Part shown: one piece after another, positions 1 through 64,000 of the stretch
Numbering within the stretch: the first letter of the stretch is position 1
How the letters are laid out: every line of letters starts with the position of its first letter
IMG/VR virus record: IMGVR_UViG_3300042894_007079
Coordinates: 785-64,784 of that record
Reading direction: 5' to 3' (one strand)
From: a virus
Lineage: Duplodnaviria; Caudoviricetes
Length of the DNA stretch: 64,000 nucleotides
Program-made: the position numbers and the translations under genes
The notes under the pieces: generated by a model
The model's input: the letters and a program-made list of their open reading frames with translations, nothing else
Databases searched by the model: none
Told to the model about the DNA's origin: nothing

Positions 1-1215
1 CAAAAGTGGGGCCATTTGACTAAAATTGATATGGGTTATAATTCCGACCTACAAAAGGATGTTATCTATATTTTTAATAATGAAAATTGTTCTGATGATG
101 ATGTCAAAAATTCTTTTGTTGTAGATTCAAAAGGTATTGAGATACCAATTAGAGCTTTATCAGAAGTTACGACCTGGAAGGAAGAGGCAATAAAAGATAT
201 TGGTGGAGAAGACGCGTTCAATCAGGAGTATGGTTTAAGATTTATTAATGCTTCAAAATCGCTTCTTAACGAATCAATTATAGATGAATTGTTGAAAAAC
301 AAAAAACTTTATGAGTGGGAGGAGTTAGATGAGTTTGAAAGAAAATTAAAATTTAGTTATAAAGATTTAAGATGGGTACAGGATGATGATTTGTTCTTAC
401 CGATAAAAAGAAAAGAGTATAAGTTTGTAGTTTCTGTTGATATTTCTGAAGGTTTAGGACAAGATTATTCCGTTATTAATGTTTTTAGAATAAATCACAA
501 ATCAAAAGATACTATAGAAGTACAAAAAGCGGCTTATAAATCACTGGTAGATTTTTTTAGATTAGACCAGGTAGCAATTTTTAGAAGTAATCTATGTTCC
601 GTTAAGCAATTAGCCGAGTTTCTTTATGTTTTAGTATTTGAATATCTAAATCCAGAAAATGTAAGAGTGGTCTTAGAATTAAACAATTATGGTAATACGT
701 TGTTAGCTGAAATGCCACACGTGTTTGATGGTAACAATGATTATGGTTCATCTGTATTTGTTAGATATAAACACAGAGCTGATTCTACTGAAGAAAAGGT
801 AGGTCTTAAAGTTGGTGAAAATAAAAATTTATTAGTAAAAGACTATCAAGACCTGATGATGTCTAAAGGATTTTATATCAATAACGAAGATACAATTCGT
901 GAAATCACTACATTTGTTAAACATACTACAACAGCTGGTAATATCAGATATGCTGCTGATGTTGGTCATGATGATTGTGTTATGACAATCGTCAATGCTA
1001 CATCTATATTTTCAAAACCAGAGTTCAAAGAGTCTTGTGAAGAGTGGATGAACCGACATATTGACAAGAGTACATCATCTTATATAAACGAATGTTTAAA
1101 ACAAGTCGATTTTGTCGAAGGTTTAGACTATAGTCAATTATTAAGAGTAAGAAGACAAGTGTTAAGTCGTAATAGAGGTCAGGGTGGTGCTGGAAACTGG
1201 TTTGGAACCAATTAA
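1..1215 (+). CDS. gp17: Terminase large subunit, C-terminal nuclease part (gene starts before the window)
   Basis: Frame open from base 1. WKEE..FNQEY, VSVDISEGLGQDYS, LELNNYG and GHDDCVM are T4 gp17-type RNase H nuclease motifs. Confidence 0.9.
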   Translation, partial: QKWGHLTKIDMGYNSDLQKDVIYIFNNENCSDDDVKNSFVVDSKGIEIPIRALSEVTTWKEEAIKDIGGEDAFNQEYGLRFINASKSLLNESIIDELLKNKKLYEWEELDEFERKLKFSYKDLRWVQDDDLFLPIKRKEYKFVVSVDISEGLGQDYSVINVFRINHKSKDTIEVQKAAYKSLVDFFRLDQVAIFRSNLCSVKQLAEFLYVLVFEYLNPENVRVVLELNNYGNTLLAEMPHVFDGNNDYGSSVFVRYKHRADSTEEKVGLKVGENKNLLVKDYQDLMMSKGFYINNEDTIREITTFVKHTTTAGNIRYAADVGHDDCVMTIVNATSIFSKPEFKESCEEWMNRHIDKSTSSYINECLKQVDFVEGLDYSQLLRVRRQVLSRNRGQGGAGNWFGTN

Positions 1216-1500
1216 TTATTTGTTAACTTCCATAGTTACTGATAAACCTGAATTCTGCAATTTTTCTTTCATTGAAGAAATAGTATCATAATCACCGTAT
1301 TTGACATCGCATTTTCCTTTGAAGTGTACAATATGAGCACATTGATTAGCCTGTTCAAATTCATGTCCACAGTGTTTCATTAAGCAGTTGATTACATGGT
1401 CAAACGTATTGTAGTCATCATTATGAAGGTCTAATCGATAAGGTTTAGACAGTAATTCTTCGGCTTTAGATTGAGTTTGTTTTTTTGTAATTGTTGCCAT
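1216..1500 (-). CDS. clpS: ATP-dependent Clp protease adaptor ClpS
   Basis: LHNDDYNTFDHVINCL...QANQCAHIVHFKGKCDVK is the ClpS signature. Confidence 0.92.
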   Translation of the reverse strand: MATITKKQTQSKAEELLSKPYRLDLHNDDYNTFDHVINCLMKHCGHEFEQANQCAHIVHFKGKCDVKYGDYDTISSMKEKLQNSGLSVTMEVNK

Positions 1501-1517
1501 AATTAAACAGTTTTAGA

Positions 1518-2093
1518 TTATATATTAAAATTTATACTTGTTGTGGTTTTTCTTACCACGTCTACGATGTCAATTGGAATTTGTTGATTATTAGCCCATT
1601 CTTCAAATCGCGGAAGATGCTCATCTCTATCATCATACATAACAAATTTATCGCATTTTGTTATTTCGATTAATTTTTCAAATAATGTTGTCTTAAATGC
1701 AAAAGTATCACCACCCCAGTTAAGATAAATTCCTTTAGAACCGTTTCCATTTTGCTGTTCATCTGCTGATTTTATTGACCAGATTTCATCAAATGAAAAA
1801 TTGTGTTTATTTAGAATTTTTTCAATGTTTTGTCTCATGTTTGGAACTTTTTGAAGCCTACCAGTGGCTAAAATTCTAAGTGAATCTGTATCTTCTGTTG
1901 CTTTAAGATATTCTTTATACACCCACTCATTTTTTGGTGTATCAAAAACTTCTAAATCTAGTGTTTCTGGTTTTGACCACCATCCTCTATGTGGCCACGG
2001 TTGACCAGTTTTTTCTTGCCAGATTGATTCGCCCGGATCGGGTAACATTGTGTGAAAAAGTGTATCATCAAAATCAAAAGAATATAAAGTCAT
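1518..2093 (-). CDS. HAD-family phosphatase (Swiss-army-knife RNA-repair-like HAD)
   Basis: FDFDDTLF motif I, ATGR motif II, MYDDR motif IV, and WWSKP. Confidence 0.7.
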   Translation of the reverse strand: MTLYSFDFDDTLFHTMLPDPGESIWQEKTGQPWPHRGWWSKPETLDLEVFDTPKNEWVYKEYLKATEDTDSLRILATGRLQKVPNMRQNIEKILNKHNFSFDEIWSIKSADEQQNGNGSKGIYLNWGGDTFAFKTTLFEKLIEITKCDKFVMYDDRDEHLPRFEEWANNQQIPIDIVDVVRKTTTSINFNI

Positions 2094-2118
2094 TTCTTAT
2101 TTATTAAAAAAATTTTTA

Positions 2119-2126
2119 CAAATATA
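2119..2126 (-). promoter_or_regulatory. Bacteroidota sigma-A -7 element (TATATTTG)
   Basis: TAnnTTTG on the minus strand, about 25 nt upstream of the HAD gene start. Confidence 0.55.
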
Positions 2127-2200
2127 GTAAAAAAACTAAAAATTACGAAAATTTAGAGAGTTTTATTATTTTATATATATCATAAATTTAATAAAAAGTT

Positions 2201-2617
2201 ATGAAGGTTAGGTTAGATTTAAAGTCAATTGTTATAATTTCTTTAGCAGTTGTTTGTCTTTTATTTTTTTCTCTTTGGTTTCTAAAGGGTACCGGGTATA
2301 AAAAAGAGTTCAAATTGTTAGAGCAACAATATAAAAATTTACAACATACTAGAGATTCTTTACAAAGAGTAAATCTAAAATTAAAAAGTGATTTTAATAA
2401 AACTCAAAAATCAATTGATGATAGAGACAAAAAAATCAAACAAATTGAGAACGAACTAAATAAGTCTAAAACACAATTAAATAAAGCGAACTCTGAGTTG
2501 AGTAGAAACAAAAAAGACTTGGATGAAACTAAGAAAAAAATTGAAGATCTTAAGAAAAGTCCTATCAAAAGAGAAGGTGAAGATTTGTTAAATTCCTTAA
2601 AAGAAAAATTAAAATAA
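2201..2617 (+). CDS. N-terminal TM anchor plus coiled-coil protein (i-spanin-like topology)
   Basis: Hydrophobic residues ~10-28 followed by a long Lys-rich heptad region. Confidence 0.5.
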   Translation: MKVRLDLKSIVIISLAVVCLLFFSLWFLKGTGYKKEFKLLEQQYKNLQHTRDSLQRVNLKLKSDFNKTQKSIDDRDKKIKQIENELNKSKTQLNKANSELSRNKKDLDETKKKIEDLKKSPIKREGEDLLNSLKEKLK

Positions 2618-2620
2618 AAT

Positions 2621-3118
2621 ATGAAAAATATACTATTGTCATTTTTGTTTGTTGTAATATCATTAGTTGGTTATTCTCAAACATATCCAAGATTTGAAAC
2701 CGATTCTACTGGTCAGAAACTATTAGTAATGACTTATGAGCAAGCACAGAAGATTGATAATGCTTTTGAGTTATTAAATTTACTTGAAAAGGCAGGTGCT
2801 GAATGTGACAATCTTACTCTTTCGTATATTAAAGTGATAGATGAGTATAAACATCAAGTTAGTCTTTTACAAACCGATATTACACTCCATAAAGGACAAA
2901 TTACAGATAAAGATAATCAATTAGCAAATCTTGAACAAAGATTGGCTAACTGTGAAACAAACGTTGCGACCTGTGACCAACAAATAGAAGTAAGGAATAA
3001 ACAAATAGGACTTTTGGAAAATGAGGTCAGAACGCTTAAGACAAAAAGAAATATCGCTTACGGTGTTGGCATAGGTGGTATTATAGGCGGTATTTTATTA
3101 GTTTTATTAATTCATTAA
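2621..3118 (+). CDS. Signal peptide, coiled coil and C-terminal TM protein
   Basis: MKNILLSFLFVVISLVGYSQ signal peptide; C-terminal YGVGIGGIIGGILLVLLIH. Confidence 0.5.
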   Translation: MKNILLSFLFVVISLVGYSQTYPRFETDSTGQKLLVMTYEQAQKIDNAFELLNLLEKAGAECDNLTLSYIKVIDEYKHQVSLLQTDITLHKGQITDKDNQLANLEQRLANCETNVATCDQQIEVRNKQIGLLENEVRTLKTKRNIAYGVGIGGIIGGILLVLLIH

Positions 3119-3145
3119 AATGTATAAAAAATGAATTTTTTTAAT

Positions 3146-3154
3146 TAATATATA
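3146..3154 (+). promoter_or_regulatory. Putative late promoter TAATATATA
   Basis: Recurrent intergenic 9-mer upstream of ORF 3179. Confidence 0.65.
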
Positions 3155-3178
3155 ACTCATAAAAAATATAATTTAAAA

Positions 3179-3898
3179 ATGAAGCACATAAGAACATTTG
3201 AAAGTTATCGTGTTAGAAAAAACAGAGAAGAGATTATTAAAGAATCTGTTCTTCAAGTAAACGATATCTATAAAGTTAAGACTATGATTGATATTCCTCA
3301 GTCATTAATCAATGCTTACGTTAAAAAAGTAAAAGATACTACTGGTAAAAACTTACGTCAGTTTTTTGGTGATGTTGATATCGCTGAAGAGATTGTTAAG
3401 TTTATTAATATGAATAATCTGGATGTTGAAAAAATTCCAGGTAATGCTATTATGGGTGGTGCTCAGGGACAAACACAGGGTCAGGGTCAGTCACAAGTTC
3501 AAGTAGAAGGTGAAGCTCAGGCTCAACCACAAGTTGAAGCTCAACCACAAGCTGAAGCTCAACCAGAAGGTGGTCAGGCTCAGGCTCAGGAATTTGAAGA
3601 ACCTCAAGGTCAAGCACAAGGTCAAGCACAAGGTCAAGCACAAGGTCAAGCACAAGGTCAGGCACAAGGTCAGGCACAAGGTCAGGCACAAGGTCAAGCA
3701 CAAGGTCAGGCACAAGGTCAGGCACAAGGTCAGGCACAAGGTCAGGCACAAGGTCAGGCACAAGGTCAAGCACAAGGTCAAGCACAAGGTCAAGCACAAG
3801 GTCAGGCACAAGGTCAGGCACAAGGTCAGGCACAAGGTCAAGCTCAGGCTCAAGCACAAGAAGAGGAAGAAGAGGGCGAGGAAGAATTACCAGCTTAA
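3179..3898 (+). CDS. Putative head-associated protein with CTS-like leader and (GQAQ)n tail
   Basis: MKHIRTFES leader, late promoter, Q/G/A repeat and acidic end. Confidence 0.6.
3605..3844 (+). repeat. 20 x 12-bp tandem repeat CAAGGTCARGCA (QGQA)
   Basis: Directly visible; variation is almost only synonymous A/G. Confidence 0.95.
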
Positions 3899-3918
3899 TC
3901 TAATCAAAATATTTAGAG

Positions 3919-3945
3919 AACCCATCAGAAATGATGGGTTTTTTT
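3919..3945 (+). terminator. Rho-independent terminator
   Basis: AACCCATCA-GAAA-TGATGGGTT followed by a T-run. Confidence 0.85.
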
Positions 3946-3961
3946 ATTTAATATATAATTT

Positions 3962-4573
3962 ATGAAGTTTATTAAAACATTTGAAAGTTATAACGAAGAC
4001 ACTCTTATAATCGTTGATGTTCAAAAATCATTCAAAAAGTATTTCTCAGAGATGTATTTGAATGAACTTAAAAAATATTGTAAAAACTTTCAAAATGTTT
4101 ACCAACTTTGGGACAATCACGTGGATGGCAAGATAGTAGATAAAGATTACTTATATGACGAATATCCAGAAATTCCTATTCATAGAGACTTATATCACTT
4201 TCCAAATCAAAAAGAATTGATAGAAAAACGATACAACTATGATGTTGATGCTGATTTCTACAAAAGAATTTTAGACAAGTCGGTTTATGATGAGATAAGT
4301 AAAGGAGAAGAGAAAAAATCACTTAAAAAAGGAGATATTTTTCCTACAAAAGAAGGAACTGTAATTACTTTTATCAACAACAATCACGTTTGGTTTCATG
4401 TACCAAAAAAACTTTATGATTTATTAGTTGGCTTAAAAGGTAAAGAAGTAGTTATTGTTGGTGGTGCTGATTCTGAGTGTTTAGAAGATGTAGTTACCAC
4501 TGCGGAAAGTTTGGGAGTTAAAATCAAAAGAAATTATAAATTTATTTATACGGCTCAAAGCTGTCCAATATAG
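3962..4573 (+). CDS. Isochorismatase/cysteine hydrolase-like protein with CTS-like leader
   Basis: TLIIVDVQ and VGGADSECLEDV motifs; MKFIKTFES leader; TAATATATA at 3949-3957. Confidence 0.65.
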   Translation: MKFIKTFESYNEDTLIIVDVQKSFKKYFSEMYLNELKKYCKNFQNVYQLWDNHVDGKIVDKDYLYDEYPEIPIHRDLYHFPNQKELIEKRYNYDVDADFYKRILDKSVYDEISKGEEKKSLKKGDIFPTKEGTVITFINNNHVWFHVPKKLYDLLVGLKGKEVVIVGGADSECLEDVVTTAESLGVKIKRNYKFIYTAQSCPI

Positions 4574-4951
4574 TTATTTTACTCGAACATTCACCTCTAC
4601 TTCACTTATTGAAAAGAAAATATACATATATTCTTGAAAATTATCTGGATCTTGATTTATTTCCACTGAAAGTTCATAATTTATACCTTCTAACTCTGGA
4701 ATATAATCTGCAATTTGGGCTCTAATATCGCCTTCGATTGCTGGTGCTGAAAGTAATGTCTCATGTAGTAAGGCAGTTAAATCACATCCAAAGTTTGGAT
4801 CGCCTAATAGCTCGCCTTTGTTGGTAAAAAGTATCATTTCATACTTTTGTAGAATTACTCTTACTGTGTCGTCTTCTATAAATTTATAACTAGTATAGTT
4901 TGGGTGACCTGGATATTTTATATAAAAGTCAATGAAATTGAAATTTGCCAT
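4574..4951 (-). CDS. gp25: Baseplate wedge gp25-like protein
   Basis: ILFTNKGELLGDPNFGCDL matches the gp25/GPW signature. Confidence 0.75.
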   Translation of the reverse strand: MANFNFIDFYIKYPGHPNYTSYKFIEDDTVRVILQKYEMILFTNKGELLGDPNFGCDLTALLHETLLSAPAIEGDIRAQIADYIPELEGINYELSVEINQDPDNFQEYMYIFFSISEVEVNVRVK

Positions 4952-4977
4952 GAACTATATATAAATATATTTTATTT

Positions 4978-5940
4978 TCAATTTAGAAGGTCTCTGAATT
5001 TTCCAATAATTGTCATTCCTAAAATAATTGGATCTGTATTTGTTTCTAATTTATCAGTATAATCGGCTATAATATAATTACATTCAAATAATTTTTCAAC
5101 ATTTTTATTCTCTGAAATAGACCAATCAGTAAATGGTCTTCCTAATAATTTAATCAGAGTGTCGATTTTTTCAGCACCAAAGTTATTCATTAGAAAATGA
5201 TAAACTTTTTCATAGTCTGATGATTTGTCATAAATACAATTATATAAATCTAACTTAACCTTGTTACTTACATTAGAAGAGTTCTCTCCAATATTTCCGG
5301 TTTGTAAGTAATTTTGTACTTCTACCATTATAGAACGGAAATCTGGAAACTTTTTCTGAACAATTTCAATTAGATGATCTTTTGGAATTTCTTTGCCTTC
5401 CGATGGAAGGATTTTTTTCATAATTCGTTTTGCAATTTCTTGTTTAAGATATTTTTCCTCTTCAATACTTTGACAATCAAAATTAATTTGTGGAATTCTA
5501 GATTTTATACCATCTGTAATTTTGTTAATGTGGTTGGTGGTTATAATGAACCTTACGTTTTTATTATACTTTTCAATAAATGCTTTGAATGCGTCTTGAA
5601 ACTGAACTGATACCCTTTCAAACTCATCTAAGAAAATAAATTTTATATCAGATTCCGATTCCATCATCGGTGTGAATTTGCAAAAATTTTCAATTTCTCC
5701 TCTTAAAACATCAATTGATGTGTATAGTGAACTATTTAGTTCTAAATAAGGTGTGTTTTTTGTGTATTTACCTATGAGGATTCTTGCTAAACTGGTTTTC
5801 CCGGTTCCGTAGTTTCCATAAAAGATATAATTACCGTTTACGCCATTTTCGAAGTATTTTCGAATTCTGGGAAGTAGTATAACATCGTCCATGTTTTTTG
5901 GTCTCCACTTTTCCCAAAGTAGTAAATTATTTAAGCTCAT
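4978..5940 (-). CDS. gp44: Sliding-clamp loader AAA+ subunit (gp44/RFC small subunit-like)
   Basis: LWEKWRPK, Walker A GNYGTGKT, Walker B FLDEFE, IKSR, FPDFR. Confidence 0.9.
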   Translation of the reverse strand: MSLNNLLLWEKWRPKNMDDVILLPRIRKYFENGVNGNYIFYGNYGTGKTSLARILIGKYTKNTPYLELNSSLYTSIDVLRGEIENFCKFTPMMESESDIKFIFLDEFERVSVQFQDAFKAFIEKYNKNVRFIITTNHINKITDGIKSRIPQINFDCQSIEEEKYLKQEIAKRIMKKILPSEGKEIPKDHLIEIVQKKFPDFRSIMVEVQNYLQTGNIGENSSNVSNKVKLDLYNCIYDKSSDYEKVYHFLMNNFGAEKIDTLIKLLGRPFTDWSISENKNVEKLFECNYIIADYTDKLETNTDPIILGMTIIGKFRDLLN

Positions 5941-5995
5941 ATAAAATATATTTTGATTAGTTAAGAAGTTTAGAAAGAAGTCTTTTTTTATATAT

Positions 5996-7177
5996 ATGAT
6001 TATGATCGGTGAAAGATTTAATATGGAGGATGTTTTCTTCCGAGATTTGACGGTTTGTGTTTTAGATACACTGGAGGGTCAAATTAGATGGGTTAACAGA
6101 TTTTCTTCTGGAGATTTTCCGGTAGAAGTTCCTTTCTATTATTCTTTGACGGGTGATGAAAGATTTTTACTTGATACTTTTCAAGATGATATAGTTTCTG
6201 AAAATAGATTTATCGAGTTAAATACAGATGTTATACCTCGTGGTCACATCACGATGAAGTCATTTAATATTACTTCAGATGAATTTGCTAATCCAAATGT
6301 TTGGCTAAGAATGGTTGTTGAAAATGAACACGAAATCAGAAAAATATTAGCAAAGGTTAGAGCTGTGCCAATTGTAGTTGATTATGATTTGACTATATTA
6401 CTTTCTAATGAAATTGATACTTTCAAATGTTCTCAGGCAATTATGGATACACTTTGGATTTATAAATTTATGTATTTTGAACATAATTTTATGAATATAG
6501 ATGCCGTTATGTTACTTCCTGATACAAATCAAATTGAAATCAACAGAGAAAAGAATTTAACAAGTGACAACACAATTAAATTAACAGTTTCTTTTCAGGT
6601 ACAGACTTATTACCCAGCATTTAGAAAAGACCGAGTAAATCCTCAGGGTTATCCGAGATACTATGGTGATGGTATGACCGATATGAATGGTTATAACTTA
6701 ACAGGTGGATTTTCTGACTATTTTAGTGGTGTTGCAAATTCTGGAAGTCCATTAGATCCGTTGTCAGCTTCTTCTGGGCCTAATATACCAAATGGTGCTA
6801 GTTCTACTAGACCGCCTTTGGCACCCAATGGTTTTCCACCTGGTCGACCATTTCCACCTCCTCCTGTTAGTCCGATTTTCCCTTCGTCTGTTAGTGGTCA
6901 GCCTGTTTGGCAAAACAATGGTCTTACTGGTGGTGGTGCTACGTTTAGTATAACTGTTGGTACTGGAAGCGTTAACACTAATCCTAATCCATCTACAAGT
7001 CCGTGGGGTGGAGATTCACCTACAGGTGCTGCGCCTTCTGATGATCCTAACTACTATATGTACGCTCCAAAGAGAACGAGATGGTTTAGTAACATATTAA
7101 GAGCGAGACAAAGATCTACTACTCCGATATTAAATCCCAATGCTGGAAACCCAAATCGGACTAATGGACCAAATTAA
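5996..7177 (+). CDS. Tail terminator/sheath stabilizer gp15-like protein with Pro/Gly-rich extension
   Basis: VPFYYS, IPRGHI and PIVVDYDLTI pattern resembles T4 gp15; low-complexity C-terminal half. Confidence 0.55.
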   Translation: MIMIGERFNMEDVFFRDLTVCVLDTLEGQIRWVNRFSSGDFPVEVPFYYSLTGDERFLLDTFQDDIVSENRFIELNTDVIPRGHITMKSFNITSDEFANPNVWLRMVVENEHEIRKILAKVRAVPIVVDYDLTILLSNEIDTFKCSQAIMDTLWIYKFMYFEHNFMNIDAVMLLPDTNQIEINREKNLTSDNTIKLTVSFQVQTYYPAFRKDRVNPQGYPRYYGDGMTDMNGYNLTGGFSDYFSGVANSGSPLDPLSASSGPNIPNGASSTRPPLAPNGFPPGRPFPPPPVSPIFPSSVSGQPVWQNNGLTGGGATFSITVGTGSVNTNPNPSTSPWGGDSPTGAAPSDDPNYYMYAPKRTRWFSNILRARQRSTTPILNPNAGNPNRTNGPN

Positions 7178-7246
7178 AAAAATAGCAAAAAACGGTTTTT
7201 TTCTATTAATATATAGAGTAATAAATAAAAAAAAATATTATAAAAT

Positions 7247-8527
7247 ATGAAGAATCTTAAGCTAGAGTTGTTTAACTTCAAAAAGAATCTTTCGCTTGAC
7301 CAAGAAGAGATTTCAGCAATCGTAGAAGGACACATGAATGCTTGTAACGAACATTCTGAAAAAACTATTGTTAATTCTCTCAATGAAAGATTAAAGGCTT
7401 ATACATATGATAAAAGTGTTAAATCCTTATTAGAAAGCCTCAATGATGATGTGAAGAATTATGAATTATTGTATGAGTTAAAAAATTTATATAATGTATT
7501 AAATTCTAAAAATCAAGGAGAATTGTACAGACACCCAATTAACGTGCTTTTACAAACTATCAACTTGGATTCTGACCAAGATAGGATGTCAAAAGTTCTT
7601 AACGAATTGGCTATTTATGATTGGGTTCCTGAGATTAAATTATTCGTTCATAATTTAACTACATCACCAGAGCAAAAGACTAATTTGTTGAGTGGTGGTA
7701 AAGGTGAATCAGTATTCACAATCGTTGAGCAAGTGGAAGATGGTCATATTGCACTTGTAAGAGATTCTTGGTTTATTTTAACTGAAAATTCAATTGAAAA
7801 AACTCTTCTTGAGACACATGTTAAAGATGAGCAAGAACTTAGAAGCTTAAGATTGATTGAGTCTGCACTTAAATATGCTCAAATTTCAGATGATAGAGTA
7901 AATTTCAGAATTTCTGAATATTTAACTGTTGGTCTGGGTGTTAGTGGAAAAGGTATTTTTATCAATGATGATGAATTAGATGGTGAAACTACATTAGAAT
8001 CACTTTTCAACTCACCAATCGTTCCAATCGTTAATAAAAATTTCTATCCAGTTCTTTTAGAAGTATCTCAAAATATGGATAAATTTGTTGAGTTAGATGT
8101 TGTTAAAAGAATTAACAACTTAATTAACCCACATTTAGAGTGTTTTGCTTTCAATTACAAAAACAACACATTCTTATACAGATGTGACGAAAGATATGGT
8201 AATTCATTCTTCAAATATGAGTCTGCTATTGAATTAGTTAACGAAGTTAGAAACGAACTTAATTATGATTTAACTTATTTCTTTGAAAATAAATTAGATA
8301 AAGAGTTAGTTGTTAAGAGAAAATTAGAAGACAAAGAAAGAGAAGTTTCTTTAAAATTAGAAGATGTTAACTTCAATATTGAAAAAATTAAAGGTTCTAT
8401 TGAATTAATCGGTGAGTCTGAAATTCTTTCTACGGCTCTTGGTAATCTTAGTAAGAGAAAAAACTCATTAGAAACAGAACTTAATGGAATTAAAGAATTA
8501 AAGTATAAAGAAAGATTAAAACTTTAA
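7247..8527 (+). CDS. Late-expressed hypothetical protein with C-terminal coiled coil (probable structural)
   Basis: 426-aa ORF with TAATATATA at 7207-7215 and a downstream terminator. Confidence 0.55.
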   Translation: MKNLKLELFNFKKNLSLDQEEISAIVEGHMNACNEHSEKTIVNSLNERLKAYTYDKSVKSLLESLNDDVKNYELLYELKNLYNVLNSKNQGELYRHPINVLLQTINLDSDQDRMSKVLNELAIYDWVPEIKLFVHNLTTSPEQKTNLLSGGKGESVFTIVEQVEDGHIALVRDSWFILTENSIEKTLLETHVKDEQELRSLRLIESALKYAQISDDRVNFRISEYLTVGLGVSGKGIFINDDELDGETTLESLFNSPIVPIVNKNFYPVLLEVSQNMDKFVELDVVKRINNLINPHLECFAFNYKNNTFLYRCDERYGNSFFKYESAIELVNEVRNELNYDLTYFFENKLDKELVVKRKLEDKEREVSLKLEDVNFNIEKIKGSIELIGESEILSTALGNLSKRKNSLETELNGIKELKYKERLKL

Positions 8528-8546
8528 TTTTATTAAATAATTAATT

Positions 8547-8578
8547 AAAACCTCAATTTTAAAAATTGAGGTTTTTTT
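8547..8578 (+). terminator. Rho-independent terminator
   Basis: AAAACCTCAATTTT / AAAATTGAGGTTTT hairpin plus T-run. Confidence 0.75.
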
Positions 8579-8595
8579 ATTTAATATATATGAGT

Positions 8596-10662
8596 ATGAA
8601 ATTATTTAGATACAACCAGTTTGCAAATTCGCAACCACTTAATGAGAATTTAGATAAATCAAAGAAATTCTTAAAAGATCAATTTATAATCAAAAAATTG
8701 GCTAACGATTTAAAGTTCGTAGATGATGAGCTTGATTATAAAATGAGACATGGTGAAAAAAGAGGTCTTTCTAAAAATGACTTTACTCCGGAACAATTTA
8801 ACGAAATCAGAATGAAAATGAGAGATGTTAGATTGACTGATGAACAAATTAGAAATCTTGAAAGGAATGAAGAGTTTGTTAAGTTGAGGGATTTATTTCA
8901 ACCAAACATTGGATATCTATATAATTTCGTTTATATGTATTTTGTTGAGGGAATTTCTTATGAAGAAATTGAAAGATTATATGCTCTTCTTATCGAGTAT
9001 AAAGACTTATTAGATAGACTTCCCAAGAAATTTGATATTAACTTTATTGATGAAAGTATTCCAAATGAGAATAATAATCATACAAATGCTGAATTGCTTT
9101 CAGATGAATTAGATAGGTTGGGTGAGTATAGAAAAGTCAAAAGAATAATTGATACTCTCCCTCCTAAACTTAAAAAAGCCGCTAACTCAGCGACTGAGCT
9201 TCAAATGGAACAATTAGTAGAAATTGCTAATGGTTTTGAAAGTATCGAACCAGAAGAGAAGAAAGACATTGTTTGGAAAACTTTCTTTGGTGAAATGCTT
9301 GAAGATAGATACGAAACAACAAGAGACGGAAAGCCTAATCCTACATTTGGAAAACTTGTTTGGAGAAGTCGTCTATTTAGATTCCAACAATTAGATAATC
9401 CACTTGTTGAGTTTATCAGAGCCGCTAAACAACATTTAGATGCCTCTGGAACTGAGGGTTATTCTGATAGAGTTGAAAAAATTAATAAAGTAAACGACCT
9501 TCTTGGTGTAAAAGGATGTAGAGTTATTTACAACGAAGCTGGTATTATGATAGTAGAGGTCAATTCCTACGCGGCTAACAAAATGTTAAACTCTCATTGC
9601 TCTCACTGTATAGTAAATACCGAATCTCACTGGAATAGTTATTTAGGTGAGTATAATATTCAATATTATATTTATAACTTCAATCTATCGTCTACAAATA
9701 ACAGGTGGACAATTGGGGTTACAATTCAACCAGATAGAACTTATAGCGGTGGGGCATGCCAGACGGTCAATAACTCATATATTGGTGGTGAATTTAAACG
9801 TCTTTTAAAAGAGTGGGAGACAGAATATAATTTAGATGCTGACCTTTGGAATATTTTACAACCACTTAGTAATGATGAAATCGAAAGAAGAAAAAGGGCA
9901 AAAGATGCTGAAAGATTTATAATTAAGAAGACTATTCCGGATCCAGAGACTGGAAGAGAAAGAACAATTACTGCTGCTGATTTACAAGGATATGTTAAAG
10001 AATTTGGAGCTGATATCAATAGAGATAACGGAAAAGCTCTTATCAATGCGGTTGAAGATAATGATATAGAAAGAGTCAAAATGATTTTTGCTTTAGGTGG
10101 AACACCTAACTTACAAAAAGGAGCTGATTCAGCCATTGCTAAAGCTAAAGATATGGAAATGATTAAATTATTAGTTTCTAATCACGCAGTTCTTACGGGT
10201 GATGTATTTAATAACATTGTTTGTGATGAAGATGCTTTAGAGTTTTGTTTAAAAGCTGGAGCGGATGCTAATTTTAATTCAAATCTTCCAATCAGAAAAG
10301 TTTGTAAAGGATCTTGGAGAAGTCTTACAGAAATTGGAGAATCTTATTTTGCTGGATATCAAATGTTATTAAAATACGGAGTTAAAACAGAAGAATCGGG
10401 TAAAAACTTTGTTGTTAAATGGGCAGCTGAATATGGTAGAATGGATATCATTAATGACCAAATGTCAAAAGGTTGTAAATCTGGTTTTGTTGATGCTTTT
10501 GCATGGATGGGTCATACAAGAAAGCTTCCAAATGGTGACTTAAAAAAACAAGTAGGTCAATTCTTAAAAGAAAATGCGATTAAATTCGAGCCTAATGAGT
10601 GGAAAGATATGTGTGAAAAACTTGAAAGAAGAGGTAAGAAGCCTTGGGTTGATGAAATGTAA
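8596..10662 (+). CDS. Large protein with CTS-like leader and C-terminal ankyrin-like repeats
   Basis: Start MKLFRYNQF..LNE just after TAATATATA (8582-8590). GADINRDNGKALINAV, LKAGADAN and WAAEYGRMDII are ankyrin-like. Confidence 0.6.
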   Translation: MKLFRYNQFANSQPLNENLDKSKKFLKDQFIIKKLANDLKFVDDELDYKMRHGEKRGLSKNDFTPEQFNEIRMKMRDVRLTDEQIRNLERNEEFVKLRDLFQPNIGYLYNFVYMYFVEGISYEEIERLYALLIEYKDLLDRLPKKFDINFIDESIPNENNNHTNAELLSDELDRLGEYRKVKRIIDTLPPKLKKAANSATELQMEQLVEIANGFESIEPEEKKDIVWKTFFGEMLEDRYETTRDGKPNPTFGKLVWRSRLFRFQQLDNPLVEFIRAAKQHLDASGTEGYSDRVEKINKVNDLLGVKGCRVIYNEAGIMIVEVNSYAANKMLNSHCSHCIVNTESHWNSYLGEYNIQYYIYNFNLSSTNNRWTIGVTIQPDRTYSGGACQTVNNSYIGGEFKRLLKEWETEYNLDADLWNILQPLSNDEIERRKRAKDAERFIIKKTIPDPETGRERTITAADLQGYVKEFGADINRDNGKALINAVEDNDIERVKMIFALGGTPNLQKGADSAIAKAKDMEMIKLLVSNHAVLTGDVFNNIVCDEDALEFCLKAGADANFNSNLPIRKVCKGSWRSLTEIGESYFAGYQMLLKYGVKTEESGKNFVVKWAAEYGRMDIINDQMSKGCKSGFVDAFAWMGHTRKLPNGDLKKQVGQFLKENAIKFEPNEWKDMCEKLERRGKKPWVDEM

Positions 10663-10744
10663 AATAAACTTATTGATTACAATTCCATATAACATGAAAC
10701 GCTAAGCATTATGGAAAAATCCACAAAAAATAAAATGCTAATTT

Positions 10745-11110
10745 ATGTATCTTAATAACAAAGAATTATATGTTGAAATAATCGTATCAAAAGCACAAGG
10801 AAAACTTACAAGAAACGCCGAAAAAATGCTAGAGCTTCTAGCAAAGAAAACAATCAAAAAAATGAGATATTGGTCTAATGATGATAAATTAGACTGTTAC
10901 CAATCAGGACTATTAGATATGTTCCAAAACTGGTATAACTTCAATGAAGATAAATCAGTAAATGCATTCGCTTACTTTACAGAGGTATTTAAAAGAGGAA
11001 TTGCTAAAGGCTTCAACGAACTTTATAAGAAAAAAGGAGATAACGAAAACCTAATTAAATTGCTATCAATTGAAGGTAGTAACGATGGTCAAGGACTTCA
11101 CTCAATCTAA
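10745..11110 (+). CDS. gp55: Late-transcription sigma factor, T4 gp55-like
   Basis: YLNNKEL N-terminus and NFNEDKSVNAFAYFT region-2 motif typical of gp55. Confidence 0.75.
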   Translation: MYLNNKELYVEIIVSKAQGKLTRNAEKMLELLAKKTIKKMRYWSNDDKLDCYQSGLLDMFQNWYNFNEDKSVNAFAYFTEVFKRGIAKGFNELYKKKGDNENLIKLLSIEGSNDGQGLHSI

Positions 11111-11130
11111 AAAATTAAATAATAGATATA

Positions 11131-11164
11131 AAAAAACCCACTCAATTGAGTGGGTTTCTTTTTA
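11131..11164. terminator. Bidirectional terminator
   Basis: A-run, ACCCACTC-AATT-GAGTGGGT hairpin, T-run, between convergent genes. Confidence 0.85.
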
Positions 11165-12223
11165 TGAATAAACTGTTTCCAGCATTCTAAGTGATACCAA
11201 ATAAGGGTCACAATTTGAAGCCGGTCTTCTGTCTTCAAAATATCCCCTACCTTCCACTAAAGATTGTGCTGGAATTCTAATTGACGTATCTCTAGTACTA
11301 TACCCGTAACTAAATTCGTGAATGCCTGATGTTTCGTGTTCTCCTGTTAATCTTTGCTCATTGTGTAGACCATAAACCCCAATATGTTCCATATGAGATG
11401 ATTCAAGTTTTGTCATTGTTTCTTTGATTAATTCAATACCACCTTCTTCTCTCATTTCTTTAGAGGAGAAGTTAACGTGACATCCAGTTCCGTTCCAATC
11501 ACCTTTGATTGGTTTTGGATGTAAAGAAACGTTGACACTATGTTTTTCAGCAACTCTTTGAAGAATATATCTTGATATCCAAAGTTGGTCAGAGCCATTA
11601 AGAGCAGTAACAGGGCCAATTTGATATTCCCATTGACCGAGTAGAACTTCGGCATTAATACCAGAAATATCTAATCCGATTTCTAAACACATATCCATAT
11701 GTTCTTCAACAATTTGTCGACCAATAACAGTATCAGCGCCAATACCACAGTAATAATCACCTTGTGCTCTTGGTGTTTTACCAACTTCAAACCCTAAAGG
11801 TAAACCAACTCCTTCTCCAAAAGGCATATTTGGTTTATGAGTTAGAGTGTACTCTTGTTCCCAGCCGAACCAAGGAGCATCATTTTTAATTAAAGAATTA
11901 AGACTTAAACTATCTACAATAGATGATAATTTTCTTCTACTGTTTGTTGGATGTGGAGTACCATCTGGACTTAAAACCTCACAAAATACTAATTTATTAG
12001 GATATTCTCTAAATGGATCTTTGCAAACAAATACTGGTTTTAGTAAACAGTCTGTGTTTTTGCCCTTACCTGCTTCAGCTTGAAGTGTTGAACTACCATC
12101 AAAAGACCACATTGTGTAGTCTTCAGGATTCATTGTATCTGCTTTTTCTACAATTTTTGTTTTACTTCTGAGTTGTTGAGGTTCTGATCCATCTAACCAG
12201 ATATATTCTAATTTAATTTTCAT
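11162..12223 (-). CDS. glnII: Glutamine synthetase type II
   Basis: EYIWLDG, LRSKT, WSFDGSST, GINAEV..GQWEYQ, PKPIKGDWNGTGCH, RLTGEHET, YFEDRRPASNCDPY. Confidence 0.95.
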   Translation of the reverse strand: MKIKLEYIWLDGSEPQQLRSKTKIVEKADTMNPEDYTMWSFDGSSTLQAEAGKGKNTDCLLKPVFVCKDPFREYPNKLVFCEVLSPDGTPHPTNSRRKLSSIVDSLSLNSLIKNDAPWFGWEQEYTLTHKPNMPFGEGVGLPLGFEVGKTPRAQGDYYCGIGADTVIGRQIVEEHMDMCLEIGLDISGINAEVLLGQWEYQIGPVTALNGSDQLWISRYILQRVAEKHSVNVSLHPKPIKGDWNGTGCHVNFSSKEMREEGGIELIKETMTKLESSHMEHIGVYGLHNEQRLTGEHETSGIHEFSYGYSTRDTSIRIPAQSLVEGRGYFEDRRPASNCDPYLVSLRMLETVYS

Positions 12224-12296
12224 AAAGTGTTTTTTTTATTTTATTTTAAAAAACAACTTTGTTTAATTTTTCAATAAAAATGATTAAATTTGTTAT

Positions 12297-12596
12297 ATGA
12301 AAAAAGCTATTCTACAATTGTGGGAAGAAACTGAAAGAGACGGTGTAATTCAACCGGATGGTTGTTCTTTACATTTTGATAAAATTGCACTTACTCAGTT
12401 CACTTCTGATTTTTATTCTAATAGAACCGAGGATGTTGTTCCTGAGGTTTATGAAAGAGTTATTGGGGAGCCAATCGAAGTATCTGTTACAGAAAGTATT
12501 TATAACATTATTTCTGAAATGAAATCGGTTAGAATTCAGCAATATGAAATGAATAATCTTTTAGGTTTAAAAGAAATCAATATCGATGATATTTAA
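12297..12596 (+). CDS. Hypothetical protein
   Basis: ORF with TAAATTTG element at 12285-12292. Confidence 0.55.
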   Translation: MKKAILQLWEETERDGVIQPDGCSLHFDKIALTQFTSDFYSNRTEDVVPEVYERVIGEPIEVSVTESIYNIISEMKSVRIQQYEMNNLLGLKEINIDDI

Positions 12597-12912
12597 TACG
12601 GTTTTAATTTTATTATTTGTCTGGATGAATTTATATTCTCTGGCTAATTTGACTAAGATAGAAAAAAGATTTTATGAGTTTGAGACTATCTCTTTTAAAC
12701 AATATTTTTACTATATTTCAAAAGTAATTTATTGGATTTGGATTTTATTTGGATTATTTACAACATTCAAAATATATTTCTTTATTTTGGCATGTTTTCC
12801 TGTTTTAAAGTTTTTATTGTTTTATCTTAACAAAAGACTTTTTAAAATTTTCAATGTTTTAATTCCTTTTGTATCAATTGCAATATTAATAATGTTTTTT
12901 TTCAAACATTAA
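12586..12912 (+). CDS. Small multi-pass membrane protein
   Basis: Three to four hydrophobic segments. Confidence 0.5.
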   Translation: MIFNTVLILLFVWMNLYSLANLTKIEKRFYEFETISFKQYFYYISKVIYWIWILFGLFTTFKIYFFILACFPVLKFLLFYLNKRLFKIFNVLIPFVSIAILIMFFFKH

Positions 12913-13429
12913 ATCTTTTAAGGTTTTCTTCGGTTATAATTATGAATTCATAGCCCTTTTTATTACACCAATTAATCATAGTTTCCCATTTGTTTTTGTT
13001 TTTGTATGCCATTTTTAGGTCATACTCAAAGTTTTTTAGTTTTTTAGTACCCTTTTGTGGAACTTCTAATTTTCCTTCGCTTAGTGCGATAACCATTTTA
13101 TATTCTTTCATTGGTTTAACTTCTACTACAACTTGTTTTAAAACACCATCTTCTCCTCTCATTTCATAATAGAAATCCGGATAGTAACAATGTTCTTTAA
13201 CTCTCATATCACCATTATCAAAATGTGTCATTTGATATGGTATTTTCATACATTCTGCTCCCCATTTTATTATTTTATCATTGTGGTCTAACCAGGTCAT
13301 TATTTTCTTTTCCCAAGAACTTCTGAAATAAACACCACCATTTGTGTTTAGTTTTATAACTTTGTCTTTGTTATTTGGTACGTAATTTCCCTGATTATAA
13401 TTTGAATTAGATGGTTTCGAATTTAACAT
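12902..13429 (-). CDS. gp4: Head completion nuclease gp4-like (TnsA-type PD-(D/E)xK)
   Basis: QG.Y.P.N..K, FRSSWEKK, KWGAE, YYPDFY, VEVKP, NKNKWE, ITEENL. Confidence 0.85.
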   Translation of the reverse strand: MLNSKPSNSNYNQGNYVPNNKDKVIKLNTNGGVYFRSSWEKKIMTWLDHNDKIIKWGAECMKIPYQMTHFDNGDMRVKEHCYYPDFYYEMRGEDGVLKQVVVEVKPMKEYKMVIALSEGKLEVPQKGTKKLKNFEYDLKMAYKNKNKWETMINWCNKKGYEFIIITEENLKRFNV

Positions 13430-13473
13430 AATAAATCTCAGTTTATTTTATATATAAAAGAAAATACTTCGCT

Positions 13474-14172
13474 GTGGGAATTCTATCAGAAAAAGTGAAA
13501 TTGGCATTATTGGTAAATGGTAATGGTGTTCCGGATAATTTTAAAAATAATTCTTTATGGTTTTATGAAAAGTATCAAAAATCAACACCGGAAATACTGA
13601 ATATAAATGTTCAGGATGTTTTTCCTGGTGGATTTTATTTCTTTCAGTATCAAGATAGTTCAAATTGGATGAAATGGGCTCCGGTTTTTGTTGCTGATTT
13701 TAAGAAGTTTTCAAATAAAATTATTATATTTGCTTTAAATCTAAATATGATACCCTTAGAAGTAAGAGTATTAATTTTCGATAAGTTCATAACCGAAAGA
13801 GATTTTGAAAAAAATAGTTTTTTAAAAGTTGATTATGTTGGTTTGTATAATGAGTTAAGAAGTTTGGGTTTTGAGTATGCTCTTATGGAATTTGATGCCA
13901 TTAGATTAGAACTAGTTCATAGAATACACTTGGAATTGTTACCAAGATTTTTGTATCATCAGCATCCAAAAAATGTGTATGATCCAAAAAAACTAAATGA
14001 AATATGGTTTGCTAAAATAGGTGCTAGAGACCAAAGGCATAAAGAGATGATGATGTCTTCTATTGAAGATTTCTATAATATTGAGACAGAGATTTCGGAG
14101 AAATATGATGTTTTAAGAAATAAAATAATGAGAATAAGAAATAACGCTATTAAATACGGTAAATTAAAATAA
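13474..14172 (+). CDS. DNA end protector gp2-like protein
   Basis: PGGFYFFQY and FALNLNMIP resemble T4 gp2; adjacent to gp4 as in T4. Confidence 0.55.
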   Translation: MGILSEKVKLALLVNGNGVPDNFKNNSLWFYEKYQKSTPEILNINVQDVFPGGFYFFQYQDSSNWMKWAPVFVADFKKFSNKIIIFALNLNMIPLEVRVLIFDKFITERDFEKNSFLKVDYVGLYNELRSLGFEYALMEFDAIRLELVHRIHLELLPRFLYHQHPKNVYDPKKLNEIWFAKIGARDQRHKEMMMSSIEDFYNIETEISEKYDVLRNKIMRIRNNAIKYGKLK

Positions 14173-14173
14173 T

Positions 14174-14485
14174 ATGAAACTTAAAAGTATCTTCACAAAA
14201 AAACAAAAGTCAACACCTTCGCCAATGTCTGTAATTACGACAGTGCCAAGACCAAAACAAGTCGTTAATAAACTTTCTGATGAAGAAAGAAAAAGAATGA
14301 ATGATGATTTTTTCAACAGAAAAAAACAAGAAGAGAAGATAAGTCCTTATTTTATACAAGAGATTTCTGATAGATTATACGGACCGGACTCTGATGATTA
14401 TATCAATGCATTAAATGAACTAAATTCTAAATTCAGACCAAGAGCCGGTCGAACTGGACCTCAAATCTATAGAGACGAGATTTAA
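14174..14485 (+). CDS. Hypothetical protein
   Basis: ORF tightly coupled to the upstream gene. Confidence 0.5.
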   Translation: MKLKSIFTKKQKSTPSPMSVITTVPRPKQVVNKLSDEERKRMNDDFFNRKKQEEKISPYFIQEISDRLYGPDSDDYINALNELNSKFRPRAGRTGPQIYRDEI

Positions 14486-14519
14486 TCGTCTTTTTTTATC
14501 TGGAGGAAAAACCAAAATT

Positions 14520-14528
14520 TAATATATA
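14520..14528 (+). promoter_or_regulatory. Putative late promoter TAATATATA (portal)
   Basis: Recurrent motif 25 nt upstream of the portal ATG. Confidence 0.65.
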
Positions 14529-14553
14529 AGTGAAATCTTTTATAAAAAAATAG

Positions 14554-16275
14554 ATGGCTACTTACAATAATTTTGGTTCTTCTTCAGAAAGAGATAACTT
14601 TGCCTTCGCTAACTCAGCAGTTGAAAATAAAGGTTTATTCTCAAGAATTTTAAGAAATTTATCAAACTTTGGAATGAACTATGATGATATGATCATCAGA
14701 AACCAAGTTGGTATCGGTATAAATGAGGATCCATATGCTGCTAAAGGAAATTCAATGTATGATTTCTTTTCTCAAAGAGCAGTTGCTTCTGTATTAAATA
14801 GAAAATCAATTCCTTACTTAGATAAGGCTTATGCTGATAAAAGAAGAATACTTAGAGAGTATTCTATAAAAGATGAAATCAGAGATTTTGTCTCAACGGT
14901 TTGTGATGAAACTATTGTTTATAATGATGATAGAGATTTTTGTTCACCAAGAGCTTTATCTACTGATTATTCTCAAGAAGTTAAAGATAAGTATCAAGAA
15001 TACTTTGAAAAGATATACACTAAATTTGGATTTGCTGATAACATCACTGCTTGGTCTATGATGAGAGACTTTTTAATTGATGGTTATATAGCAATTGAAA
15101 TAATATACGATGATAAAAAGAAAAATATCATTGGTTTCAATAGATTGAGACCCGAAACATTAGTTCCTGCCTATGAGCCAAATATCGGACATCTTTGGAT
15201 ACAATTTCCAGAAGATCCACAGTTAAGAAGAATATTTTTAGATTCTCAGTTAATATACATATCTTATTCAACTCAAAATGACTATTCCGAAACATCTTAC
15301 GTTGAGGGTTTAATTAAACCTTATAACCAGTTAAAAATTCTTGAGCAAACAAGAATTATGTTTAATGTGCTTAATGCTCAGATTTATCAAAAGTTTACTA
15401 TCCCAATTAAAGGTTTATCTCGACAAAGAGCTGAAGAACAAATTGGTCAATTAATTCATGATTATTCAGAAGAGGTTGAGTGGGATGATAGCTTAGGTAC
15501 TTTATCTATTAATGGTTCAAAGCACCTTCATTATAACAAACAGATATGGTTTCCAGATGGTGATGCGGGTACGCCTAATATGGAATTGGTAAAAAATGAA
15601 GGACATGACTTAAATGATGAAACTATGTTGTCTTGGTTCTACAAAGCTTTAAAAAGAGCGTCGAAAATTCCAATGCAAAGATTTGAAGCTGAAAGTGGTG
15701 GTGGTAATTTAATTAGTGATTCAGCAGAAATGACAAGAGATGAAATTAAATTTCACAATTTCATTAGTAGATTGAGAGCCAACTTCAAGGAATTGGTTGT
15801 AAAACCATTAAAACTTCAGATGTTGATTGAATTTCCAGAAATGGCAAATGACGAAGTTTTTAATAATCAAGTTGATATAATATTTTATTCAAATCAAGTT
15901 TTTGAAGATTGGAAAAAAATTAATACTCTAGCAAAAAGGTCGGAAATTGTTGGTACATTACTTGGTGTAATGAATGGAGAAAAGCCTTATTTCCATATTG
16001 AATGGGTTATGGATAACGTCTTTAAATTATCTCCTGAAGAAAAGGCTGAAAATCAAAGATATTGGGCACAGGACGCAACTGCCGCTGCTGCCGCTGCTGC
16101 CGCTGGTGGTGCTCCTACCGAAGGTGGTGAGGCTGCTCCTGCTGAAGGTGGAGAAGCCGCGCCTGTCGAAGGTGGTGAGGTACAAGCTGGTGCTCAGGCC
16201 GCACCTGAAGCTCCTGCTGGTGAAGAAGGTGGTGGAGAAGCCCCAGCTGAAGGTGGAGGTGAATTTGAATTCTAA
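14554..16275 (+). CDS. gp20: Portal protein (T4 gp20-like)
   Basis: FLIDG, SYVEGLIKPYNQLKILE, ASKIPMQRF, EMTRDEIKFHNFISRLR. Confidence 0.92.
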   Translation: MATYNNFGSSSERDNFAFANSAVENKGLFSRILRNLSNFGMNYDDMIIRNQVGIGINEDPYAAKGNSMYDFFSQRAVASVLNRKSIPYLDKAYADKRRILREYSIKDEIRDFVSTVCDETIVYNDDRDFCSPRALSTDYSQEVKDKYQEYFEKIYTKFGFADNITAWSMMRDFLIDGYIAIEIIYDDKKKNIIGFNRLRPETLVPAYEPNIGHLWIQFPEDPQLRRIFLDSQLIYISYSTQNDYSETSYVEGLIKPYNQLKILEQTRIMFNVLNAQIYQKFTIPIKGLSRQRAEEQIGQLIHDYSEEVEWDDSLGTLSINGSKHLHYNKQIWFPDGDAGTPNMELVKNEGHDLNDETMLSWFYKALKRASKIPMQRFEAESGGGNLISDSAEMTRDEIKFHNFISRLRANFKELVVKPLKLQMLIEFPEMANDEVFNNQVDIIFYSNQVFEDWKKINTLAKRSEIVGTLLGVMNGEKPYFHIEWVMDNVFKLSPEEKAENQRYWAQDATAAAAAAAAGGAPTEGGEAAPAEGGEAAPVEGGEVQAGAQAAPEAPAGEEGGGEAPAEGGGEFEF

Positions 16276-16277
16276 TC

Positions 16278-17174
16278 ATGAAAGTTGCTTTAACAACAGT
16301 CTCTGATGATAGAATGGGTAGAAAAGGTGGTAAGTATGCCGACACTCAAAATAAAATAAGAGATTACTTCGAGAAAAATATAAATTTTGGCATAAAAGAT
16401 TTTTATTTTTATAACATAGAAGATATCTTCAAAACCGAATTTTACAAACAGAACAAAAAAATAATAGACTGTTCAGAACCTGCCTTCAATGGTCGATGTT
16501 ATAAACCATATGTTATTCAACAAACACTTAATGAATTAGACTATGGTGATATTCTAATCTATAACGACGTCTCGCCAGAATGGTGGGAATCTATTTTTTT
16601 AGAACCAGTTTTGGATTTGAATAATTACTCTTTAGATATAATTAAAGACTTATGTATACAAAACGGTGGTATATTGACAGTCGAGGCATTGTGGCACATA
16701 GGAGGTGAACAACATCCTCATACACATGAGTATTATACGCTTGAAGTCTGTATGAATAGAATGGGTATGTCTGAATTTAGGCATTCTTTACAACACGCAT
16801 CTGGTATAGTAGTTTTGCAAAAATCTGAAAAAAGTATAAATTTTGTCGAGGATTGGTTGAAATATAATGTAATAGACGAATGTTGTTCTTTGATACAAAT
16901 TAATGATGATGGGACCTATGGTAAGTATTATTGGGTTGAGGAAGTTGAGTTATACGGTAAGTTTGGTCACAGACACGATCAATCAATATCAGGATTGTTG
17001 ATAAATAAAATGGGAAATAAATTATTAAAATCAACTGGAAATTACAATTTTCTAAGTTATTGTCAAACAAATTTTAATTATCAATTTATTGATAGTGTAA
17101 AAGAACCTTTACCCTTTTATTACAAAAACACATTGATTGATGGTGAGTGGGTACCGGTTTTGTTAAGTAGATAA
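16278..17174 (+). CDS. Putative glycosyltransferase-like protein
   Basis: KPYVI, GDILIYND, FVEDWL and HRHDQS pattern of GT-A-like enzymes. Confidence 0.55.
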   Translation: MKVALTTVSDDRMGRKGGKYADTQNKIRDYFEKNINFGIKDFYFYNIEDIFKTEFYKQNKKIIDCSEPAFNGRCYKPYVIQQTLNELDYGDILIYNDVSPEWWESIFLEPVLDLNNYSLDIIKDLCIQNGGILTVEALWHIGGEQHPHTHEYYTLEVCMNRMGMSEFRHSLQHASGIVVLQKSEKSINFVEDWLKYNVIDECCSLIQINDDGTYGKYYWVEEVELYGKFGHRHDQSISGLLINKMGNKLLKSTGNYNFLSYCQTNFNYQFIDSVKEPLPFYYKNTLIDGEWVPVLLSR

Positions 17175-17177
17175 CCT

Positions 17178-17612
17178 TCAACATTCTAATATTTCATAGT
17201 CAATTTTAGTCAAAGAGCTTATGCCTTTTTCTAATATCTTATCTAATATATCATCTTTAGATACCCAATTTAATTTATACTCATTGATCAAATCGGTTAT
17301 TTCTTTTTTCACTGATTTCATTTTATAATTTTTAAATTTATTGGGAATTTTATTATCCAAAATAACATCTTTTGAGAGGTCATGTATTGAAAATTTAATT
17401 CCATATTTTGAATACAAATCCGCAAGTATATTGACATATTGGTCATTTAATATTGCATACATACACTCAAGTCCATTTTCATCTGTGTATTCTACCATAG
17501 AAACTTGAGAGTAGATTTTTATAACATGGTCAACTTCTGGTCCTGACATAGACATTATAATTTCGTCAATTTCTGGTTGAGTATGTGTTGTTGTTACTTT
17601 AAAAAATTTCAT
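17178..17612 (-). CDS. Hypothetical protein with DUF6576-like C-terminus
   Basis: DDILDKILEKGISSLTKIDYEIL. Confidence 0.5.
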   Translation of the reverse strand: MKFFKVTTTHTQPEIDEIIMSMSGPEVDHVIKIYSQVSMVEYTDENGLECMYAILNDQYVNILADLYSKYGIKFSIHDLSKDVILDNKIPNKFKNYKMKSVKKEITDLINEYKLNWVSKDDILDKILEKGISSLTKIDYEILEC

Positions 17613-18037
17613 GCTGCTTTTTTTGGTAGTTCAAAATAAAAATCAATTACTTGTCCTACTTTTATATGAGTATTTTGATAAAGTTTTAAATCTATATTGC
17701 TATCAAGTAAGTTTCTTAGAATATTTCCAAATGTTGTATTTAAAGCAGTTATCGAGACTTTTAAGTCAATGACATTATTTTCTAATATTATAAACGTTAG
17801 TTTGTTTATGACAGCGCACGCACCACTTGTATTCATTATATCAGTTGATATATTTACATAGAAAACACTTTGTGAATTAGGAATGTCAACTTCAAATTCT
17901 ATCTTTTTATCTGATTCTAATAACTGATTTAGATTTATTTCTCGTTTGTATTTTTTCCAATTTGAAAATCTAGATAATAAATTCTCATAATCACTTATTT
18001 TATTATTATTTAACTCTACATTAAATTCACTTTTCAT
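17609..18037 (-). CDS. Hypothetical protein
   Basis: Coupled to rnr; carries REINLNQLL motif. Confidence 0.5.
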   Translation of the reverse strand: MKSEFNVELNNNKISDYENLLSRFSNWKKYKREINLNQLLESDKKIEFEVDIPNSQSVFYVNISTDIMNTSGACAVINKLTFIILENNVIDLKVSITALNTTFGNILRNLLDSNIDLKLYQNTHIKVGQVIDFYFELPKKAA

Positions 18038-19914
18038 TAGAATAAACTAAAATCAATTTGTTTCTTTTCTAAATCAACTCCCATAACTACAACTTTGATT
18101 GGGTCTCCCAATCTTATTTTATTACCCATTTCATCTGATATCGTGTAATTATCCAGGTCTAGTTTTACTTTACCAATTGTTGAATATCTAACTAATCCCT
18201 CGCATTTAGATTCTGTTAATTCTACATACATTCCCCAATCTGTAACTCCTGATACAATTCCATCATAAACATGTCCAATTTTGTCTTGTAAGTATTCTGC
18301 TTGTTTATATTTTATAGAGTCTCTTTGAGCTTTTGAAGACAGTAATTCTCTATTAGAACACCATTTTGCTTGGTCTTCTATTTTACCGGGATTTCCTTGT
18401 TTTCCTTTATTTAGGTAATCAAAAAGAATTCTGTGTGTTATTAAGTCGGGATATCTTCTAATTGGTGAAGTAAAGTGTGAGTAGTGACTGAAACCTAATC
18501 CGTAATGACCGATGTTCTTAATCGTGTAAGTTGCTTTAGACATACATCTTGTAACAAGTGTTTGTATCATATTTTCTTCCGGTGTTCCTTTGATGTCCTT
18601 AAGAAGTTGATTTATTGATGATTTTAGTTCGTCTCCTTCTCCCTGAAGTGAGACACTGTGTCCGAAGTTTTGGCAAACATTTTCTAATTGAATTAATTTT
18701 TCTTCGTTTGGTGTGTCATGAACTCGATATACATTAAACCACTGGTTGTCTGAAAGAATTTTAGCAACTGATTTATTCGCCAGTAGCATAAATTCTTCAA
18801 TTAGTTTGTTAGCCTCTTTTTGTTCTTTAAAGTAAACACCAATTGGTTTCTTGTTGTCTTCTGCTAATTTGAATCTTACTTCAATTCCACCCATCTCAAT
18901 AGAACCATCTTTAATTCTTTTCTTTCTGATTTTTTGAGCAAGTCCATTTAGAATTCTAATTTCATTGTAAAAGTCACCGTCAAATCCTTCGATTATTTCT
19001 TGAGCTTCTTCATATGTAAATCTTCTATCAGAGTGAATTACTGTTTTACCGTGCCATTCTTTTAATATTTTACCATCTTTGTCAATGTTAAATATTACTG
19101 AAAATGCCAATCTATCTTCATGTGGTTTTAAAGAACATATTCCGTTACTCAATCTTTCCGGTAACATAGCAACACATCTATCGACGAGATATACAGATGT
19201 AGCTCTTTTAAAAGCTTCTTCATCTAATTTTGTACCTGGTTTAACATAATGCCCGACATCGGCAATATGAACACCAACTTCTATATTATTTTCATTGATT
19301 ACTTGAATTGAAATGGCATCATCAAAATCTCTAGCATCTACTGGGTCGATTGTTATAGTAGTAATATTTCTAATATCTTTTCTTTTAATAATTTCATTTT
19401 CAAAGATAACTTCTGGTACTAATTCAGATTCATTTAGTACATCTTGTGGAAAATCAACTGGTAGGTTGTACTCGTACATAATTGAATTCATTTCGGCGTT
19501 GTTATCACCTGCGTCTCCGAGAATTTTAATTATTTTTCCTTGTGGTGATTTTGAGTCTTCCCATTTTGTTAGCTCGACTATAACTTTTTGACCATCTTTT
19601 GCGACTAAACCGCCTTTGATGTAAAAATCTACAGATAGTTTATCACTATCTGAAATTACAAATGTGGATTTTTTTCCAATTTGTACTCTACCGACAAATT
19701 CTTTTCTAAATCTTGAGATTACCTCTACTACTTTTCCTTCTAACTTCTTTTCACCTTTGAATATTTCTACAGTTACTGTATCTAAATGTAAAGATGTGTT
19801 GGTATTTTTTCGATGTATAAAGATTGATTTGTCTTCTATTGTTAAACTAGCATTCCCGTTATTTGAGAATTCTATTTGACCTTTATATCGGTCACCTTCT
19901 ATTAATTGTATCAT
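18037..19914 (-). CDS. rnr: Ribonuclease R (RNB family)
   Basis: TIDPVDARDFDDA, VHIADV, IEEFMLLAN, HYGL..YSHFTSPIRRYPDL, C-terminal S1 domain. Confidence 0.95.
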   Translation of the reverse strand: MIQLIEGDRYKGQIEFSNNGNASLTIEDKSIFIHRKNTNTSLHLDTVTVEIFKGEKKLEGKVVEVISRFRKEFVGRVQIGKKSTFVISDSDKLSVDFYIKGGLVAKDGQKVIVELTKWEDSKSPQGKIIKILGDAGDNNAEMNSIMYEYNLPVDFPQDVLNESELVPEVIFENEIIKRKDIRNITTITIDPVDARDFDDAISIQVINENNIEVGVHIADVGHYVKPGTKLDEEAFKRATSVYLVDRCVAMLPERLSNGICSLKPHEDRLAFSVIFNIDKDGKILKEWHGKTVIHSDRRFTYEEAQEIIEGFDGDFYNEIRILNGLAQKIRKKRIKDGSIEMGGIEVRFKLAEDNKKPIGVYFKEQKEANKLIEEFMLLANKSVAKILSDNQWFNVYRVHDTPNEEKLIQLENVCQNFGHSVSLQGEGDELKSSINQLLKDIKGTPEENMIQTLVTRCMSKATYTIKNIGHYGLGFSHYSHFTSPIRRYPDLITHRILFDYLNKGKQGNPGKIEDQAKWCSNRELLSSKAQRDSIKYKQAEYLQDKIGHVYDGIVSGVTDWGMYVELTESKCEGLVRYSTIGKVKLDLDNYTISDEMGNKIRLGDPIKVVVMGVDLEKKQIDFSLF

Positions 19915-19930
19915 AGAAGTTTTATTATTA

Positions 19931-20323
19931 TTAATCTTTTTGTTTAGTATTTTTAGAAATGTTGTCTACTCCGTATTTTTTCATAAGAGTTTTTTTCATC
20001 TTACTCATAACTTTTTTATTTTGAATAGGATAGTCAACACCATAATTTTTTTGAAGACTTTCTTTGCGTTTCTTTTCTGAACATTTTCTACAACTATATT
20101 CACCCCATTTATTGTCGTATTTGACATAGTTTTTGAATATTACGTCTTTTTCAATTCCACAGGAATCACACTTACATTTAATTCTATAATGTGAACCTTT
20201 TGATAGTAGTTCTACTGGAATTAAAAGTTCTTCTCCTATAGTAATATCATCATAGCCCATGTTCTCATAGTATGAGAAATTGGCTTCATTTATTTTAATT
20301 GATATCTCTCTGGTTATAATCAT
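19931..20323 (-). CDS. Zinc-ribbon protein with YGVD repeats (homing-endonuclease-like DNA-binding module)
   Basis: CKCDSC..CRKC, KNYGVDYP and KKYGVDN; no nuclease motif visible. Confidence 0.55.
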   Translation of the reverse strand: MIITREISIKINEANFSYYENMGYDDITIGEELLIPVELLSKGSHYRIKCKCDSCGIEKDVIFKNYVKYDNKWGEYSCRKCSEKKRKESLQKNYGVDYPIQNKKVMSKMKKTLMKKYGVDNISKNTKQKD

Positions 20324-20415
20324 AAAAAACCGTCAAAAATTTAAGTTATTTATTAAATGATATCTTCTCCCTTTTGAATTTTACATGACTTTTTGATACC
20401 AATGGATTCCAACGA

Positions 20416-20466
20416 CTATAAAAAATCCACCTTTGAATTTTTTTAAAAAACCGCTTATTATATATA
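20416..20466 (+). promoter_or_regulatory. Late promoter (TTATATATA) with upstream CTATAAAAAATCCAC element
   Basis: Same 15-mer and the same 42-bp offset recur at 22610-22660. Confidence 0.7.
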
Positions 20467-20502
20467 CTTCATCTGAATAGGGTAAAAAATAATTATTTTT
20501 AA

Positions 20503-22608
20503 ATGAAACCAGTATTAATCGTAGAAAATTCAACGAATGCTCTAATACGAGAAAATGCGTCCGGTAAAAAAGACTACGTTTTAGGCGGTACCTTCACTGA
20601 ATTTGGTGTGAAGAACCGTAATGAGCGTATCTACACGGCCGACAGATTCTTGCCAGCATTGGACGAATTAAATGAAAGAATGAATAGCCTTGGTGCTGTT
20701 TATGGTGAGTTCGATCACCCAGATGTTTTTGACACTTCGTTAGCAAGAGCATCCCACATTATCACAAAAGCACAGTATGTTAAAGAACAAAACATCGTTG
20801 CTGGTGAAATCCGACTTCTAAGCACTTATTGGGGTAAAGAGGCTAAAGCATTGGTAGACGATGGTTGTCCAGTATTCGTTTCTTCTAGAGCGGCTGGTAT
20901 TACTGAGTCTGATGGTTCTGTTTCTTTAAAGAAGTTATTCACTTATGATATCGTAGCTGACCCAGGTTTTGCGTCAGCAAAAATGAGTGTAAAGGTTCTT
21001 AATGAGTCTTTAGGTTACACTAATCCGCAATCTAACTTTAGGATATATGAAATGTCCGACGAGTCAAAAATAAATGAATTATTCAATATGAACAATAACG
21101 AGTTTGTAACTAAAAAACAGTTAACAGATTATTCACAATATCTGGTAAACGAAATTGCTTCTACTAAAAAAGAGGTAAAAAGTGCTATCACTAAGGGTAA
21201 TATGTCTCCTAAGAAATTAGAGCAATTACTTGAGTACTATGAAGAATTAAACAACACTAATGAGAAAGTTGTTAAATATTTAGATTACTTAGCTGAAAAA
21301 ATTCAAGTTGTAGTTAATGAGAACAAATCTCTTAAATCAACAACTGAAAAATTAGCTAAACATAATGACTATTTAGCTGAAAATCTTGAGAAAGCAATTA
21401 ACTACACTGAGTATGTTGCTGAAAATCTTGACAAAAATATCGAGTATTCTGAGTATTTAGCTGAGAATTTAGATAGAAACATTTCTTATTCGGAATATAT
21501 TGCTGAAAACTTAGATAAAAATATTTCTTACTCTGAGTATTTAGCTGAAAACTTAGATAAGAATATTGCTTACTCTGAGTATATCGCTGAAAATCTTGAT
21601 AAAAACATCGCTTACTCTGAATACATCGCTGAAAACTTAGATAAGAATATTGCTTACTCTGAGTATATCGCTGAGCACGTTGATAATTCAATTGCTTATT
21701 CTGAATATTTAGCTGAGCATGTTGAGGGTAACATCGCTTACTCCGAATACATCGCTGAACATTTAGATGATAATATTGCTTATTCTGAATATATCGCTGA
21801 AAATCTTGACAAATCAATTAACTATCAAGGAATGATTGTTGAGAAATTAAATACAAAAGGAAGTAGATTATTTGAATCTATGGATGAGGCTTTTCCTTCA
21901 TTAACTTCTGCTGGTTTTGAAAACGTAGAAGATGAAAAAGAGGAAGAACAATCACATAATTATGATTATAAAGGAATGCCATCAAAAGAAGATGATGAAA
22001 AACATTATATGATGAATAAAGATGATGAAGATGTAATGGATAAAGAAGAGAATATGGAACCAAACTCTTATGAGGTTTCTGGAAACAATGACTCTGAATT
22101 ATCTGAATCTATTAATAAACTTATTGAAGAAGCTAAAAAACGTAAAGTTTCTGAAACAACTGACTTGAATTTCTTAAAGTTCTTAAACAAGTCTCAAGTT
22201 GACAGCTATTATGCACTATCCGATGAGGAACAAGAATCTGTAAAACTTCACATAAACGAAAGAAGTTACTTCACACAGAAAGATGTTCTTACATTAGTTG
22301 CTGAAGCTCTATCTACTAAGAACGAAACTCTTGAAGAAAGAGTAATCAGATTAATGCCTGAAAACACTAAGGCTATCTGGGAACAGTTGACAGACTCTTC
22401 TAAAAAATCGGTGCTTTCACAAGCAAGACTTTATCCTGAAGATGTTTTAAAAACTGAATCACAAGTTGAACATTTCTGGTTAACTAGAAATCTCAAAAAG
22501 AATGAATCTGTGACTAAAAAATTAGTTTCTCACGAAGCTCTTATCCAAGAGGATAAACTTTCTGACAATGAAGCTCAAGCAATTTTAGAAAGATTCAAAA
22601 ACATTTAA
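20503..22608 (+). CDS. gp21: Prohead protease (gp21-like) fused to scaffold/core domain
   Basis: NRNERIY, GEFDHP, VSSRA, YDIVADPG; followed by coiled-coil repeats; directly upstream of the MCP. Confidence 0.9.
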   Translation: MKPVLIVENSTNALIRENASGKKDYVLGGTFTEFGVKNRNERIYTADRFLPALDELNERMNSLGAVYGEFDHPDVFDTSLARASHIITKAQYVKEQNIVAGEIRLLSTYWGKEAKALVDDGCPVFVSSRAAGITESDGSVSLKKLFTYDIVADPGFASAKMSVKVLNESLGYTNPQSNFRIYEMSDESKINELFNMNNNEFVTKKQLTDYSQYLVNEIASTKKEVKSAITKGNMSPKKLEQLLEYYEELNNTNEKVVKYLDYLAEKIQVVVNENKSLKSTTEKLAKHNDYLAENLEKAINYTEYVAENLDKNIEYSEYLAENLDRNISYSEYIAENLDKNISYSEYLAENLDKNIAYSEYIAENLDKNIAYSEYIAENLDKNIAYSEYIAEHVDNSIAYSEYLAEHVEGNIAYSEYIAEHLDDNIAYSEYIAENLDKSINYQGMIVEKLNTKGSRLFESMDEAFPSLTSAGFENVEDEKEEEQSHNYDYKGMPSKEDDEKHYMMNKDDEDVMDKEENMEPNSYEVSGNNDSELSESINKLIEEAKKRKVSETTDLNFLKFLNKSQVDSYYALSDEEQESVKLHINERSYFTQKDVLTLVAEALSTKNETLEERVIRLMPENTKAIWEQLTDSSKKSVLSQARLYPEDVLKTESQVEHFWLTRNLKKNESVTKKLVSHEALIQEDKLSDNEAQAILERFKNI
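21361..21822 (+). repeat. About 11 x 42-bp coding repeat (YSEYIAENLDKNIA)
   Basis: Visible in both protein and DNA; no spacers. Confidence 0.9.
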
Positions 22609-22609
22609 T

Positions 22610-22660
22610 CTATAAAAAATCCACACCTTCAAAAATAAGGTAAATAAAGGGTTATATATA
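22610..22660 (+). promoter_or_regulatory. Late promoter (TTATATATA) with upstream CTATAAAAAATCCAC element
   Basis: Same architecture as 20416-20466. Confidence 0.7.
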
Positions 22661-22687
22661 GATAACAAAAAAAATAAAATTAAAACT

Positions 22688-24391
22688 ATGTCACACATTA
22701 GAATAGACAAATCAAAAGCTGTTAAGAAGTGGTCTCCAGTATTGGAAAACATGGGTGTTACGGGTGAAAGAGTAGAATGGATGGCGGAATACGCTGAGTT
22801 CCACTCAATCAACGAAAACGCTTACGTTAACGCTTCTAACGTATCAGGTATGGGCGCTGTTGTAGCTGCTCAGCCTGCTTCATTAGCAGGTCAAACTGCT
22901 CTTACATCTGGTTCACAAATTGGATCAGGTGATGTTGGTCAAAACTTATTACCAGTTGCAATGAAAATTGCTGCTCAAACAATCGGTCTTGATCTTGTTG
23001 CTGTTAAACCTTCTCCAGGTCCAAAAATCGATTTACTTTACATTGACTTCCGTTATGATGATACAAGAGATGGAGCAAACGACGAGAGACCACAAGTATT
23101 CAAATTATACGCATCTAACGTTGCTGCTATCAACACTGCTATCGTAGCTGACTTAGCTGCTGCTACTCCAGCAATCGTACAATCATCAGGTGGTTTACAA
23201 GGTGGTAGATTATTCTACAACATCAATACAGGTGCTTCTGCTACCACTGACACAGGATCTAAGCTAAACTTAGTTGAGTTCTTAGGTTTCTCTCGTGTAG
23301 ATGGATATCCAATGTTCAAAGCTTACAGACAGTTTAACACTGCTCACACAGCGGTTGGAACTGCTGGTACTCTTTGGTCTTTCGATCCAACAAGAAACAC
23401 ATTTAACCCAACTGCTTCTATGGTATCTCAAATCGTTGATATCTCTGGTGTTGTTCCTAACGCTGGTACAAAAGAAATCCAATTGGTATCTGCTCTTGAA
23501 GATCATATCCCAGGATTCTCTGCAAACTGGACACAAGGTGGAACTGGTTTCACAGGTAATTATCCAATGTCTCGTCAAGATGATGATGATACTTATTCTG
23601 GTGTTATTGGACCAAAAATCTCTTCTAAAACTATCGCAGTTGGTACTATCGAAGTATCTTCAGCTCTTAGAAGAACTGAAATTGAAGATATCAAAGCTAA
23701 CACAGGTATGGATATCGTTCAAAAAATGGAATCTATCCTTGTTAATGAATTATCTCAAACAATTTCTAAGCAAATCGTTGCTAAGATTTTTGAAATGGGT
23801 GAACTTAACAGAACATCTGCTCCTGCTGCTTCAAATACTTATTCTGGTAATATCACAAATATGACAATATTTGACTTAGATACAGAGTATGCTACAGGTG
23901 CTGGTGCTGCTGTAGGTGGTGAAACTACTCACGCTGTACAAAGAAAACTTATCACTAAGATTGCTCACGCTTCTAACTACATCGCTACTGAAGGTCGTGT
24001 AGGTCCAGCTCAATACCTTATCACAAACGGAGGTCTTGCTGCAGCTCTTTCTGATATTTCTGGATACACAATCAATCCACTTAAGTCTAAATTAAACGGA
24101 CAAGGTCAATTGTACCCTGTAGGTTCAATTGGTGATATCTCTATCTATGTTGATCCATACATGAGATATAATGACAACAGAGTTGTTCTTGGTAGAAAGA
24201 ACAATCCTGACCAACCAGGTATCATTTTCGTACCTTACTTAATGGCTCAGTCAATCTCTATCATTTCTGAAGCTACATTCGCTCCAAGAATGTTACTAAG
24301 AAGTAGATATGCAGTTGCTGAAGTTGGTTGGTTCCCACAAAAGCAGTTTATGACTATTAGAGTTGACGACGCTTACGGTCTACTTAACTAA
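22688..24391 (+). CDS. gp23: Major capsid protein (T4 gp23-like)
   Basis: KWSPVLE, DLVAVKP, IEDIKA..GMD..ESILVNELSQTI, GIIFVPY, TFAPRMLLRSRYA; strongly biased codon usage. Confidence 0.92.
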   Translation: MSHIRIDKSKAVKKWSPVLENMGVTGERVEWMAEYAEFHSINENAYVNASNVSGMGAVVAAQPASLAGQTALTSGSQIGSGDVGQNLLPVAMKIAAQTIGLDLVAVKPSPGPKIDLLYIDFRYDDTRDGANDERPQVFKLYASNVAAINTAIVADLAAATPAIVQSSGGLQGGRLFYNINTGASATTDTGSKLNLVEFLGFSRVDGYPMFKAYRQFNTAHTAVGTAGTLWSFDPTRNTFNPTASMVSQIVDISGVVPNAGTKEIQLVSALEDHIPGFSANWTQGGTGFTGNYPMSRQDDDDTYSGVIGPKISSKTIAVGTIEVSSALRRTEIEDIKANTGMDIVQKMESILVNELSQTISKQIVAKIFEMGELNRTSAPAASNTYSGNITNMTIFDLDTEYATGAGAAVGGETTHAVQRKLITKIAHASNYIATEGRVGPAQYLITNGGLAAALSDISGYTINPLKSKLNGQGQLYPVGSIGDISIYVDPYMRYNDNRVVLGRKNNPDQPGIIFVPYLMAQSISIISEATFAPRMLLRSRYAVAEVGWFPQKQFMTIRVDDAYGLLN

Positions 24392-24413
24392 TAATAGTTC
24401 TACTGAAATATTC

Positions 24414-24443
24414 AAAAAAGACCTCCAAATGGAGGTCTTTTTT
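24414..24443 (+). terminator. Rho-independent terminator after the MCP
   Basis: AAAAAAGACCTCC-AAAT-GGAGGTCTTTTTT. Confidence 0.9.
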
Positions 24444-24469
24444 GTTTTATATAAATTAATATATATGAT

Positions 24470-24853
24470 ATGAAACATTTAAAACAATTTGAATCTAAAA
24501 AAGAAAAGTTTCCTGATATTAAAAAAATGGAAGTAGATGGATATACTATTCAACTTGGTAGAAATGCTAAATCAAATGATTATTTAACTTTTATAGTTGC
24601 CGATGATGAAGACATTTGGATGCATGTTAAGGGTGTTCCTGGAAGCCATGTTGTTATAAGAGTTAGCGAAAACCTACCAACACAGGAAATAATAAAGTTT
24701 GCGGCTAACCTTGCTAAGAAAAATAGTAAAGCACCAAAAGACCAATCTGCAACTGTAGTTTTTTGCCAGAGAAAATATGTAAAAAAAGAAACTGGTATGA
24801 ATGATGGTCAGGTAAGAGTTGATTACGTAAATGCGGAAGAAATCAGTATTTAA
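24470..24853 (+). CDS. Stand-alone NFACT-R (DUF814) RNA-binding domain protein
   Basis: GRNAKSNDYLT, DIWMHVKGVPGSHVVI, AANLAKKNSK; MKHLKQFES leader. Confidence 0.85.
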   Translation: MKHLKQFESKKEKFPDIKKMEVDGYTIQLGRNAKSNDYLTFIVADDEDIWMHVKGVPGSHVVIRVSENLPTQEIIKFAANLAKKNSKAPKDQSATVVFCQRKYVKKETGMNDGQVRVDYVNAEEISI

Positions 24854-24869
24854 ATTTAATATATAATCT

Positions 24870-26396
24870 ATGAATTTATTAAAATATAATAAAATTTTCG
24901 AATCCGGAACTCAATCTGACCCTGGTGCTCGTGGATACACTGGTGGTGGTTACAAATCTAAAGAAGAAGTCTTTGGAAAAAAAGAAGAACCTCAATCAGT
25001 AGATAAAACTGCGAGAATTAAAATATCAAAAGAATTAGAAAAAGTACTTAAAACAATGGAAGATAATGATAGTTATCTGGCTTTTGAGATGCTTTGGTTA
25101 GGTGAACCAAGTTCAAAATATCAAAATGGTTTGGGTATTACTGATGTTACTGTATCTACTAAACCTTATTGCTTTGAAGTTACTATTACTGGAAAAAAAT
25201 ATGATATGAAAATTGGTAAGTTTTTCAGATATTATTGGCCTGGTTTACTTACAGAAGACGAAATAAAATCTTTTATTTATCAGTATAATGATATGACTTC
25301 TGATAATGTAGGCACTGACGCTACAACAACAGCTCGTAGAATTCAAGCTCCAACATTTTCATATAAACCTAAAGATGTTAAGGCTACATTCTTATCTTTA
25401 ACAACTAAAACTTACCCACATGGATATGAAGATGAGGTTCTTCAGTTTTTACCTGATTTGAAAAAAGATGAAGTAGGTAATTATTATAAAATTATTGGCG
25501 AAGGTAAACAAAAAACTATGTTTACTTGTCACTTAGACACTGCTGATAGAGACCAAAAAACAACAAAATTATTTGAATGTAATGGTCGAGTAGTGGAAGA
25601 AGGATATTCTTTTAGACTTATCAAAACTGGTACTGGTGATGAGCACATTTATACGGATGGGCATTCTATATTAGGAGCTGATGATAAAGCGGGAACTGCT
25701 GTTATGCTTTATATGATGGCTAATAATGTTCCTGGTATCTACTATTTCTTTATTGGTGAAGAAAGAGGTGGTATTGGCTCAAACGCTCTTTCTGCTATTT
25801 ATGACAAAATGGATTTTTTATCTGATGTTAAGCATTGTGTTTCTTTTGATAGAAGAAGAACTACATCTGTAATCACTCATCAATTGGGAAGACAATGTTG
25901 TTCAAATGAGTTTGGACAAGCACTTTGTGATGAGTATAACAAACACGGTTTAAATCTATCTTTAGATACAACCGGTGTTTATACTGATTCTGCTTCACTT
26001 ATGGAAGATATCGCTGAGTGTACAAATATATCAGTTGGTTATTATAATGAACACCGAGGAACTGAAATGTTAAACATAACACACTTAATTAAACTAGCTG
26101 AGGCTTCGGTCAAAGTTAATTGGTCTGATTTGCCTGTTAAAAGAAAAATTGGATATAATGAAGAGCTATTTGCTAAACACAAAACACTTATCAATGAAAT
26201 AAAGAAAAATGTGTTTGGTATTGATGTAAAAGTTGTTGGTAAAGATGATAGAATATTTATTAGTTTAGATATGGAAGAACCTGATATGAGTGAGGTTTAT
26301 GATTCTCTTATTAGAGTACAAACAATATTAAATAAGTATAAAATCGAAGATACTGGCTTATTTGAAGAAACATATTTTAAAATTGAATTAAGATAA
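24870..26396 (+). CDS. M28/M20-clan zinc peptidase with N-terminal extension
   Basis: CHLDT, LGADDKAG, GEERG, SFDRR, YTDS, VGYYNEH. Confidence 0.8.
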   Translation: MNLLKYNKIFESGTQSDPGARGYTGGGYKSKEEVFGKKEEPQSVDKTARIKISKELEKVLKTMEDNDSYLAFEMLWLGEPSSKYQNGLGITDVTVSTKPYCFEVTITGKKYDMKIGKFFRYYWPGLLTEDEIKSFIYQYNDMTSDNVGTDATTTARRIQAPTFSYKPKDVKATFLSLTTKTYPHGYEDEVLQFLPDLKKDEVGNYYKIIGEGKQKTMFTCHLDTADRDQKTTKLFECNGRVVEEGYSFRLIKTGTGDEHIYTDGHSILGADDKAGTAVMLYMMANNVPGIYYFFIGEERGGIGSNALSAIYDKMDFLSDVKHCVSFDRRRTTSVITHQLGRQCCSNEFGQALCDEYNKHGLNLSLDTTGVYTDSASLMEDIAECTNISVGYYNEHRGTEMLNITHLIKLAEASVKVNWSDLPVKRKIGYNEELFAKHKTLINEIKKNVFGIDVKVVGKDDRIFISLDMEEPDMSEVYDSLIRVQTILNKYKIEDTGLFEETYFKIELR

Positions 26397-26397
26397 A

Positions 26398-26973
26398 ATG
26401 AAAGTTAAAACATTTATAAAATATTTAGAGAATATCAGAAAAGACGACTTCAGTCATCTTAATGATGATTTATCGGCTAATAAAAAGAATGAGGGTCGTT
26501 GGCCAGATGATGACTATGATTATGGTGATGATTCTACAAAAGATTATGGTGATTATGATGATTGGTATGATGATGAAGATGAGAAGTATTATTCTGGTCG
26601 TAAATCTTCTAACCCTAAATTTGACGATGATGATAATGATGATGACTATACTTACGGTGATGATGATGGTGATGACGATGATGTTCAACATTTAACTTAC
26701 TTACTTAGACAAATGTTTAGAAATTCAGGAGTTGATAATGTCCAAATCACCGCTAAACGAAACGAAGATATTGTTATTGAAGTTTATATGGGTAAAAAAG
26801 ATACTCTTAGAAACATAATAAAAGTTTTTGAAGTTGCTAATAAACTAAAAAGAGATATATTAGCTCAATACGATGCTGAGTTTGATATATGGACTGCAAA
26901 AAATGGCGCAGGTATACTTTCATTTGGATTTACCTTAGATGAGGGATTAGATGATGATAATATACCATTTTAA
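26398..26973 (+). CDS. Asp-rich acidic protein ending DDDNIPF
   Basis: D/Y-rich tract at about aa 38-96; SSB-like C-terminus. Confidence 0.6.
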   Translation: MKVKTFIKYLENIRKDDFSHLNDDLSANKKNEGRWPDDDYDYGDDSTKDYGDYDDWYDDEDEKYYSGRKSSNPKFDDDDNDDDYTYGDDDGDDDDVQHLTYLLRQMFRNSGVDNVQITAKRNEDIVIEVYMGKKDTLRNIIKVFEVANKLKRDILAQYDAEFDIWTAKNGAGILSFGFTLDEGLDDDNIPF

Positions 26974-26982
26974 TTAAACTTT

Positions 26983-27013
26983 TTTGTATTTACAGATATT
27001 ATATATACATTTG
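26983..27013 (+). promoter_or_regulatory. Bacteroidota-type promoter for tmRNA (TTTG-N19-TACATTTG)
   Basis: Matches the -33/-7 consensus TTTG N19-21 TAnnTTTG. Confidence 0.65.
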
Positions 27014-27035
27014 TAAGATAATTACAATATACTAT

Positions 27036-27408
27036 GGGGATGTCATAGAATAGATTCATAGAGTAGTGGTAGTTATGCAGGTGTCGGATGGTCAAGTAAC
27101 CGACTAATAAATTTGGTGACAAAAAGTCGTAAATGGCAAAACAAATGAAGTAGCATCCCGTGAAGATTTAGTAGCGGCGTTACAAAACAACATGCTTAAG
27201 GCAGAAGAGCTATCTTTAGTTTAATATTTTAAGCTTTCGAAAAAATTCTCCAGCTGAATCACACAGTTAAAAATGTGAAACCAGAATTGTTAGAGTGATG
27301 GGTTGTTCAACTAACTATTTTGTAAGTTTCGAAAAACTTTCTAAGCCTGTGAATGAATAATTATTGTTAACTAGGGAAGACACGATGGGCAGTACATCGT
27401 CATCTCCA
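27036..27408 (+). ncRNA. ssrA: tmRNA (one-piece)
   Basis: 5' GGGGATG pairs with 3' CATCTCC(A), giving the G3.U alanine determinant. T-arm ACGATG/GGCAGTA/CATCGT. Tag ORF 27135-27224. CCA not encoded. Confidence 0.9.
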
Positions 27409-27417
27409 CTAAAAAAT

Positions 27418-27443
27418 TAAAGTCCACTTTGGTGGACTTTTTT
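27418..27443 (+). terminator. Terminator after tmRNA
   Basis: AAAGTCCAC-TTTG-GTGGACTTTTT. Confidence 0.85.
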
Positions 27444-27464
27444 GTTTAAATAGATATAATTTGT

Positions 27465-28001
27465 ATGAGTTATATCAATTCTTTTAAAGGTCGGTACTTT
27501 TTTCTATCTAATTTTTATCCGTGTGAAATTACACACAAAGGAATTACATATCCTTCTGTTGAACACTACTATGTTGCTTTAAAAGTTACTACGATGCAAT
27601 TTATAGATGGTGTTTATTATACAGCACCTGATTTTAGAGAGTTAATTGCTAGAATAAAAGAACCTGGTGATGTAAAAAAAATGGGAAGGCGTGTAAAGGT
27701 CAGAAGTGACTGGGATGAAAAAAGATTAGGATTTATGGAGTGGGGTATAAAAGAAAAATTCAAAAATCCTAAATTAGCTGAAATGTTAATTGAGACTGGT
27801 GATTTAGATTTGATTGAAGGTAATAATTGGCATGATGTGTGGTGGGGCCAATGTTCTTGTCCAAAATGCAAAGGTGGTGGTCACAATTATTTGGGTAAAA
27901 TTTTAATGCAAATTAGAAGTGAATTAAGACAACAAAATGCGAGACCTTCACTAGAAGAAGAAATAAAAAACAAATTAAATAAAGAAAATGGCAGTCATTA
28001 G
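27465..28001 (+). CDS. NADAR (YbiA-like) family protein
   Basis: FLSNFY, SVEHYY, KKMGR, LIEGN.WHD.WWG, NYLGKILM. Confidence 0.9.
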   Translation: MSYINSFKGRYFFLSNFYPCEITHKGITYPSVEHYYVALKVTTMQFIDGVYYTAPDFRELIARIKEPGDVKKMGRRVKVRSDWDEKRLGFMEWGIKEKFKNPKLAEMLIETGDLDLIEGNNWHDVWWGQCSCPKCKGGGHNYLGKILMQIRSELRQQNARPSLEEEIKNKLNKENGSH

Positions 28002-28932
28002 TTATTTTGGTGGTAAGAGTTCCTCCGCATTTCAAGAATTAATCAATACTAAAATTCCCAAAACAGGAATTAAAACATATTTAGAGCCTTTCTCTGGCTC
28101 AATGGGAACATATATGGACGACCCAAACTTAAAGTTTGATGTAGTTATCTATAATGATAAAAATCGTCACCAGGTGAACTTATACAAGTGCGCATCGGAG
28201 CCTGAAACTTTTCTAAAATATTTAGAAAGATTAAAAGAAACTTTACTAAAGACTGATGAGACAGATCCGCTAAAAAAGTGGGACTTTTATAAGAAAATTT
28301 ACAAAAAATATCAAAAGAATAACTTTCTTGATGATATGAATTTTGAAATTGGTGATTTTGGAAAAGCAGCAATCTATGCTTTTCTTATTACATCAGCTCA
28401 TAATTCAGTTTATCCAAGAGGTGCTGGTTTTAATGGTTACAAAAAAGATAAAGACCGTCTTAAATTAGAAGTCCTTATTGATAAATTAAAAAAGAATAAA
28501 TATACGCCTAAATTAAAATCAATTACTGATTTTTTAAACATTGATTTTGAAGAACTTATCAATAGATATGACGCTGAAGATACTTATCTTTATTTAGATC
28601 CACCATATGCTAGATTTAATGAAGATAAAGGTGAAGATGATGCTAAAAGACTTTTCTGGTATGGTGCTGATACTGAAGGTGTTTTTGGACCAGCTTCGCA
28701 CAGAAGACTTTTGGAGCTATTAAAAAATACAAAATGTCGTTGGTCTTTATCATATTATTATTTTCCTTTACTGGAAGAGTTATTACCTAAAGATAAATAC
28801 GTTTGGACTGAGAAAGAAGTATTTAGAAGCTCGGCACATGGTGGAAATAACTCTGATTTAAAAACAGAACAAGCTAAAGGAGTTGAATTGTTAATTATGA
28901 ATTATAATCCAAAAACTGGTGAAAAGTTATAA
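27988..28932 (+). CDS. DNA adenine methyltransferase (Dam/D12-like)
   Basis: YFGGKS, LEPFSGS, YND, YLDPPY, ELLIMNY. Confidence 0.85.
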   Translation: MAVISYFGGKSSSAFQELINTKIPKTGIKTYLEPFSGSMGTYMDDPNLKFDVVIYNDKNRHQVNLYKCASEPETFLKYLERLKETLLKTDETDPLKKWDFYKKIYKKYQKNNFLDDMNFEIGDFGKAAIYAFLITSAHNSVYPRGAGFNGYKKDKDRLKLEVLIDKLKKNKYTPKLKSITDFLNIDFEELINRYDAEDTYLYLDPPYARFNEDKGEDDAKRLFWYGADTEGVFGPASHRRLLELLKNTKCRWSLSYYYFPLLEELLPKDKYVWTEKEVFRSSAHGGNNSDLKTEQAKGVELLIMNYNPKTGEKL

Positions 28933-29210
28933 TGGTTACTAAAAAAAACAACATATATAATAACACATTAATTGGTTCTGGTTTAACCTCTAATACTAAT
29001 AGCACTTTTGCTGTAAATTCTTCTTCTGGAGATAATGTGATTACGGTGGGTCCTGATGGATATTGTGTTATAAATAAATTGGCGCTTGTTGATGATATCA
29101 CTGGGAATAAGTGGGAAGTAAGAGTATCAAATGGTGAAATTATAGTAGAGCCAATTGAATTAGAAGATAAAAGAGAGTTTAAGATTAATAAAGTTTTTAA
29201 AAATGACTGA
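28932..29210 (+). CDS. Hypothetical protein
   Basis: Coupled ORF; C-terminal KREFKINKVF motif. Confidence 0.55.
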   Translation: MVTKKNNIYNNTLIGSGLTSNTNSTFAVNSSSGDNVITVGPDGYCVINKLALVDDITGNKWEVRVSNGEIIVEPIELEDKREFKINKVFKND

Positions 29211-29529
29211 TCACTTAGATAGAATTGAAAAATTAGGTTTTATTGTACAACTTAATTGGAATAAGTCTTTTGAAATTATCTATGATGACGATAGTCCACT
29301 TGATATTAGAGTCTTATTTTGTTCTTACAATGATTTTTCTGAGCCTTCTTATGAAGATGTTGTAGAAACTGCATGTGACTTCTTTTATATGTGGTATAAT
29401 AAAAACATTAACTTATTGGCTGATTATGAGATGAATTCAAGTAATTTTGATGAATTGATTGATTGTTGCTTAGGTGATATCACAACTCAGGTTTATAGAG
29501 ATTTCAATATTGATAACTTATTGGACTAA
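29203..29529 (+). CDS. Hypothetical protein
   Basis: Coupled ORF; C-terminal RDFNIDNLL motif. Confidence 0.55.
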   Translation: MTDHLDRIEKLGFIVQLNWNKSFEIIYDDDSPLDIRVLFCSYNDFSEPSYEDVVETACDFFYMWYNKNINLLADYEMNSSNFDELIDCCLGDITTQVYRDFNIDNLLD

Positions 29530-29784
29530 CTTTAGTAACTTAATTTTTAAGTCACCTGTTCCTTTTATTAGTCTATGATAAGCACCCATTGGTATAAATA
29601 CTTCTCCTTCTATTATTTTAGGTAGTTCGTTATCAATTTGTATTTTCCAGTCTGTATCTTCAATAGATTCAATTATTCTATCTTCTCTATCACGGTGCCA
29701 CATAAACTCACCAGAATCAGTATCTTGACTGAATACTCTGATAAATTCATTATCACTTAATTTAGTTTCTTGAAATGGTAACAT
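29518..29784 (-). CDS. Small cupin-like protein
   Basis: WHRDREDR and FIPMGAYHRLIKG cupin-type motifs. Confidence 0.6.
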   Translation of the reverse strand: MLPFQETKLSDNEFIRVFSQDTDSGEFMWHRDREDRIIESIEDTDWKIQIDNELPKIIEGEVFIPMGAYHRLIKGTGDLKIKLLKLVQ

Positions 29785-30176
29785 TAACTTACTATTTGTT
29801 TATATCTTTCTTTGAATTTATCAATTTTAACTAACCAATTATCTTTCACATCACAGTCTTCCACATATTCTTTGACTCTTGGTTCAACATATAATAAAAG
29901 TTCTCTTATTTGTCCTATAAATGCTGATAACAACTTAGGATTATTGTATAATAAACTAGTATCATCAATTATTTGAGTATAGGTTTTCCCATTTATAAGA
30001 GGTTCTCTAAGTCTTTTCATCATATCGGTTAATTCATTAGTTGCTTTTTGATCGACTCCTCTTTTAGTTATTTGTGAGAAGCCCATCGTTATTAACATGC
30101 CAAAATCAAGCAGAAAGTCAGTGATGAATTTTCTGTTAGCAGATTCAAATATTTGATATGTTTTTAAGTGTTTCAT
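29784..30176 (-). CDS. Hypothetical protein with CTS-like leader
   Basis: MKHLKTYQIFES; TTATATATA just upstream on the minus strand. Confidence 0.6.
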   Translation of the reverse strand: MKHLKTYQIFESANRKFITDFLLDFGMLITMGFSQITKRGVDQKATNELTDMMKRLREPLINGKTYTQIIDDTSLLYNNPKLLSAFIGQIRELLLYVEPRVKEYVEDCDVKDNWLVKIDKFKERYKQIVS

Positions 30177-30214
30177 ATACTATATATAAAAATAGTCAGG
30201 ATAATCTCTAATAA

Positions 30215-31150
30215 CTACCAGTACCCAGGGTAGGTTCGGCCATTCCAAAGATGTCCGTACTTCGTCAGGCGGCACGCCCAGTAACCTGCTTTAGTCTTAT
30301 CTTTCTTAGTTGAACATTTATGACGAGCTGCAAATGATTTTCTAGCTTCAGGATTACTTACTTTAGCAGTTAACCCACCGTGAACATCTCCGAAAGAAAT
30401 CTTTTTAACATTTCCTGTTTTTGGATTTTTAACATATACATAGTATTTTTTCCCACCGCCGCTATTTCTCATTGGATGATTTAATTTCACTTCTTTTCCT
30501 TTATATTCTGCTTCAGAAACAAATTCTATATTTTCCATAGGTAAATCTAAAGGAACTAATTCTCCGTTAAAGTAACCAAATTTACCAATTTCTGTTGATT
30601 CATAAATTTCTTTATCTATTTCACATAATTCGACTTTTCCTTCATCAAATAATTGGCGAGCCTCTTTAATAACTTGATAGAAAGCTTCCGAGCCTGGTCT
30701 GAAAATATTTTCAGTTATTGGTTTATTATTTTCTAAATGATACTTTAAACTCTCTGAAAAAATAACATTTACAAAGTCAGATGCTTTTTTAACATTTTCA
30801 TCAGTATCACATTTGCAGTCATCACATCCACAATAACAACCTTCCTCTCCTGTACAGTCATCACAACATCCACAGCCAGATGTTTCACTTTCTTCGTAGT
30901 CTGAATCAAAGTCATCTTCAGTTTGCCATTCTATATTCTCTACATTATCAATATTTACAGTTATAAAGGATTCAAATTTTTCAATTTTATTGATATTTTT
31001 TTTGAATTCTTTTTCTACTTTTTCTTGGTCTTCAATTGAAGTTTTAAAAGATGGTTTATCATCTTTAGATTTTTCTAAAGATTTGGCCGAAAACTTAACT
31101 TCTTGTTGTTCTGTTTTTTCTTTTTTAGTATTTACTTTTTTTATCTTCAT
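30215..31150 (-). CDS. Protein with Cys-rich cluster and conserved phage C-terminal domain (DUF6321-like)
   Basis: GCGCCDDC..CYCGCDDCKC; KKISFG..RKSFAARHKC..GYWACR. Confidence 0.55.
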   Translation of the reverse strand: MKIKKVNTKKEKTEQQEVKFSAKSLEKSKDDKPSFKTSIEDQEKVEKEFKKNINKIEKFESFITVNIDNVENIEWQTEDDFDSDYEESETSGCGCCDDCTGEEGCYCGCDDCKCDTDENVKKASDFVNVIFSESLKYHLENNKPITENIFRPGSEAFYQVIKEARQLFDEGKVELCEIDKEIYESTEIGKFGYFNGELVPLDLPMENIEFVSEAEYKGKEVKLNHPMRNSGGGKKYYVYVKNPKTGNVKKISFGDVHGGLTAKVSNPEARKSFAARHKCSTKKDKTKAGYWACRLTKYGHLWNGRTYPGYW

Positions 31151-31160
31151 GTTATTGAGA

Positions 31161-31370
31161 TTATTTTTTTTGAAACATTCCGTCTAAAACTTGATACATT
31201 GCATCTACAACACCATAAGAATCGACTCCAAAATCATCTTTGTACTTTTCTACTAATTCTGTCATATCTTTCTCAAGCATAGACCATTTATCTTGTTGAT
31301 TTTCTGTTCTACCAGTTCTTAAAACTTCATCCCAGTCAAACTCTTCATTAAATTTTTTTATGTGTTTCAT
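31161..31370 (-). CDS. Small protein with CTS-like leader
   Basis: MKHIKKFNEE. Confidence 0.55.
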   Translation of the reverse strand: MKHIKKFNEEFDWDEVLRTGRTENQQDKWSMLEKDMTELVEKYKDDFGVDSYGVVDAMYQVLDGMFQKK

Positions 31371-31371
31371 A

Positions 31372-31731
31372 TTAACGATTTAATTTTTTTAAAACTTTAG
31401 CACATTTTTCATATTCTTCTGCAAGTTCTAACTCTTTAAGATATTCTTTCAGTTGTGGAGTGTCTGATAACTCTAATCTTATGCCAAATCTTATCTCTTG
31501 AAGTTCTTTCATATTTATTGCTGTCTTATCTATTATTTTATTAACAACATCTCTGTCAAATGGTGATGATTTCATAAAGTCATTCCAATCGTAAATACCA
31601 TTGTCATTTAAAAATTTAATAATTTCATCTATCGACTGTTGAGTTCCATTTTTTGTTTTTTTAGAATTCTTTCTTAATTTTTTAAAAAATTCTTCATTAA
31701 TAAAATCTAAATAACCTTCGATTCTTTTCAT
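31372..31731 (-). CDS. Protein with CTS-like leader and UVR-like C-terminal helix
   Basis: MKRIEGYLDFINEE; ELAEEYEKCAKV; late promoter at 31736-31744. Confidence 0.55.
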   Translation of the reverse strand: MKRIEGYLDFINEEFFKKLRKNSKKTKNGTQQSIDEIIKFLNDNGIYDWNDFMKSSPFDRDVVNKIIDKTAINMKELQEIRFGIRLELSDTPQLKEYLKELELAEEYEKCAKVLKKLNR

Positions 31732-31803
31732 ATCTTATATATTATTTTAGATTATCAAAGAAAGGTAAATTAATATATAAACAAAACTATTTACACTGTA
31801 TAG

Positions 31804-34800
31804 ATGTTAAATCATAAAAATCTGATTTTCTTCAACAAAGAAGGTGATGCATTAAATTTTAATTATAATAACACTCTTGATAGATTTGAGGGTAGTATGT
31901 TATTCCATGAAAATTCTAATGATACCTTTAAGACATATGGTCTATATATGTTTGAAAAAGTTGAGGACTTCGAGTTTGAAGTGCCGGGTGAACTTACAAC
32001 AAATAAATTTCAATTATTTAATGAATATGGATTGCATCTTTATGGTGCTAAATATAGTCAACAACAAATAGAAAGAATTGAGCCGGTAAATAATGATTCT
32101 GATTTTTATACAAAATGGATTTATGGTGAAAATTTTCATGTAAAGTTTCCAATAGGTACTATTATTAAATTTGATTCTACTATTTATGAGTTTTTAGACA
32201 CAAATAGAACATATGTAGTTGTTGGTCAAAAATTAGGTGCTATTATGATTGTTTCTCAAATGGATAATGATACATTTGAGACCAGTTATTATAATCAATA
32301 TACCGCAGCTGGTTTCGTAATTAGTAATCTTAATGGAACGGGTACTAATTTAGCTACTTCATCTACACAGTCAATTTATTTTGGTAAAACAATCACTGGA
32401 GTTAATGCTGTTGGTGTTTATAATTATATTGATAGTCTATACAACGACAATCTTTCTCTTTGGAATGAACCAAGTTTTTATGATAAATATTATGTTGGTA
32501 AAAAACTTAACATAATGAATTCGGCTAAACAGGCTGATGATAGTATTAGTTTTCCTCCATACTACACTCCACTTATTGTCACTGTTGATAATCCTGATTT
32601 GACTGACCAATCACATTTTGAGTACATATTGAGTAAGAATGATCTTCCAGTGGATACTGATTTAATTATTGAAGTTATTACAAGAACCGATGTTCCAAAA
32701 GTTTATGAAGGTCAACTTACAATTTCAAATGATGGTAAAATTTTAGCAGAAAGTTATCCACAGATACTTAAACCTGGAACCGAGTTTAAAATTATTGGTT
32801 CTCTTAATAATACTAACTTTTTTAATGTTTCATATGCTCCTGAGTGGAATGGTATAGTAAATGAGACATTTTTTGCTACTTATTCCCAAGTCGTTTATAA
32901 TAATCAAATATATGAGTGTCAACAAGCTTATACACAAAGTTTTGGATCTGCTTCTACTCAGTTTATTACACCAGATGATGTAAACTATTGGGGTCAACCT
33001 ACTTATATCTATGTGGACCAAGGTACTGCAGCTGAGTCAATTTTATTTGGTCAAATTTACTTAACAACTGACAAGTATTATTACGTTTATCCATTTACTC
33101 AATCACAACAAACTACATTGGCTTCTGCTGCTGAAAAATATGTTGATGATTTAAAAATCTTTAATATTGACCTTTATTATCAAAAAAATAGATTAAACGC
33201 TGATTTAATTTATCCAAGTAAATATGCTAAGGTCAATTTCTATCATACAAGTGTTGGTCTGACTTATTCTATTGGTGGAGTAAAACAAACTGTAGAAAGA
33301 CTATGTGGTGTAAAGCAAGAACTTAATTATGAATTAAACTATGACATATCTGAAAATTTCGAATATAATGTTGTATTTACTGATTTAGATGAGTATGGTT
33401 TTAAAATTTTAATTAACGGTCAAGTTTACGAAGAAGAATTAGCTTCTGTTTACAGTGGGGCTTTCTTAGATATGGAAAGAACCATTGATAGAACATTAAG
33501 AAACTGGTTACAAAGAAATTTTATTAGACTTTATACAATTGGTATTAGAGCTGACTTGGCTTATACTGGAAATTTCACATCAGTTTTTTATAATTCAATA
33601 AGATTTAAAACTCAATATCCTAACGTACCATTAGAACTTGAAGAAGTTATTGTTGGAATTACGGCAGATTATTTTATAGAACATTCTAGAATTTTATTTA
33701 ATACCGGTACTTATTCAATGCCTTACTTAAGTTTAAAAATAAATGGCACTGATTATTCCGTTTCATCGGTTCCTGTAAGTTCAAATGTTACTGATGTTCC
33801 TGCTACAATAACTAAATGGGTTGAAGAACATTCTTTGACTTTATTAGAAAGAGGTATAATTGTTAAAGATATTAATTATTTATTAAAAATTGATGTAAAA
33901 TCCGTTCAGAACAATTTAGAAATAGTTGTTAGTAATGGTAGAGTAAACATACCTGGTCTTTTAGATTGGACAGTGACTAAAAAGATTAAAGGAAATATTG
34001 GTATGTTTGTTGCTTCGAATGAGGTATTATTACCTACTTCTTCTACAGCCTCTTTTGAACAAGCTGGTTTTGCTACTGGTATGTTGTTTGGTATAAACAA
34101 TACAGTTTGGCCTTGGGTAAATCAAGAATTTAATGTACAATTCTTAGATCCACATGTCATGAATTTAAGCTACCAAGGACCTTTTTGGGGATTGACCGAT
34201 AGTGTATGTAATTCATCGGCATTTATTACACTGGCATTTAATTTAGGATTTGGACAAACCGCTTGTGTTGTACCTGTTGGACCTACCGGAACTGGTGGTC
34301 CTTTTGACTTACTGGCATTTAGTTCAGGATTTAGTTTAACTTATATAACAAACACATATAATACAAATGCTTACAACTTATCTTCATATCCTGGTTCATC
34401 TGGTTTAGTTGATATAAAGTATGTTCAAATATCAAATTCTTTATATGGATTTGGAGATTCATTAGTTGTGGTTGATGCTTATTTGGGTCAATATTTACAA
34501 ACTATAAATCTACCTGGAAATACTCAAAGTATAGAAATGGAGTATAATCCAATAAACAATTATCTGTATTGTTTGTCTGAACAAAATATTTATGTTGTTG
34601 ATCCAATAGTAAATATGTTGATTAGTCAAATATCATTTACGGCTTCTACATCATTTCCTGATCCTACTTGCTTGGCTCGAGATATTGAAATTAATCCAGT
34701 AAATGGTGATGTTTATATCACTTATCAAAACAGAGCACGAGTTGACATTTGGTCTGAGAATAATTTGACTAATAATAGAAGTGCTTACTTAGACAGCTCT

Positions 34801-37659
34801 ACAACTAATTTTCCATCTGGTGTCACTACTACTGGTAGAATGGTATTCAATGATTTTGAAGGAGATATGTATATTACTACTGATTCTACATTAGGATATG
34901 TCATGAGAGTTAATTCAAATAGGTCTATACAAACAAACTATGCAATTCCTGGATTAACACATTCAATTTTTTATGAACCGGTTTATGAATCAATTTATGT
35001 TTATGGTTCATCAAATTTATATCAAATTGATAATGGTGTAACTCAGTCTATATCAATCAATACTTCTGGTTTTAATGATGTTATATTTAATAACTTGACT
35101 GGAGAGATGAATATTTCTGATTCTTCACTTAACTTTACTAAGTTAGATTTGACTACTGATTTACCGACTCAATACGGACTTGCGGATTATGGATATTTAG
35201 AACTAAATCAATTCGATGGTGATGTTTATTTATCGTCACAATCCTTTAATAAAATTTTAGTTATTCGACCATCTGATGGTTCTGTTCAAAGTTCAATTCC
35301 TTTATCGGCTGGTACTACAAAATTAGTTTATAATCCAGAAAGAAAGTCTATTTGGTCAATACAACCATCTCTTAATACTCTTATTGAAGTTGAGGTTACA
35401 GTTAATAGTCAAATAAATATTTTACCGGCTACTTACAGTCCAGTTGATGATAATTTATACGGAACATTAGATCCGAATTATGTACCAAAGACTGATATGT
35501 GGATAAAAACTCGTGAATATATCAGAAGACCAAGAGAGAATTATGAAGGTGATATTTCTGTTCAATACTACTGGAGATGGATAAATGATCAAAGACCGGA
35601 GTTTTTCTTCTATGATTTTTCTGGTGACCAATTGCCGATAACCGGTTCGTATGCTTATATTGGTCCAAAGCCACTTGAGCCTGCTACTTTAAATAGAAAT
35701 CCAAATAAAGATTATATGCTTGTTTCGGAACCGGCTTTTCAACAAACAATATTTAGTAGCGTTACAAAGACTTTAAGTTACATAGATGATAATGATGATA
35801 TATCTATTGAGCCTGAACCATTACAATTGTTTATGGGCTTTAAATCTGAAGATGAGGGTCCACTTGGTCAGGTTTTACAATTAATAAAAAAAGAAGATAT
35901 ATCTGTAACAATAGATTCAAACCTAACAACTGGTATAAGTATGTATACTTCAGTCGATGGTGGTGATAGAAGAGGTATAATTAATATTGATAGCACTTCT
36001 TCTGAAGTTTTTACAGGATATGGATTGAAACCTAAACAAATTATTGTTTTAAATCTTTATGATGTAACGAATAGTGAAAATCAATATGCTTCTGCAAATC
36101 ATGCTTCTTTATTTTTAATTAGAGAAGTTTATACAAAGACAATTGTTTTAGATTTTATAAACAACACTGATACTCTTTTTAATGAAAGAACAGTGGTGCC
36201 TAATTTTCCAACTTCTGGTAATGTTACTTATCTTAGAATGGAAATTAAAGTCAAAGACAGAGAGTTAGGTAGATTTGCGGTCTATGGTCAAACAGAAGAA
36301 GAGGATGAAAGATTTAAAATAGAGTTAAGTAATGTTGGTAAATTGATAGCTCCTGATGAAGTTTTTATTTTTAAAGAATATGATATTTTAGAAGGTGGTA
36401 TTGATTGGACAATTCTTAATAGAAAAAGAAAAGAAATGTTAATGATGAAGCATTTGATATATCCATATATCGGTGCTTACAAATCAATTATTAATGCTAT
36501 CAACTATTTTGGTTACAATGATTTGCAATTAAATGAATATTATAAAAATATAAATAGAAATTCTCCCGACTTCTTAAAACTATTTAAAGTGGAAATTCCA
36601 GATATATTTGACAATACTGTTGAAGGCTGGACAGAAAACGATTATATAAGTAATACTTATCCTAATGAAAATTTTGAGGAAACAAATTTATTTAACTTAA
36701 CTTATTTCATAACAGATAAAGATGGTAATAACGTATTAAATTATAGTTTAGATGAAGTAATAATTAAACTACAGGGTTTAAAGTATTGGTTAAAGAAAAA
36801 TATAATACCACTAACACATAAAATTTTAGATATTACTGGTAGATCCTATTTCAATCACGGTACATATATTACTCATAAAATGGTTGATATAAGAAGTATA
36901 AAAATTAAAGATGATATGTCACCAGTGACATTTAAGTTGAATGAGACTTATTTAATGCCTGTGAATAGTGGTTCTACTGTTTATAATTGTGTTTTAGACT
37001 TTTACTCTATTTTACCTGGATTCGGTGCTGAAATCAAACCTTCTAGATTTGGAATTCAAGAAAAACCAAAAGTTTATTTAGGAATGACTGTTAGTTTGCC
37101 TGATACTTTTGATGTCAAAATTAGAACTTACAAAACTTATAAAGAGTGGGCTCCGTTTGTCACCTATAATACTGGTGACAAAGTAACCTATTTTGGTAAA
37201 CTTTACGAATCTGTTATTGATAATAATAGAGTTAAAAATCCAAGAAGATTTGAAAACACAACATCCTGGACATCTGATATTACATATCAAACAGCTACAG
37301 TTGTAAACTACGACAGAGAGTTTTATTCTTATAGTGGTTTAGGTTCTACTCAGTCAGTTGCTAGTCCTAATTTAGATGCTGGTAATTGGTTAAAGATTAC
37401 AGAGTGGAAACAAATTGATTTTGAACCTGTTCAGACAATAAATGAATTTAGAGAAGGAACAAATTTACTTCCATTCAATTTTGTAATAGATTCAAATATC
37501 GATCCATTTTTAGTTATAGAGGTGACTAGTGATAATGGATATGGAGAAGTTTTTAGAGATAGGAAAAATTATGAAATTAGAGGTCTTAAAGATTTACAAG
37601 AGCCTTATAGATTTATCGATCCAATAGGTCCATTTGTTCCTATTAGTCCAGTTTATTAA
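31804..37659 (+). CDS. Large virion protein, baseplate wedge-like, with beta-propeller and CBM-like modules
   Basis: 1951 aa with late promoter at 31771-31779. YNP..N.LY propeller repeats; GAYKSIINAINYFGY wedge-like motif; YNTGDKVTY.GKLY CBM5/12-like motif. Confidence 0.6.
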   Translation: MLNHKNLIFFNKEGDALNFNYNNTLDRFEGSMLFHENSNDTFKTYGLYMFEKVEDFEFEVPGELTTNKFQLFNEYGLHLYGAKYSQQQIERIEPVNNDSDFYTKWIYGENFHVKFPIGTIIKFDSTIYEFLDTNRTYVVVGQKLGAIMIVSQMDNDTFETSYYNQYTAAGFVISNLNGTGTNLATSSTQSIYFGKTITGVNAVGVYNYIDSLYNDNLSLWNEPSFYDKYYVGKKLNIMNSAKQADDSISFPPYYTPLIVTVDNPDLTDQSHFEYILSKNDLPVDTDLIIEVITRTDVPKVYEGQLTISNDGKILAESYPQILKPGTEFKIIGSLNNTNFFNVSYAPEWNGIVNETFFATYSQVVYNNQIYECQQAYTQSFGSASTQFITPDDVNYWGQPTYIYVDQGTAAESILFGQIYLTTDKYYYVYPFTQSQQTTLASAAEKYVDDLKIFNIDLYYQKNRLNADLIYPSKYAKVNFYHTSVGLTYSIGGVKQTVERLCGVKQELNYELNYDISENFEYNVVFTDLDEYGFKILINGQVYEEELASVYSGAFLDMERTIDRTLRNWLQRNFIRLYTIGIRADLAYTGNFTSVFYNSIRFKTQYPNVPLELEEVIVGITADYFIEHSRILFNTGTYSMPYLSLKINGTDYSVSSVPVSSNVTDVPATITKWVEEHSLTLLERGIIVKDINYLLKIDVKSVQNNLEIVVSNGRVNIPGLLDWTVTKKIKGNIGMFVASNEVLLPTSSTASFEQAGFATGMLFGINNTVWPWVNQEFNVQFLDPHVMNLSYQGPFWGLTDSVCNSSAFITLAFNLGFGQTACVVPVGPTGTGGPFDLLAFSSGFSLTYITNTYNTNAYNLSSYPGSSGLVDIKYVQISNSLYGFGDSLVVVDAYLGQYLQTINLPGNTQSIEMEYNPINNYLYCLSEQNIYVVDPIVNMLISQISFTASTSFPDPTCLARDIEINPVNGDVYITYQNRARVDIWSENNLTNNRSAYLDSSTTNFPSGVTTTGRMVFNDFEGDMYITTDSTLGYVMRVNSNRSIQTNYAIPGLTHSIFYEPVYESIYVYGSSNLYQIDNGVTQSISINTSGFNDVIFNNLTGEMNISDSSLNFTKLDLTTDLPTQYGLADYGYLELNQFDGDVYLSSQSFNKILVIRPSDGSVQSSIPLSAGTTKLVYNPERKSIWSIQPSLNTLIEVEVTVNSQINILPATYSPVDDNLYGTLDPNYVPKTDMWIKTREYIRRPRENYEGDISVQYYWRWINDQRPEFFFYDFSGDQLPITGSYAYIGPKPLEPATLNRNPNKDYMLVSEPAFQQTIFSSVTKTLSYIDDNDDISIEPEPLQLFMGFKSEDEGPLGQVLQLIKKEDISVTIDSNLTTGISMYTSVDGGDRRGIINIDSTSSEVFTGYGLKPKQIIVLNLYDVTNSENQYASANHASLFLIREVYTKTIVLDFINNTDTLFNERTVVPNFPTSGNVTYLRMEIKVKDRELGRFAVYGQTEEEDERFKIELSNVGKLIAPDEVFIFKEYDILEGGIDWTILNRKRKEMLMMKHLIYPYIGAYKSIINAINYFGYNDLQLNEYYKNINRNSPDFLKLFKVEIPDIFDNTVEGWTENDYISNTYPNENFEETNLFNLTYFITDKDGNNVLNYSLDEVIIKLQGLKYWLKKNIIPLTHKILDITGRSYFNHGTYITHKMVDIRSIKIKDDMSPVTFKLNETYLMPVNSGSTVYNCVLDFYSILPGFGAEIKPSRFGIQEKPKVYLGMTVSLPDTFDVKIRTYKTYKEWAPFVTYNTGDKVTYFGKLYESVIDNNRVKNPRRFENTTSWTSDITYQTATVVNYDREFYSYSGLGSTQSVASPNLDAGNWLKITEWKQIDFEPVQTINEFREGTNLLPFNFVIDSNIDPFLVIEVTSDNGYGEVFRDRKNYEIRGLKDLQEPYRFIDPIGPFVPISPVY

Positions 37660-37662
37660 AAC

Positions 37663-37692
37663 AAAAAAACCCACTTTGAAAGTGGGTTTTTT
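37663..37692. terminator. Bidirectional terminator
   Basis: AAAAAACCCACTTT-G-AAAGTGGGTTTTTT between convergent genes. Confidence 0.85.
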
Positions 37693-37710
37693 ATTTGGTA
37701 AATTTATTTA

Positions 37711-38367
37711 TTAAAGAACTTCACCCTGTAATGTTTCAACAGTTCTCTCTTCTTCAATACTAACACCATCCTCAAATGTAGCACACCAGTTTTGAATTTC
37801 ACCGCTAAGATTTTTAGCTGCTGTGTCGTAGAAATTAAATACTTTTGAAATATCACCAATTCTTTTCAAAATATTAGCAAAAGTATAAGAGTCTTTTGTA
37901 AGACCTTTAACTTTATGTTTTGCAATTAGGTGATAGATATATGTAATCTCAGTTGCGTCAACTTCAAAAGCAATCAATTGATCGTCATTTGTAAATTTTG
38001 TATCTTTCATTGAAGCCAAAAGATTGGTTAATTCAATAGCAAAAAATACCGTATTTACATCGTATTCTAATTTTGTAAGAAGTAAATCTGTTAAAAATTT
38101 CCATTGAGGTCTAGTCAGATGAAAATTGTACTTAGCAACTCTTAAAATATCTGTGTATTCTTTCCACATTATTTGAGCGTTTTTGTAAAGTTCGTCTTTT
38201 TCTTGTTCAGATTTTCCTTTACCCTCGTTAGTTTTCATGTAAGTCTCAATTAAATTAATTTGAGAATCTAATCTTACTTCATTTTCTGTTGAAATCAAAA
38301 GATTTTGTACTTCATTTTCAAAGAAAGATACTTCTGGTTTTACCACATTTGTTTCTATTTTAGCCAT
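37711..38367 (-). CDS. Hypothetical protein
   Basis: 218-aa ORF in a minus-strand run. Confidence 0.6.
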   Translation of the reverse strand: MAKIETNVVKPEVSFFENEVQNLLISTENEVRLDSQINLIETYMKTNEGKGKSEQEKDELYKNAQIMWKEYTDILRVAKYNFHLTRPQWKFLTDLLLTKLEYDVNTVFFAIELTNLLASMKDTKFTNDDQLIAFEVDATEITYIYHLIAKHKVKGLTKDSYTFANILKRIGDISKVFNFYDTAAKNLSGEIQNWCATFEDGVSIEEERTVETLQGEVL

Positions 38368-38389
38368 ATTCTTTATTTTTTATTTTTTT

Positions 38390-38641
38390 TTATCCTTTAA
38401 TAACGTTTGTTGATGTTATATCAAATAATTCATCTAAAGATGATAATTTGTCTTTAGCATTTGTATATTTTTCAATCCACTTGTCGTGCTCTTCCATCAA
38501 ATCGGAGTGTTCTCCAATTGCTACTAAATTTGTTGTGTAAAGAGCTAAGTTTGCTTTAGCTTCTTCGATTTCAGCTTCGTATTTTTTTCTTAGAGCTGAA
38601 ATGTAATTCTTTCCTAATTCGCTTGTTGTAATCATAATCAA
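38390..38641 (-). CDS. Hypothetical coiled-coil protein
   Basis: ALRKKYEAEIEEA..IGEHSDL. Confidence 0.55.
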   Translation of the reverse strand: MIMITTSELGKNYISALRKKYEAEIEEAKANLALYTTNLVAIGEHSDLMEEHDKWIEKYTNAKDKLSSLDELFDITSTNVIKG

Positions 38642-39066
38642 ATAATAAATTCTTCGTCTTTAGCATCTTTTTGTTGCTCCTGATATAATTCTTCTACTTT
38701 GTTAGCTCTGGCTACTTTTTCAACGCCATATTTGTTAACAAGAGATGAAAATGTGTTTAGGTCGGTTTTGACCAATTTTACTTTTCCACTATCAATATTA
38801 ATATTGATTTTATCAATTTCTTGTTCAAACAAAATAGTCGAAGATTCCTCGTCATAAGCGTTCAATAAATCTTCGTTTATTGTTATTTTTAATTCTTTTT
38901 GTAAAATAAAAGAATAGTCATCTGCAATTTTTGCAATTTTGACTAGGTTTTTTTGTTTTGAATCACCAATAAATTGAAATTTAAGTGAAATTGGAAATGA
39001 TTTTTTATTAAAAATGTTATAAAAATCATCAATGGTGTCTTGCGACAATTCATAAAATCTGTCCAT
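38638..39066 (-). CDS. Hypothetical protein
   Basis: Coupled ORF. Confidence 0.55.
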   Translation of the reverse strand: MDRFYELSQDTIDDFYNIFNKKSFPISLKFQFIGDSKQKNLVKIAKIADDYSFILQKELKITINEDLLNAYDEESSTILFEQEIDKININIDSGKVKLVKTDLNTFSSLVNKYGVEKVARANKVEELYQEQQKDAKDEEFII

Positions 39067-39109
39067 AGAAAAGTTATTTTTTTATTATAACTTATTTAAT
39101 TGACAAAGT

Positions 39110-39568
39110 TTATAAAAATAAAAAAAATAATAAAGATGTAATTGTAATAACAGAAGCTGGAATTACTTTCCAATATAAATTGTTATAATATTTGTTGCTC
39201 TGAAATTGCGAGAATCCATAAACTAAAAGATATGAATATTTATCTACTTTTTTAATTTCATAATATTCATAAAGTTCAGTTAGACCTTTTGTATCTAAGA
39301 ACTTTTTTAGTTCCATTCCGTACTCGGTGATAAAGTTTTCTGAAATTTTATCTATATCTGATTTACGAAGAGAATATTCTTCACCAATTAATTCCTCTGG
39401 AATATTTAAAACGGTATACATTCTATGCGCGCCATCAATTCTTAAATTAAACTTTGATTCTAATTCTTTCTTAGAATCTTTAACAATTTTTTTATAACTA
39501 TTAAATAATTTAATTTTTTTCCAAAGTGAAATATTTTTTTTCATACCCCTTATATTGTTATTCTTCAT
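39110..39568 (-). CDS. Hypothetical protein with C-terminal TM helix
   Basis: Ends VIPASVITITSLLFFLFL. Confidence 0.55.
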   Translation of the reverse strand: MKNNNIRGMKKNISLWKKIKLFNSYKKIVKDSKKELESKFNLRIDGAHRMYTVLNIPEELIGEEYSLRKSDIDKISENFITEYGMELKKFLDTKGLTELYEYYEIKKVDKYSYLLVYGFSQFQSNKYYNNLYWKVIPASVITITSLLFFLFL

Positions 39569-39573
39569 TTTGT

Positions 39574-42500
39574 TTAGAATAATTGTCCTCCTGATGATGG
39601 ATATTTTCCTTCTGATTGGTCTGAAATAAACTCATCTACTGAAGCAACTGATCTATCTATATTTTTTAACACTTTTAAGATTTCATCCATTCTTTTAAAT
39701 AATTTACGTTCTTTTTCTGCATCTTTATTCATAGGTCCAGCTCCTCTTCCAATTCCTTCTTTTACTCTAGTAATTTCAGACCTGACTGCAGCCATCGGTC
39801 TTGTAGGTTGTGGTCCACCTTCTTTTACAGATCTACCATCTGCTATAGCTCGTGTTATTCCACCTAACATTCTAGCATCAGATATGTTCAATACTTTCAT
39901 AGCGCCTCCTAATTTCATAAGAGCCGTGGCTAATTTATCATATGCGCCGGCTAATGTTATCATTCTTCTTGCAATCTTAGAGATTGGGTCATTTCCAAAT
40001 AATCCATTAATACCATCACCCATAGATTTTAAGAAACCTTTACTATCTTCTGCTTCTGCTAATTTTTTAACTATAAAGTTGAAATCTAACATATTTTTTC
40101 CAACCTTTTTCATATAGTTAGGGTCTATATCAAGTTTAAAGAATTTTCTACCTTGAAATAATATTCTTGCTACTCTGACCATTCTAAGTGCGGTGTCTGC
40201 TACAATGTCACCTGTCGATTTACTTGATGCTCCTGTTGCTTTCATTATTAAAAAACCAACTGGATTTGCTACGGCTAGTAAACCTTCACCTAATGCACCA
40301 AGCGCGCCTTTATTCATCGACTTTTCTTGAGTCTTCAACCACTTAGTTAAATTCATAAATTGATAAAAAATACCATTTGGTCTGAGTAAATAATTACCCC
40401 ATCTATATACATCATCTGAAACACGTAGGTCAAATGCTTTTCTATTTTTCCAAAAAATTTGAGCAGTTCCTGCTAACCCTTTAGCGATATTCTGAGTTCT
40501 CCATATTTCTTTTTGACTGGCTTTAAGTGTTCTTGCTGTTCTACTAAAAGATTGTAAAGCGTTTTTAACTTTCCAACTCCACTTTTTTGACGGTACTCCT
40601 GTTTCTGATAGTTGAAGCCAGTTTTTTACTTCTCCGAATTTCTTAGCACTAAAAACAATTGCTGATGAAATAGCTTTTATACTTGATATCATAAGTGAGA
40701 CTTTAGTTGCTCCTTCCATAACTTCTGATTTCATAAGAGTTTTTATTACTGGTGAGAATGCACCGATTGCTTTGGAAACCCCTGATGCCCATTTCACACT
40801 TGGGTAGTTATCAAATTGTGCTTTGTTTTTTGAGAAAATTTTAGCAGATTCAACAATACCATAAGTTATTGCCTTTATTCCTTTTTTGACCGCATAAATT
40901 GAAACACCTGTACCAAAAAGACCTTTCTGTTCCATCAGAATCTTATAAACCGGTGCAAAAGCTCCGATTGCTTTTCCTACTCCTTCGGACCATTCTTTTT
41001 TCGGTCCACCGGTGAAGGCTACCTTTGCTCCCGCAAAGAACCAAGCGGCATCAACTATACCCTGAGATATTGTTTTAATTGCTTGTGCGAATTGTTTAGG
41101 ACTTGGTCCAACTCCTGAGAATAAAGTTAGAATACCACCCTTCATCATCATTTTATAAACTGGTGCAAACGCACCTAAAGAAATTGCTACACCTTCGGCC
41201 CACTCTTTTGTTGGTCCTTTTTTAAATGCTGCGCTACTTTTATTAAATATCCATGCCACATCTACAATTGATTGCGCAATTATTTTAACAGCACTCTGAC
41301 CCGCTTTTAGAGCCACATATCCTAATCCTAGTGAACCAACAATAAAACCACCTAACGTAAGTACAGATAGACCAAATACGGTCATTAACGAACCTACACT
41401 GACCGCCCACTGCCATCCTGGATACTTATCATATTTACCACCTGAGATTATTTTATCTACTTTTACAATTGTTTTTGCAATTAGTGGAACTGCTAAAGTA
41501 CCCGCCACTATTGCCACTGCTCCTAATCCAAAACCTGTAATTGCTAATATACCTAAAGATACCACAGCGTATCCAAATCCAGTCATTGTGGTACCAACAC
41601 TAAGTATCCATTTCCAATCAGGGTATTTAGTATACTTTCCTTTTGATATAATCTTATCAACATCAACAATAGTTTGAGCTATTTTTGGAACCATTTTAGT
41701 TCCTATGATAATTGCTAATGCGCCAAGTCCCATACCTTGAATTGAAAGTATACCTAAGGCAACAACGGCAGCTCCAAATCCAGTCATTGTTATTCCTACA
41801 CTTGCTATCCACTCTGCTCCTGGATACTTATTATATTTACCTTTACTGATTATCTTATCAACATCAACAATAGTTTGAGCTATTTTTGGAACCATTTTAG
41901 TTCCTATGATAATTGCTAATGCGCCTAATCCTAAACCAGTTATTGATAATATACCTAATCCTACTACTGCGGCTCCAAATAAAGTCATTGATGTTCCAAC
42001 ACTTGCTATCCAACCGAGACCAGGATATTTATTGTATTTACCTTTACTAATAATGCTATCTGTTTTGACAATTGTTTTTGCTATTAGAGGTACCATTAAA
42101 GTACCAATCATTATTGCTGCTGCTCCTAACCCTAAACCTGTAAGTGCTATGAAACCTAATCCTACTACTGCTGCTCCAAATCCAGTCATTGCAAGTCCTA
42201 CTGCCAATACCCATCCTAAACTAGGGTATTTAGTATATTTACCCATAGCTATTATATGTGAAGATATTGCAACTGCTGCGGCGATTAATGGTACCATCAA
42301 TACACCTAAAGCGATTGCACCTGCTCCAACACCTGATACTGCGGCTATACCAACTAATAATACGGCTGGTAACATTGCAAGAACTACAAGTCCTAAACCT
42401 ATACCAAATAAAACTATATTTAATATTTGTGTAGGATCCATTTTAGCTGTCATTGCCAAAATATGAGATGATAACATTATTGCTAGTGATAATGCAACGA

Positions 42501-43809
42501 AAATTAATGGTATAAGAAGTGATGCTCCTTTTCCTACAATTTTATCAATTACAGTAACTCCAAGAGCTATTGGTACAAAGAAGTAAGACATCACGGCAAA
42601 CAATATGGCTATACCAAGTGCTGTTAAGAATTGAAATAAACCAATTGGTGCAACTAATTGTAGTATCCAGGATGAAAGTGTTATTGCGGTTGCTATTGCG
42701 ACTAAAACAAGTGGTAGTAACCAAGCAGCTTTTTTCGCATTTAACAGTTTATCTATTAAGACTATAGCCGCTGCAATCTCAACCATAGTAAATCCAATAA
42801 TCATAAAGATTGCTGAGATAGCTATTGCTGTAAGTGCTTGTAATAAACCTATTGGTACAATTAACTGCATAATCCAAGAAGACATTGTAATTGCTGTGGC
42901 TACTGCTACTAATACCAATGGAAATATCCAAGTCGCTTTTTTCCCTAATATTTTATCAGTTAGTAAAATTGCCGTTGCGATTCTTTGTAGAGAAAGTCCA
43001 ATTATGGCAAATACTGCCGAAATGGCTATTGCTGTAAGTGCTTGTAGCATACCAATTGGTACGATAGCAGACATTACCCAAGATGACATTGTTACTGCGG
43101 TTGCTATTGCCACCATTATCAGTGGAACTGCCCATAGGTTTTTAGTACCCAATATTCTATGAAATGCTACAATACCTATTGCGAGTTTTTCTAAGCTCAT
43201 TCCAATAATAGCAAACATTCCGGCAATTGCTCCGGCTGTCAATAGTTGTATAACACCGACTGGTACAATCATTCTAAGTATCCAGGATGACATAGTTATA
43301 GCAATAGACATTGTGACCATTGTTAATGATGCAACCATTGCTTCTTTTAAAGATAGTTTTAGTCTAGCAACTTTTTCAAAAGCTTGCGCAACAACCCAAA
43401 TAGCAAGTCCAAGTGCAATTACTGATATAAAGTCTATTTTTCCAACTAGTTTGAAGGCCATACCAATTGCTAGTACTGCTACTGCTATAAGTAAGATTGT
43501 ACCGATGCCTTTTTTAAGAGCACTTTCTTTCTTTTTGTCTTTGCCTATATCTTCCATAAAAGCATCTTTTTTAGATTCTTTTTCTTTGGAAATTGCTGGA
43601 ATAGTTTTTTGTTGTTTTAAAATCTCTTGAGTATCTGCCTTAATTGATTTTAGTTGAGTATTAATACTTTGAAGTTGTTTACCAAAGTCACCACCTTGTA
43701 AAGCTTGCACAGAAGAGCTTTTAGCTTCTTGCTTACTTTCTAAAGCGGAAGCTATCTCTTCTAAGACAGTGCCTAAGTTTTCTAATGCTGCGAGTAATCT
43801 TTGGTCCAT
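39574..43809 (-). CDS. Large hydrophobic repeat protein, tape-measure-like
   Basis: 1411 aa, Ala/Gly/Ile-rich, ~67-aa repeats (KTIV.VDKIISKGKY.KYP..W); late promoter at 43827-43835. Confidence 0.55.
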   Translation of the reverse strand: MDQRLLAALENLGTVLEEIASALESKQEAKSSSVQALQGGDFGKQLQSINTQLKSIKADTQEILKQQKTIPAISKEKESKKDAFMEDIGKDKKKESALKKGIGTILLIAVAVLAIGMAFKLVGKIDFISVIALGLAIWVVAQAFEKVARLKLSLKEAMVASLTMVTMSIAITMSSWILRMIVPVGVIQLLTAGAIAGMFAIIGMSLEKLAIGIVAFHRILGTKNLWAVPLIMVAIATAVTMSSWVMSAIVPIGMLQALTAIAISAVFAIIGLSLQRIATAILLTDKILGKKATWIFPLVLVAVATAITMSSWIMQLIVPIGLLQALTAIAISAIFMIIGFTMVEIAAAIVLIDKLLNAKKAAWLLPLVLVAIATAITLSSWILQLVAPIGLFQFLTALGIAILFAVMSYFFVPIALGVTVIDKIVGKGASLLIPLIFVALSLAIMLSSHILAMTAKMDPTQILNIVLFGIGLGLVVLAMLPAVLLVGIAAVSGVGAGAIALGVLMVPLIAAAVAISSHIIAMGKYTKYPSLGWVLAVGLAMTGFGAAVVGLGFIALTGLGLGAAAIMIGTLMVPLIAKTIVKTDSIISKGKYNKYPGLGWIASVGTSMTLFGAAVVGLGILSITGLGLGALAIIIGTKMVPKIAQTIVDVDKIISKGKYNKYPGAEWIASVGITMTGFGAAVVALGILSIQGMGLGALAIIIGTKMVPKIAQTIVDVDKIISKGKYTKYPDWKWILSVGTTMTGFGYAVVSLGILAITGFGLGAVAIVAGTLAVPLIAKTIVKVDKIISGGKYDKYPGWQWAVSVGSLMTVFGLSVLTLGGFIVGSLGLGYVALKAGQSAVKIIAQSIVDVAWIFNKSSAAFKKGPTKEWAEGVAISLGAFAPVYKMMMKGGILTLFSGVGPSPKQFAQAIKTISQGIVDAAWFFAGAKVAFTGGPKKEWSEGVGKAIGAFAPVYKILMEQKGLFGTGVSIYAVKKGIKAITYGIVESAKIFSKNKAQFDNYPSVKWASGVSKAIGAFSPVIKTLMKSEVMEGATKVSLMISSIKAISSAIVFSAKKFGEVKNWLQLSETGVPSKKWSWKVKNALQSFSRTARTLKASQKEIWRTQNIAKGLAGTAQIFWKNRKAFDLRVSDDVYRWGNYLLRPNGIFYQFMNLTKWLKTQEKSMNKGALGALGEGLLAVANPVGFLIMKATGASSKSTGDIVADTALRMVRVARILFQGRKFFKLDIDPNYMKKVGKNMLDFNFIVKKLAEAEDSKGFLKSMGDGINGLFGNDPISKIARRMITLAGAYDKLATALMKLGGAMKVLNISDARMLGGITRAIADGRSVKEGGPQPTRPMAAVRSEITRVKEGIGRGAGPMNKDAEKERKLFKRMDEILKVLKNIDRSVASVDEFISDQSEGKYPSSGGQLF
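41651..41925. repeat. Two identical 74-bp direct repeats 201 bp apart (41651-41724 and 41852-41925)
   Basis: ATCTTATCAACATC...GCTAATGCGCC present twice. Confidence 0.9.
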
Positions 43810-43881
43810 ATTTAATTGATTCCAATTATATATTAAAAACTAACTATTCTTTACTTAATATATATAGAAAATAAAAGTCGT

Positions 43882-44340
43882 ATGACAGAAGTGAAAAGAC
43901 TAATTAAATATTACCTTTTAGGTGAGTCTTTGAAAGAGATTGAGATGAACAAAATTCTCGATAAAATCTCAAGAAAAAAGAAATTGACAATTAGAGAAAA
44001 GAATTTCTTAGAATTGTATAATGAAACATCTGAAGATGATGCAAGAGATTATATGATGTTATCAAAAAATGTGGCTTTCAAAAGATTAAAACATTTATTA
44101 GATAATGGAAAAAAGATAATTTGTGACTTACATGATAGAAATGGTAAAATTGGTCTACAGATTATTGATTTAGAAAATGATATTGAAAATGAATTTTGTG
44201 AAATAAAATTAAAAGACCAATCAATATTCAAATTACAAGACAAATTTTTATATAACATAACATATAACTTAAAGAAAAATCTTTATTCTTTGACAGAACA
44301 AGATGAATACTTCGAAAAAATAGAACATACAAATGATTAA
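43882..44340 (+). CDS. Hypothetical protein with DUF6576-like segment
   Basis: MNKILDKISRKKKLTIREKNFL; late promoter at 43856-43864. Confidence 0.55.
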   Translation: MTEVKRLIKYYLLGESLKEIEMNKILDKISRKKKLTIREKNFLELYNETSEDDARDYMMLSKNVAFKRLKHLLDNGKKIICDLHDRNGKIGLQIIDLENDIENEFCEIKLKDQSIFKLQDKFLYNITYNLKKNLYSLTEQDEYFEKIEHTND

Positions 44341-44656
44341 AAAATTTAAAGAATTTATTAATGAAGAAGTTTCTGGTACTGAAATTCCACAAAAGAATAA
44401 AGGTAGTTATTTTGGACCGGCTTATGGAGATACCGTAAGTCCAAACACAATCAATGCTTTTCACACAAGTATGACGAGTGTTGGTGGTGTTGATAATAAA
44501 AACTCTAAAAACGATTTAACTTCTGATATTTTTACAATAGACGACTATAAAGAAATGAGAATAGAATATCTTAAAGCCGGTGGAAAAGAATCAGATTTAA
44601 GTGGTGATAAAGAGGTAGATATTCCTATAATGTCTGAATTTTTAAACAATGATTAA
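44333..44656 (+). CDS. Protein with CTS-like leader
   Basis: MIKKFKEFINEE. Confidence 0.6.
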   Translation: MIKKFKEFINEEVSGTEIPQKNKGSYFGPAYGDTVSPNTINAFHTSMTSVGGVDNKNSKNDLTSDIFTIDDYKEMRIEYLKAGGKESDLSGDKEVDIPIMSEFLNND

Positions 44657-44696
44657 GGAATTGAATATATAAATTGATAAAAACAGAAATCAAATT

Positions 44697-46028
44697 ATGG
44701 CAAAATTAGTAACTATTAATGGTTTAAATGACAATGAGCTTTTATCAGGTATTTTATCTGATGAAATTATTGTATATGAAGACATACAAGGAAGTAAAAT
44801 ATGGGTTAATTGGAACGGCAAAGAGTTCACTATTAAACCAAAGTCACTTTCTAATGAACCAATCAATTTAATTGATTTGGCAATGCAGAATTATTACAAT
44901 CCTGTAATAAATTATTTTAATTCTTTAGATGAAAGAGTAAAAGGACTACTTAATAAAAAATGGTCTTTTTGTTTTGAGTATTTCCCTGATAACCAACCAG
45001 CTAATATTGAATATGATAAAGTTCCAAAAAATCAACTTGTACTTACTTTTATCAATAAATCTGGTAAGTATGAATTTAATATTGATGAGTTAGATGAATA
45101 TGCTAGACTTTTAGATGTTGAGATGTTGCCTATAATATATCAGGGTAAATTGACTGAAACTATGAAAGAGGCTATAAAATACTTTATCAATACTTCGGAA
45201 AAAGATTTAGAGTATATTTTTGGTGAAAAATCATTTGCTTATTTCTTTTATAAAATTTTAAATCCAAGCATTAAAAATTCATTTTTGATGAACGGTGAAG
45301 AGTTTCAACATAATGTTGAAAAGTTAATCATAAGAACTTCTACTGATGATATGAGTTTTGAGTTATTAAATCCACTTTATTCAAGAATGAGTCAAGATAA
45401 CGATACTGATTTTGTTGAGATATACACATTAATATTGGTCAATTTTCTTAACTTCTGTCAATCTGTAAATATTAAACAGGTAAAACTAAAAGGTGAAAAA
45501 AAAGACGAGTGTTACATTTATTTAATTTGTAAACTTTATAATATTTATGTTGGTGAAGTAAAAGAAGATTTGTTAAATTTTGATTTTATTGTACCAGAAT
45601 TTTTTGATAAAGAAAAATTTAAAATTAATACTGAGTTGATTAGTAATAAATTAACAAAAGATTACATTGAAGACGATCCAAAATTAGAATATATTTTCAA
45701 AGTAATTTTAGGTTCTTTTAATAAAAAGAAAAAAAAACCTATTGGAATTTTTACTGAAAATACAGTAAAGTTATTTAATAAGTTTGTTGAAGAAATTGAC
45801 ATTCATATTAGTCAATATTTAAACAAAATGCATGAGATTGAATTAGGAAGAGCTGGTCTATTAGACTTTGGTGACTTCTTTGAAATACAATATGATACCG
45901 ATTCTGAGGGTAATGTTTATCCTGATGTCTATGATGAGATACAAAAAGGTTCTTCTGATAAAAAGAAAAAAGGTAAAGGTGGTAAAATGCCAATAACTCC
46001 AGAGGAAACTACTAAAAAAATTAGTTAA
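44697..46028 (+). CDS. RNA-ligase-fold-like protein, probably degenerate
   Basis: YEDIQGS (motif I-like, lacks Lys), FCFEYF, LPIIYQG. Confidence 0.45.
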   Translation: MAKLVTINGLNDNELLSGILSDEIIVYEDIQGSKIWVNWNGKEFTIKPKSLSNEPINLIDLAMQNYYNPVINYFNSLDERVKGLLNKKWSFCFEYFPDNQPANIEYDKVPKNQLVLTFINKSGKYEFNIDELDEYARLLDVEMLPIIYQGKLTETMKEAIKYFINTSEKDLEYIFGEKSFAYFFYKILNPSIKNSFLMNGEEFQHNVEKLIIRTSTDDMSFELLNPLYSRMSQDNDTDFVEIYTLILVNFLNFCQSVNIKQVKLKGEKKDECYIYLICKLYNIYVGEVKEDLLNFDFIVPEFFDKEKFKINTELISNKLTKDYIEDDPKLEYIFKVILGSFNKKKKKPIGIFTENTVKLFNKFVEEIDIHISQYLNKMHEIELGRAGLLDFGDFFEIQYDTDSEGNVYPDVYDEIQKGSSDKKKKGKGGKMPITPEETTKKIS

Positions 46029-46073
46029 AAAACACTTTTTTAATTTAATATATACTAAAAAATAAACAAAGGT

Positions 46074-46658
46074 ATGAAATATATCAAAACTTATGAAAAT
46101 TTTAATTATCAACCTGTAAACGAAGAACTATTTGGTTTGTGGGAAAAAATTAAAGGTATGTATTCCAAAGCTAAAGAAGTCGTAGACAAAATTGTTCAAA
46201 GTATGAGTCCTGAGCAACTACAAGATGCTGCAAATTATCTTTCTGATAAAGGATTAACTCCTGAGTTGGCAAAACAAGCCGCTGAGAAGTTGGGTGTTGA
46301 AAAAAATGAACCATCACCAGAAGTCGCTGAAGACATAGCTGAGATTGTTGAGGTTGAAACTTCAGAAAATTCTAAATATTTAAAAGAAGGTGTTGAAGAA
46401 ACTGTAAAATTTAGATTGATTAAATGGTTGGGTATGCCAGCTCTTACTACATTTTTTGCTTGGCTATACTCAATAGTAGGTAGAGCAGCGGCAGTTGGTT
46501 GGGCATCAGAGCCGAAATGGATTACAGATCTTCACGATGCACTTGGTGGATTTGGTGGTCCGCTATCGTTTATTTTAGTAGCAATTACTTTCATATTGTT
46601 TATTATTACAGTTATGAAAATGACAACTAAAGGGCCTGTTTTCACAAAAAAATTCTAA
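46074..46658 (+). CDS. CTS-leader protein with two C-terminal TM helices
   Basis: MKYIKTYENF..VNEE; late promoter at 46046-46054. Confidence 0.6.
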   Translation: MKYIKTYENFNYQPVNEELFGLWEKIKGMYSKAKEVVDKIVQSMSPEQLQDAANYLSDKGLTPELAKQAAEKLGVEKNEPSPEVAEDIAEIVEVETSENSKYLKEGVEETVKFRLIKWLGMPALTTFFAWLYSIVGRAAAVGWASEPKWITDLHDALGGFGGPLSFILVAITFILFIITVMKMTTKGPVFTKKF

Positions 46659-46673
46659 TATAATTTAATTAAC

Positions 46674-46707
46674 AAAAAAAAGTGATACGAAAGTATCACT
46701 TTTTTTG
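46674..46707. terminator. Bidirectional terminator
   Basis: A-run, GTGATAC-GAAA-GTATCAC hairpin, T-run. Confidence 0.85.
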
Positions 46708-47013
46708 TTTAAGATGATTTCTAATAGTAGAGATTAAAAAATCAAAAGATTTATTTTCTTGTTTATATTTTTCTTTTTCGATTAATTTTTTACTAAAAAA
46801 TAACCAGAAAATAAAATGACATACCAATCCTATAAATACATTGAATCCAAAAATATAGAATGAAAAAAGTGTGCTAAATAAAGATAATGAAAAATATCCT
46901 GCCTCATTATTTATTAATTTGAGTGCTGTCAAAATAAATATTTTTTTTCTATTTGAAAAATTAGACTTTTTTTCAAATCCTTCAATTTCTTTAAGTAGTT
47001 GTGTCTTATCCAT
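46696..47013 (-). CDS. Small membrane protein
   Basis: Central TM hairpin; TATATTTG element at 47031-47038. Confidence 0.5.
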   Translation of the reverse strand: MDKTQLLKEIEGFEKKSNFSNRKKIFILTALKLINNEAGYFSLSLFSTLFSFYIFGFNVFIGLVCHFIFWLFFSKKLIEKEKYKQENKSFDFLISTIRNHLKQKK

Positions 47014-47090
47014 TTTATTTATATATTTTACAAATATAACACAAAAATCTTAATTACAAAAACAAAATCTTAATTTTTTATAAAAATTGT

Positions 47091-47306
47091 ATGAGACAAA
47101 TTAATATTGAAATTCAATCGACCGAAGTTAAGTCTGTGATGAAGCCTATCAAAACAAGATGGTCTTATGAGATAATAACTGATTTAAATGATAAAAACGG
47201 TTTCTATGGAATTGATAATGAAACCGCTAAAGAATTAGCAATTGCGATTAGAAGAGAGATGCGCCTTAAATCAATCAAAAATATATTTTCTGAACAAAAA
47301 CCATAA
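47091..47306 (+). CDS. Hypothetical protein
   Basis: Short ORF; RREMRLKSI near the C-terminus. Confidence 0.45.
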   Translation: MRQINIEIQSTEVKSVMKPIKTRWSYEIITDLNDKNGFYGIDNETAKELAIAIRREMRLKSIKNIFSEQKP

Positions 47307-47329
47307 GATAGATTTCATATATAATCTAT

Positions 47330-48559
47330 ATGCAAATCAATAACAATCTTCAATCATATTATCAATCAAACATAAAACAAAAACTTACCAAAAAAAATAA
47401 ATCTTTACAATTTTTACCAAGTTGTTTAGAAGATATTTCTACTAAAAAGACAATCATTTATAAGTCTCAAAAGATTAAACCCGCATACTTAATAGATATA
47501 GTTCATAATCTACTATTAAAATATTATTTTAAAAAAGATAATAAATTCGCATTAAATGCCACTGTATTAAAGGATAGATATGGTCATCTTTATAAACTAT
47601 ATGTAGATTATCTAATTGAAAACAATGTTATACATATGATTTATAACTATAGAGCTGGAAAAAACTCTAGAATTTACGCACTTAATTCTTCTATATTTAA
47701 ACAAAAAATTAACAGAACAAGTAACTTTGATAAAACTTTACTTAAAAAGTATAAGAAAAAAATATTTGATACTTTAGACTTTGTTGATGAAAATGTTTCT
47801 ACAATCGGTCCCGAGATTAGAGAAAAACTAATATCAGATCTTTTTTCAGTTGATATTGATTTTGAAAGAAGTTTATTTTATTTAAATATGTTAAAGAAGT
47901 CTGATGTCGACATTTATAATAGAAATATCTACTCAGTTGAATCAATTAACGATAAACATATCTTTTATCATTTTGATGACTATGGTCGCTTACATACAAA
48001 TTTTACCATTTTAAAATCTTTCATAAGAAAAAACTGTTTAACTATTGATGGTGAAGAGACTTGTGAAATTGATATCAAAAATAGTCAACCACTTTTTCTT
48101 TGTAAATTAATTCAAGATACACAAACTGCTTGGGTCAATAAAGATGAGTTTAGATTTTTTAAACAGTTAGTTGTAAGTGGTAATTTTTATCAATATTTGA
48201 TGCAGGTTACCGGTGAAAAAGATAGAAAAGTAATAAAAGAAATGACATATAAAGTATTATTTGGACATAATAGATCAAACTCTAAAGTTGATATCATTTT
48301 TTGTTCCAATTTTCCAACGATACACAATTTTATAAAGTTATATAAAAAAGAGTTTGGAAGTCACAAAGTTTTGGCGCATGATTTACAGAGAGCTGAATCT
48401 AATTTGATTTACAATAAAATTATTAAAAAGATAATGTTGATTTTTCCAGATATAAAGATTGTGACTGTCCATGATAGTCTTATTTTTTCAAAAAAATGGA
48501 AAAATGAAATAGAACAAATTTTCAATAATGAGCTTGATTTAGAGTTGAATTTAAAGTAG
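47330..48559 (+). CDS. Compact family-A-like polymerase-fold protein
   Basis: GRLHT, motif A EIDIKNSQP, motif B R..IKEMTYKVLFG, LQRAES, motif C TVHDS. Confidence 0.65.
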   Translation: MQINNNLQSYYQSNIKQKLTKKNKSLQFLPSCLEDISTKKTIIYKSQKIKPAYLIDIVHNLLLKYYFKKDNKFALNATVLKDRYGHLYKLYVDYLIENNVIHMIYNYRAGKNSRIYALNSSIFKQKINRTSNFDKTLLKKYKKKIFDTLDFVDENVSTIGPEIREKLISDLFSVDIDFERSLFYLNMLKKSDVDIYNRNIYSVESINDKHIFYHFDDYGRLHTNFTILKSFIRKNCLTIDGEETCEIDIKNSQPLFLCKLIQDTQTAWVNKDEFRFFKQLVVSGNFYQYLMQVTGEKDRKVIKEMTYKVLFGHNRSNSKVDIIFCSNFPTIHNFIKLYKKEFGSHKVLAHDLQRAESNLIYNKIIKKIMLIFPDIKIVTVHDSLIFSKKWKNEIEQIFNNELDLELNLK

Positions 48560-48582
48560 TTCATAATATTAATATATACTTT

Positions 48583-49122
48583 GTGTTAAATTTAAGTAGT
48601 CCAGAATTGTCTTTTATTTTATTATCCGCTTCTAGTTTAGAGGATATGATGTCTATATTATGGGCAAAAAACTATCAGATACTACCAATACAGGGTTATT
48701 ACCAAGAAAAATATGAAAACGCAGCATTAGCTTTTTCGGCAATTGATAATGATGAATTAAGAAAAGATTTGATTTTTTTACTTAATCATTTTCATCAAGA
48801 TTGTGGTATAATCAAATATAAAGGAGAATCTGGATCAAAGAAAGTTTTTAAAGATGGTTCAGAAAAGCCTTTAGGTATAGTTCTTTATAATACAGATGCT
48901 GATAATATATCATATCTATATAATGGTACTTCTTTTTCTTTTGTTGAACAAGTTAGATATTGGAAGCCAACTTGTAAAGAGGATTTAAAAGCCGGTATGA
49001 TTGTGGAATATTTTAGTAATAAAAATTGGACAAAAAAAGAAATTAAAAACTTAGACATCGAATTTGAAGATATGTATAAGTTATTAATTAAGTATGATAA
49101 GATTAGAGTGGTATCTATCTAA
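48583..49122 (+). CDS. Hypothetical protein
   Basis: GTG start 5 nt after TAATATATA (48570-48578). Confidence 0.55.
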   Translation: MLNLSSPELSFILLSASSLEDMMSILWAKNYQILPIQGYYQEKYENAALAFSAIDNDELRKDLIFLLNHFHQDCGIIKYKGESGSKKVFKDGSEKPLGIVLYNTDADNISYLYNGTSFSFVEQVRYWKPTCKEDLKAGMIVEYFSNKNWTKKEIKNLDIEFEDMYKLLIKYDKIRVVSI

Positions 49123-49125
49123 ACT

Positions 49126-49746
49126 TTATATTTTTCTAAAAATAAAAATATCGTCTATTTCAATTTTTTCTAAACCTTCAACTTTTTCTAAAACAGACTT
49201 TAGACCAAGACCACTTTCGCGGTTTTCTATAATTAGTGAACCTGGTTTAATTTCATTTTTAAGTTTAGTATAATAATTGAATAAATCATTTTCTTCAATA
49301 TATGGTGAATAAGAATATACTATATCGTAATTAGAAAAGTCACTTGTGGCAATGTCCGCTTCTATTAGATTTAATTCGCCATTCCAAAATTCAATTAGAT
49401 TTTCTTTTAAATATTCAATATATTTAGTTTGTTTTTCTATACCATAAAAGGTGAATTTTATACCATTAATATCTTTTGATTGTAAATATAAATCAAAAAG
49501 AGCCGAGCCTAATCCAATACCCGCGTCACAAATTTTAGTTTCTGATTTTAATAGATTTTTTTCGTTTAATCTTTGTAGTAAAAAAATGTTTTGTTCTAAA
49601 TTGCTCATTATATAATGCCACTCATTTGATGAAAGTTGATTCATTTTAACAGTCAGTTCCGTCATATTATCAAATGCTGTCCAAAGAGCATTTGAAGTTT
49701 TGACATATCTGACTAACAGTGGATGTGGTTCGATTGTTTCTGTCAT
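49126..49746 (-). CDS. Class I SAM-dependent methyltransferase
   Basis: ICDAGIGLG, YGIE, EADI, YDIVYSYSPY. Confidence 0.75.
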   Translation of the reverse strand: MTETIEPHPLLVRYVKTSNALWTAFDNMTELTVKMNQLSSNEWHYIMSNLEQNIFLLQRLNEKNLLKSETKICDAGIGLGSALFDLYLQSKDINGIKFTFYGIEKQTKYIEYLKENLIEFWNGELNLIEADIATSDFSNYDIVYSYSPYIEENDLFNYYTKLKNEIKPGSLIIENRESGLGLKSVLEKVEGLEKIEIDDIFIFRKI

Positions 49747-49751
49747 TTTTT

Positions 49752-50498
49752 TTAAATTATTTTAAACCAACAATATTGTTTATTCCAGTTTGGTGTTTGA
49801 TTAAAGAAGTAATTTCCGGTTGTTGAATTATCTATAAATATTAATCCTGGTTGATCTATATTATTAGCTCTACAAACAATTATTTTATCATCATCTACTA
49901 AGTCACTATAGTGAGCTATTAATCCGTTGATATTATTTGAACCAAATTGATTGATTGCATTGTTGATATATGGTATTAATTTTTTACCGTAAAGTATAGA
50001 TTTTGCAGGTCCTATTCTGCCATCCATCGCAATTATATTAGAACACATTAGTATCTTTGAGATTATCTTTCTATAATCTGTTTCGTATTCATCTATCAAT
50101 TTATAGTCTAAGCTTTGATTTCTATGTTGAAGACTTTTCGGGCTTTGTGTATTTTGATTTAAAAAGTCAACTAATTGAATCCAAACTTTTTCATAACTCT
50201 CAAATCTCTGAGCAGTCATATTAATTTGCATTATTTTTGGACTTATAACACCCATTTGAGATGTTGAGTTATATTGTTGAGAAACATCAGTAACTTGATT
50301 TTCTCTAAATATGTTTAACTCTTCAACTTTGTCATCTAATATAGCATCAACAACTAGTTCTCGATTTTGTTGCTTCACTTTTCTCTGATATTCTTCATCG
50401 TCCGATGATATCATATCAACATACATTAATTGAGCCTTTGGTAAGCTCATTTGTTTATCTGAGTAATTACAGATATTTTTTAAATCAGAAGGTGTCAT
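49752..50498 (-). CDS. Truncated major-capsid-protein paralog
   Basis: RKIISKILMCSNIIAMDGRIGPA and RANNIDQPGLIFI align with MCP RKLITKIAHASNYIATEGRVGPA and RKNNPDQPGIIFV. Confidence 0.7.
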   Translation of the reverse strand: MTPSDLKNICNYSDKQMSLPKAQLMYVDMISSDDEEYQRKVKQQNRELVVDAILDDKVEELNIFRENQVTDVSQQYNSTSQMGVISPKIMQINMTAQRFESYEKVWIQLVDFLNQNTQSPKSLQHRNQSLDYKLIDEYETDYRKIISKILMCSNIIAMDGRIGPAKSILYGKKLIPYINNAINQFGSNNINGLIAHYSDLVDDDKIIVCRANNIDQPGLIFIDNSTTGNYFFNQTPNWNKQYCWFKII

Positions 50499-51246
50499 AT
50501 TTGTTCTTCAAACCGATTTTTGGAGAGCTCATTGCAATAGACCTTTGAATTTCTTCTCTGGATAGTTGACTTGATTTTTGTAATATTTGTAAAGTTTTTT
50601 GATATTGTTTTTGGTCTAAAGTCTCTCTACTATGGTATAAATGATAGCATTTAGCTTTCAATTCGGACCATTTCAAAAAGTGTTGTACTTTTATAGTTTG
50701 GAAATCATCTTCTCCACCCCAGCCTACAAAATCCTCGGACCAACCACCAATTTTTAAGGCAGATTCTTTTCTGAAAATAGCTATACCACCAGAAATGTTT
50801 ATTTTTTGGTTATCGGTTTCGCCTCTACCAGGTCGTTCTATTTTAATTACTTGTTCTAAAGGAAGTCCGCTTTCTTGTGGTGTTAAGTCTAAAACTGAAG
50901 AGTATGGGCTGACCATTTCAAATTCTGACATGGCTTTAAGACCGTTGATAAAATCTTCAGGATTCATAATTAAATCAGAATCTCCAAATACTACAATTTG
51001 TGATTTAGCATACTTGAGACCTACATTAAAGGCCCAAGAACGATTGTACGGCATATTTGATTTTACAAAAATATGTTCGCATCGTAAATTAAGATGTGAT
51101 ATCTTAGTGTGTTTATCTTGTTCAACTAAAATTATTTGAACGTTTGTGAAGCCGTTTACCCAGTCTAATGTTCTTCTTAGATTGTTAAGTCTATCTGCTC
51201 GGTGTCTATAACCTATAATATAGGTAAAAGATGGTTGATAAGTCAT
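50485..51246 (-). CDS. Glycosyltransferase (GT2/GT7 galactosyltransferase-like)
   Basis: YNRSWAFNVG, FGDSD, GGWSEDFVGWGGEDD. Confidence 0.85.
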   Translation of the reverse strand: MTYQPSFTYIIGYRHRADRLNNLRRTLDWVNGFTNVQIILVEQDKHTKISHLNLRCEHIFVKSNMPYNRSWAFNVGLKYAKSQIVVFGDSDLIMNPEDFINGLKAMSEFEMVSPYSSVLDLTPQESGLPLEQVIKIERPGRGETDNQKINISGGIAIFRKESALKIGGWSEDFVGWGGEDDFQTIKVQHFLKWSELKAKCYHLYHSRETLDQKQYQKTLQILQKSSQLSREEIQRSIAMSSPKIGLKNKYDTF

Positions 51247-51297
51247 TTAAAAATAATTATTTTTATTTTATATCTTTAAATGAGTGTTTTGTTTATA

Positions 51298-52326
51298 TTA
51301 GAAATTTTTAAACTTCTTGATTTTACCAAATTGATAGCTTTCGTACTTTTCAGAGTATTTTCTTTTTAATTCAGCTAATTCTGCTGCTGCCTCATCATCT
51401 GATATTTCATCTGTAATTTCGGGTAAACTTAAATCAACATTGGGTCCATCATTACTTGGTGGTGTTGGTGGAAGTAGTTTTGATTGTTTATATCTTTCCA
51501 TTTCTTCACCATAAGCTCTTTTGAAATCTTCAATTTCGCTTTTAATATAGTCGCTAATTATTTTTACAAGTTTTTGAAATAGGCTTGGTATTTTTTTAAC
51601 CATTTCTAAAAGTTTAGTAAAAGGCCAAGCACAAACTAATAAAATAGCTGATGCGATTTGTCCTGCTTTTTTAAGACCAGTGCTAAGTGCATTATAAACA
51701 ATTTCTCCAAGTCTTTTAAAAGCTTCAATTGTTGAATTCTTTGCTTTTTCAGCATATTCTTTAATTTTTGCCCAACTTTCAGATAACCACTCTGATAATC
51801 TACCACCAAGTGCTAAAAGTTTATCTTTTGTAGTTTTAACTAAACTTTTTACATTTTCTACAAGTTTATGCCACATATCTACGCACCATTCTGAAAACTG
51901 TGCGATTTTTCCAGAAAACTTTTGCCAAGCTGATTTGATACCTTCAATGGCTGAGTAGTAAGCATTTGTAACATACTCTACAAATTTTTTGAAATTGGTT
52001 GTACACCAATTGACTGCTGTTTTGAAACCTTCTTTTACACCATTTGCTATTTTCATAGCTAAATCTTTAATCCAGTTCCACGCCTGTGTAGCGTATTTTT
52101 TTCCTGTATTGTACCAACTTTTTGCTCTGTCTGGTAAGCTCTTAAAAAAATTTGTTGCTTTACCAAAAGCAGTACCCAACCAAGATCCAAGTCCTTCGTT
52201 AAGACCATCTTCAAAACCTTTGATTAAAGCTTGTCTTTCTACAGATGATATTGATTCGTTTACTGAATAAACTTTTTCAAATATCAAGTCTATTTCTTTT
52301 TCAAATTTTCTAACTTCGAATTGCAT
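51298..52326 (-). CDS. Amphipathic helical Trp-periodic protein (virion/ejection-like)
   Basis: LNEGLGSWLG, periodic W/F helices, late promoter at 52347-52355. Confidence 0.5.
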   Translation of the reverse strand: MQFEVRKFEKEIDLIFEKVYSVNESISSVERQALIKGFEDGLNEGLGSWLGTAFGKATNFFKSLPDRAKSWYNTGKKYATQAWNWIKDLAMKIANGVKEGFKTAVNWCTTNFKKFVEYVTNAYYSAIEGIKSAWQKFSGKIAQFSEWCVDMWHKLVENVKSLVKTTKDKLLALGGRLSEWLSESWAKIKEYAEKAKNSTIEAFKRLGEIVYNALSTGLKKAGQIASAILLVCAWPFTKLLEMVKKIPSLFQKLVKIISDYIKSEIEDFKRAYGEEMERYKQSKLLPPTPPSNDGPNVDLSLPEITDEISDDEAAAELAELKRKYSEKYESYQFGKIKKFKNF

Positions 52327-52402
52327 GTTTATAGTGTAATTTTTCTTATATATTAAATTTGATAATTAAATATTTTACATCTTTTTGTATCAAAATTTAT
52401 TT

Positions 52403-53002
52403 TTATATAAAATAAATTTTCCACTTTTCATCTAAGATATTAAAATCAAATTCATATTTAAACATATCGAATTCATCATTCCAATAGTTATTGATACTGT
52501 GATTCCATAAAAGACATTTTTCCAATGGGTTAACACCTCCATATTTTCTTTTAAACCAACTATATGGATTATTTGGTATATTACATAATATATTATTAAA
52601 TGTTGACTTTTTTAGTGGATATATTTCATCTTCTGTTAATTCTGATGATATTCCATATTCTATTTCATTATTTCTTTTAAGGAAGAAGATATCTATTGAT
52701 TCGTCTTCTATACTTGCTCTATATAATTTATCATCTACTGGTGATTCTGTTATCTTTATATTCATATTGATATTCAAAACTGTTTCTAGATATTCCTGTG
52801 GAATGCATATATCTATATCATCATCCCATGGTATAAATCCCTTATGTCTAAGACATCCTATCAATGTGCCGTATCCTAACCAGTGGTCTATTTTATTTTT
52901 ATCCAATTCATCTATTAACTCATTAAGTAATTTTAATAGTTTTTTTTGTTTTTTTACAAATTTTGCATTTATTATTTTTTCCAAAATCTCGTTAGGATTC
53001 AT
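52403..53002 (-). CDS. licD: LicD-family phosphotransferase
   Basis: GTLIGCLRHKGFIPWDDDIDI, IDIF, IYPLK, IPNNP. Confidence 0.88.
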   Translation of the reverse strand: MNPNEILEKIINAKFVKKQKKLLKLLNELIDELDKNKIDHWLGYGTLIGCLRHKGFIPWDDDIDICIPQEYLETVLNINMNIKITESPVDDKLYRASIEDESIDIFFLKRNNEIEYGISSELTEDEIYPLKKSTFNNILCNIPNNPYSWFKRKYGGVNPLEKCLLWNHSINNYWNDEFDMFKYEFDFNILDEKWKIYFI

Positions 53003-56000
53003 AATATTTTTTTAATTTCTGTAGAACTTATATTTTCTGTTCTTGGAAGATATACAACATCACATGGTAGATTGTCAAATTTACCTTTCCAGTCATCACC
53101 CATAACAAATGTGTTTACTTTGTATTTTCTTATATCATCTACCTTTTGTTCCCAACTTTCTTCAGGTATTACTAAATCTACTTGTTTAATAGATTCTATC
53201 CATTCTTTTCTTTGTTCATAGTTAAATCTACTTATTTTATTTTTTAATAAGTTAAAACTATCGGTTGATATACCTACTATTAAATAATCTCCCATCTTTT
53301 TGGCTCTTTTTATGATTTCCATATGTCCAAAGTGAAAGGTGTCAAAAGTTCCATAAGTTATGATTACTTTTTTATTTAGATTTTCAATCTCCTCTAAATA
53401 ACTTGGTATATTATTTAATTGTAAGTCTTGAATTATTTGAAAATCCTTTCTATCTCTTTCGTCTATAAGACCTTCTCTGTGTTCAAATTCATCTATATCT
53501 AATCTTTTAATTTCGTAGAAACATGGATCTTCAAATCTTAGTGCAATCGAAGAGTTTGCGTATTTTCTATCTACATACTCACATCTAATTGCGTCTTCCC
53601 ATTTTACTCCGTTAGACAGAGAGAATCCTCTATATTCATCATAGAATGAATCCTTATTAATATACTTTTTTTCATCTTTAATGAATACAGTTTCTCCAGT
53701 AAACCACATTGAGAATTTATCATCTCTTGTTCTCAATGAATAAGATGTTATTAGTTTGTTTAGATTTTCTCTATTTGCTATAAAGTCAGCATCCCATTTA
53801 AATATGGTTTTTCTTGTAGATTTACTCAGACAGAAGTTATAATATTGAGCTATACTATTACCCAATATATTTATATTATTTTGATAGTTAGGTCCTGGTT
53901 TTGGTATTTCTCTATCATATCTGAAAACTTTTAAGTTATCATAAATTTTACTTAACTCTAATGCTTTTTCATATGTTCCGTCTGTAGATAAATGGTCTAC
54001 AAAAATAATTTCATCTGCTATATCACTAATACTATCTATACAATCTTGTATATTTAATATTTCATTTCTAGCTCTAATAACAAAGCTTACTCCTTCTTTG
54101 TATCCTCCATAAAGGAAGTCTAAATAATATTTAGCATTTTCAGAGCTTCTATGATACTTTATCCTTTCTATTATTTTATTCTTATCTATTGTATTTTTAT
54201 TTAGAATAGATTTTATTTCATTGACAAACATATCTATCTCAAAATCTTTAAACCTGGAGAATATATAATCATCACTTGAAGGATCAAATGATTTTCTTTG
54301 TTTCATTTCTATTACAGACCCACATCCTGATAGCACCAAAGGTATCTCACCATGTGAAGGATATACACAGTGAATACCTATTGACATTTGCTCAAGTAGT
54401 GATATTGGTAATCCCTCACTTGGAGAAGTATTTATAGCTATATTAAAGCACGACGCGTATTTTATAACATCTTCGTTATTTACATGTCCTGTTATAATTA
54501 CTCTATCTTGTAGGTTGTATTTTTTTATTTCATCTAATACCTCATTTTTATAGGGTTTTGACTCTTCTTTTTCCGGTGCGTCTCCAACAATAAGTAGTTT
54601 AGTGTTATTATCTAATTTGCTCAAAATTTTAATTGCATCTAGAATATTTTTATCAGGAGAAATTCTAGTGATCATTCCAATAATAAATTCGTTATTAAGT
54701 ATTCTAAATTTTCTCTTTAGATTTCTATTATCAAAGTTTTTATAGGAGTCTTGGATTTTATAAAATTCTACATAATTTGGAACTGTTGATATTCTTGTAT
54801 TACATACACCCTTTTTATTTAATTCATTTCTAATTTTGTCATGAATCACAATATATTTGTCTGTTATAATATCATGTTTATAGACTTCATTTGTTACCCA
54901 TTCTATATCAGAGTGCGCTATGGTATAATATTTAAAATTTTTATTTTCTTTTACTTTATGTATGTATTCAGAAATTCCGAAGTAGTTGCAATTATAAACT
55001 ATATCAACATCATTCGTTAATGATTCCAAAACTTCATATACTTTTGATTTATCTATTTCATTTAACTTTGAGTGGTATAGATCGACATCTAATAGTTTAG
55101 TTTTTTCAAAAAACATTCCTTTTCCTGCTGAAATTACAACTACATTGTATCCAAGTTCTTTACAGGCTTTGATGTGTTGATATGATACATATTCAGCGCC
55201 GCCTGTATCGTTTAAGTATATTAGAAATAGAATACTTTTTTTACTGGTCTTGGTCGTTGATTTTTTTACTAACTCTATATGATTTGATTTTATTAGTTTT
55301 TCCAGAGAGTTTGGTGATACTACATCATCAATATTGAAATTGAACGACTCTAAATTCCATTTCATTAATTTTGAATATTCATCCATTGATTTGCTTTGTC
55401 TTATGTCCGATTGAGAGACATCTGAAATTACTATATTTGGATAAATAACAAAACTCTGATTATTTTTTAATTGATATTCGGAAAGAAGATTGTCTATTGA
55501 TTTTCTTTTTGTTTCAAATAGTTCAAGTAAATCATCATAAATGTTTGAATTTATAGCATAAGCAAATGTTCCTAATGTATTTGAGCATTTATAAAAACCA
55601 TTATTAACTTTTACTCCTGTCCAATTAAATTGAGATGCGCCTAAATAAAGTAGTTCCCAGCTTAATTTATTTATTTGAGAAATTCTTTCGTTAAATTCAT
55701 TTGATAAAATCACATCATCCTCAAAAATAAGTATTCTTTTATACTTGGCTGACTTTGCTTCTTTTATGATTTCTATATGAGACATAAGGCAACCAAGTGC
55801 ATACTTATTTTCAATTAAACCTAATTTACTTGAATCAACTTCGGATATTTTTCTATTTGATATTTCGTTGAATTCATCGTCTGTTATGTCATTGCCATCA
55901 ATTCCTAAAAATCTATCTACATTTATATTAAGCTCCTTAAATTGTGTATTTGTTTTTTGCCATTTTTCACTATTTCTTTCCAGATTTAAACAGTAAATTT

Positions 56001-57192
56001 TATCAAAATATGAGTTTATATCAAATTTATTTTGTCCGATTGATTCAAATAATCTTTGAAATTCAGCATCTTCAATAAATCTATCAGTCTTTCTACCATC
56101 CCAATTAGTGTAACTTTTCCCTAAATGAATTATATGGTTTTTAATAGTTTGTTTTTGTGTAAATTTATCTCTAAATAACAAATCTGAAAATGCAGCATTC
56201 TCTGATGTTTCTGGATAGCTAATTGCCTTTGAGTAGTGAAACAGTTGAAAAAATCCTAATCCTCTATCTGATTCGTTTTTTATATGTTTTTTTAGAGAGT
56301 TTACATCTGTCTCCCATTTATATAAGTCATCGTAAGTTTCACACATCCATCTATCTGAAGTATAAAGTGTTTCTGTGTCTAAGTATTCTGTATTTATTCT
56401 GTCCTTTACGATAATATCAGCGTCTATAAGTAAAATGAATCCTGGATCTTTTATTGAATTTATAGCTAAGTTTATGGCTTTTCCTTTATTAAATTTGGCT
56501 CCTTCGTCATACATTATATCTGTTGTGATATAATTAACTTTAAATTTTTCACAAATCATTTGGCACATTTTATCTTCATTACTGGTGACAACAGTAATAT
56601 TATCAAAAGTTTCAATATTCCTTGTGAGTGTCGGTAAAAGAAAGTCATTATAGTTTACAGAGACTATTATTACATTTAGTTTTTTAAATACGTCTAAATT
56701 TTTAGATTTTACTAAATCACCTTTTCTTCTAATATTTTCTAGTTTTAATTCTTTTTCAATCGGATTATTTTTTTTATGAATAGTTCCAAAGTCAATTGTG
56801 GATATTTTAGGATTTTTAAAATGTTCATCAATAACCAAATCTTTACTAATTTTAGTATCTTTATTAATAATAATAAAATCTTTTGTCTTGTAGATAGATG
56901 GTTCTGTCAATAAAAACCTTAAATCTTCATTGAAACCAATTAGTGATTTTTTTGACCAAATTATTTTACTTTGTGATGTGTATTTTTTAGAAATTTCTAA
57001 TAATTGATATTCGTCATATTTTTTTACAAAGTATTTTATTTTTGGATGTTTAGGTAGGTCTTTATTATCACCATCAATGAAGACAAATATTTCAGATATG
57101 TATCCATTATTTGAATTATGGATTAAACAATTTATATGTTCCTGCTTATAACTTAGAAAATCACCAAATGAAATTTTGTTTATTAATAACAT
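52999..57192 (-). CDS. Multidomain glycosyltransferase (GT2 + GT25 + GT4 + GT2) fused to TagD-like cytidylyltransferase
   Basis: IIVSVNY..IDADI; YCLNL..GCLMSH..IFEDD; GGAE..SEGLPISLLE; SFVIRARNE..WDAD; ITYGTFD.FHFGH..RTENISST. Confidence 0.85.
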   Translation of the reverse strand: MLLINKISFGDFLSYKQEHINCLIHNSNNGYISEIFVFIDGDNKDLPKHPKIKYFVKKYDEYQLLEISKKYTSQSKIIWSKKSLIGFNEDLRFLLTEPSIYKTKDFIIINKDTKISKDLVIDEHFKNPKISTIDFGTIHKKNNPIEKELKLENIRRKGDLVKSKNLDVFKKLNVIIVSVNYNDFLLPTLTRNIETFDNITVVTSNEDKMCQMICEKFKVNYITTDIMYDEGAKFNKGKAINLAINSIKDPGFILLIDADIIVKDRINTEYLDTETLYTSDRWMCETYDDLYKWETDVNSLKKHIKNESDRGLGFFQLFHYSKAISYPETSENAAFSDLLFRDKFTQKQTIKNHIIHLGKSYTNWDGRKTDRFIEDAEFQRLFESIGQNKFDINSYFDKIYCLNLERNSEKWQKTNTQFKELNINVDRFLGIDGNDITDDEFNEISNRKISEVDSSKLGLIENKYALGCLMSHIEIIKEAKSAKYKRILIFEDDVILSNEFNERISQINKLSWELLYLGASQFNWTGVKVNNGFYKCSNTLGTFAYAINSNIYDDLLELFETKRKSIDNLLSEYQLKNNQSFVIYPNIVISDVSQSDIRQSKSMDEYSKLMKWNLESFNFNIDDVVSPNSLEKLIKSNHIELVKKSTTKTSKKSILFLIYLNDTGGAEYVSYQHIKACKELGYNVVVISAGKGMFFEKTKLLDVDLYHSKLNEIDKSKVYEVLESLTNDVDIVYNCNYFGISEYIHKVKENKNFKYYTIAHSDIEWVTNEVYKHDIITDKYIVIHDKIRNELNKKGVCNTRISTVPNYVEFYKIQDSYKNFDNRNLKRKFRILNNEFIIGMITRISPDKNILDAIKILSKLDNNTKLLIVGDAPEKEESKPYKNEVLDEIKKYNLQDRVIITGHVNNEDVIKYASCFNIAINTSPSEGLPISLLEQMSIGIHCVYPSHGEIPLVLSGCGSVIEMKQRKSFDPSSDDYIFSRFKDFEIDMFVNEIKSILNKNTIDKNKIIERIKYHRSSENAKYYLDFLYGGYKEGVSFVIRARNEILNIQDCIDSISDIADEIIFVDHLSTDGTYEKALELSKIYDNLKVFRYDREIPKPGPNYQNNINILGNSIAQYYNFCLSKSTRKTIFKWDADFIANRENLNKLITSYSLRTRDDKFSMWFTGETVFIKDEKKYINKDSFYDEYRGFSLSNGVKWEDAIRCEYVDRKYANSSIALRFEDPCFYEIKRLDIDEFEHREGLIDERDRKDFQIIQDLQLNNIPSYLEEIENLNKKVIITYGTFDTFHFGHMEIIKRAKKMGDYLIVGISTDSFNLLKNKISRFNYEQRKEWIESIKQVDLVIPEESWEQKVDDIRKYKVNTFVMGDDWKGKFDNLPCDVVYLPRTENISSTEIKKIL

Positions 57193-57197
57193 ATTTT

Positions 57198-57206
57198 TAT
57201 ATATTA
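57198..57206 (-). promoter_or_regulatory. Putative late promoter for the glycosylation operon
   Basis: TAATATATA on the minus strand 5 nt upstream of the ATG. Confidence 0.6.
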
Positions 57207-57222
57207 TAAAAAACCATTCTCT

Positions 57223-57624
57223 ATGACAAAAATTATAGGACGTACTGAAAAAATTTATTTTCCAAAATTAAACGAAGGTGTGATTTTAGCTAAGGTAGAT
57301 ACTGGAGCTTTTAGTGCGGCTTTACATGTTGATTATGTAAAAATTGAAGATTGTGGTTTAAAAGTTAAAATTGAAAATAACACTTACATATTTAACAAAT
57401 GGTCTGAGTTGGAAGTTAAAAGTTCCAATGGTAAAGTTCAAAAAAGATATGGAGTTAAGCTAAAAATTCAAATTGGTAAAAAGAGATATAATACATTTGT
57501 TTCATTAACAAATAGAAAAGATATGAAATTTAGATTATTAATTGGTAGAAAGTTTCTACATACTAATAATTTTTTAGTTGATGTAAAGAAAAAAAACGTT
57601 TATGGTAGACCTAAAGAAATATAA
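57223..57624 (+). CDS. RimK-associated retropepsin-like aspartic protease
   Basis: IGRTE, AKVDTGA.SAALH, SLTNR..M...LLIGRKFL. Confidence 0.8.
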   Translation: MTKIIGRTEKIYFPKLNEGVILAKVDTGAFSAALHVDYVKIEDCGLKVKIENNTYIFNKWSELEVKSSNGKVQKRYGVKLKIQIGKKRYNTFVSLTNRKDMKFRLLIGRKFLHTNNFLVDVKKKNVYGRPKEI

Positions 57625-58135
57625 CTATTTCACTGGTGATATCAGTGAAGTTGGCTCCGGTGTTGGTCAAATAGTCAATTTTTTTGATTTAGCCGGAAGA
57701 AATTATGTACTTTTTACACCACATAAACCAAGTTCTTCAAGTAAGTATCATGATCTGTGTCTTTATCATTATCTAAATAATAAAATTGAATTTTCAAACT
57801 TTGATGATTTTTTTCAAAAAATAAATGATAAATCAAATCTATTTAGAGTGGACCTTCTTGTTTTTGACTTCTGGTCAATTTCTAAAAATAACATGTGGCA
57901 ATTTATTGATGAAATAGATAAACTAAAAATTGATGCTGTAATTGTGGCAAAAGAATTCCATTATAAAACCGGTGATGATGTGAATGAATTTCATATTAGA
58001 AAGGAATATAAAGACTTACACAAAGTTGATACTTGGATTACTGATAGAATAAATAATTCAACATCTACAATAGAATCTTTAAAGTTGGCTTACATAAGAG
58101 ATAAAAAGTTACAACACTTATTTGACAATGAATAA
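57602..58135 (+). CDS. Hypothetical protein
   Basis: Coupled ORF; C-terminal IRDKKLQHLF motif. Confidence 0.55.
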   Translation: MVDLKKYNYFTGDISEVGSGVGQIVNFFDLAGRNYVLFTPHKPSSSSKYHDLCLYHYLNNKIEFSNFDDFFQKINDKSNLFRVDLLVFDFWSISKNNMWQFIDEIDKLKIDAVIVAKEFHYKTGDDVNEFHIRKEYKDLHKVDTWITDRINNSTSTIESLKLAYIRDKKLQHLFDNE

Positions 58136-58149
58136 AAAAAATATAACAG

Positions 58150-58941
58150 ATGAATATAAAAGAGAAATTTTTGCAACTAACAAGCAAAACATACCCACAC
58201 GGTACCGAAGGGGATTTATTAAAATACTTACCGGAAAATTATAAAGAAGATGAGTTTGGTAATTACTATTTTGAAATCGGTAATCGTGCTACTACTATGT
58301 TTACTTGTCACCTCGATACTGCAGATCGTAAACAAGAAAAGGTAAAACATATAATTGATGGAAATATAATTAAATCTGACGGTCATACAATATTAGGTGC
58401 TGATGATAAAGCTGGAATGACAGTTTTACTTTATATGATTGAAAAAAAGATACCGGGTCTTTATTACTTTTTTGTTGGTGAAGAAAGAGGTTGTGTTGGT
58501 TCTTCAAAGCTTTCTAATAATTGGTTTGAGACTGAATTTTCAAATTACATAACTAAGTGTGTATCTTTTGACCGTCGAGGAACAGGTTCTATTATTACTG
58601 ATCAATTATATGGTGAGTGTTGTTCAAATGAATTTGCAATTGAATTGTCAAAAAGATTAAATGCGGTTGACGTAGACTTTTCGTATAGACCAGATCCTAC
58701 CGGAATTTATACAGATTCCGCACAGTTTACCAATTTAATTTCAGAGTGTACTAACATTTCTGTTGGTTATTATAATGAACATTCTGTTTCCGAAAGGCAA
58801 GATATTTTACACCTAAATAAATTATGTGAAGCTGTTTGTAAAATTGATTGGGAGGATTTACCCATTGTTGGAGTTGCTAAAAAATCTCATGGTTGGGATG
58901 ACTATGATGATTATCCGGTGAATACTAAATTTGAGGGTTGA
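58150..58941 (+). CDS. M28/M20-clan zinc peptidase (paralog of 24870-26396)
   Basis: TYPHG, CHLDTADR, LGADDKAG, GEERG, YTDSA, VGYYNEH. Confidence 0.8.
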   Translation: MNIKEKFLQLTSKTYPHGTEGDLLKYLPENYKEDEFGNYYFEIGNRATTMFTCHLDTADRKQEKVKHIIDGNIIKSDGHTILGADDKAGMTVLLYMIEKKIPGLYYFFVGEERGCVGSSKLSNNWFETEFSNYITKCVSFDRRGTGSIITDQLYGECCSNEFAIELSKRLNAVDVDFSYRPDPTGIYTDSAQFTNLISECTNISVGYYNEHSVSERQDILHLNKLCEAVCKIDWEDLPIVGVAKKSHGWDDYDDYPVNTKFEG

Positions 58942-59080
58942 TGAAACCTGGTTGACTTGTAACAATCAACATTTGACCAGTTGTTAGTTCATTGAAGTTC
59001 CAATTTTTTTCTTTACAGAACTTAACAATAAATTTTTCTCTTAATAAGTCTTTTTCTTGTTTGGTTAATTTCTTTTTCAT
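58925..59080 (-). CDS. Small 51-aa protein not in the ORF track
   Basis: ATG at 59080, MKKKLTKQEKDLLREKFIVKFCKEKNW...NPQI*; starts 2 nt after the upstream minus-strand gene ends. Confidence 0.55.
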   Translation of the reverse strand: MKKKLTKQEKDLLREKFIVKFCKEKNWNFNELTTGQMLIVTSQPGFINPQI

Positions 59081-59082
59081 AA

Positions 59083-59484
59083 TTACATAAAAAATAAGTA
59101 GATAAATATTTGTAAAGTTATACCTAAAATTATCATAGGTTCTCTAATATCTGTATTTTTTTCTTTGATTTGAATTTCTTGTTCGGATTTTGTTTTTTCA
59201 ATTTTATTTACGGTGCAACTATATGATAATTTATGTAAGAAATGAAACATAAATATTTGACCTATAATAAATGGAATTGCAATCAAACCAATTGTGTGTA
59301 ACATTATACCACCTGTTGCGAAAAGTACTAGTAATCTTTGAATAAGAAACATTCTTTTGAAATTATAACCTAATTTGTTTCTGTATGTGTTTCTATAATG
59401 ATTAAAAAAACCTTCTCTAACACCTTCGGTCAAACAATAGAACATCCAAATTAAATTTGATACAGTAATTACCACAAAATCCAT
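59083..59484 (-). CDS. Membrane protein
   Basis: Several TM segments; late promoter at 59504-59512. Confidence 0.55.
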   Translation of the reverse strand: MDFVVITVSNLIWMFYCLTEGVREGFFNHYRNTYRNKLGYNFKRMFLIQRLLVLFATGGIMLHTIGLIAIPFIIGQIFMFHFLHKLSYSCTVNKIEKTKSEQEIQIKEKNTDIREPMIILGITLQIFIYLFFM

Positions 59485-59499
59485 ATATTAATCTAATTT

Positions 59500-59531
59500 T
59501 TTGTATATATTAAAATAAAAATGTATATTTG
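59500..59531 (+). promoter_or_regulatory. Bacteroidota-type promoter (TTTG-N20-TATATTTG)
   Basis: Matches the -33/-7 consensus; implies a start at ATG 59536 or later. Confidence 0.6.
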
Positions 59532-59535
59532 CGAC

Positions 59536-60003
59536 ATGTTTGAGATGAAAGGTACTTTAGTATTTAATCCTATCAATGTGACTAAAAAGCACAATGCTCA
59601 ATCCGCGTGGAAAAAAGTAGCTATTGTAAAATTTGATTGTGACTTATATGAGTATTACTCTTGGTTTCTAAAGAAAAGGTTTAATTTATTTTTAAATAAA
59701 CCACTTAGAGGTACTCACTTAACATTCATCAATGATATTGTTGATGATGAAGTTTACTTACAAGCTAAAGAATTATTTGATGGTAAACAAGTCACTGTTG
59801 TATATGATCCAACTATTGTTCGTTCTAATAAAAAAGGACACTGGTGGTTAAAAGCTGAGTCTTTAGATTGTGTTAATATCAGAACATCTATGGGTTTGGG
59901 CGATCCTTATTTTGGTTATCACATTACTATAGGATTAGCAACTCACTTGCAATTAGAACACTCTAAATATATCACTGAACAATGTATAAAATTTGATCTA
60001 TAA
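59536..60003 (+). CDS. 2H phosphoesterase family protein
   Basis: Two HxT motifs: THLTF and YHITI. Confidence 0.65.
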   Translation: MFEMKGTLVFNPINVTKKHNAQSAWKKVAIVKFDCDLYEYYSWFLKKRFNLFLNKPLRGTHLTFINDIVDDEVYLQAKELFDGKQVTVVYDPTIVRSNKKGHWWLKAESLDCVNIRTSMGLGDPYFGYHITIGLATHLQLEHSKYITEQCIKFDL

Positions 60004-60008
60004 AAAAT

Positions 60009-60341
60009 ATGAACTATCACGATGTTAAAAATCAAGAGTTAAAAAACACAAAAGACTTCTCTGATAAAAAATTAGAAAGGTATATAAAAGCACACAAAGT
60101 GCTTCTCAATTTATCATCAGAGTTTTTCTTTTGGTTTCTATCGTTTGTTGTTTTTATGTTATATCCCATTTTTCTAGATAATACTACAGGAGTGTATCTA
60201 TTTTTCTTAGTATCACATCTTTTTTACTGGAGGTGGTTAGGTCTTAAATGGTACAATAAGGAAATGACTAGTTTTGTAGACGAGTTGGAATTAACTATAG
60301 AAGTTTTAAAAGACATACAAACAGAAAGAATTAAAAATTAA
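60009..60341 (+). CDS. Small membrane protein
   Basis: Two TM segments. Confidence 0.5.
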   Translation: MNYHDVKNQELKNTKDFSDKKLERYIKAHKVLLNLSSEFFFWFLSFVVFMLYPIFLDNTTGVYLFFLVSHLFYWRWLGLKWYNKEMTSFVDELELTIEVLKDIQTERIKN

Positions 60342-60357
60342 TTGAATAGATTATTAA

Positions 60358-60708
60358 ATGGATGATTTTTTTGACAGTTTTAAGGGAAAACCAAAACACG
60401 ATCATAAAGTCAGAGTAGTTCATTTTAAAAAAGAACCTTTTGATATTTATATTGGTCGTCTTCCTGGTGGAAAATATAACAAATGGGCTTATCCTAAAGA
60501 ACTTCGTGATACTTTTCCAGACGGAACGCCGAGAAAAACAATTGTAGATGCTTATGAACAGTATCTTCTTTCTAATGAAGAATTAATGAATGATTTACAT
60601 GAATTAAAAGATAAAACACTCGGATGTTGGTGTAAAAATTTAGGCGGTGGTGGTAAATCTTGTCATGGTGATATACTTGTTAAATGGGTAAAGAAAACTT
60701 GTAACTAA
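60358..60708 (+). CDS. DUF4326-like protein
   Basis: IYIGR, LKDKTLGCWC, CHGDIL. Confidence 0.75.
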   Translation: MDDFFDSFKGKPKHDHKVRVVHFKKEPFDIYIGRLPGGKYNKWAYPKELRDTFPDGTPRKTIVDAYEQYLLSNEELMNDLHELKDKTLGCWCKNLGGGGKSCHGDILVKWVKKTCN

Positions 60709-60741
60709 AATTTGATATAATCATTATCAAATTTATATCAA

Positions 60742-61566
60742 ATGCCTGAACTAGCGGAATTAAAAATCATGGCTGATTATATTAATCAGAATGTAAAGGA
60801 TAAAACCTTCAAAAAAATATATCACGTTGAAAAGGGTAATAATGCTATTGACTCTAATCTAATTGAAAACTTCAAAGTTGAATCTGTTTCTAATGGTAAA
60901 GAGTTAATATTAAGAGCCTATCATGATGATGCCGAACTTAAAATCTCAATATTTATGGGAATGTCTGGTAATTGGTTATTCACACCGACTGAAACTTGGT
61001 CTGATAGAAAGTTTACTAGATTAAGACTGGATACTACTGATGGTAACTCACTACTTCTTTATGGTCTTTATATGGGTCCTAAATATCGAGTAGGTGGTTT
61101 TACTGGTGTTAAAAGAGGCTTTGATCCAACTAAAGAATTTGATAACTTCAAAAAAGAAGTTATCTCTAATTTAGATAAAAAAGTATTTGACAAGCCTATT
61201 TGTGAGGCTTTATTAGACCAAAAATACTTTAATGGTATTGGTAACTATCTCAGAAGTACCATTTTATACTATCTTGATGTAAATCCATTTGAAGAAGCCA
61301 GAAAAATAATTAAATCATATCCACAAATTTTAGATATGTGTAAAGACATTCCACTAAAAGCTTATAGTCTCAATGGTGGTCAGTTACAAGATTGGAAAAA
61401 TCCTTTTGATACTGATTATTTTGATTTTCAAGAATGGGTCTTTTATCAAAAAGGTGTCTATTGTAAAGATAAAACCGGAAGAACATTCTGGTTTAGTGAA
61501 AAATGGATCGATAAGTGTCCATATGATGTTAATCAAAAAAAATTATCTATAGTTTATGAAAAATAA
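60742..61566 (+). CDS. nei: Fpg/Nei DNA glycosylase, NEIL1-like
   Basis: MPELAE, GMSG, H2TH ICEALLDQKYFNGIGNYLR, zincless finger DKTGRTFWF. Confidence 0.85.
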   Translation: MPELAELKIMADYINQNVKDKTFKKIYHVEKGNNAIDSNLIENFKVESVSNGKELILRAYHDDAELKISIFMGMSGNWLFTPTETWSDRKFTRLRLDTTDGNSLLLYGLYMGPKYRVGGFTGVKRGFDPTKEFDNFKKEVISNLDKKVFDKPICEALLDQKYFNGIGNYLRSTILYYLDVNPFEEARKIIKSYPQILDMCKDIPLKAYSLNGGQLQDWKNPFDTDYFDFQEWVFYQKGVYCKDKTGRTFWFSEKWIDKCPYDVNQKKLSIVYEK

Positions 61567-62659
61567 TGTTGACAAACAATACCTTAGTTTCTTAGAAAAC
61601 ATACTCAATAATGGTGTTGAAAAAGAAGACAGAACCGGAACAGGAACCATTTCAATATTTGGATATCAAATGAGGTTCAATATGAAAGAGGGATTTCCAC
61701 TTCTTACTTCAAAAAAGATATTCACTAAAGGAGTAATTCATGAATTAATCTGGTTTCTAAGAGGTGATACTAATATCAGGTATTTACTAGAAAACGGTGT
61801 ACATATCTGGGACGGTGATGCTTATAAAAACTACATTAAAAATGTTACTTTAGATAGCTCCGGTGAGTGGTGTAAAGTAGTAAATGGATCTGATGGTAAT
61901 GCGCACCCAGAACCATATTCTAAAGAAGAGTTTATACAAGAAATACTTAATGATGATGAATTTTGTCAAAAGTGGGGAGAGCTAGGTCCAGTTTACGGTG
62001 CTCAGTGGCGTAAATGGGGTGGTAAAGAAAATATTGTGTCTGGTTGGTATCACGGTTCACCATCAGATTATAGAATGGTGAATAAAAATGACCAAATTAC
62101 AGATTTAATTAATGATTTAAAGACTAGTCCAGATAGTAGGCGATTAATTGTATCAGCTTGGAATGTTGAAAAATTATCTCAAATGACACTTCCTCCTTGT
62201 CATTTTGTTTTTCAATGTTATACAACTCAAATGTCCCACGGTGAAAGAATAAAATTTTGGTGCGATTCTTTAGGCAAAAGTCTACACTACGCAGAAGACT
62301 TTACTAAAGAAAAACTTGATAGTCTTGGAGTTCCTTCAAGAAAACTTGACTTGATGTGGACACAAAGAAGTTGTGATGCGCCTTTGGGAATTCCATTCAA
62401 TATAGCTTCTTATGCTTTACTTCTTCATTTATTAGCCAAAGAAGTGAATATGGTTGCGAATGATTTGATTTTTTCAGGTGGAGATTGTCACATTTATGTA
62501 AATCAAGTAAAGGGAGTAAATGAACAACTAAAAAGAGAAACTTTTGAACTTCCAAAATTAAAATTGCATAATAAATCAATTTTTGATTTAAAATATGATG
62601 ATATTGAAATTTTAAATTATCAATCTTCACCAACAATACATTTTCCACTTTCAAATTAA
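61556..62659 (+). CDS. thyA: Thymidylate synthase
   Basis: DRTGTGT, FPLLT, ELIWFL, LGPVYG.QWR, LPPCH, QRSCD, PFNIASY. Confidence 0.96.
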   Translation: MKNNVDKQYLSFLENILNNGVEKEDRTGTGTISIFGYQMRFNMKEGFPLLTSKKIFTKGVIHELIWFLRGDTNIRYLLENGVHIWDGDAYKNYIKNVTLDSSGEWCKVVNGSDGNAHPEPYSKEEFIQEILNDDEFCQKWGELGPVYGAQWRKWGGKENIVSGWYHGSPSDYRMVNKNDQITDLINDLKTSPDSRRLIVSAWNVEKLSQMTLPPCHFVFQCYTTQMSHGERIKFWCDSLGKSLHYAEDFTKEKLDSLGVPSRKLDLMWTQRSCDAPLGIPFNIASYALLLHLLAKEVNMVANDLIFSGGDCHIYVNQVKGVNEQLKRETFELPKLKLHNKSIFDLKYDDIEILNYQSSPTIHFPLSN

Positions 62660-62688
62660 ACAATTAATAATATAAAAGTATAAAACTT

Positions 62689-62880
62689 ATGAAAAAATCA
62701 GGAACAAAAAATGTGGTTGCGATTAATGAATCAATAAAAAATATTGAGACTTTAACCGAACAGTTTAAAAGAAAGAGATTATCACAAGATGAATACGTTC
62801 TGAGAGTTAATCAGAATTTATCTAAAATGACCGATGAAAGAAACTATATTGAGTATCTAATTAATATTGGTCAATATTAA
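62689..62880 (+). CDS. Hypothetical protein
   Basis: Short ORF in the operon. Confidence 0.4.
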   Translation: MKKSGTKNVVAINESIKNIETLTEQFKRKRLSQDEYVLRVNQNLSKMTDERNYIEYLINIGQY

Positions 62881-63382
62881 AAATAAAATAAAATCTATGA
62901 TTATTAAAAGTGATTATAAGGAACAACTTCTAGAGGCAATTAAATCTTTGAATACCGAAGGTTTATCCGATGAAATGGAAATAGTATCAACATCTAAAAT
63001 TATTGAAGAACAAAAAATTTACTTTTGGATAAGACTTTATTTAAGTGAAGAGGATCTGAATATTCAGGTTGGTGATGATATTACGATATCTTATGAACCA
63101 TCTGGTGAAGAATTGGTTACTAAATTTATTTGTTATGGTAAATCTGGTTTAGAAAGAGACCATAATGATGAAGTTATTAATTATAATCCTGAAGATGATA
63201 AAAAGATTTTATGTCTTATGGTTGATGAAAACCACGTCAATTATAGTCAAGAAATTCCATTTATTAGAACTCTATTCAAAACGGGTAGACATTATGAATA
63301 CCAATTGATGAAAAGAGATGAATTGATTTTTATTAATAAAAGAAATGGGATTATTTTAGACTATTTTGATTGTGACTTTTAA
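62867..63382 (+). CDS. Hypothetical protein
   Basis: ORF upstream of the DNA polymerase. Confidence 0.55.
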   Translation: MVNIKNKIKSMIIKSDYKEQLLEAIKSLNTEGLSDEMEIVSTSKIIEEQKIYFWIRLYLSEEDLNIQVGDDITISYEPSGEELVTKFICYGKSGLERDHNDEVINYNPEDDKKILCLMVDENHVNYSQEIPFIRTLFKTGRHYEYQLMKRDELIFINKRNGIILDYFDCDF

Positions 63383-63396
63383 AAAAATAAAATAAA

Positions 63397-64000
63397 ATGC
63401 TTGTAGAAACTCAATACTTAACAAATAGTAAAAAATTAGTTGTCAGCTATGTAGATAAATCCGGTGACATCAAACTCAAATATTATAATTGGGATAATCC
63501 AATGAAGTATGTTGCTTGTGATGATAATGATGTTCAAAGACATCCAGAATATCGTTCTTGGGATGGTAAGTCTGTTAAACAGATTGAAGTAAATCACCCA
63601 GATAGATATGCTACATATGAGTTTCTAGATGCTTTACCTGAGTCTGAAAAAGAAGAAATATTTGAATTTAATCTTCCTAAGGTATTCTTTATCGATATCG
63701 AGACTGAGATTGTTGATGGTTTTCCTGAAGCGGCTGATGTAAAAGACCAAGATGGTAATGTTGTTAAGGAAGGAGCTTCTACGCAAGTACTTTCAATATC
63801 AATTGTTTATGATGATAAAATCATTCTACTTGGTCTAAAAGATATGCCAGAAGACATGCAGGATAGAATTCTTAATAACACTAATAAATATTTTGAAAAA
63901 TTTGGAACAGAGTATAAGTTTAAGTATATTAAATACGATGATGAGTTTGATATGCTTTATGCTTTCTTCTATAAGATGATACCCAAAATGCCACTTCTGA
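63397..64000 (+). CDS. Family B DNA polymerase, N-terminal/3'-5' exonuclease part (runs off the window)
   Basis: My translation: MLVETQY...FFIDIETEIVDGFPEA (ExoI)...LSISIVY...YDDEFDMLYAF. Confidence 0.75.
   Translation, partial: MLVETQYLTNSKKLVVSYVDKSGDIKLKYYNWDNPMKYVACDDNDVQRHPEYRSWDGKSVKQIEVNHPDRYATYEFLDALPESEKEEIFEFNLPKVFFIDIETEIVDGFPEAADVKDQDGNVVKEGASTQVLSISIVYDDKIILLGLKDMPEDMQDRILNNTNKYFEKFGTEYKFKYIKYDDEFDMLYAFFYKMIPKMPLL

Follow-up and report, generated by a model that had tools for sequence, protein, structure and literature searches.

Comparative evidence for a phage-encoded tmRNA with a remodelled T-arm and a long tag reading frame

The tmRNA gene and its surroundings

The stretch of phage DNA analysed here (64,000 nt, 'the window') carries on its plus strand what comparative analysis identifies as a tmRNA (ssrA) gene, flanked by capsid-module genes (portal, Gp23-like capsid protein and peptidase) and by NADAR and Dam genes, a position that is kept in complete phage genomes of 634-642 kb (Table 1). 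In the DNA, GGGGATG at the 5' end of the gene pairs with CATCTCC near its 3' end, including a G3:U70 wobble. A terminator-like hairpin follows directly; two terminator-like sites were found (one hairpin read on both strands), compared with 0.1 expected from shuffles. Upstream lie a phage peptidase, itself weakly similar to chains of tripeptidase and peptidase T, and a stand-alone NFACT-R domain protein. A homolog of the latter is found on the same strand ~2-2.6 kb upstream of the tmRNA in five of the six relatives searched, with a divergent copy (41% identity) in G001.

Table 1. Features of the tmRNA locus and associated genes (window positions)
Feature	Position	Strand	Details
RNase R/II-type 3'-5' exoribonuclease, 625 aa	18037..19914	-	RNB (E 7e-111), CSD2, S1 and OB_RNB domains
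Stand-alone NFACT-R domain protein, 127 aa	24470..24853	+	PF05670, E 1.5e-13
Phage peptidase, 508 aa, MH-clan-like metallopeptidase	24870..26396	+	phrog_4191, E 9e-66
tmRNA (ssrA) gene	27036..27411	+	G1 to discriminator A at 27408, then genomic CTA in the CCA position; RF00023 match, homologs, covariation, RNA contigs
Acceptor stem, 5' strand	27036..27042	+	GGGGAUG; carries G3 of the G3:U70 alanine identity pair; pairs with 27401-27407
Helix 2, 5' strand	27055..27082	+	Pairs with 27345-27377
Putative pseudoknot 1 (PK1)	27084..27120	+	Hairpin UCGG/CCGA (27084-27087 / 27100-27103); loop GUCA (27091-27094) to UGAC (27117-27120)
Frame-setting U-A	27130..27131	+	Equivalent of E. coli U85-A86; 4 nt upstream of the resume codon
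Tag frame	27135..27224	+	Resume GGC (27135-27137), 29 codons, stop TAA (27222-27224); product (A)GKTNEVASREDLVAALQNNMLKAEELSLV
Hairpin within the tag frame	27150..27183	+	Stem 27150-27161 / 27174-27183; conserved 12-nt loop GAAGAUUUAGUA
Remodelled T-arm	27382..27400	+	6-bp stem ACGAUG/CAUCGU; 7-nt loop GGCAGUA (27388-27394) replacing UUCGAAU-type
Acceptor stem, 3' strand	27401..27408	+	CAUCUCC and discriminator A (27408)
Intrinsic terminator-like hairpin	27419..27447	+	9 bp and T tract, directly downstream of the tmRNA

Standard detectors do not report this gene. ARAGORN found no genes in the window and Rfam at gathering thresholds gave no hits; a permissive Rfam scan recovered a full-length match to RF00023 (model 1-374) at 27036-27411, scoring 18.6 bits (E 2.9e-5) where the gathering score is 47 bits. 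The same holds for relatives: ARAGORN returned no tmRNA from the loci of nine tmRNA-bearing relatives, and none of 20 relatives reached the Rfam gathering score (best 46.8 bits). The likely cause of these misses is that the T-arm is remodelled (6-bp stem, GGCAGUA loop) and that the gene ends in CTA, not CCA. The confirmation by ARAGORN and Rfam proposed in the preliminary description therefore failed, and in view of the comparative analysis we set aside the curated thresholds of both programs as arbiters of tmRNA identity. The central claim of that description, a phage tmRNA at 27036-27408, is nevertheless borne out by the full-length RF00023 alignment, by 21 homologs and by covariation in the stems. 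A homolog was present at all 30 loci obtained from a motif scan of viral contigs; after removal of duplicates these amount to 21 full-length sequences plus a single variant with a deletion (L035).

The locus is also represented in RNA. Metatranscriptome contigs from four runs in four studies are essentially confined to the gene, at 27066-27402, 27031-27413, 27053-27376 and 26974-27413. Within the stretch compared, all but one stop short of flanking coding sequence; the exception, X18, continues upstream into DNA unlike the window. Variants among these contigs preserve the tag frame. The contigs include genomic letters past the discriminator, and do not show RNA ends, strand or CCA addition.

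RNA structure and tag reading frame

Pair counts taken from a G-INS-i alignment of the 21 homologs describe a conserved tmRNA fold. All seven pairs of the acceptor stem are paired throughout (100%), with G:U at pair 3 in 21/21 and compensatory changes at two pairs. Helix 2 comprises 25 pairs, eight with compensatory changes, and 97% of its cells are paired, compared with 33-49% in slid-partner controls; RNAalifold on the first 10 sequences likewise found compensatory changes in 20 of 66 pairs. The PK1 hairpin is invariant in all 21 sequences, while its loop is complementary to downstream sequence over 4-7 bp per sequence, in a register assigned, for the window's clade, by hand inspection without a shuffle control, with changes that keep the pairing (e.g. 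GUCA/UGGC and UGAUAUC/GGUAUCA). One hairpin downstream of the tag covaries at three of six pairs.

The T stem has six pairs (93% paired, five with compensatory changes), closing a loop that in the window is without U54-U55-C56 type sequence; the D-loop region likewise has no GG. Two T-loop classes are present: a GCAG/GCGG-type loop in six spellings (15/21 variants), and a 6-nt loop of UUCGAA, UUCGUC or UUCAUC (6/21). The non-canonical T-loop is a deviation in a conserved feature and not the loss of the arm. Only two of 21 variants encode CCA, which may be added post-transcriptionally. L035 lacks the 5' 86 nt, a loss which suggests that the gene may be dispensable; the missing part was not recovered from the remainder of the 75.7-kb contig. 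For the family as a whole, compensatory changes in four helices together with a kept frame, in sequences down to ~68% identity, show purifying selection. On these comparative grounds we conclude that the one-piece tmRNA at 27036-27408 (+) is genuine and that its tag is encoded by the 29-codon frame at 27135-27224.

The preliminary description had placed the resume codon at GGC and opened the tag frame at 27135, in the context TAAAT|GGC, and this placement stands. The dinucleotide U95-A96 is invariant in 21/21 sequences and lies 5 and 4 nt before GGC (G100), as in E. coli, in agreement with the rule for U-A placement and the E. coli A86 ruler given in the accessible text of PMC2481249. The long frame is open in all 22 sequences at 27-30 codons with a conserved stop position, and its indels (-6, -6 and +3 nt) are all multiples of three. 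Tag pN/pS was 0.53, with 12, 12 and 15 variable columns at the three codon positions; peptide-level selection on the tag appears only moderate. The frame also contains a hairpin of nine pairs (95% paired, five with compensatory changes), whose loop nucleotides are invariant even at third codon positions. Because the tag core doubles as a conserved RNA hairpin, its conservation is by itself no proof of peptide function, and since this hairpin makes up much of the extra tag length, that length is probably owed equally to RNA structure and to peptide function.

At the peptide level the best conserved portion is the middle, EV..EDLV.AL(Q/R)NN, which is far better conserved than the C-terminus, the reverse of canonical tags. 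Of the 21 tags, 11 have A as their last residue and the other 10 have V, with endings of the forms -xVA, -xLA, -xTA, -xEA, -xMA, -xIA, -xLV, -xVV and -xTV; the window's own tag ends LSLV, and in none of the 21 is there a C-terminal Leu-Ala-Ala or Ala-Ala (the ssrA-type ClpXP degron). An unusually long, non-canonical tag had been proposed, and it is indeed about three times the usual length with no -LAA end, but the length falls within the 8-35 residues reported in the accessible text of PMC8012679 and is comparable to that of mycobacteriophage Bxz1. Comparison with the tags of related phages, which had been recommended, likewise supports the length (all 27-30 codons) but not an aberrant terminus: every tag ends in a small hydrophobic residue (A or V) and thus has a C-terminus of the canonical kind. 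The LVAA buried within the tag, singled out earlier as notable, is unconserved, its first alanine (residue 14) varying as A/F/S and its second as A/S/C; where residue 14 changes from A to F, R9 changes to K, a compensatory change in an RNA helix.

SmpB, Clp components and the fate of tagged proteins

An intact smpB is present in six of 10 related records, including all four near-complete ones (PF01668, 164-183 bits, no stops). It was not found on the window's own record, which is a 64.8-kb fragment. The phage SmpB aligns end to end with solved SmpBs, hinge and C-terminal tail included (E 2.8e-36; six aligned), and the best 120 matches in a homolog search were only close relatives in the phage lineage, at 88% identity or more, and pointed to neither a donor nor a host. 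SmpBs belonging to the two T-loop classes differ only by an indel of 1-2 residues in the central loop, a difference that is not decisive. No second, canonical tmRNA was found in the two ~640-kb genomes. Other components are variously encoded: RNase R in four of six relatives (all four of the near-complete ones), a CCA-adding enzyme family in three of six (most near-complete relatives encode one), ClpP in four of five at 2-3 copies each, ClpS in five of six, and a ClpA/B/C-type Hsp100 with a GVGF loop. Two genomes also have a divergent ClpP-like gene at a distance of 2-3 kb from smpB. AlaRS is essentially absent from the relatives (a 292-aa fragment in one of six), which fits charging by the host enzyme, and no phage-encoded Lon (0/5), Peptidase_S41, SspB or ClpX was found in them.

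We think it likely that a lineage of very large lake-water phages, kin of the ~640-kb 'Mahaphage', encodes here a functional one-piece tmRNA that works with phage SmpB. Under this model, host alanyl-tRNA synthetase would charge the tmRNA via G3:U70, a nucleotidyltransferase would supply the missing CCA, the tmRNA-SmpB complex would enter stalled ribosomes, and translation would resume at GGC (27135), so that the nascent chain gains Ala and 29 further residues with a small hydrophobic end (predicted C-terminus ...AGKTNEVASREDLVAALQNNMLKAEELSLV). In E. coli, 91% of the top 100 strong C-terminal degrons end in Ala-Ala (PMC10862746), and given that near-universality -LSLV may be a poor ClpX signal. 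On balance, and with limited confidence, we favour a tail that still acts as a C-terminal degron for Clp-type AAA+ proteases, either those of the host or a ClpC-like unfoldase and ClpP that the phage itself encodes. Degradation would probably be weaker than with an -LAA tag, with ribosome release as the main benefit. In the accessible part of the literature no work on the function of a phage tmRNA tag came to light, the tmRNAs of jumbo phages, megaphages and mycobacteriophages appearing there as annotation-level mentions.

It is tempting to speculate that the tag is instead a phage-specific signal diverting rescued chains from host ClpXP to a phage Clp machine or to no protease at all, with the remodelled elbow and phage SmpB making the system partly orthogonal to that of the host. 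The missing Ala-Ala end and a conservation peak in mid-tag would suit such a signal, as would the Clp complement of the relatives (ClpP in multiple copies, an N-domain-less ClpC-like Hsp100, ClpS, and the ClpP-like gene near smpB) combined with their lack of ClpX, Lon, S41 protease and SspB. Nor does any representative cellular genome carry the motif in a tmRNA: when 185,579 species-representative genomes were scanned with a degenerate form of it, only four protein-coding ORFs and no tmRNA matched, so that a host tmRNA with the same tag, raised earlier as a possible objection, was not encountered. Precedent for a long tag accompanied by a protease switch comes from Mycoplasma, where the 27-residue tag of M. 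pneumoniae goes with the use of Lon (accessible text of PMC8403727). The phage tag is of similar length but has no sequence similarity to it, and whereas mycoplasmas lack ClpXP and use Lon, the phages lack Lon and carry Clp components. Several observations weigh against a diverting signal. In LR745206.1 the Clp genes are far from the tmRNA (~424 kb vs 205 kb), phage ClpP homologs may instead serve head maturation, and the conserved mid-tag is at least partly explained by the RNA hairpin with its invariant loop; moreover, all tags have an ordinary small hydrophobic end, and ClpX accepts LVA-type ends. We therefore regard this alternative as unlikely. A broader version is more doubtful again, namely that ribosome rescue and disposal in the largest known phages form a self-contained and partly orthogonal pathway, in which a tmRNA with a rebuilt elbow (T-loop and D-loop) prefers the phage's SmpB and CCA-adding enzyme and writes a private 30-residue tag, poorly read by host ClpXP and either read or ignored by ClpC-like/ClpP/ClpS. 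If true, the phage rather than the host would decide the fate of stalled-ribosome proteins during infection, with RNase R and the stand-alone NFACT-R release factor as additional parts of this toolkit.

Much less probable is that the long frame is not a tag, either since translation resumes in the +1 frame at GCA (27136) to give AKQMK*, or since the RNA titrates SmpB as a non-tagging, tRNA-like decoy. Resume codons are most often GCA (Ala) in general, A97 is also invariant so that a ruler set one base later would choose +1, and the short +1 frame stops at TAG in nine of the first 10 sequences. That stop, however, is a by-product of the conserved GAA-GUA-G and is lost in L014/L040 (one record), where GUG is found and the frame then runs for 11 codons; the +1 frame is unconserved. 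Among 13 representatives both other frames meet stops within 19 codons in 78/78 pairwise comparisons, against a frame 0 that stays open with in-phase indels and a conserved stop, behind a U-A at exactly the E. coli spacing. TLD-only phage tmRNAs do exist (PMC4131195), and an SmpB-titrating decoy has been proposed for mycobacteriophage DS6A, but the full mRNA-like domain with covarying helices weighs against a mere decoy here, as does the phage's own SmpB.

A decaying or host-derived fragment of bacterial ssrA, acquired at an integration site or by mis-binning and drifting as a pseudogene, would explain the failed detectors and could appeal to the common use of tmRNA genes as integration sites, to the truncated L035 copy and to the 'provirus' label of two related contigs in IMG/VR, but it is scarcely credible for a gene that sits amid phage genes, holds its place in complete phage genomes, is present in RNA libraries, and keeps compensatory changes and a frame that contradict drift.

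Comparison with known tmRNA systems

The window's RNA shares with the canonical one-piece form (RF00023; E. coli SsrA) the G3:U70 acceptor and discriminator A, a long helix 2, a probable PK1 before the tag and probable helices after it, a U-A four nucleotides ahead of the resume codon, a stop codon placed in a hairpin region, and a T-arm that stacks on the acceptor. The partner SmpB of its relatives likewise has the hinge and basic tail. It differs in its T-arm (6 bp with a GGCAGUA loop, as opposed to 5 bp with a UUCGAAU-type loop), in having no GG in the D-loop region, in an unencoded CCA and in its Gly resume codon. The tag itself has 29 codons, an -LSLV end and an extra in-frame hairpin, where that of E. 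coli has 10 codons and ends -ALAA. Few parts of tmRNA are as conserved as the T-loop. Its replacement here, with a covarying stem and in an expressed RNA, amounts to a natural experiment on which features of the elbow are required by RNase P, the CCA-adding enzyme, EF-Tu and SmpB.

The huge phages described by Al-Shayeb et al. 2020 also carry tmRNAs and SmpB, according to the accessible text of PMC7162821, and we infer that the nearest records, LR745206.1 and LR756502.1 (634-642 kb), are the >634-kb Mahaphages of that study, for which Bacteroidetes hosts were predicted. The same text states that tmRNAs were assigned with ARAGORN, which finds none of the present family; its members are thus probably outside the tmRNAs counted there. 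More generally, because ARAGORN and Rfam both miss the family, the smpB genes of ~640-kb phages look orphan and ARAGORN-based counts of phage tmRNAs are too low. The family would be recovered by a covariance model trained on the 21 sequences. The combination of a long conserved tag with SmpB, RNase R, NFACT-R and Clp parts also makes a takeover of protein quality control by huge phages testable.

The tmRNAs of mycobacteriophage Bxz1 (cluster C) and Bacillus phage G, both listed in PMC4131195, are phage-encoded as well. These were found by ARAGORN and lie above the Rfam threshold (73.9 and 67.6 bits, respectively), unlike the present family, and the two phages infect Actinobacteria and Bacillus. 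Neither tag is related in sequence to that of the window: as predicted by ARAGORN, the phage G tag ends -QVA, and the Bxz1 tag, ATDTDATVTDAEIEAFFAEEAAALV*, is likewise long (25 residues) and acidic and ends -ALV.

Identification and structure of the tmRNA gene

Read directly, the sequence of 27036-27408 is as the preliminary description gave it, and its identification as a phage tmRNA gene, which we regard as nearly certain, is upheld by a full-length alignment to the Rfam tmRNA model (RF00023), 21 homologs and covarying stems. The ARAGORN and Rfam confirmation proposed there was not obtained: ARAGORN found no gene in the entire window, and Rfam at curated thresholds reported nothing in it. 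With permissive filters and a search of 26700-27800, RF00023 aligns over model positions 1-374 to 27036-27411, scoring 18.6 bits (E 2.9e-5) against a gathering score of 47. None of 20 relatives passes Rfam, since the best of them reaches 46.8 bits, and ARAGORN reported a tmRNA in none of nine tmRNA-bearing relative loci.

Features of the tmRNA gene and neighbouring genes in the window
Feature	Position	Strand	Basis or description
RNase R/II-type exoribonuclease gene	18037-19914	-	RNB, CSD2, S1 and OB_RNB domains
Stand-alone NFACT-R protein, 127 aa	24470-24853	+	PF05670, E 1.5e-13; GSHV motif
Phage peptidase, 508 aa	24870-26396	+	phrog_4191, E 9e-66
Very acidic protein, 191 aa	26398-26973	+	no family
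Acceptor stem	27036-27042 (GGGGATG) / 27401-27407 (CATCTCC)	+	complementarity, G:U at third pair
Tag frame, TAAAT then GGC, 29 codons	27135-27221, stop TAA 27222-27224	+	sequence
Hairpin inside tag frame	stem 27150-27161 / 27174-27183		9 pairs, 5 compensatory
Discriminator, unpaired A	27408	+	directly 3' of acceptor strand
Terminator-like hairpin	27419-27447		downstream of tmRNA
NADAR-domain gene	27465-28001	+	PF08719, E 2e-25; immediately downstream of tmRNA
D12-class adenine methyltransferase gene	27988-28932	+	overlaps NADAR gene by 14 nt

These failures probably stem from a rebuilt T-arm, from a D-loop region that, compared with the Rfam consensus, lacks the GG usually in contact with the T-loop, and from a CCA that just two of the 21 variants encode (the window reads CTA at that place). 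In 15 variants, the window among them, the T-arm is a 6-bp stem with a 7-nt loop of GGCAGUA type containing GCAG (GCGG in the homolog L001), in place of the 5-bp stem and universal UUCGAAU-type loop of canonical tmRNA. Six deeper-branching variants retain UUCGAA, UUCGUC or UUCAUC, as a 6-nt loop. This family of tmRNAs with a rebuilt T-arm, overlooked by standard tools, is new relative to the published record. Al-Shayeb et al. (PMC7162821) assigned tmRNAs with ARAGORN, which misses the family, so it is probably absent from their counts.

The source record is a 64.8-kb virus fragment encoding a T4-type portal protein, a Gp23-type major capsid protein, an RNase R/II-type exoribonuclease, a NADAR protein and a Dam methylase; near-identical DNA was seen in lake-water and freshwater metagenomes. 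In the phage collection the nearest matches are a 634,780-bp and a 642,428-bp genome of uncultured phages (~72% identity), which fit the 'Mahaphage' clade described as having genomes >634 kb and predicted Bacteroidetes hosts (Al-Shayeb et al. 2020, PMC7162821) and presumably originate in that study. Homologs were collected with the downstream NADAR protein as query (15 loci) and by scanning for a conserved 3' motif (30 loci, all 30 with a tmRNA homolog by BLAST); once the two phage records and the window were added and duplicates merged, 22 distinct sequences remained, 21 of them full length (~68-98% identity) and one a deletion variant. The latter (L035, 571-982 on the minus strand of a 75.7-kb viral contig) is 99.7% identical to the window across tmRNA positions 87-376 and is without the first ~86 nt, that is, the 5' acceptor strand, the 5' strand of helix 2 and PK1, its promoter-proximal DNA being joined to AAAAGTCGTAAAT. 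The missing part was not found in the rest of that contig, and the deletion represents a natural knockout or else a fault of the assembly.

Across the 21 full-length sequences the acceptor stem pairs in every cell of the alignment (100%), with two compensatory pairs (GGGGAUG/CAUCUCC, GGGGCUG/CAGCUCC, GGGGGCG/CGCCUCC) and G3:U70 in all 21; helix 2 (25 pairs) is 97% paired with 8 compensatory pairs, and the T stem has 5 among its 6. Pairing was 15-73% in controls in which the 3' partner was shifted by 1-2 columns. For the first ten sequences RNAalifold predicted 66 pairs, 20 with compensatory changes. A UCGG/CCGA hairpin is invariant, and in every sequence its loop is complementary to a segment 9-13 nt downstream (GUCA/UGAC, GUCA/UGGC, UGAUAUC/GGUAUCA, UUUGAUA/UAUCAAA), a predicted pairing that, in a register set by eye, is the arrangement of pseudoknot 1.

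For a 661-base stretch with the gene at its centre, six metatranscriptome runs contain about one third of the words sampled. Contigs from four runs, belonging to four studies, cover 27066-27402, 27031-27413, 27053-27376 and 26974-27413; three stop short of flanking coding sequence within the compared stretch, and the fourth (run X18), from a related strain, extends upstream into DNA unlike the window. These contigs, which are uninformative on ends, strand and CCA addition, fit a discrete, abundant and stable RNA. They keep the tag frame, with no indels in 27135-27224 and two substitutions that match the homologous variant L049. The 413-nt contig of run X17 is circularly permuted: it passes straight from 27413, five bases beyond the discriminator, to 27031, five bases ahead of G1. 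Such a junction could come from a precursor RNA that was circularised or concatenated, or be an artefact of the library or of the assembly.

The tag frame and its ending

The resume codon and frame proposed in the preliminary description are very probably correct for 27135-27224. The frame is open in all 22 sequences (27-30 codons), with three in-frame length changes (-6, -6 and +3 nt), and both other frames hit stops within 19 codons in 78 of 78 pairs from 13 representatives. U95 and A96 never vary, and A96 precedes the resume G by four nucleotides. This spacing matches A86 of E. coli, the ruler fixing the frame four nucleotides downstream (PMC2481249), and from it we take the product to be Ala followed by GKTNEVASREDLVAALQNNMLKAEELSLV. 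The +1 reading that might have displaced this frame, AKQMK*, owes its TAG to the conserved GAA-GUA-G and is not itself conserved: the variant L014 has GUG there, so that +1 runs for 11 codons while frame 0 is kept.

The tag had been called unusually long and non-canonical. It is indeed long, with an unusual ending, but both have precedents, and the end is hydrophobic as usual. Recorded tags span 8-35 residues (PMC8012679); that of M. pneumoniae has 27, with degradation mainly by Lon (PMC8403727). Hudson et al. 2014 (PMC4131195) list the phage tmRNAs of mycobacteriophage Bxz1 and Bacillus phage G, to which ARAGORN assigns tags of 25 residues ending -ALV and of 13 residues ending -QVA, respectively. 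The possibility, also raised earlier, that a host tmRNA has the same tag found no match: a degenerate but strict pattern, run on one genome per species for 185,579 species, hit no cellular tmRNA. Its only four matches were protein-coding ORFs, three resembling LuxR-type regulators by sequence reading, so no sampled cellular tmRNA shares the tag.

Peptide-level selection on the tag appears weak from the alignment, with pN/pS of 0.53 over the first 19 codons and variable columns distributed as 12, 12 and 15 across codon positions. The most conserved stretch coincides with an RNA hairpin whose 12-nt loop, GAAGAUUUAGUA, is invariant, third positions included; part of the tag's length is thus probably owed to a structured RNA element inside the frame. 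The internal 'LVAA' pointed out earlier does not hold as a conserved peptide feature, since the R9-to-K and A14-to-F replacements arise from changes on opposite strands of this stem that compensate each other. The C-terminus differs from tag to tag in sequence but not in kind (LSLV, LAVV, PELV, PATV, LETV, LETA, LVEA, LVIA, LVVA, LAVA, VAVA, LEVA, FEMA, VATA, AVLA), the last residue being A in 11 of 21 tags and V in 10. All six variants with a UUC-type T-loop end in A, which suggests that -V is derived in this unrooted family.

Partner genes and the fate of tagged proteins

SmpB was not found on the 64.8-kb fragment. Six of 10 related records, the four near-complete ones among them, encode an intact SmpB, which aligns full length to solved SmpBs, with a GKK-x-(Y/F/W)-DKR hinge and a basic tail. 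No second full-length tmRNA was found by RF00023 search in the two ~640-kb genomes; their other matches are fragments of up to ~90 nt resembling tRNA genes or T-arm-sized matches. The rebuilt-T-arm family would supply the partner that the largest phages' smpB genes have so far lacked.

AlaRS is essentially absent from the relatives, consistent with recognition of the invariant G3:U70 by the host AlaRS. RNase R, the nuclease recruited to ribosomes rescued by tmRNA (PMC8012679), occurs in 4 of 6 relatives; the RNase R/II-type gene of the window recurs in each of the four near-complete relatives, syntenic in three. A CCA-adding-enzyme family protein occurs in 3 of 6 relatives, ClpS in 5 of 6, and two or three ClpP homologs per genome in 4 of 5. 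The relatives' Hsp100 is a two-ring, ClpC-like protein of ~710 residues, with too few residues before D1 for a full N-domain and with a GVGF loop that we take, from ClpC, to be the ClpP-docking loop. Lon, S41 protease, SspB and true ClpX were not found in the relatives searched. The Clp set (ClpP, ClpC-like Hsp100, ClpS) and the CCA-adding-enzyme family protein come from LR745206.1 and LR756502.1, the ~640-kb genomes, and the related virus records G001 and G005. Two genomes carry a divergent ClpP-like gene 2-3 kb away from smpB; in G001 a thioredoxin gene separates the two.

Most likely the tmRNA performs ordinary rescue and its tag is a weaker hydrophobic degron read by Clp. Literature searches brought up no functional study of a phage tmRNA tag. 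In E. coli, strong C-terminal degrons end nearly always in Ala-Ala; ClpX accepts LVA, and KM goes up about eightfold when a terminal A is changed to S (PMC10862746). The tag may, as suggested earlier, divert rescued chains to a different protease or spare them from degradation. A private-tag model, in which a phage-specific tag would lead these chains to the phage's own Clp machine or to no protease, seems unlikely to us: the Clp set of the relatives would favour it, but the hydrophobic ending is of the usual kind and ClpX's acceptance of LVA speaks against it.

In each of the five relatives where an NFACT-R homolog was found, it sits on the strand of the tmRNA gene, ~2-2.6 kb upstream of it. 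Jlp2, a protein linked to NFACT-R, is reported to free peptides from peptidyl-tRNA and to require a conserved histidine (2026 preprint, 10.1101/2025.09.04.673968); the NFACT-R gene may therefore encode a second ribosome-rescue factor. Between it and the tmRNA the window carries the genes for the phage peptidase, weakly similar to peptidase T, tripeptidase and TET1, and for the acidic protein.

Follow-up and report, generated by a model that had tools for sequence, protein, structure and literature searches.

A compact predicted family-A-like polymerase with a putative winged-helix head in huge T4-like phages

Compact family-A polymerases without proofreading recur in mobile DNA beside a normal replisome, and have been described as TV-Pol, CcPol-MP and divPolA1/2. 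The TV-Pols were predicted by Iyer, Abhiman & Aravind (2008) to be prim-pols; they have a minimal core of the PolA/T7-RNAP type, are 400–600 residues long, lack a nuclease and occur in viruses beside the regular replication apparatus, Ma-LMM01 being a named carrier (PMC2579912). CcPol-MP is an A-family polymerase reported to prime de novo, and together with the PolA-SSB primases it occurs in SCC elements and Firmicutes MGEs (PMC7581432; bioRxiv 10.1101/2022.12.02.518924). The divPolA2 group was named in 2024 (Yutin et al., Virol J 21:200, PMC11348598), with AUR84708 of Vibrio phage 1.063.O as its prototype; it was extended there by PSI-BLAST and belongs to barbaviruses. Both divPolA2 (PMC11348598) and the CcPol-MP primase (PMC7581432) are closer comparators than TV-Pol for the protein described here; divPolA2 is the nearest described group, by a distant link. 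The protein is not new in kind.

The protein is 409 residues long and is encoded on the plus strand at 47330..48559 (ATG start, stop codon included) of the window, by which we mean the whole stretch of 64,000 nucleotides that was analysed. The source is a giant phage from lake water, and its record of 64.8 kb is rated 28% complete by CheckV. The gene encodes a predicted winged helix followed by a minimal family-A-like polymerase. On the modelled fold and the apparent catalytic competence, we consider it very probable that the product is an active nucleotide polymerase of the family-A/T7-RNAP superfamily that lacks proofreading and is about half the size of DNA polymerase I.

An earlier note on this DNA had recognised motifs A, B and C with both catalytic aspartates intact, and all of these strings are present. 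Their conservation was assessed in 102 aligned relatives (28–58% identity), to which the counts below refer. Motif A is E246-I-D248-I-K-N-S-Q253-P254 (48065..48091, plus strand; EIDIKNSQP, residues 246–254); D248 ends strand 242–248 of the model, and Q253 is kept in 99/102. Motif B, the O-helix, is R299-x3-K303-x3-Y307-x3-F311-G312 (48224..48265, plus strand; in full R299-K-V-I-K303-E-M-T-Y307-K-V-L-F311-G312), with F311 at the usual Tyr position as claimed. It forms helix 299–311 and aligns to the R...K...[FY]...[YF]G pattern of Pol I and T7 gp5; K303 is invariant, while R299 is found in 65 relatives (Lys in 28), Y307 in 70 (Phe in 26) and F311 in 93 (Tyr in 8). Motif C, T379-V-H381-D382-S383 (48464..48478, plus strand), includes the VHDS string (V380-H-D-S383) and lies at the turn of hairpin 378–380/383–387. 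S383 is present in 96/102 relatives, whereas all five PolA references compared carry HDE. HDS is the form of motif C found in T7 RNAP.

Two further conserved elements were identified. A β-hairpin motif, D216-D-Y-G-R220-L-H222-T-N-F-T226 (47975..48007, plus strand; DxxGR/GRxHT), goes with model strands 213–215 and 221–223, and D216 and T226 are kept in 101/102 and 100/102 relatives; the GRxHT string also occurs in three of the four bacterial Pol I sequences compared. The sequence L352-Q353-x-x-E356-S357 (48383..48400, plus strand) lies within a long helix, 346–371, which may correspond to helix Q of Pol I (L352 and Q353 each in 100 relatives, S357 in 93). Invariant in all 102 relatives are D248, D382, K303, R220, H222, H381, E356 and Y287, including the two-Asp, Lys and Arg set of the active site. 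Given this conservation, the putative polymerase motifs are not chance.

The AlphaFold2 model of the protein has a pLDDT of 95.9 and a pTM of 0.91. Matches ranked 1–21 in VIA are all family-A DNA polymerases or T7-like RNA polymerases, with Z from 14.4 to 7.7. The best is 8xjr, a Taq variant (Z 14.4, rmsd 4.2 Å, 265 residues), and other family-A DNA polymerases score 14.0 (Aquifex Pol I), 12.7 (Klenow) and 12.6 (T7 DNAP); the RNA polymerases include the yeast mitochondrial (13.7), T7 (11.3) and human mitochondrial (10.0) enzymes and N4 RNAPII (404 residues; 8.2). Foldseek against the PDB agrees with the assignment to a family-A-like polymerase made in the earlier note, all 14 matches at E ≤ 1e-3 being family-A polymerases. 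In the secondary structure of the model, D248 closes strand 242–248 and H381-D382 sits at a hairpin turn, which is the family-A palm topology.

The polymerase core occupies residues ~136–409 (47735..48556, plus strand) according to VIA and hhalign. M. smegmatis Pol1 aligns to model residues 138–409 (VIA, Z 12.0) and N4 RNAPII to residues 177–409 (VIA, Z 8.2). The enzyme would be reduced to ~275 residues that form an RRM palm, helical fingers and a short helical segment resembling a thumb. Residues 136–210 are the putative thumb, and helices 178–186 and 193–207 come before the hairpin. The fingers are all-helical in the model, without a strand able to form a specificity loop.

The N-terminal part, residues ~22–135 (47393..47734, plus strand), is modelled as winged-helix-like and no exonuclease family was matched in Pfam, which bears out the claimed lack of an exonuclease domain; a basic winged-helix head of ~115 residues would be fused where Pol I carries that domain. 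The strings from which a winged helix had been suspected, YVDYLIENNVI and YRAGKNSRIY, were located at residues 90–100 and 107–116, and the model places YVDYLIENNV in helix 88–97 and wing strands at 101–105 and 114–118. VIA matches ranked 22–50 fall in this region: 29 of the top 50 cover residues ~14–150 and are mostly winged-helix domains (ORC, Cdc6, RPA2, MCM8, MarR, TubR) with Z 7.0–5.6. Residues ~30–131 match the ORC/Cdc6 and RPA2 domains with Z 7.0–6.2, namely Drosophila ORC (7jgr_B, Z 7.0, rmsd 3.2, 86 residues), the RPA2 winged helix (9f27, Z 6.5, rmsd 2.0, 62 residues) and Cdc6/ORC2 (Z 6.2–6.4). With all Z below 8, the winged-helix identity of the modelled head has moderate support. The domain contains 21 Lys and Arg against 8 Asp and Glu, which gives its 114 residues a net charge of +13, and its residues Y84, G85, Y88, L95 and Y116 are at least 90% conserved in relatives. 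Because the matches include a protein-binding winged helix (RPA2), DNA targeting by the head is not assured.

Sequence searches with the protein gave no usable match in Pfam, PHROGs, NCBIfam or PDB sequences, and the family profile found none in the PDB. None of the 102 relatives was matched in Pfam; PF00476 was matched neither by the protein at E ≤ 10 nor by the relatives at E ≤ 0.1, and PF00940 (RNA_pol) by neither. Against a genuine PolA profile, hhalign gave a probability of 47.6% (E 1.9e-4) over 110 columns, residues 230–341, in a register that places D248 on the Asp of DYSQIELR and Q253 on the Glu of its steric gate, while the R/K/F/Y of the O-helix are matched by R299/K303/Y307/F311. 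When T7 gp5 was the only partner the register moved by two residues, and T7 RNAP gave no match (E 0.57). The putative steric-gate assignment of Q253 depends on one weak profile alignment.

The family is very large and almost wholly phage-borne, with 1303 homologs at E ≤ 1e-3 and 2827 representatives (clusters at 50% identity). It is typical of the largest known phages, its carriers being huge T4-like phages. A scan of cellular genomes with a single peptide pattern gave at least five loci, all on MAG contigs of unrelated phyla. For one family member, "Putative DNA polymerase I" is the existing label. No longer or fused forms were seen among 3516 candidates, which is weak evidence. PF00476 does detect a tandem 428-residue ORF in LR756511 (71 bits), which we rejected as a sequence bridge, since it is unrelated to the polymerase family profile (E 0.099).

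Comparison with divPolA2, as described by Yutin et al. (PMC11348598), showed a shared layout: 430 against 409 residues, no exonuclease, an N-terminal globular domain and then a minimal PolA core, in a variable gene neighbourhood and in phages equipped with a regular polymerase as well. The 409-residue protein falls within this description (~400–450 residues, predicted active palm, no 3′ exonuclease, N-terminal globular domain, phage with a regular DNA polymerase), where the regular polymerase is represented by a PolB-like ORF at the contig end and by PF00136 in two of three related complete genomes. Aligned by hhalign, the family and divPolA2 match with a probability of 65.8% (E 5.7e-5), a strength similar to that of the PolA control (47.6%, E 1.9e-4); the 174 aligned columns begin at the GR hairpin and reach motif C without a change of register. 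In a Foldseek search of BFVD, the barbavirus protein (E 8.6e-7) and eleven other phage proteins of 400–450 residues outranked classical PolAs, and the models of the 409-residue protein and the divPolA2 prototype have the same PDB neighbours. HMMER cross-searches between the family and divPolA2 gave nothing significant (best 10 bits), and BLASTP gave E 0.058, below significance. The motifs also differ, being DI.NSQP / R...K...Y...FG / HDS in this family and DYKAFETS / LR.VGK / FDE in divPolA2. The N-terminal domains have no significant similarity by hhalign (E 0.015–0.03, probability 2–3%). In its model, that of the divPolA2 prototype has two long helices and a β-sheet, its secondary-structure elements come in another order, and no winged helix is among its top 50 VIA matches. 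Finally, the family with the putative winged helix is far larger than divPolA2 and lives in huge T4-like phages.

TV-Pols (PMC2579912) are defined by four synapomorphies: a thumb of two helices, an Arg in the hairpin, a pair of Asp in the palm, and an HTH with RxxxK in the fingers. Of these, our protein shares the Arg, both catalytic Asp and the RxxxK. The winged-helix head of this family is not described for TV-Pols (PMC2579912). None of the Pfam domains to which TV-Pols are fused or linked (D5-like helicase, TV-PolN, resolvase, integrase, transposase) was found among the window ORFs or among 57 neighbouring ORFs of seven distant loci, and a search of the complete Ma-LMM01 record with the family profile gave no match at E ≤ 10. 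CcPol-MP shares with our protein an A-family core, reduced N-terminal domains and a place on mobile DNA. Those sources give CcPol-MP a small OB-fold SSB partner and an operon with a helicase and serine recombinase, and state that the CcPol-MP/PolA-SSB enzymes keep part or all of the 3′–5′ exonuclease fold, unlike the 409-residue protein; the genes flanking the latter contain no helicase or recombinase Pfam domain.

In common with the classical PolAs (Klenow/Taq, T7 gp5) there are GRxHT, the Asp of motif A, the R...K...[FY]...[YF]G pattern and a motif C that contains HD. By comparison, the present protein has no exonuclease domain and a core ~130 residues shorter, with 28 residues between the hairpin Arg and the motif A Asp where Pol I has 51, Gln for Glu at the putative steric gate and Ser for Glu after the motif C Asp. 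T7-like RNA polymerases share the same palm and fingers core, and N4 RNAPII (PDB 6dt7) is similarly small, but the protein has no sequence-level match to them, no promoter-specificity loop or N-terminal RNAP domain, and Phe for Tyr at the end of the O-helix.

The earlier note had also stated that this phage already has a PolB, and this could be upheld only in part. A truncated ORF at the contig end (63397–63999) hits a PHROG annotated as DNA polymerase (phrog_262, 5.3e-8), but neither Pfam nor PDB identifies it as PolB, and PF00136 finds nothing in the 64.8-kb record. Among three complete related megaphages, PF00136 was matched in two and DnaB in all three. We suggest that the compact enzyme is auxiliary, because these relatives have DnaB and, in two cases, PolB. 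The window also encodes a T4-type clamp loader.

Co-oriented with the polymerase gene and 23 nt upstream of it is a mini-gene of 71 residues (47091..47306, plus strand) that resembles a capsid-protein fragment (Pfam Gp23, E 6.7e-4, profile positions 131–193). It is a lineage-specific neighbour, found in 19/80 loci by tblastn and in 27 loci by blastp. Downstream is a co-oriented gene of 179 residues (48583..49122, plus strand) with no Pfam, NCBIfam, PHROG or PDB match, which is present in 80/80 close loci and 1/8 distant loci. Further upstream, a co-oriented gene of 443 residues (44697..46028, plus strand) is RNA-ligase-like by Atlas features (scores of 0.91–0.94 for Atlas clusters that carry PF09414), gave no PDB profile match, and is present in 74/80 close loci (72% mean identity) and 0/8 distant loci. 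These last two are likewise lineage-specific neighbours, and a functional coupling to them was therefore rejected as a family-wide feature. Among the distant loci, neighbours recur only between closely related pairs; three of seven have a Metallophos gene no more than ~4 kb from the polymerase gene, which we take to be residual synteny.

Immediately upstream of the polymerase gene, 5 nt before the ATG, is the motif CATATATAAT (47316..47325, plus strand), of a class common to other genes of the phage. Of 80 orthologous loci, 72 have TATAA[AT] no more than 25 nt ahead of the start, as do 55 of the 62 upstream sequences that are distinct. Since the motif is also found in front of 16 of 62 window genes, compared to 5.9% of random 25-mers, it was rejected as a polymerase-specific site; the CATATATAAT motif may have a promoter-like role. 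A 7-bp inverted repeat (47308–47314 / 47323–47329) was likewise rejected, as it is not conserved in the 80 loci. Scans for sigma-70-like promoters, terminators and T4 late promoters gave chance levels, and GC skew was of no use in placing an origin, as its sign changes repeatedly with gene orientation and the fragment has no single flip. Contigs of lake metatranscriptome X20 cover only 44600–44744 and 48883–49185 and none lies on the polymerase gene, although such contigs cannot show absence.

Our best guess at the function, which we hold tentatively and by analogy, is a DNA primase-polymerase targeted by its winged helix. The head would anchor the enzyme at a defined site on the DNA or on a partner, and short DNA chains would be started or extended there, in the mode proposed for TV-Pols (PMC2579912) and demonstrated for CcPol-MP. 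The earlier note had listed an origin-specific primase/initiator, a repair polymerase and a nucleotidyltransferase as possible roles; an RNA polymerase belongs on that list too. In favour of a primase-polymerase, few conventional primases turned up in the related megaphages: Toprim_2 was above cut-off in one of three (51 bits), and Toprim_4 and AEP in none. With a Toprim primase in at least one relative, however, it is doubtful that the primase niche is vacant. Also against this reading, the neighbours vary across distant members, and the polymerase gene has no consistent linkage to a helicase, an SSB or a recombinase.

The choice of substrate bears on the first rival, a single-chain DNA-dependent RNA polymerase pared down to a minimal version of the T7 or N4 RNAPII enzyme, which would transcribe a subset of phage genes or make RNA primers and use the winged helix as its promoter-recognition module. 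In T7 RNAP, Tyr639 of the O-helix reads the 2′-OH and selects rNTPs, and RNA polymerases have Gly at the steric-gate position. From the aligned residues, the enzyme probably uses dNTPs, because Gln253 stands at the steric-gate position of Pol I and Phe311 where T7 RNAP needs Tyr. Against this lean, motif C is HDS rather than HDE, and mitochondrial and T7 RNAPs reach Z scores (13.7, 11.3) on a par with those of DNA polymerases. Yutin et al. raised the RNA polymerase possibility for divPolA2 (PMC11348598). A search for T7-type RNAP in the three related megaphages found none, and as control genomes also gave no match it is uninformative. Besides the two substitutions, the failure of hhalign and PF00940 and the all-helical fingers speak against an RNA polymerase, as does a gp55-like late sigma factor (phrog_234) in the window, which implies that the phage uses the host RNAP. 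Overall we regard this reading as rather unlikely. Its strongest form, in which 409 residues, less than half of T7 RNAP, would make the smallest known single-chain DNA-dependent RNA polymerase, with a winged helix replacing the promoter-recognition domains, is slightly less likely still; the HDS motif and the high Z scores leave room for it, and Phe311 and Gln253 lean against it.

A second rival, also possible but doubtful, is that the enzyme depends on primers and serves in repair, gap filling or translesion DNA synthesis; in this lineage it may work with the adjacent ligase-like protein. Absent proofreading is typical of repair polymerases, an Fpg/Nei-type glycosylase is encoded in the window (60742–61566), and repair is among the options that Yutin et al. 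list for divPolA2 (PMC11348598). The RNA-ligase-like gene is conserved just upstream in close loci, but its absence from all eight distant loci means that the linkage tracks the phage lineage and not the protein family. Moreover, the presumed motif-I lysine position of the ligase-like protein holds Asp, so that it may not ligate, and a repair role leaves a winged helix that targets a sequence or partner unexplained. Some other role, for example template-independent tailing (as by a terminal transferase) or binding to DNA with a chiefly structural or regulatory purpose, might fit a variable context and a gene that is surrounded by late or structural-type genes and has their gene-start motif. 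It is improbable, as the hairpin Arg that contacts the template is strictly conserved (102/102), like the O-helix and the two catalytic Asp, which argues for templated catalysis.

As this branch has a recognisable putative targeting domain, a site-specific initiator role is directly testable. If the enzyme does prime DNA, phage replication would be added to the reach of a third primase class, beside DnaG and AEP. Should RNA be its product, it would count as a minimal RNAP, and either outcome would define the smallest working family-A core. Were the protein indeed the smallest RNAP, huge phages would gain a private channel for transcription or RNA priming, and biotechnology would gain a minimal programmable RNAP scaffold.

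The ORF at 47330–48559 (+) encodes a 409-residue polymerase in which the motif strings quoted in the earlier note are all found exactly: motif A (EIDIKNSQP, with D248 and Q253), motif B on the O-helix (R299, K303, Y307, F311) and motif C (HDS, H381-D382-S383). Sequence libraries (Pfam, PHROGs, NCBIfam and PDB) gave no usable match to the protein. We aligned it with its relatives to give the family profile A1, which contains 102 members of 28–58% identity to the query; the profile has no match among PDB sequences, and none of the 102 members matches any relevant Pfam family. The family itself is large. With a word-indexed search we obtained 1303 homologs (E ≤ 1e-3), and with an exhaustive search 2827 representatives at the same threshold, 1014 of them at E ≤ 1e-10. 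Among the best 150 of the 2827, 103 are at least 370 residues long, the longest having 463. Residues R220, H222, D248, Y287, K303, E356, H381 and D382 are invariant in A1, and Q253 (99/102), S383 (96/102) and F311 (93/102) nearly so; both catalytic aspartates, which had been described as intact, are therefore so throughout the alignment. An intact copy is present in each of the 80 viral loci examined. Judged from these sequences, the polymerase is an enzyme under selection and is predicted to be catalytically intact.

AlphaFold2, run on A1, gave a model of very high confidence (pLDDT 95.9, pTM 0.91). The family-A-like core that had been proposed is borne out by two independent structural searches. 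Foldseek against the PDB gave 14 matches at E ≤ 1e-3, every one a family-A DNA polymerase (apicoplast Pol, M. smegmatis Pol1 and Pol theta; TMq 0.32–0.43). VIA-align, which compared the model with 48,161 representative chains, returned exclusively family-A DNA polymerases or T7-like RNA polymerases in rows 1–21: a Taq variant (8xjr; Z 14.4, rmsd 4.2 Å over 265 residues), Aquifex Pol I (Z 14.0), yeast mitochondrial RNAP (13.7), apPol (13.4), Pol theta (13.1), Klenow (12.7), T7 DNAP (12.6), T7 RNAP (11.3) and N4 RNAPII (8.2). In the secondary structure of the model, D248 ends strand 242–248, H381-D382 form the turn of hairpin 378–380/383–387, helix 299–311 bears the four O-helix residues, and hairpin 213–215/221–223 holds R220 and H222. 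The predicted topology of the core is that of a family-A palm and fingers. The rows after 21 are winged-helix domains (ORC, Cdc6, RPA2, MCM8, TubR and MarR; Z 7.0–5.6) matching residues ~30–131, as expected from the earlier suggestion of a winged-helix N-terminus. This head is basic (21 K+R, 8 D+E), and the polymerase has no proofreading domain, in keeping with its description as exonuclease-less. Both the observation and the structural interpretation in the earlier note are correct.

At the sequence level, the relationship to Pol I can be seen motif by motif. In our reference set of four bacterial Pol I genes and T7 gene 5, the patterns R...K...[FY]...[YF]G and [VIL]HDE occur in all five, and three of the four bacterial enzymes have TGR[IL]HTS[FY], similar to GRLHTNF in the 409-residue protein. 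Profile comparison with hhalign of A1 against a small PolA profile (47.6%, E 1.9e-4, 110 columns) places D248 on the Asp and Q253 on the Glu of DYSQIELR, with the O-helix residues matching one to one. The match to T7 gp5 alone is weak (E 0.014), with the motif A register off by two residues, and there is none to T7 RNAP (E 0.57). The core is shorter than that of Pol I: the hairpin Arg is 28 residues from the motif A Asp, compared to 51 in Pol I.

The nearest described kin of the polymerase is divPolA2. The accessible text of Yutin et al. (2024, PMC11348598) describes this phage protein as about 430 residues long, lacking an exonuclease but with an active palm and an N-terminal domain whose fold is unknown; its genes have variable neighborhoods, and the phages encoding it also possess PolB. 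The kinship is distant: hhalign aligns A1 with a 29-member divPolA2 alignment (65.8%, E 5.7e-5, 174 columns) in a single register that extends from the GR hairpin over motifs A and B to motif C, but BLASTP against the prototype AUR84708 is not significant and in HMMER cross-searches neither profile finds the other. The same divPolA2 alignment does not match the PolA profile (E 0.056). Foldseek against BFVD ranks first a 403-residue family member, “Putative DNA polymerase I [uncultured marine phage]” (43% identity, TM 0.93), so that one member of the family is already known under that label. Next come a 409-residue protein (23% identity, TM 0.75) and, at ranks 3–14, twelve phage proteins of 400–450 residues, including “DNA polymerase [Rheinheimera phage vB_RspM_Barba31A]” (E 8.6e-7); classical PolAs start at E 5.1e-5. 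The N-terminal domains of the two groups show no detectable kinship (E 0.015–0.03). In the model of the divPolA2 prototype (pLDDT 91.2) this domain consists of two long helices followed by a β-sheet, and no winged-helix row is among its best 50 VIA-align rows. We found no description of the winged-helix form in the literature searched, including passages of the huge-phage paper (PMC7162821), and the megaphage accessions carrying family members were not found in the accessible part of the supplement of PMC11348598. Among the compact PolA-like polymerases without exonuclease that phages and mobile elements carry, this polymerase forms a separate branch with a winged-helix head, closest to divPolA2 and not demonstrably within it.

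The viral fragment (64,784 bp, 28% complete by CheckV), nearly all of which is covered by the window, comes from a T4-like myovirus of low GC content (about 30%). Its genes include those for Gp20 portal, Gp23 capsid protein, prohead protease, clamp-loader ATPase, a gp55-like late sigma factor and thymidylate synthase. Auxiliary genes encode a glutamine-synthetase-like protein (11162–12223, −), a full RNase II/R with RNB, CSD and S1 domains (18037–19914, −) and a large glycosyltransferase cluster of surface-glycan type (50485–57192, −) with a GT2/GT7 glycosyltransferase, a LicD-family protein and a 1397-residue polyprotein combining domains of the GT25, GT4/GT1, GT2 and cytidylyltransferase types. 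Lake-water metagenomes contain near-identical phage DNA: half or more of the sampled words are present in seven runs, and among the matches listed there are 20 runs from 14 studies. Only one RNA run holds any of the stretch, and none of the contigs from that run lies on the polymerase gene.

Only 6 of 50,697 deposited phage records match, all of them uncultured megaphages of 595–735 kb, and related IMG/VR contigs reach 483 kb. Genomes above 634 kb belong to the Bacteroidetes-infecting Mahaphage clade, according to the accessible text of PMC7162821. A one-pattern scan of 185,579 prokaryotic species (one genome each) gave five loci, all on MAG contigs from unrelated phyla, which are probably binned phage DNA. 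In three related complete megaphages, DnaB is found in all three, PF00136 in two, and a Toprim_2 primase above cut-off in one, plus one weak match; no AEP primase was found in the three. A standard replisome seems to be present, with a primase that is hard to see. LR756501.1 and LR756504.1 each have two ORFs (409–572 residues) with PF00136 (PolB) matches, far apart and covering different parts of the profile, and this PolB may be split or highly divergent. In LR756511.1 a second compact polymerase of 428 residues (10732–12015 of the fetched locus, +) lies directly 3′ of the family member; it matches Pfam DNA_pol_A (E 1.2e-19, 71 bits) and is unrelated to A1 at the profile level (E 0.099), so that this genome carries a tandem pair of dissimilar mini PolA genes.

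In close relatives (48–74% identity) the polymerase gene lies within a co-oriented block consisting of a 443-residue gene (74/80 loci), a mini capsid-fragment gene of about 65 residues (19/80 by tblastn), the polymerase and a 179-residue gene (80/80). We considered a functional module with these neighbors and rejected it as a feature of the whole family. In eight loci with remote family members the 443-residue gene is absent and the 179-residue gene occurs once, the neighbors being unrelated (ClpB-like ATPase, metallophosphoesterase, GT2, histidine kinase, ResIII helicase and aspartate carbamoyltransferase), so the synteny comes from the relatedness of the phages. In the window the 443-residue gene is at 44697–46028 (+). 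Its product exceeds the polymerase in conservation (72% mean identity). It matches nothing in PDB or Pfam and is RNA-ligase-like by Atlas features (PF09414 clusters, 0.91–0.94). It has a Lys-rich C-terminal tail and an invariant E28-D29-I-Q-G-S-K34, in which Asp presumably occupies the position of the Rnl2 motif-I lysine; by its sequence, it may be a ligase derivative with an altered active site. On the 5′ side of the polymerase gene, at a distance of 23 nt, is a 71-residue mini-gene (47091–47306, +) whose product looks like a single stretch of the T4-type major capsid protein, matching positions 131–193 of the Pfam Gp23 profile (E 6.7e-4); relatives have orthologues of 57–73 residues at the same position. 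The 443-residue gene and the mini-gene are separated by an insertion (46074–47013) with a 194-residue predicted membrane protein (+) and a 105-residue ORF (−), found in none of the 80 related loci; one lake metagenome contig jumps from 45989 to 47490 with 255 other nucleotides instead.

The gene-start motif CATATATAAT is kept before the polymerase gene in 72/80 loci. It marks an expression class rather than a cognate polymerase site, because it also precedes 16 of the 62 window genes, including genes of the structural region. A/T-rich sequences of the AATATATAAT type are found 3–15 nt before the ATG in 16/62 window genes compared to 5.9% of random 25-mers (for example 3950–3961, 24858–24869 and 47316–47325, and 43813–43830 on the minus strand), and may be a phage promoter class giving near-leaderless mRNAs.

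The mechanism that we propose is based on the intact two-metal family-A active site, the template-contacting hairpin Arg, the O-helix and the lack of proofreading. The hydroxyl of T7 RNAP Tyr639 selects rNTPs; Phe311 lacks this hydroxyl, and Gln253 is isosteric with the steric-gate Glu of Pol I, both of which would lean toward dNTP use. TV-Pols, which mobile elements and viruses encode, are minimal PolA-like enzymes without a nuclease, linked to D5-like helicases or recombinases and predicted to be prim-pols (PMC2579912), and the A-family polymerase CcPol-MP acts as a DNA primase together with an OB-fold protein, according to the accessible text of a preprint (P. A. Rice, 10.1101/2022.12.02.518924). 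On these precedents we tentatively favor a site-targeted primase-polymerase, at somewhat less than even confidence. A minimal RNAP, to which the HDS motif C and the high structural Z-scores to RNAPs point, is unlikely given the lean toward dNTPs; a primer-dependent repair polymerase we hold to be equally doubtful. For divPolA2, either a repair DNAP or an RNAP has been proposed in the accessible text of Yutin et al. (PMC11348598). Other roles are improbable. The winged-helix-like head would bring the polymerase to a defined position on DNA or to a protein partner.

Follow-up and report, generated by a model that had tools for sequence, protein, structure and literature searches.

A compact, optional paralog of the gp23-type major capsid protein predicted in a very large lake-water phage

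Why a very large lake-water phage should carry, outside its head module, a second and much shorter gene related to its own major capsid protein (MCP) is the question raised by an ORF of 248 aa (positions 49752-50498, minus strand; hereafter mini) on the 64,000-nucleotide stretch of DNA that was analysed (the window). A sequence-only reading had described the product as a stand-alone paralog of the MCP C-terminal domain and as an exapted capsid fragment, proposing pairwise alignment, structure prediction and a count of paralogs in related genomes as checks, and naming pseudogene-like decay of homologs as a finding that would speak against it. The ORF was found to be genuine, and the peptides that had been quoted were all located at their assigned places. 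The mini product is predicted to be a compact paralog, with an HK97 fold, of the phage's own gp23-type MCP, and the gene is maintained, while its function is what we infer below.

Predicted fold of mini and its relationship to the MCP

The elements of the protein were assigned from DSSP of the predicted model and not by superposition:

49752..50498, minus strand: mini-HK97 gene, a compact 248-aa paralog of the gp23-type MCP (ORF, AlphaFold model, Foldseek and family)
50406..50441, minus strand: long strand, residues 20-31 (DSSP strand 21-31), read as the first E-loop/I-domain-linker strand
50298..50405, minus strand: family-specific helical hairpin, residues 32-67 (DSSP helices 32-54 and 58-67), in the position of the MCP insertion domain
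50205..50246, minus strand: second long strand, residues 85-98 (DSSP strand 85-98), with the ISPK motif, read as the second E-loop/I-linker strand
50151..50195, minus strand: short helix, residues 102-116 (DSSP helix 102-116), placed where the HK97 fold has its spine helix
49830..50096, minus strand: A-domain core, residues 135-223 (helix 138-160, GRIGPA hinge, DKIIVxR...PGL strands)

The AlphaFold (AF2) model of mini was obtained with a pLDDT of 92.6 and a pTM of 0.86, and Foldseek with this model returned 70 PDB and 66 BFVD matches at E<=1e-3. Among the matches listed, nearly all were HK97-fold capsid proteins, the exceptions being one encapsulin and two entries named prohead protease; the named BFVD rows among them were all capsid proteins bar the two so named, with a 'head vertex protein' of Vibrio phage nt-1 (297 aa) at rank 15. 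The top PDB match was T4 gp23 of the unexpanded head (E 1.3e-6), with a TMq of 0.55 that exceeds 0.46, the maximum that residues 135-248 alone could give. An A domain, P-domain strands, a spine helix and an E-loop-like hairpin, as expected of an HK97-like fold, were all assigned in the model, with TMq values of up to 0.55. Mini is thereby predicted to be a complete but stripped-down HK97 fold, consisting of two E-loop-like linker strands, a short spine-like helix, an A domain and C-terminal strands. Strand 20-31 probably corresponds to linker 1 as T4 is described in PMC9546572, and helix 102-116 is a putative spine helix.

The structure prediction thus returned the A domain that the sequence-only reading had expected, and its claim that most shell-forming regions are lacking did not hold, as the model is that of a whole compact fold from which only two parts are missing, the gp23-type insertion domain and, at the N-terminus, the delta region with the N-arm. 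Mini begins ~19 residues ahead of the first linker-like strand and has no counterpart of MCP residues 1-~105 (delta region, N-arm) and ~126-304, a conserved helical hairpin replacing the ~175-residue insertion domain of the MCP. Conservation of helix 32-54 of this hairpin (0.52) was close to that of the A-domain core (0.53), and R46 was invariant in 76 sequences. The most conserved segments of the family were the A-domain helix and hinge, residues 203-224, the C-terminus and helix 32-54, with ISPK also present in the family consensus.

The MCP features concerned are the following:

22688..24391, plus strand: MCP of gp23 type, the parent paralog (567 aa; Pfam Gp23, E 9.8e-27)
23915..24235, plus strand: MCP residues 410-516, homologous to mini residues 135-223 (BLASTP, hhalign)

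Comparison of mini residues 143-222 with MCP residues 419-515 using BLASTP gave 50.1 bits and an E-value of 2e-11 (32 of 97 positions identical); the proposed pairwise alignment was thus significant, and the two long peptide matches put forward earlier belong to this one alignment. Using hhalign, the mini family profile was matched to the MCP at 97.6% (E 3.2e-12) and to an alignment of seven MCPs at 98.2% (E 4.2e-14), while positions 79-226 of the family HMM were aligned to MCP residues ~339-515. Significant likeness in sequence covers ~88 residues of A-domain core; residues 135-223 are the only stretch of mini with significant homology to the MCP and rank with the family's best conserved segments. 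The resident MCP was the nearest relative of mini detectable within the record. Mini is accordingly a paralog of the MCP, as had been proposed, but not a C-terminal fragment of it.

The best segment shared by the two proteins was RKIISKI...GRIGPA, with 14 of 23 residues identical (counted by eye). The shorter matches fared less well against shuffled sequences. GVISPKI of mini and GVIGPKI of the MCP were found to be colinear and conserved in both families, though the ungapped score of the segment (37) was equalled by 16 of 300 shuffles and is marginal, as is that of the colinear pair PKAQLMYVDM (mini) and PKIDLLYIDF (MCP), whose score of 35 was reached by 23 of 300. The proposed match of NKQYCWFKI to QKQFMTIRV did not rise above chance (131 of 300 shuffles did as well).

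Profile searches reached the MCP family from other members of the mini family, Pfam Gp23 (PF07068) being matched by 22 of 76 at E<=0.05 (best 2.1e-9) and the PHROG 'major head protein' by 13 of 76. The mini protein of the window itself had no Pfam or PHROG match, PF07068 giving none at E<=0.01 or 0.05, and an ESM Atlas search gave a best score of 0.75, below lead level. A PDB sequence search with the family profile returned four weak, unrelated matches (E >= 0.12), T4 gp23 being unreachable by sequence. The predicted structure of the MCP (from 22 close relatives) was poor, with a pLDDT of 48.6 and a pTM of 0.33, and only the insertion domain (~133-268) was confident.

A recent in-genome copy of the MCP kept alike by gene conversion was rejected, as mini is identical to the resident MCP only within the core that is conserved universally. 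Another small family derived from the MCP, N-mini, was also observed, which carries a Gol-like N-arm region. N-mini and mini were rejected as the halves of one split gene, since both contain the first linker-like strand and their order of helix and strand is opposite.

Locus and neighbouring genes

The genes and motifs surrounding mini were as follows:

50485..51246, minus strand: GT2-type glycosyltransferase (GT), 253 aa (Pfam and PHROG matches), its stop 14 nt inside the mini gene
49126..49746, minus strand: methyltransferase-like ORF (MTase), 206 aa, last gene of the run (weak Pfam matches)
51298..52326, minus strand: p342, a helical-repeat protein, first gene of the probable transcription unit (PHROG tape-measure-like matches, best 1.4e-11)
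52347..52355, minus strand: promoter-like motif TAATATATA, 21 nt upstream of p342
22652..22660, plus strand: promoter-like motif TTATATATA, 28 nt upstream of the MCP start, the same motif as before p342

As the sequence-only reading had noted, mini is situated about 25 kb from the head genes (25.4 kb from the MCP gene) and outside the head module, between a GT, supported by Pfam matches to Glyco_transf_7C (1.1e-8) and Glycos_transf_2 (2.8e-6), and a methyltransferase-like ORF with weak matches only (PRMT5, 7.6e-5; Methyltransf_31, 1.7e-4, below its cut-off). Mini shares its contig with the MCP, scaffold and other phage genes, a scaffold/protease ORF lying at 20503-22608. The distance between mini and MCP was 19-64 kb on those 10 of 17 long contigs on which mini is present, 12 kb in LR756502, 22 kb in LR745206 and 158 kb in G001.

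The order p342, GT, mini and MTase is a probable transcription unit. The motif TWATATATA was found at 26 sites against 7.6 expected, with none of 100 shuffles reaching 26, while the T4 late promoter TATAAATA was not enriched (13 sites against 14.8 expected). The earlier remark that mini lacks a late promoter was not confirmed: no promoter-like motif directly precedes mini itself, but the run in which it lies is headed by TWATATATA, as is the MCP. Contigs of metatranscriptome run X20 (contigs only, possibly with DNA in the library) covered parts of p342 and of the p179/MTase junction and not mini; such contigs cannot show RNA levels and have no bearing on the expression of mini. A 1589-base skip joint in run X3 (49769 to 51359) was set aside, as it rests on 22 letters.

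A GT directly upstream of mini with overlapping stop and start was identified in 28 of 47 fetched loci, mostly with the same 14 nt, which corresponds to 28 of 41 mini-carrying loci that could be assessed (nine have another neighbour), and a GT was also adjacent to mini on six further long contigs. In L055 and L056 a zinc-finger ORF of ~940 nt lies between the two genes, and in G001 the GT is ~200 kb away. At nine loci, minis of 63-73% identity were situated behind a gene for a secreted adhesin (T9SS-type) with no GT nearby, a lipoprotein being a further non-structural neighbour. Homologs of p342 were found only in L038, L041 and L045, and those of the MTase only in L008/9, L032, L038/41, L040 and L045; where mini is absent the MTase directly follows the GT. 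On LR756500 a mini-like domain (E 3.4e-13, model positions 59-251) and a SIS sugar-isomerase domain (1e-16) form one fused protein, next to a cytidylyltransferase of the CMP-Kdo-synthetase type (3e-53). The predicted complex of GT and mini scored 0.01 against a mark of 0.32, and this prediction, made without controls, is no evidence either way.

Distribution, dispensability and exchange

The count of paralogs, performed as an exhaustive search, yielded 146 clusters at 50% identity, nearly all of 228-306 aa, with a single long form (P0218, 580 aa); 162 relatives of mini were found at E<=1e-3, with lengths of 201-262 aa among the 120 listed. Members were found solely on viral and metagenomic contigs, and the family occurs only in relatives of the 'huge' lake and sea phages with genomes of 400-700 kb, where it is abundant. 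It is uncatalogued, though protein-family tables of huge-phage surveys may already list it. A pattern scan of 185,579 prokaryote genomes gave 113 pattern matches with no relative of mini among them, and scans of viral contigs with three divergent members found nothing. Longer (fused) forms sought with family alignment A1 were not found, which is weak evidence, and LR756504, Lak-B1, PTm1, pT24, MA9V-1 and PAU, when searched with the mini family, matched through their MCP only; no cultured member was found.

Pseudogene-like decay of homologs was not seen. No disrupted copy was present at 46 of the 47 fetched loci (40 full-length frames, five cuts at contig ends, and L064, which carries a gene of another family in place of mini); the one broken copy, L045, has residues 23-115 replaced and contains stops. 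Values of dN/dS for mini were 0.12-0.38 in 17 pairs, an 18th being without synonymous change, and the family is under purifying selection.

Three genomes (G004, G005 and G011), with MCPs 74-77% identical to that of the window, were found to possess the conserved GT...p179-p409 locus cleanly without mini, and no copy was found anywhere in G004 (rated 90% complete) at E<=1e-3. As these related phages keep the same locus without mini, it is dispensable, an optional extra and not a core part of the capsid. When four syntenic genes were compared in 91 genome pairs, mini showed the lowest conservation in 84 of them, with the GT far more conserved across syntenic pairs, and mini was only 26-30% identical where the MCP was 75% identical, as between the window and both LR745206 and LR756502 (MCPs of relatives are 70-80% identical). 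By these comparisons mini outpaces its neighbours in divergence, and the MCP by a wide margin. Among seven close pairs, dN/dS of mini was above that of every measured flank in all seven, while its synonymous divergence was below, and far below, every measured flank in six. This low synonymous divergence relative to the flanks indicates allele exchange, and mini is apparently swapped between genomes as a cassette. Of the proposal of an exapted capsid fragment, the accessory, exapted nature therefore stands, with three empty sites, rapid divergence and cassette-like exchange in its favour, and the fragment does not.

Possible roles and comparison with known systems

To our knowledge, only two characterised tailed-phage MCP homologs have a role beside the MCP, namely T4 gp24 and SaPIbov5 Ccm, both at pentons. 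The reading that we tentatively prefer is that mini is likewise an optional capsomer subunit, probably at pentons. Because the axis-proximal A-domain helix and hinge are shared with the MCP, mini most likely acts via contacts of capsomer type, with itself or with the MCP. It would then be a minor component of the shell, optional and placed at special positions, of which the pentameric vertices are the most plausible, with phages lacking mini building their pentons from the MCP itself; the translational coupling to the GT may, as a speculation, make mini a glycosylated or surface-varying subunit. The accounts given in the cited sources describe gp24 as forming the vertices of T4 (PMC9546572), Ccm as a capsid-protein homolog occupying pentamers (PMC8569155) and phage PhiM9 as having a gp23-type capsid that does without gp24 (PMC4621102). 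The fold of mini, its homology to the MCP, selection, the conserved capsomer elements and these precedents were counted in favour of a shell role, as were the linkage of mini to the MCP and the promoter-like motif common to the two. Counted against it were the dispensability of mini, its absence from relatives and its non-structural neighbours. Co-evolution with the MCP is also poor, although a penton subunit fitting conserved hexons should track the MCP, and the N-arm, delta region and insertion domain lacking in mini are kept by gp24, as far as PMC9546572 describes it.

The absence of these elements is also what an anti-defence decoy or sponge would present, in which a look-alike of the MCP that does not assemble binds host capsid sensors and stops them from firing or soaks them up. 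This is rather unlikely, and we know of no decoy of MCP fold in the literature. Without N-arm, delta region and insertion domain mini would not enter the shell, these being elements that lock subunits into the T4 lattice in the description of PMC9546572. Presence/absence polymorphism at one locus and the fastest divergence among neighbours are typical of conflict genes, the dN/dS and synonymous divergence relative to all flanks (seven of seven and six of seven pairs) fit exchange, and the neighbourhoods of mini are accessory-gene regions. RKIISKI...GRIGPA, a highly conserved MCP element, would be a plausible sensor target; however, the shared segment is the structural core of every gp23 relative and its conservation is explicable without mimicry, while mimicry of a surface is doubtful given that significant likeness ends at ~88 residues. 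The Gol peptide of T4 is placed by PMC3014915 in the N-terminal quarter of the capsid protein, and since mini lacks the equivalent quarter a Lit-type sensor is unlikely to be its target, though other capsid sensors could be. Also unlikely is the reading in which mini is the first immune decoy with a capsid fold, shuffled horizontally and mimicking the MCP core without assembling, so as to blunt defences that sense newly made capsid protein, with N-mini covering the other conserved MCP epitope.

The frequent overlap with an upstream GT (the window and 28 of 47 fetched loci, with adjacency on six further long contigs) would suit an enzyme-associated HK97 scaffold, whose oligomers bind, stabilise or organise the GT or other sugar enzymes, and so would the fusion to a SIS domain beside a cytidylyltransferase on LR756500. 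Family 4 encapsulins share this layout of an upstream enzyme and a downstream HK97-derived protein, and one such pair is described as forming a stable complex (PMC8346489). We nevertheless regard this as quite improbable, as the nine adhesin-linked loci do without a nearby GT, the GT of G001 is remote, three loci keep the GT without mini, the intervening zinc-finger ORF is tolerated in L055 and L056, and conservation of the GT far exceeds that of mini.

It is very doubtful that mini is an assembly modulator or inter-phage weapon, joining the MCP capsomers of the phage that encodes it, or those of a relative infecting the same cell, so as to alter capsid size or shape or to poison assembly. The HK97 fold with its conserved axis-proximal A domain, the dispensability and allele exchange of mini, and the effect of Ccm on its helper (as reported in PMC8569155) would permit this; yet mini is encoded by the phage itself and not by a satellite, a second capsid size class is not known, and with MCPs of relatives 70-80% identical self would be hard to tell from non-self. 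A decaying or functionless remnant of MCP duplication, to which the broken copy L045 and the three empty sites could point, is highly improbable and contradicted by the 46 of 47 loci without a disrupted copy, the 40 full-length frames, the cluster lengths of 228-306 aa, the dN/dS of 0.12-0.38 and the very confident predicted fold.

If mini is the optional penton subunit preferred here, it bears on how genomes of 400-700 kb obtain capsids with an appropriate size and surface. A role as decoy or enzyme scaffold would amount to a new viral use of the HK97 fold. Being small and confidently folded, it is suited to direct expression and testing.

Gp24 of T4 is a protein of 427 aa that can be aligned with gp23 along its length, and its gene adjoins gene 23. 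Like mini, gp24 is a phage-encoded, single-copy HK97-fold paralog of a gp23-type MCP, and gp23-type capsids are described both with and without a gp24-like paralog (PMC9546572, PMC4621102). Gp24 keeps the insertion domain and linkers in the account of PMC9546572, whereas mini is without N-arm and insertion domain. Unlike gp24, mini is of 248 aa and matches the MCP over ~88 residues and not over nearly its full length, is encoded 12-64 kb from the MCP (158 kb in G001) among non-structural genes, and is polymorphic among close relatives.

Ccm of SaPIbov5, as presented in PMC8569155, is like mini a diverged capsid-protein homolog encoded outside the head module, accessory and conflict-like. It redirects capsid shape, whereas no redirection of size is known for mini, and it is a satellite-encoded protein acting on a helper phage, whereas mini and the MCP are encoded by the same phage. 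Family 4 'A-domain' encapsulins (PF08967) resemble mini in being reduced HK97-derived proteins, and their genes lie just downstream of an enzyme gene, as mini does at 28 of 41 assessable loci; they are described as ~100 aa in length, consisting of the A domain only, and occurring in thermophilic archaea and two Bacteroidetes genera (Andreas and Giessen 2021). In contrast, mini is a whole compact fold of 248 aa, phage-borne and without a Pfam match, and while Family 4 members are cellular prokaryotic genes, the mini family members found are all viral or metagenomic, with none in the scan of prokaryote genomes. With the MCPs of Pfam Gp23 (PF07068) mini shares ancestry, at half the length and without the N-terminal region and insertion domain. 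Beside gp24 and Ccm, mini would represent a third kind of tailed-phage capsid-protein homolog, a near-minimal HK97 fold of ~250 aa that has neither N-arm nor insertion domain and whose gene is optional, not linked to the head genes, exchanged as a cassette and usually coupled to a GT.

Sequence and predicted fold of a small capsid-protein relative

The record containing the window is viral, 64.8 kb in length and rated 28% complete, and the DNA of the window is AT-rich (GC 26-37%). A small ORF (termed mini here, as are its copies in relatives) lies within a run of genes headed by p342 (51298-52326, -).

22688-24391, +: major capsid protein (MCP), 567 aa, T4 gp23 type (Pfam Gp23, 9.8e-27)
50485-51246, -: glycosyltransferase gene (GT), 253 aa, GT2/Glyco_transf_7C, upstream of mini
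49752-50498, -: mini, 248 aa, overlapping the last 14 nt of GT
after mini: methyltransferase-like ORF, 206 aa

Identity to the MCP of the window was 70-79% for the top 80 among 231 viral contigs, 75% in the 'uncultured phage' genomes LR745206.1 and LR756502.1 (635 and 642 kb), 50-52% in three records between 636 and 735 kb in size (LR756501 and LR756503 among them being identical in length and coordinates), 37% in a 462-kb record and 28% in Lak megaphages. A 701-aa ORF in the scaffold/protease position upstream of the MCP (20503-22608, +) contains a long run of ~13-residue repeats, YSEYIAENLDKNI-like.

Mini had been taken in the sequence-only reading for a stand-alone paralog of the MCP C-terminal domain, an exapted capsid fragment. 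Pairwise alignment with the MCP was significant (BLASTP E 2e-11, 32/97 identical, mini 143-222 against MCP 419-515), and the profile of the 76-member mini family was matched by the MCP at 97.6% probability (E 3.2e-12) and by seven MCPs at 98.2% (E 4.2e-14). Within the record, the family HMM hit mini and, at E 1e-16, the MCP, and nothing else. The peptide matches first put forward were thereby upheld for the core, where the likeness is real as judged by these comparisons. The GVISPKI match alone was marginal (its score was reached in 16/300 shuffles), the segment being colinear and conserved in the mini family and MCPs; PKAQLMYVDM, colinear with PKIDLLYIDF of the MCP, provides a second anchor, whose score was reached in 23/300. 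The C-terminal match was at chance level, with 131/300 shuffles equalling its score.

An AlphaFold2 model of mini, built from the 76-sequence alignment (pLDDT 92.6, pTM 0.86), gave 70 PDB and 66 BFVD matches in Foldseek at E<=1e-3. The matches listed were HK97-fold capsid proteins, except for one encapsulin, two named prohead protease and several unnamed; the best was gp23 from the unexpanded T4 head (E 1.3e-6, TMq 0.55). Residues 135-248 alone have a TMq ceiling of 0.46, so the superposition must also take in part of the N-terminal half. The model is that of a whole minimal HK97 fold, contrary to the description of mini as a fragment. Its elements, by residue, are as follows:

21-31: strand
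32-67: helical hairpin
68-84: loop
85-98: strand
102-116: helix
from 138: A-domain helices and strands, then the C-terminal strand

In T4 gp23 and gp24, two long linkers that replace the HK97 E-loop are described as bearing the insertion domain (PMC9546572). Because the domain hangs on two linkers there, the two long strands of mini are read as their counterparts and the hairpin as a replacement of the MCP insertion domain (~126-304). No counterpart in mini was found by DSSP and the two anchors for the first ~105 MCP residues (delta region and N-arm); the element mapping has this basis, rather than a structural map, since the MCP model was poor (pLDDT 48.6).

Distribution, selection and allele exchange

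The mini of the window matched no Pfam or PHROG family; among the 76 family members, 22 matched Pfam Gp23 and 13 the PHROG 'major head protein'. There were 162 relatives in a set of 5.8 billion proteins (the 120 listed span 201-262 aa), and counting such paralogs among 1.84 billion representatives by exhaustive HMMER search yielded 146 clusters (50% identity), of which 81 reached E<=1e-10. Full-length matches were mostly of 228-271 aa and distant partial ones reached 306 aa, the one long hit (P0218, 580 aa) apparently having a tandem pair of capsid-like domains. R46 and G218 do not vary within the family, and helix 32-54, which is specific to it, equals the A-domain core in conservation. A pattern scan covering 185,579 prokaryote genomes found no member, and the MCP was the sole match in PTm1, pT24, MA9V-1, PAU, Lak-B1 and LR756504 (636 kb).

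Presence was assessed in 17 contigs of 100-385 kb with MCPs 72-78% identical to that of the window. Full-length mini was found in ten and was missing in seven, three of which (G004, rated 90% complete, G005 and G011) keep the conserved locus with mini cleanly gone. The order there is GT, methyltransferase-like gene and the convergent neighbour genes p179 and p409 in G004 and G011, and GT, p179 and p409 in G005. The GT locus is not on the other four contigs, which are hence uninformative.

The dN/dS of mini was 0.12-0.38 in 17 pairs, with no synonymous change in an 18th, which shows purifying selection and no pseudogene-like decay. In all seven close pairs this ratio exceeded that of every measured flanking gene. 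Mean pairwise identity across 14 genomes was 41.8% for mini, against 62.7% (GT), 57.7% (p179) and 63.0% (p409); in 84/91 pairs mini had the lowest conservation of these four genes. In six of the seven close pairs, the flanks exceeded mini two- to five-fold in synonymous divergence, whereas the window and locus L038 showed the opposite pattern (flanks 85% identical, mini 69%). Mini alleles are thus exchanged among genomes separately from the flanking genes. A DNA contig from sequencing run X19 hints weakly at such exchange: it matches the window over 49124-50491 only (methyltransferase-like gene and mini), with both sides unlike.

Gene neighbourhood and further MCP-derived proteins

Forty-seven loci besides the window were surveyed, not all of them independent (L005, L006, L007, L029 and L030 are the same sequence). 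GT lies directly upstream of mini in 28, with stop and start overlapping, mostly by 14 nt; the two are also adjacent in six further long contigs, ~218 nt apart in G008 and ~200 kb apart in the 436-kb contig G001, which has a completeness rating of 95%. Conservation extends to the convergent downstream genes p179 and p409. A gap between GT and mini was found in three loci. In L045 (8001-8561) mini is broken, with codons 1-22 intact, residues 23-115 swapped for a short segment containing stops, and the remainder (116-248) intact and 76% identical, leaving a 135-aa ORF with the A domain only; this could be an assembly error. In L055 (7042-7986, -) and L056 (7050-7967, -) a 305-314-aa DUF723/DUF4379 ORF, whose domains are treble-clef zinc fingers, stands between them in opposite orientation. 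It may be a mobile endonuclease-type element, and such an element could drive local allele exchange.

In nine loci, minis 63-73% identical to that of the window follow an 815-816-aa protein, complete in five, including:

L010, 3539-5989
L031, 311-2761
L033, 5537-7987

The L010 copy, the one scanned for domains, contains SprB, PKD repeats and a C-terminal CHU_C (type IX secretion) domain, behind what is read as a signal-peptide-like leader. A putative lipoprotein ORF of 89-99 aa follows mini in eight of the nine; none that long was listed in L010. These flanking proteins point to a Bacteroidota host and to host-surface remodelling. The remaining loci comprise one distant member with neither neighbour, five not assessable and one of another family (L064). 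That separate small gp23-like family (L064 7680-8483, P0212, P0240, P0242 and P0257; 267-306 aa) ends in a conserved RxIxYYRxxKLxRIKxLYG tail, and the L064 copy is surrounded by paralogous kinase-like ORFs, not by a head module.

Upstream of the run in the window (52403-57192, -) lie a LicD-family ORF (2.8e-20) and a 1397-aa multi-domain ORF whose C-terminus is cytidylyltransferase-like, with an HxGH-type motif in translation; together they form a large phage-encoded glycan-synthesis cluster. The promoter-like motif TWATATATA occurs at 26 sites in the window against 7.6 expected (3.4-fold; 0/100 shuffles reach 26), many of them preceding an ORF start by a few to ~40 nt and oriented like the gene. 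Examples are:

22652-22660, +
20458-20466, +
52347-52355, -
57198-57206, -

It precedes the MCP, the scaffold/protease ORF, the 1397-aa GT and p342 and is absent directly before GT or mini, so mini is probably transcribed from the promoter-like site of p342.

Small ORFs of a second MCP-derived family (N-mini, 147-165 aa) were found at:

L068, 1369-1812 (G001)
L073, 1489-1962 (LR745206)
L074, 1480-1977 (LR756502)

N-mini consists of the MCP delta region and N-arm, with 50-59% identity over a conserved LLPxAxKxAAQTxGLxLV stretch, then a helix and a YxDY strand. This stretch belongs to the first MCP quarter, the location of the T4 Gol peptide (PMC3014915). A basic tail closes two of the copies, those of G001 and LR745206. 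In G001 the 147-aa N-mini overlaps the end of GT, the place of mini in other genomes; none was found in the 64.8-kb record of the window.

Additional MCP-derived paralogs and mini-like domains are encoded by other huge phages:

LR756501, L018 1384-2823, -: 479 aa, mini-like domain C-terminal (Pfam Gp23 2.8e-5)
LR756500, L019 889-2115, -: fusion protein of 408 aa, with its N-terminal half matching the mini family (E 3.4e-13, model 59-251) and with a SIS sugar-isomerase domain (1e-16)
L019 2100-2822, -: CTP_transf_3, CMP-Kdo-synthetase-type cytidylyltransferase (3e-53), overlapping the SIS fusion gene
LR756500, L024 1330-1959 and 1960-2901, -: 209-aa relative adjoining a 313-aa ORF whose C-terminus carries a gp23-like motif

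Possible roles of mini

Judged by its sequences and predicted model, mini is a functional, accessory paralog of the MCP that diversifies rapidly and has a whole, minimal HK97 fold. The idea of an exapted capsid fragment thus survives as an MCP paralog that is accessory (three loci lack it) and is lost as a fragment.

Our preferred reading, held tentatively and with low confidence, is that mini would occupy capsomer positions as an optional subunit, most plausibly at pentons. Capsomers are suggested because mini shares the axis-proximal A domain with the MCP, pentons because the characterised capsid-protein homologs T4 gp24 (PMC9546572) and Ccm (PMC8569155) both sit there, and an optional subunit because a gp23-type shell can be built without a gp24-type paralog (PMC4621102). 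Against it stand the dispensability of mini, its poor co-evolution with the highly conserved MCP, the loss of the N-arm and insertion domain and the accessory nature of its neighbours.

Mini could instead be a decoy for capsid sensors, which its evolutionary signature fits; however, it lacks surface likeness to the MCP, and the region equivalent to Gol (PMC3014915) is missing. A role as enzyme partner would agree with the gene layout of Family 4 encapsulins (PMC8346489) and with the SIS fusion in LR756500, yet mini and GT are separable both ways. The last alternative would make mini an assembly modulator.

A mini-like family is undescribed in the literature as far as we found, the supplements of huge-phage surveys lying outside this coverage, and the passages of PMC7824862 on this phage group mention a gp23-type MCP alone. 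Mini is placed, as a variant of which we found no description, within a known kind, the MCP paralogs.
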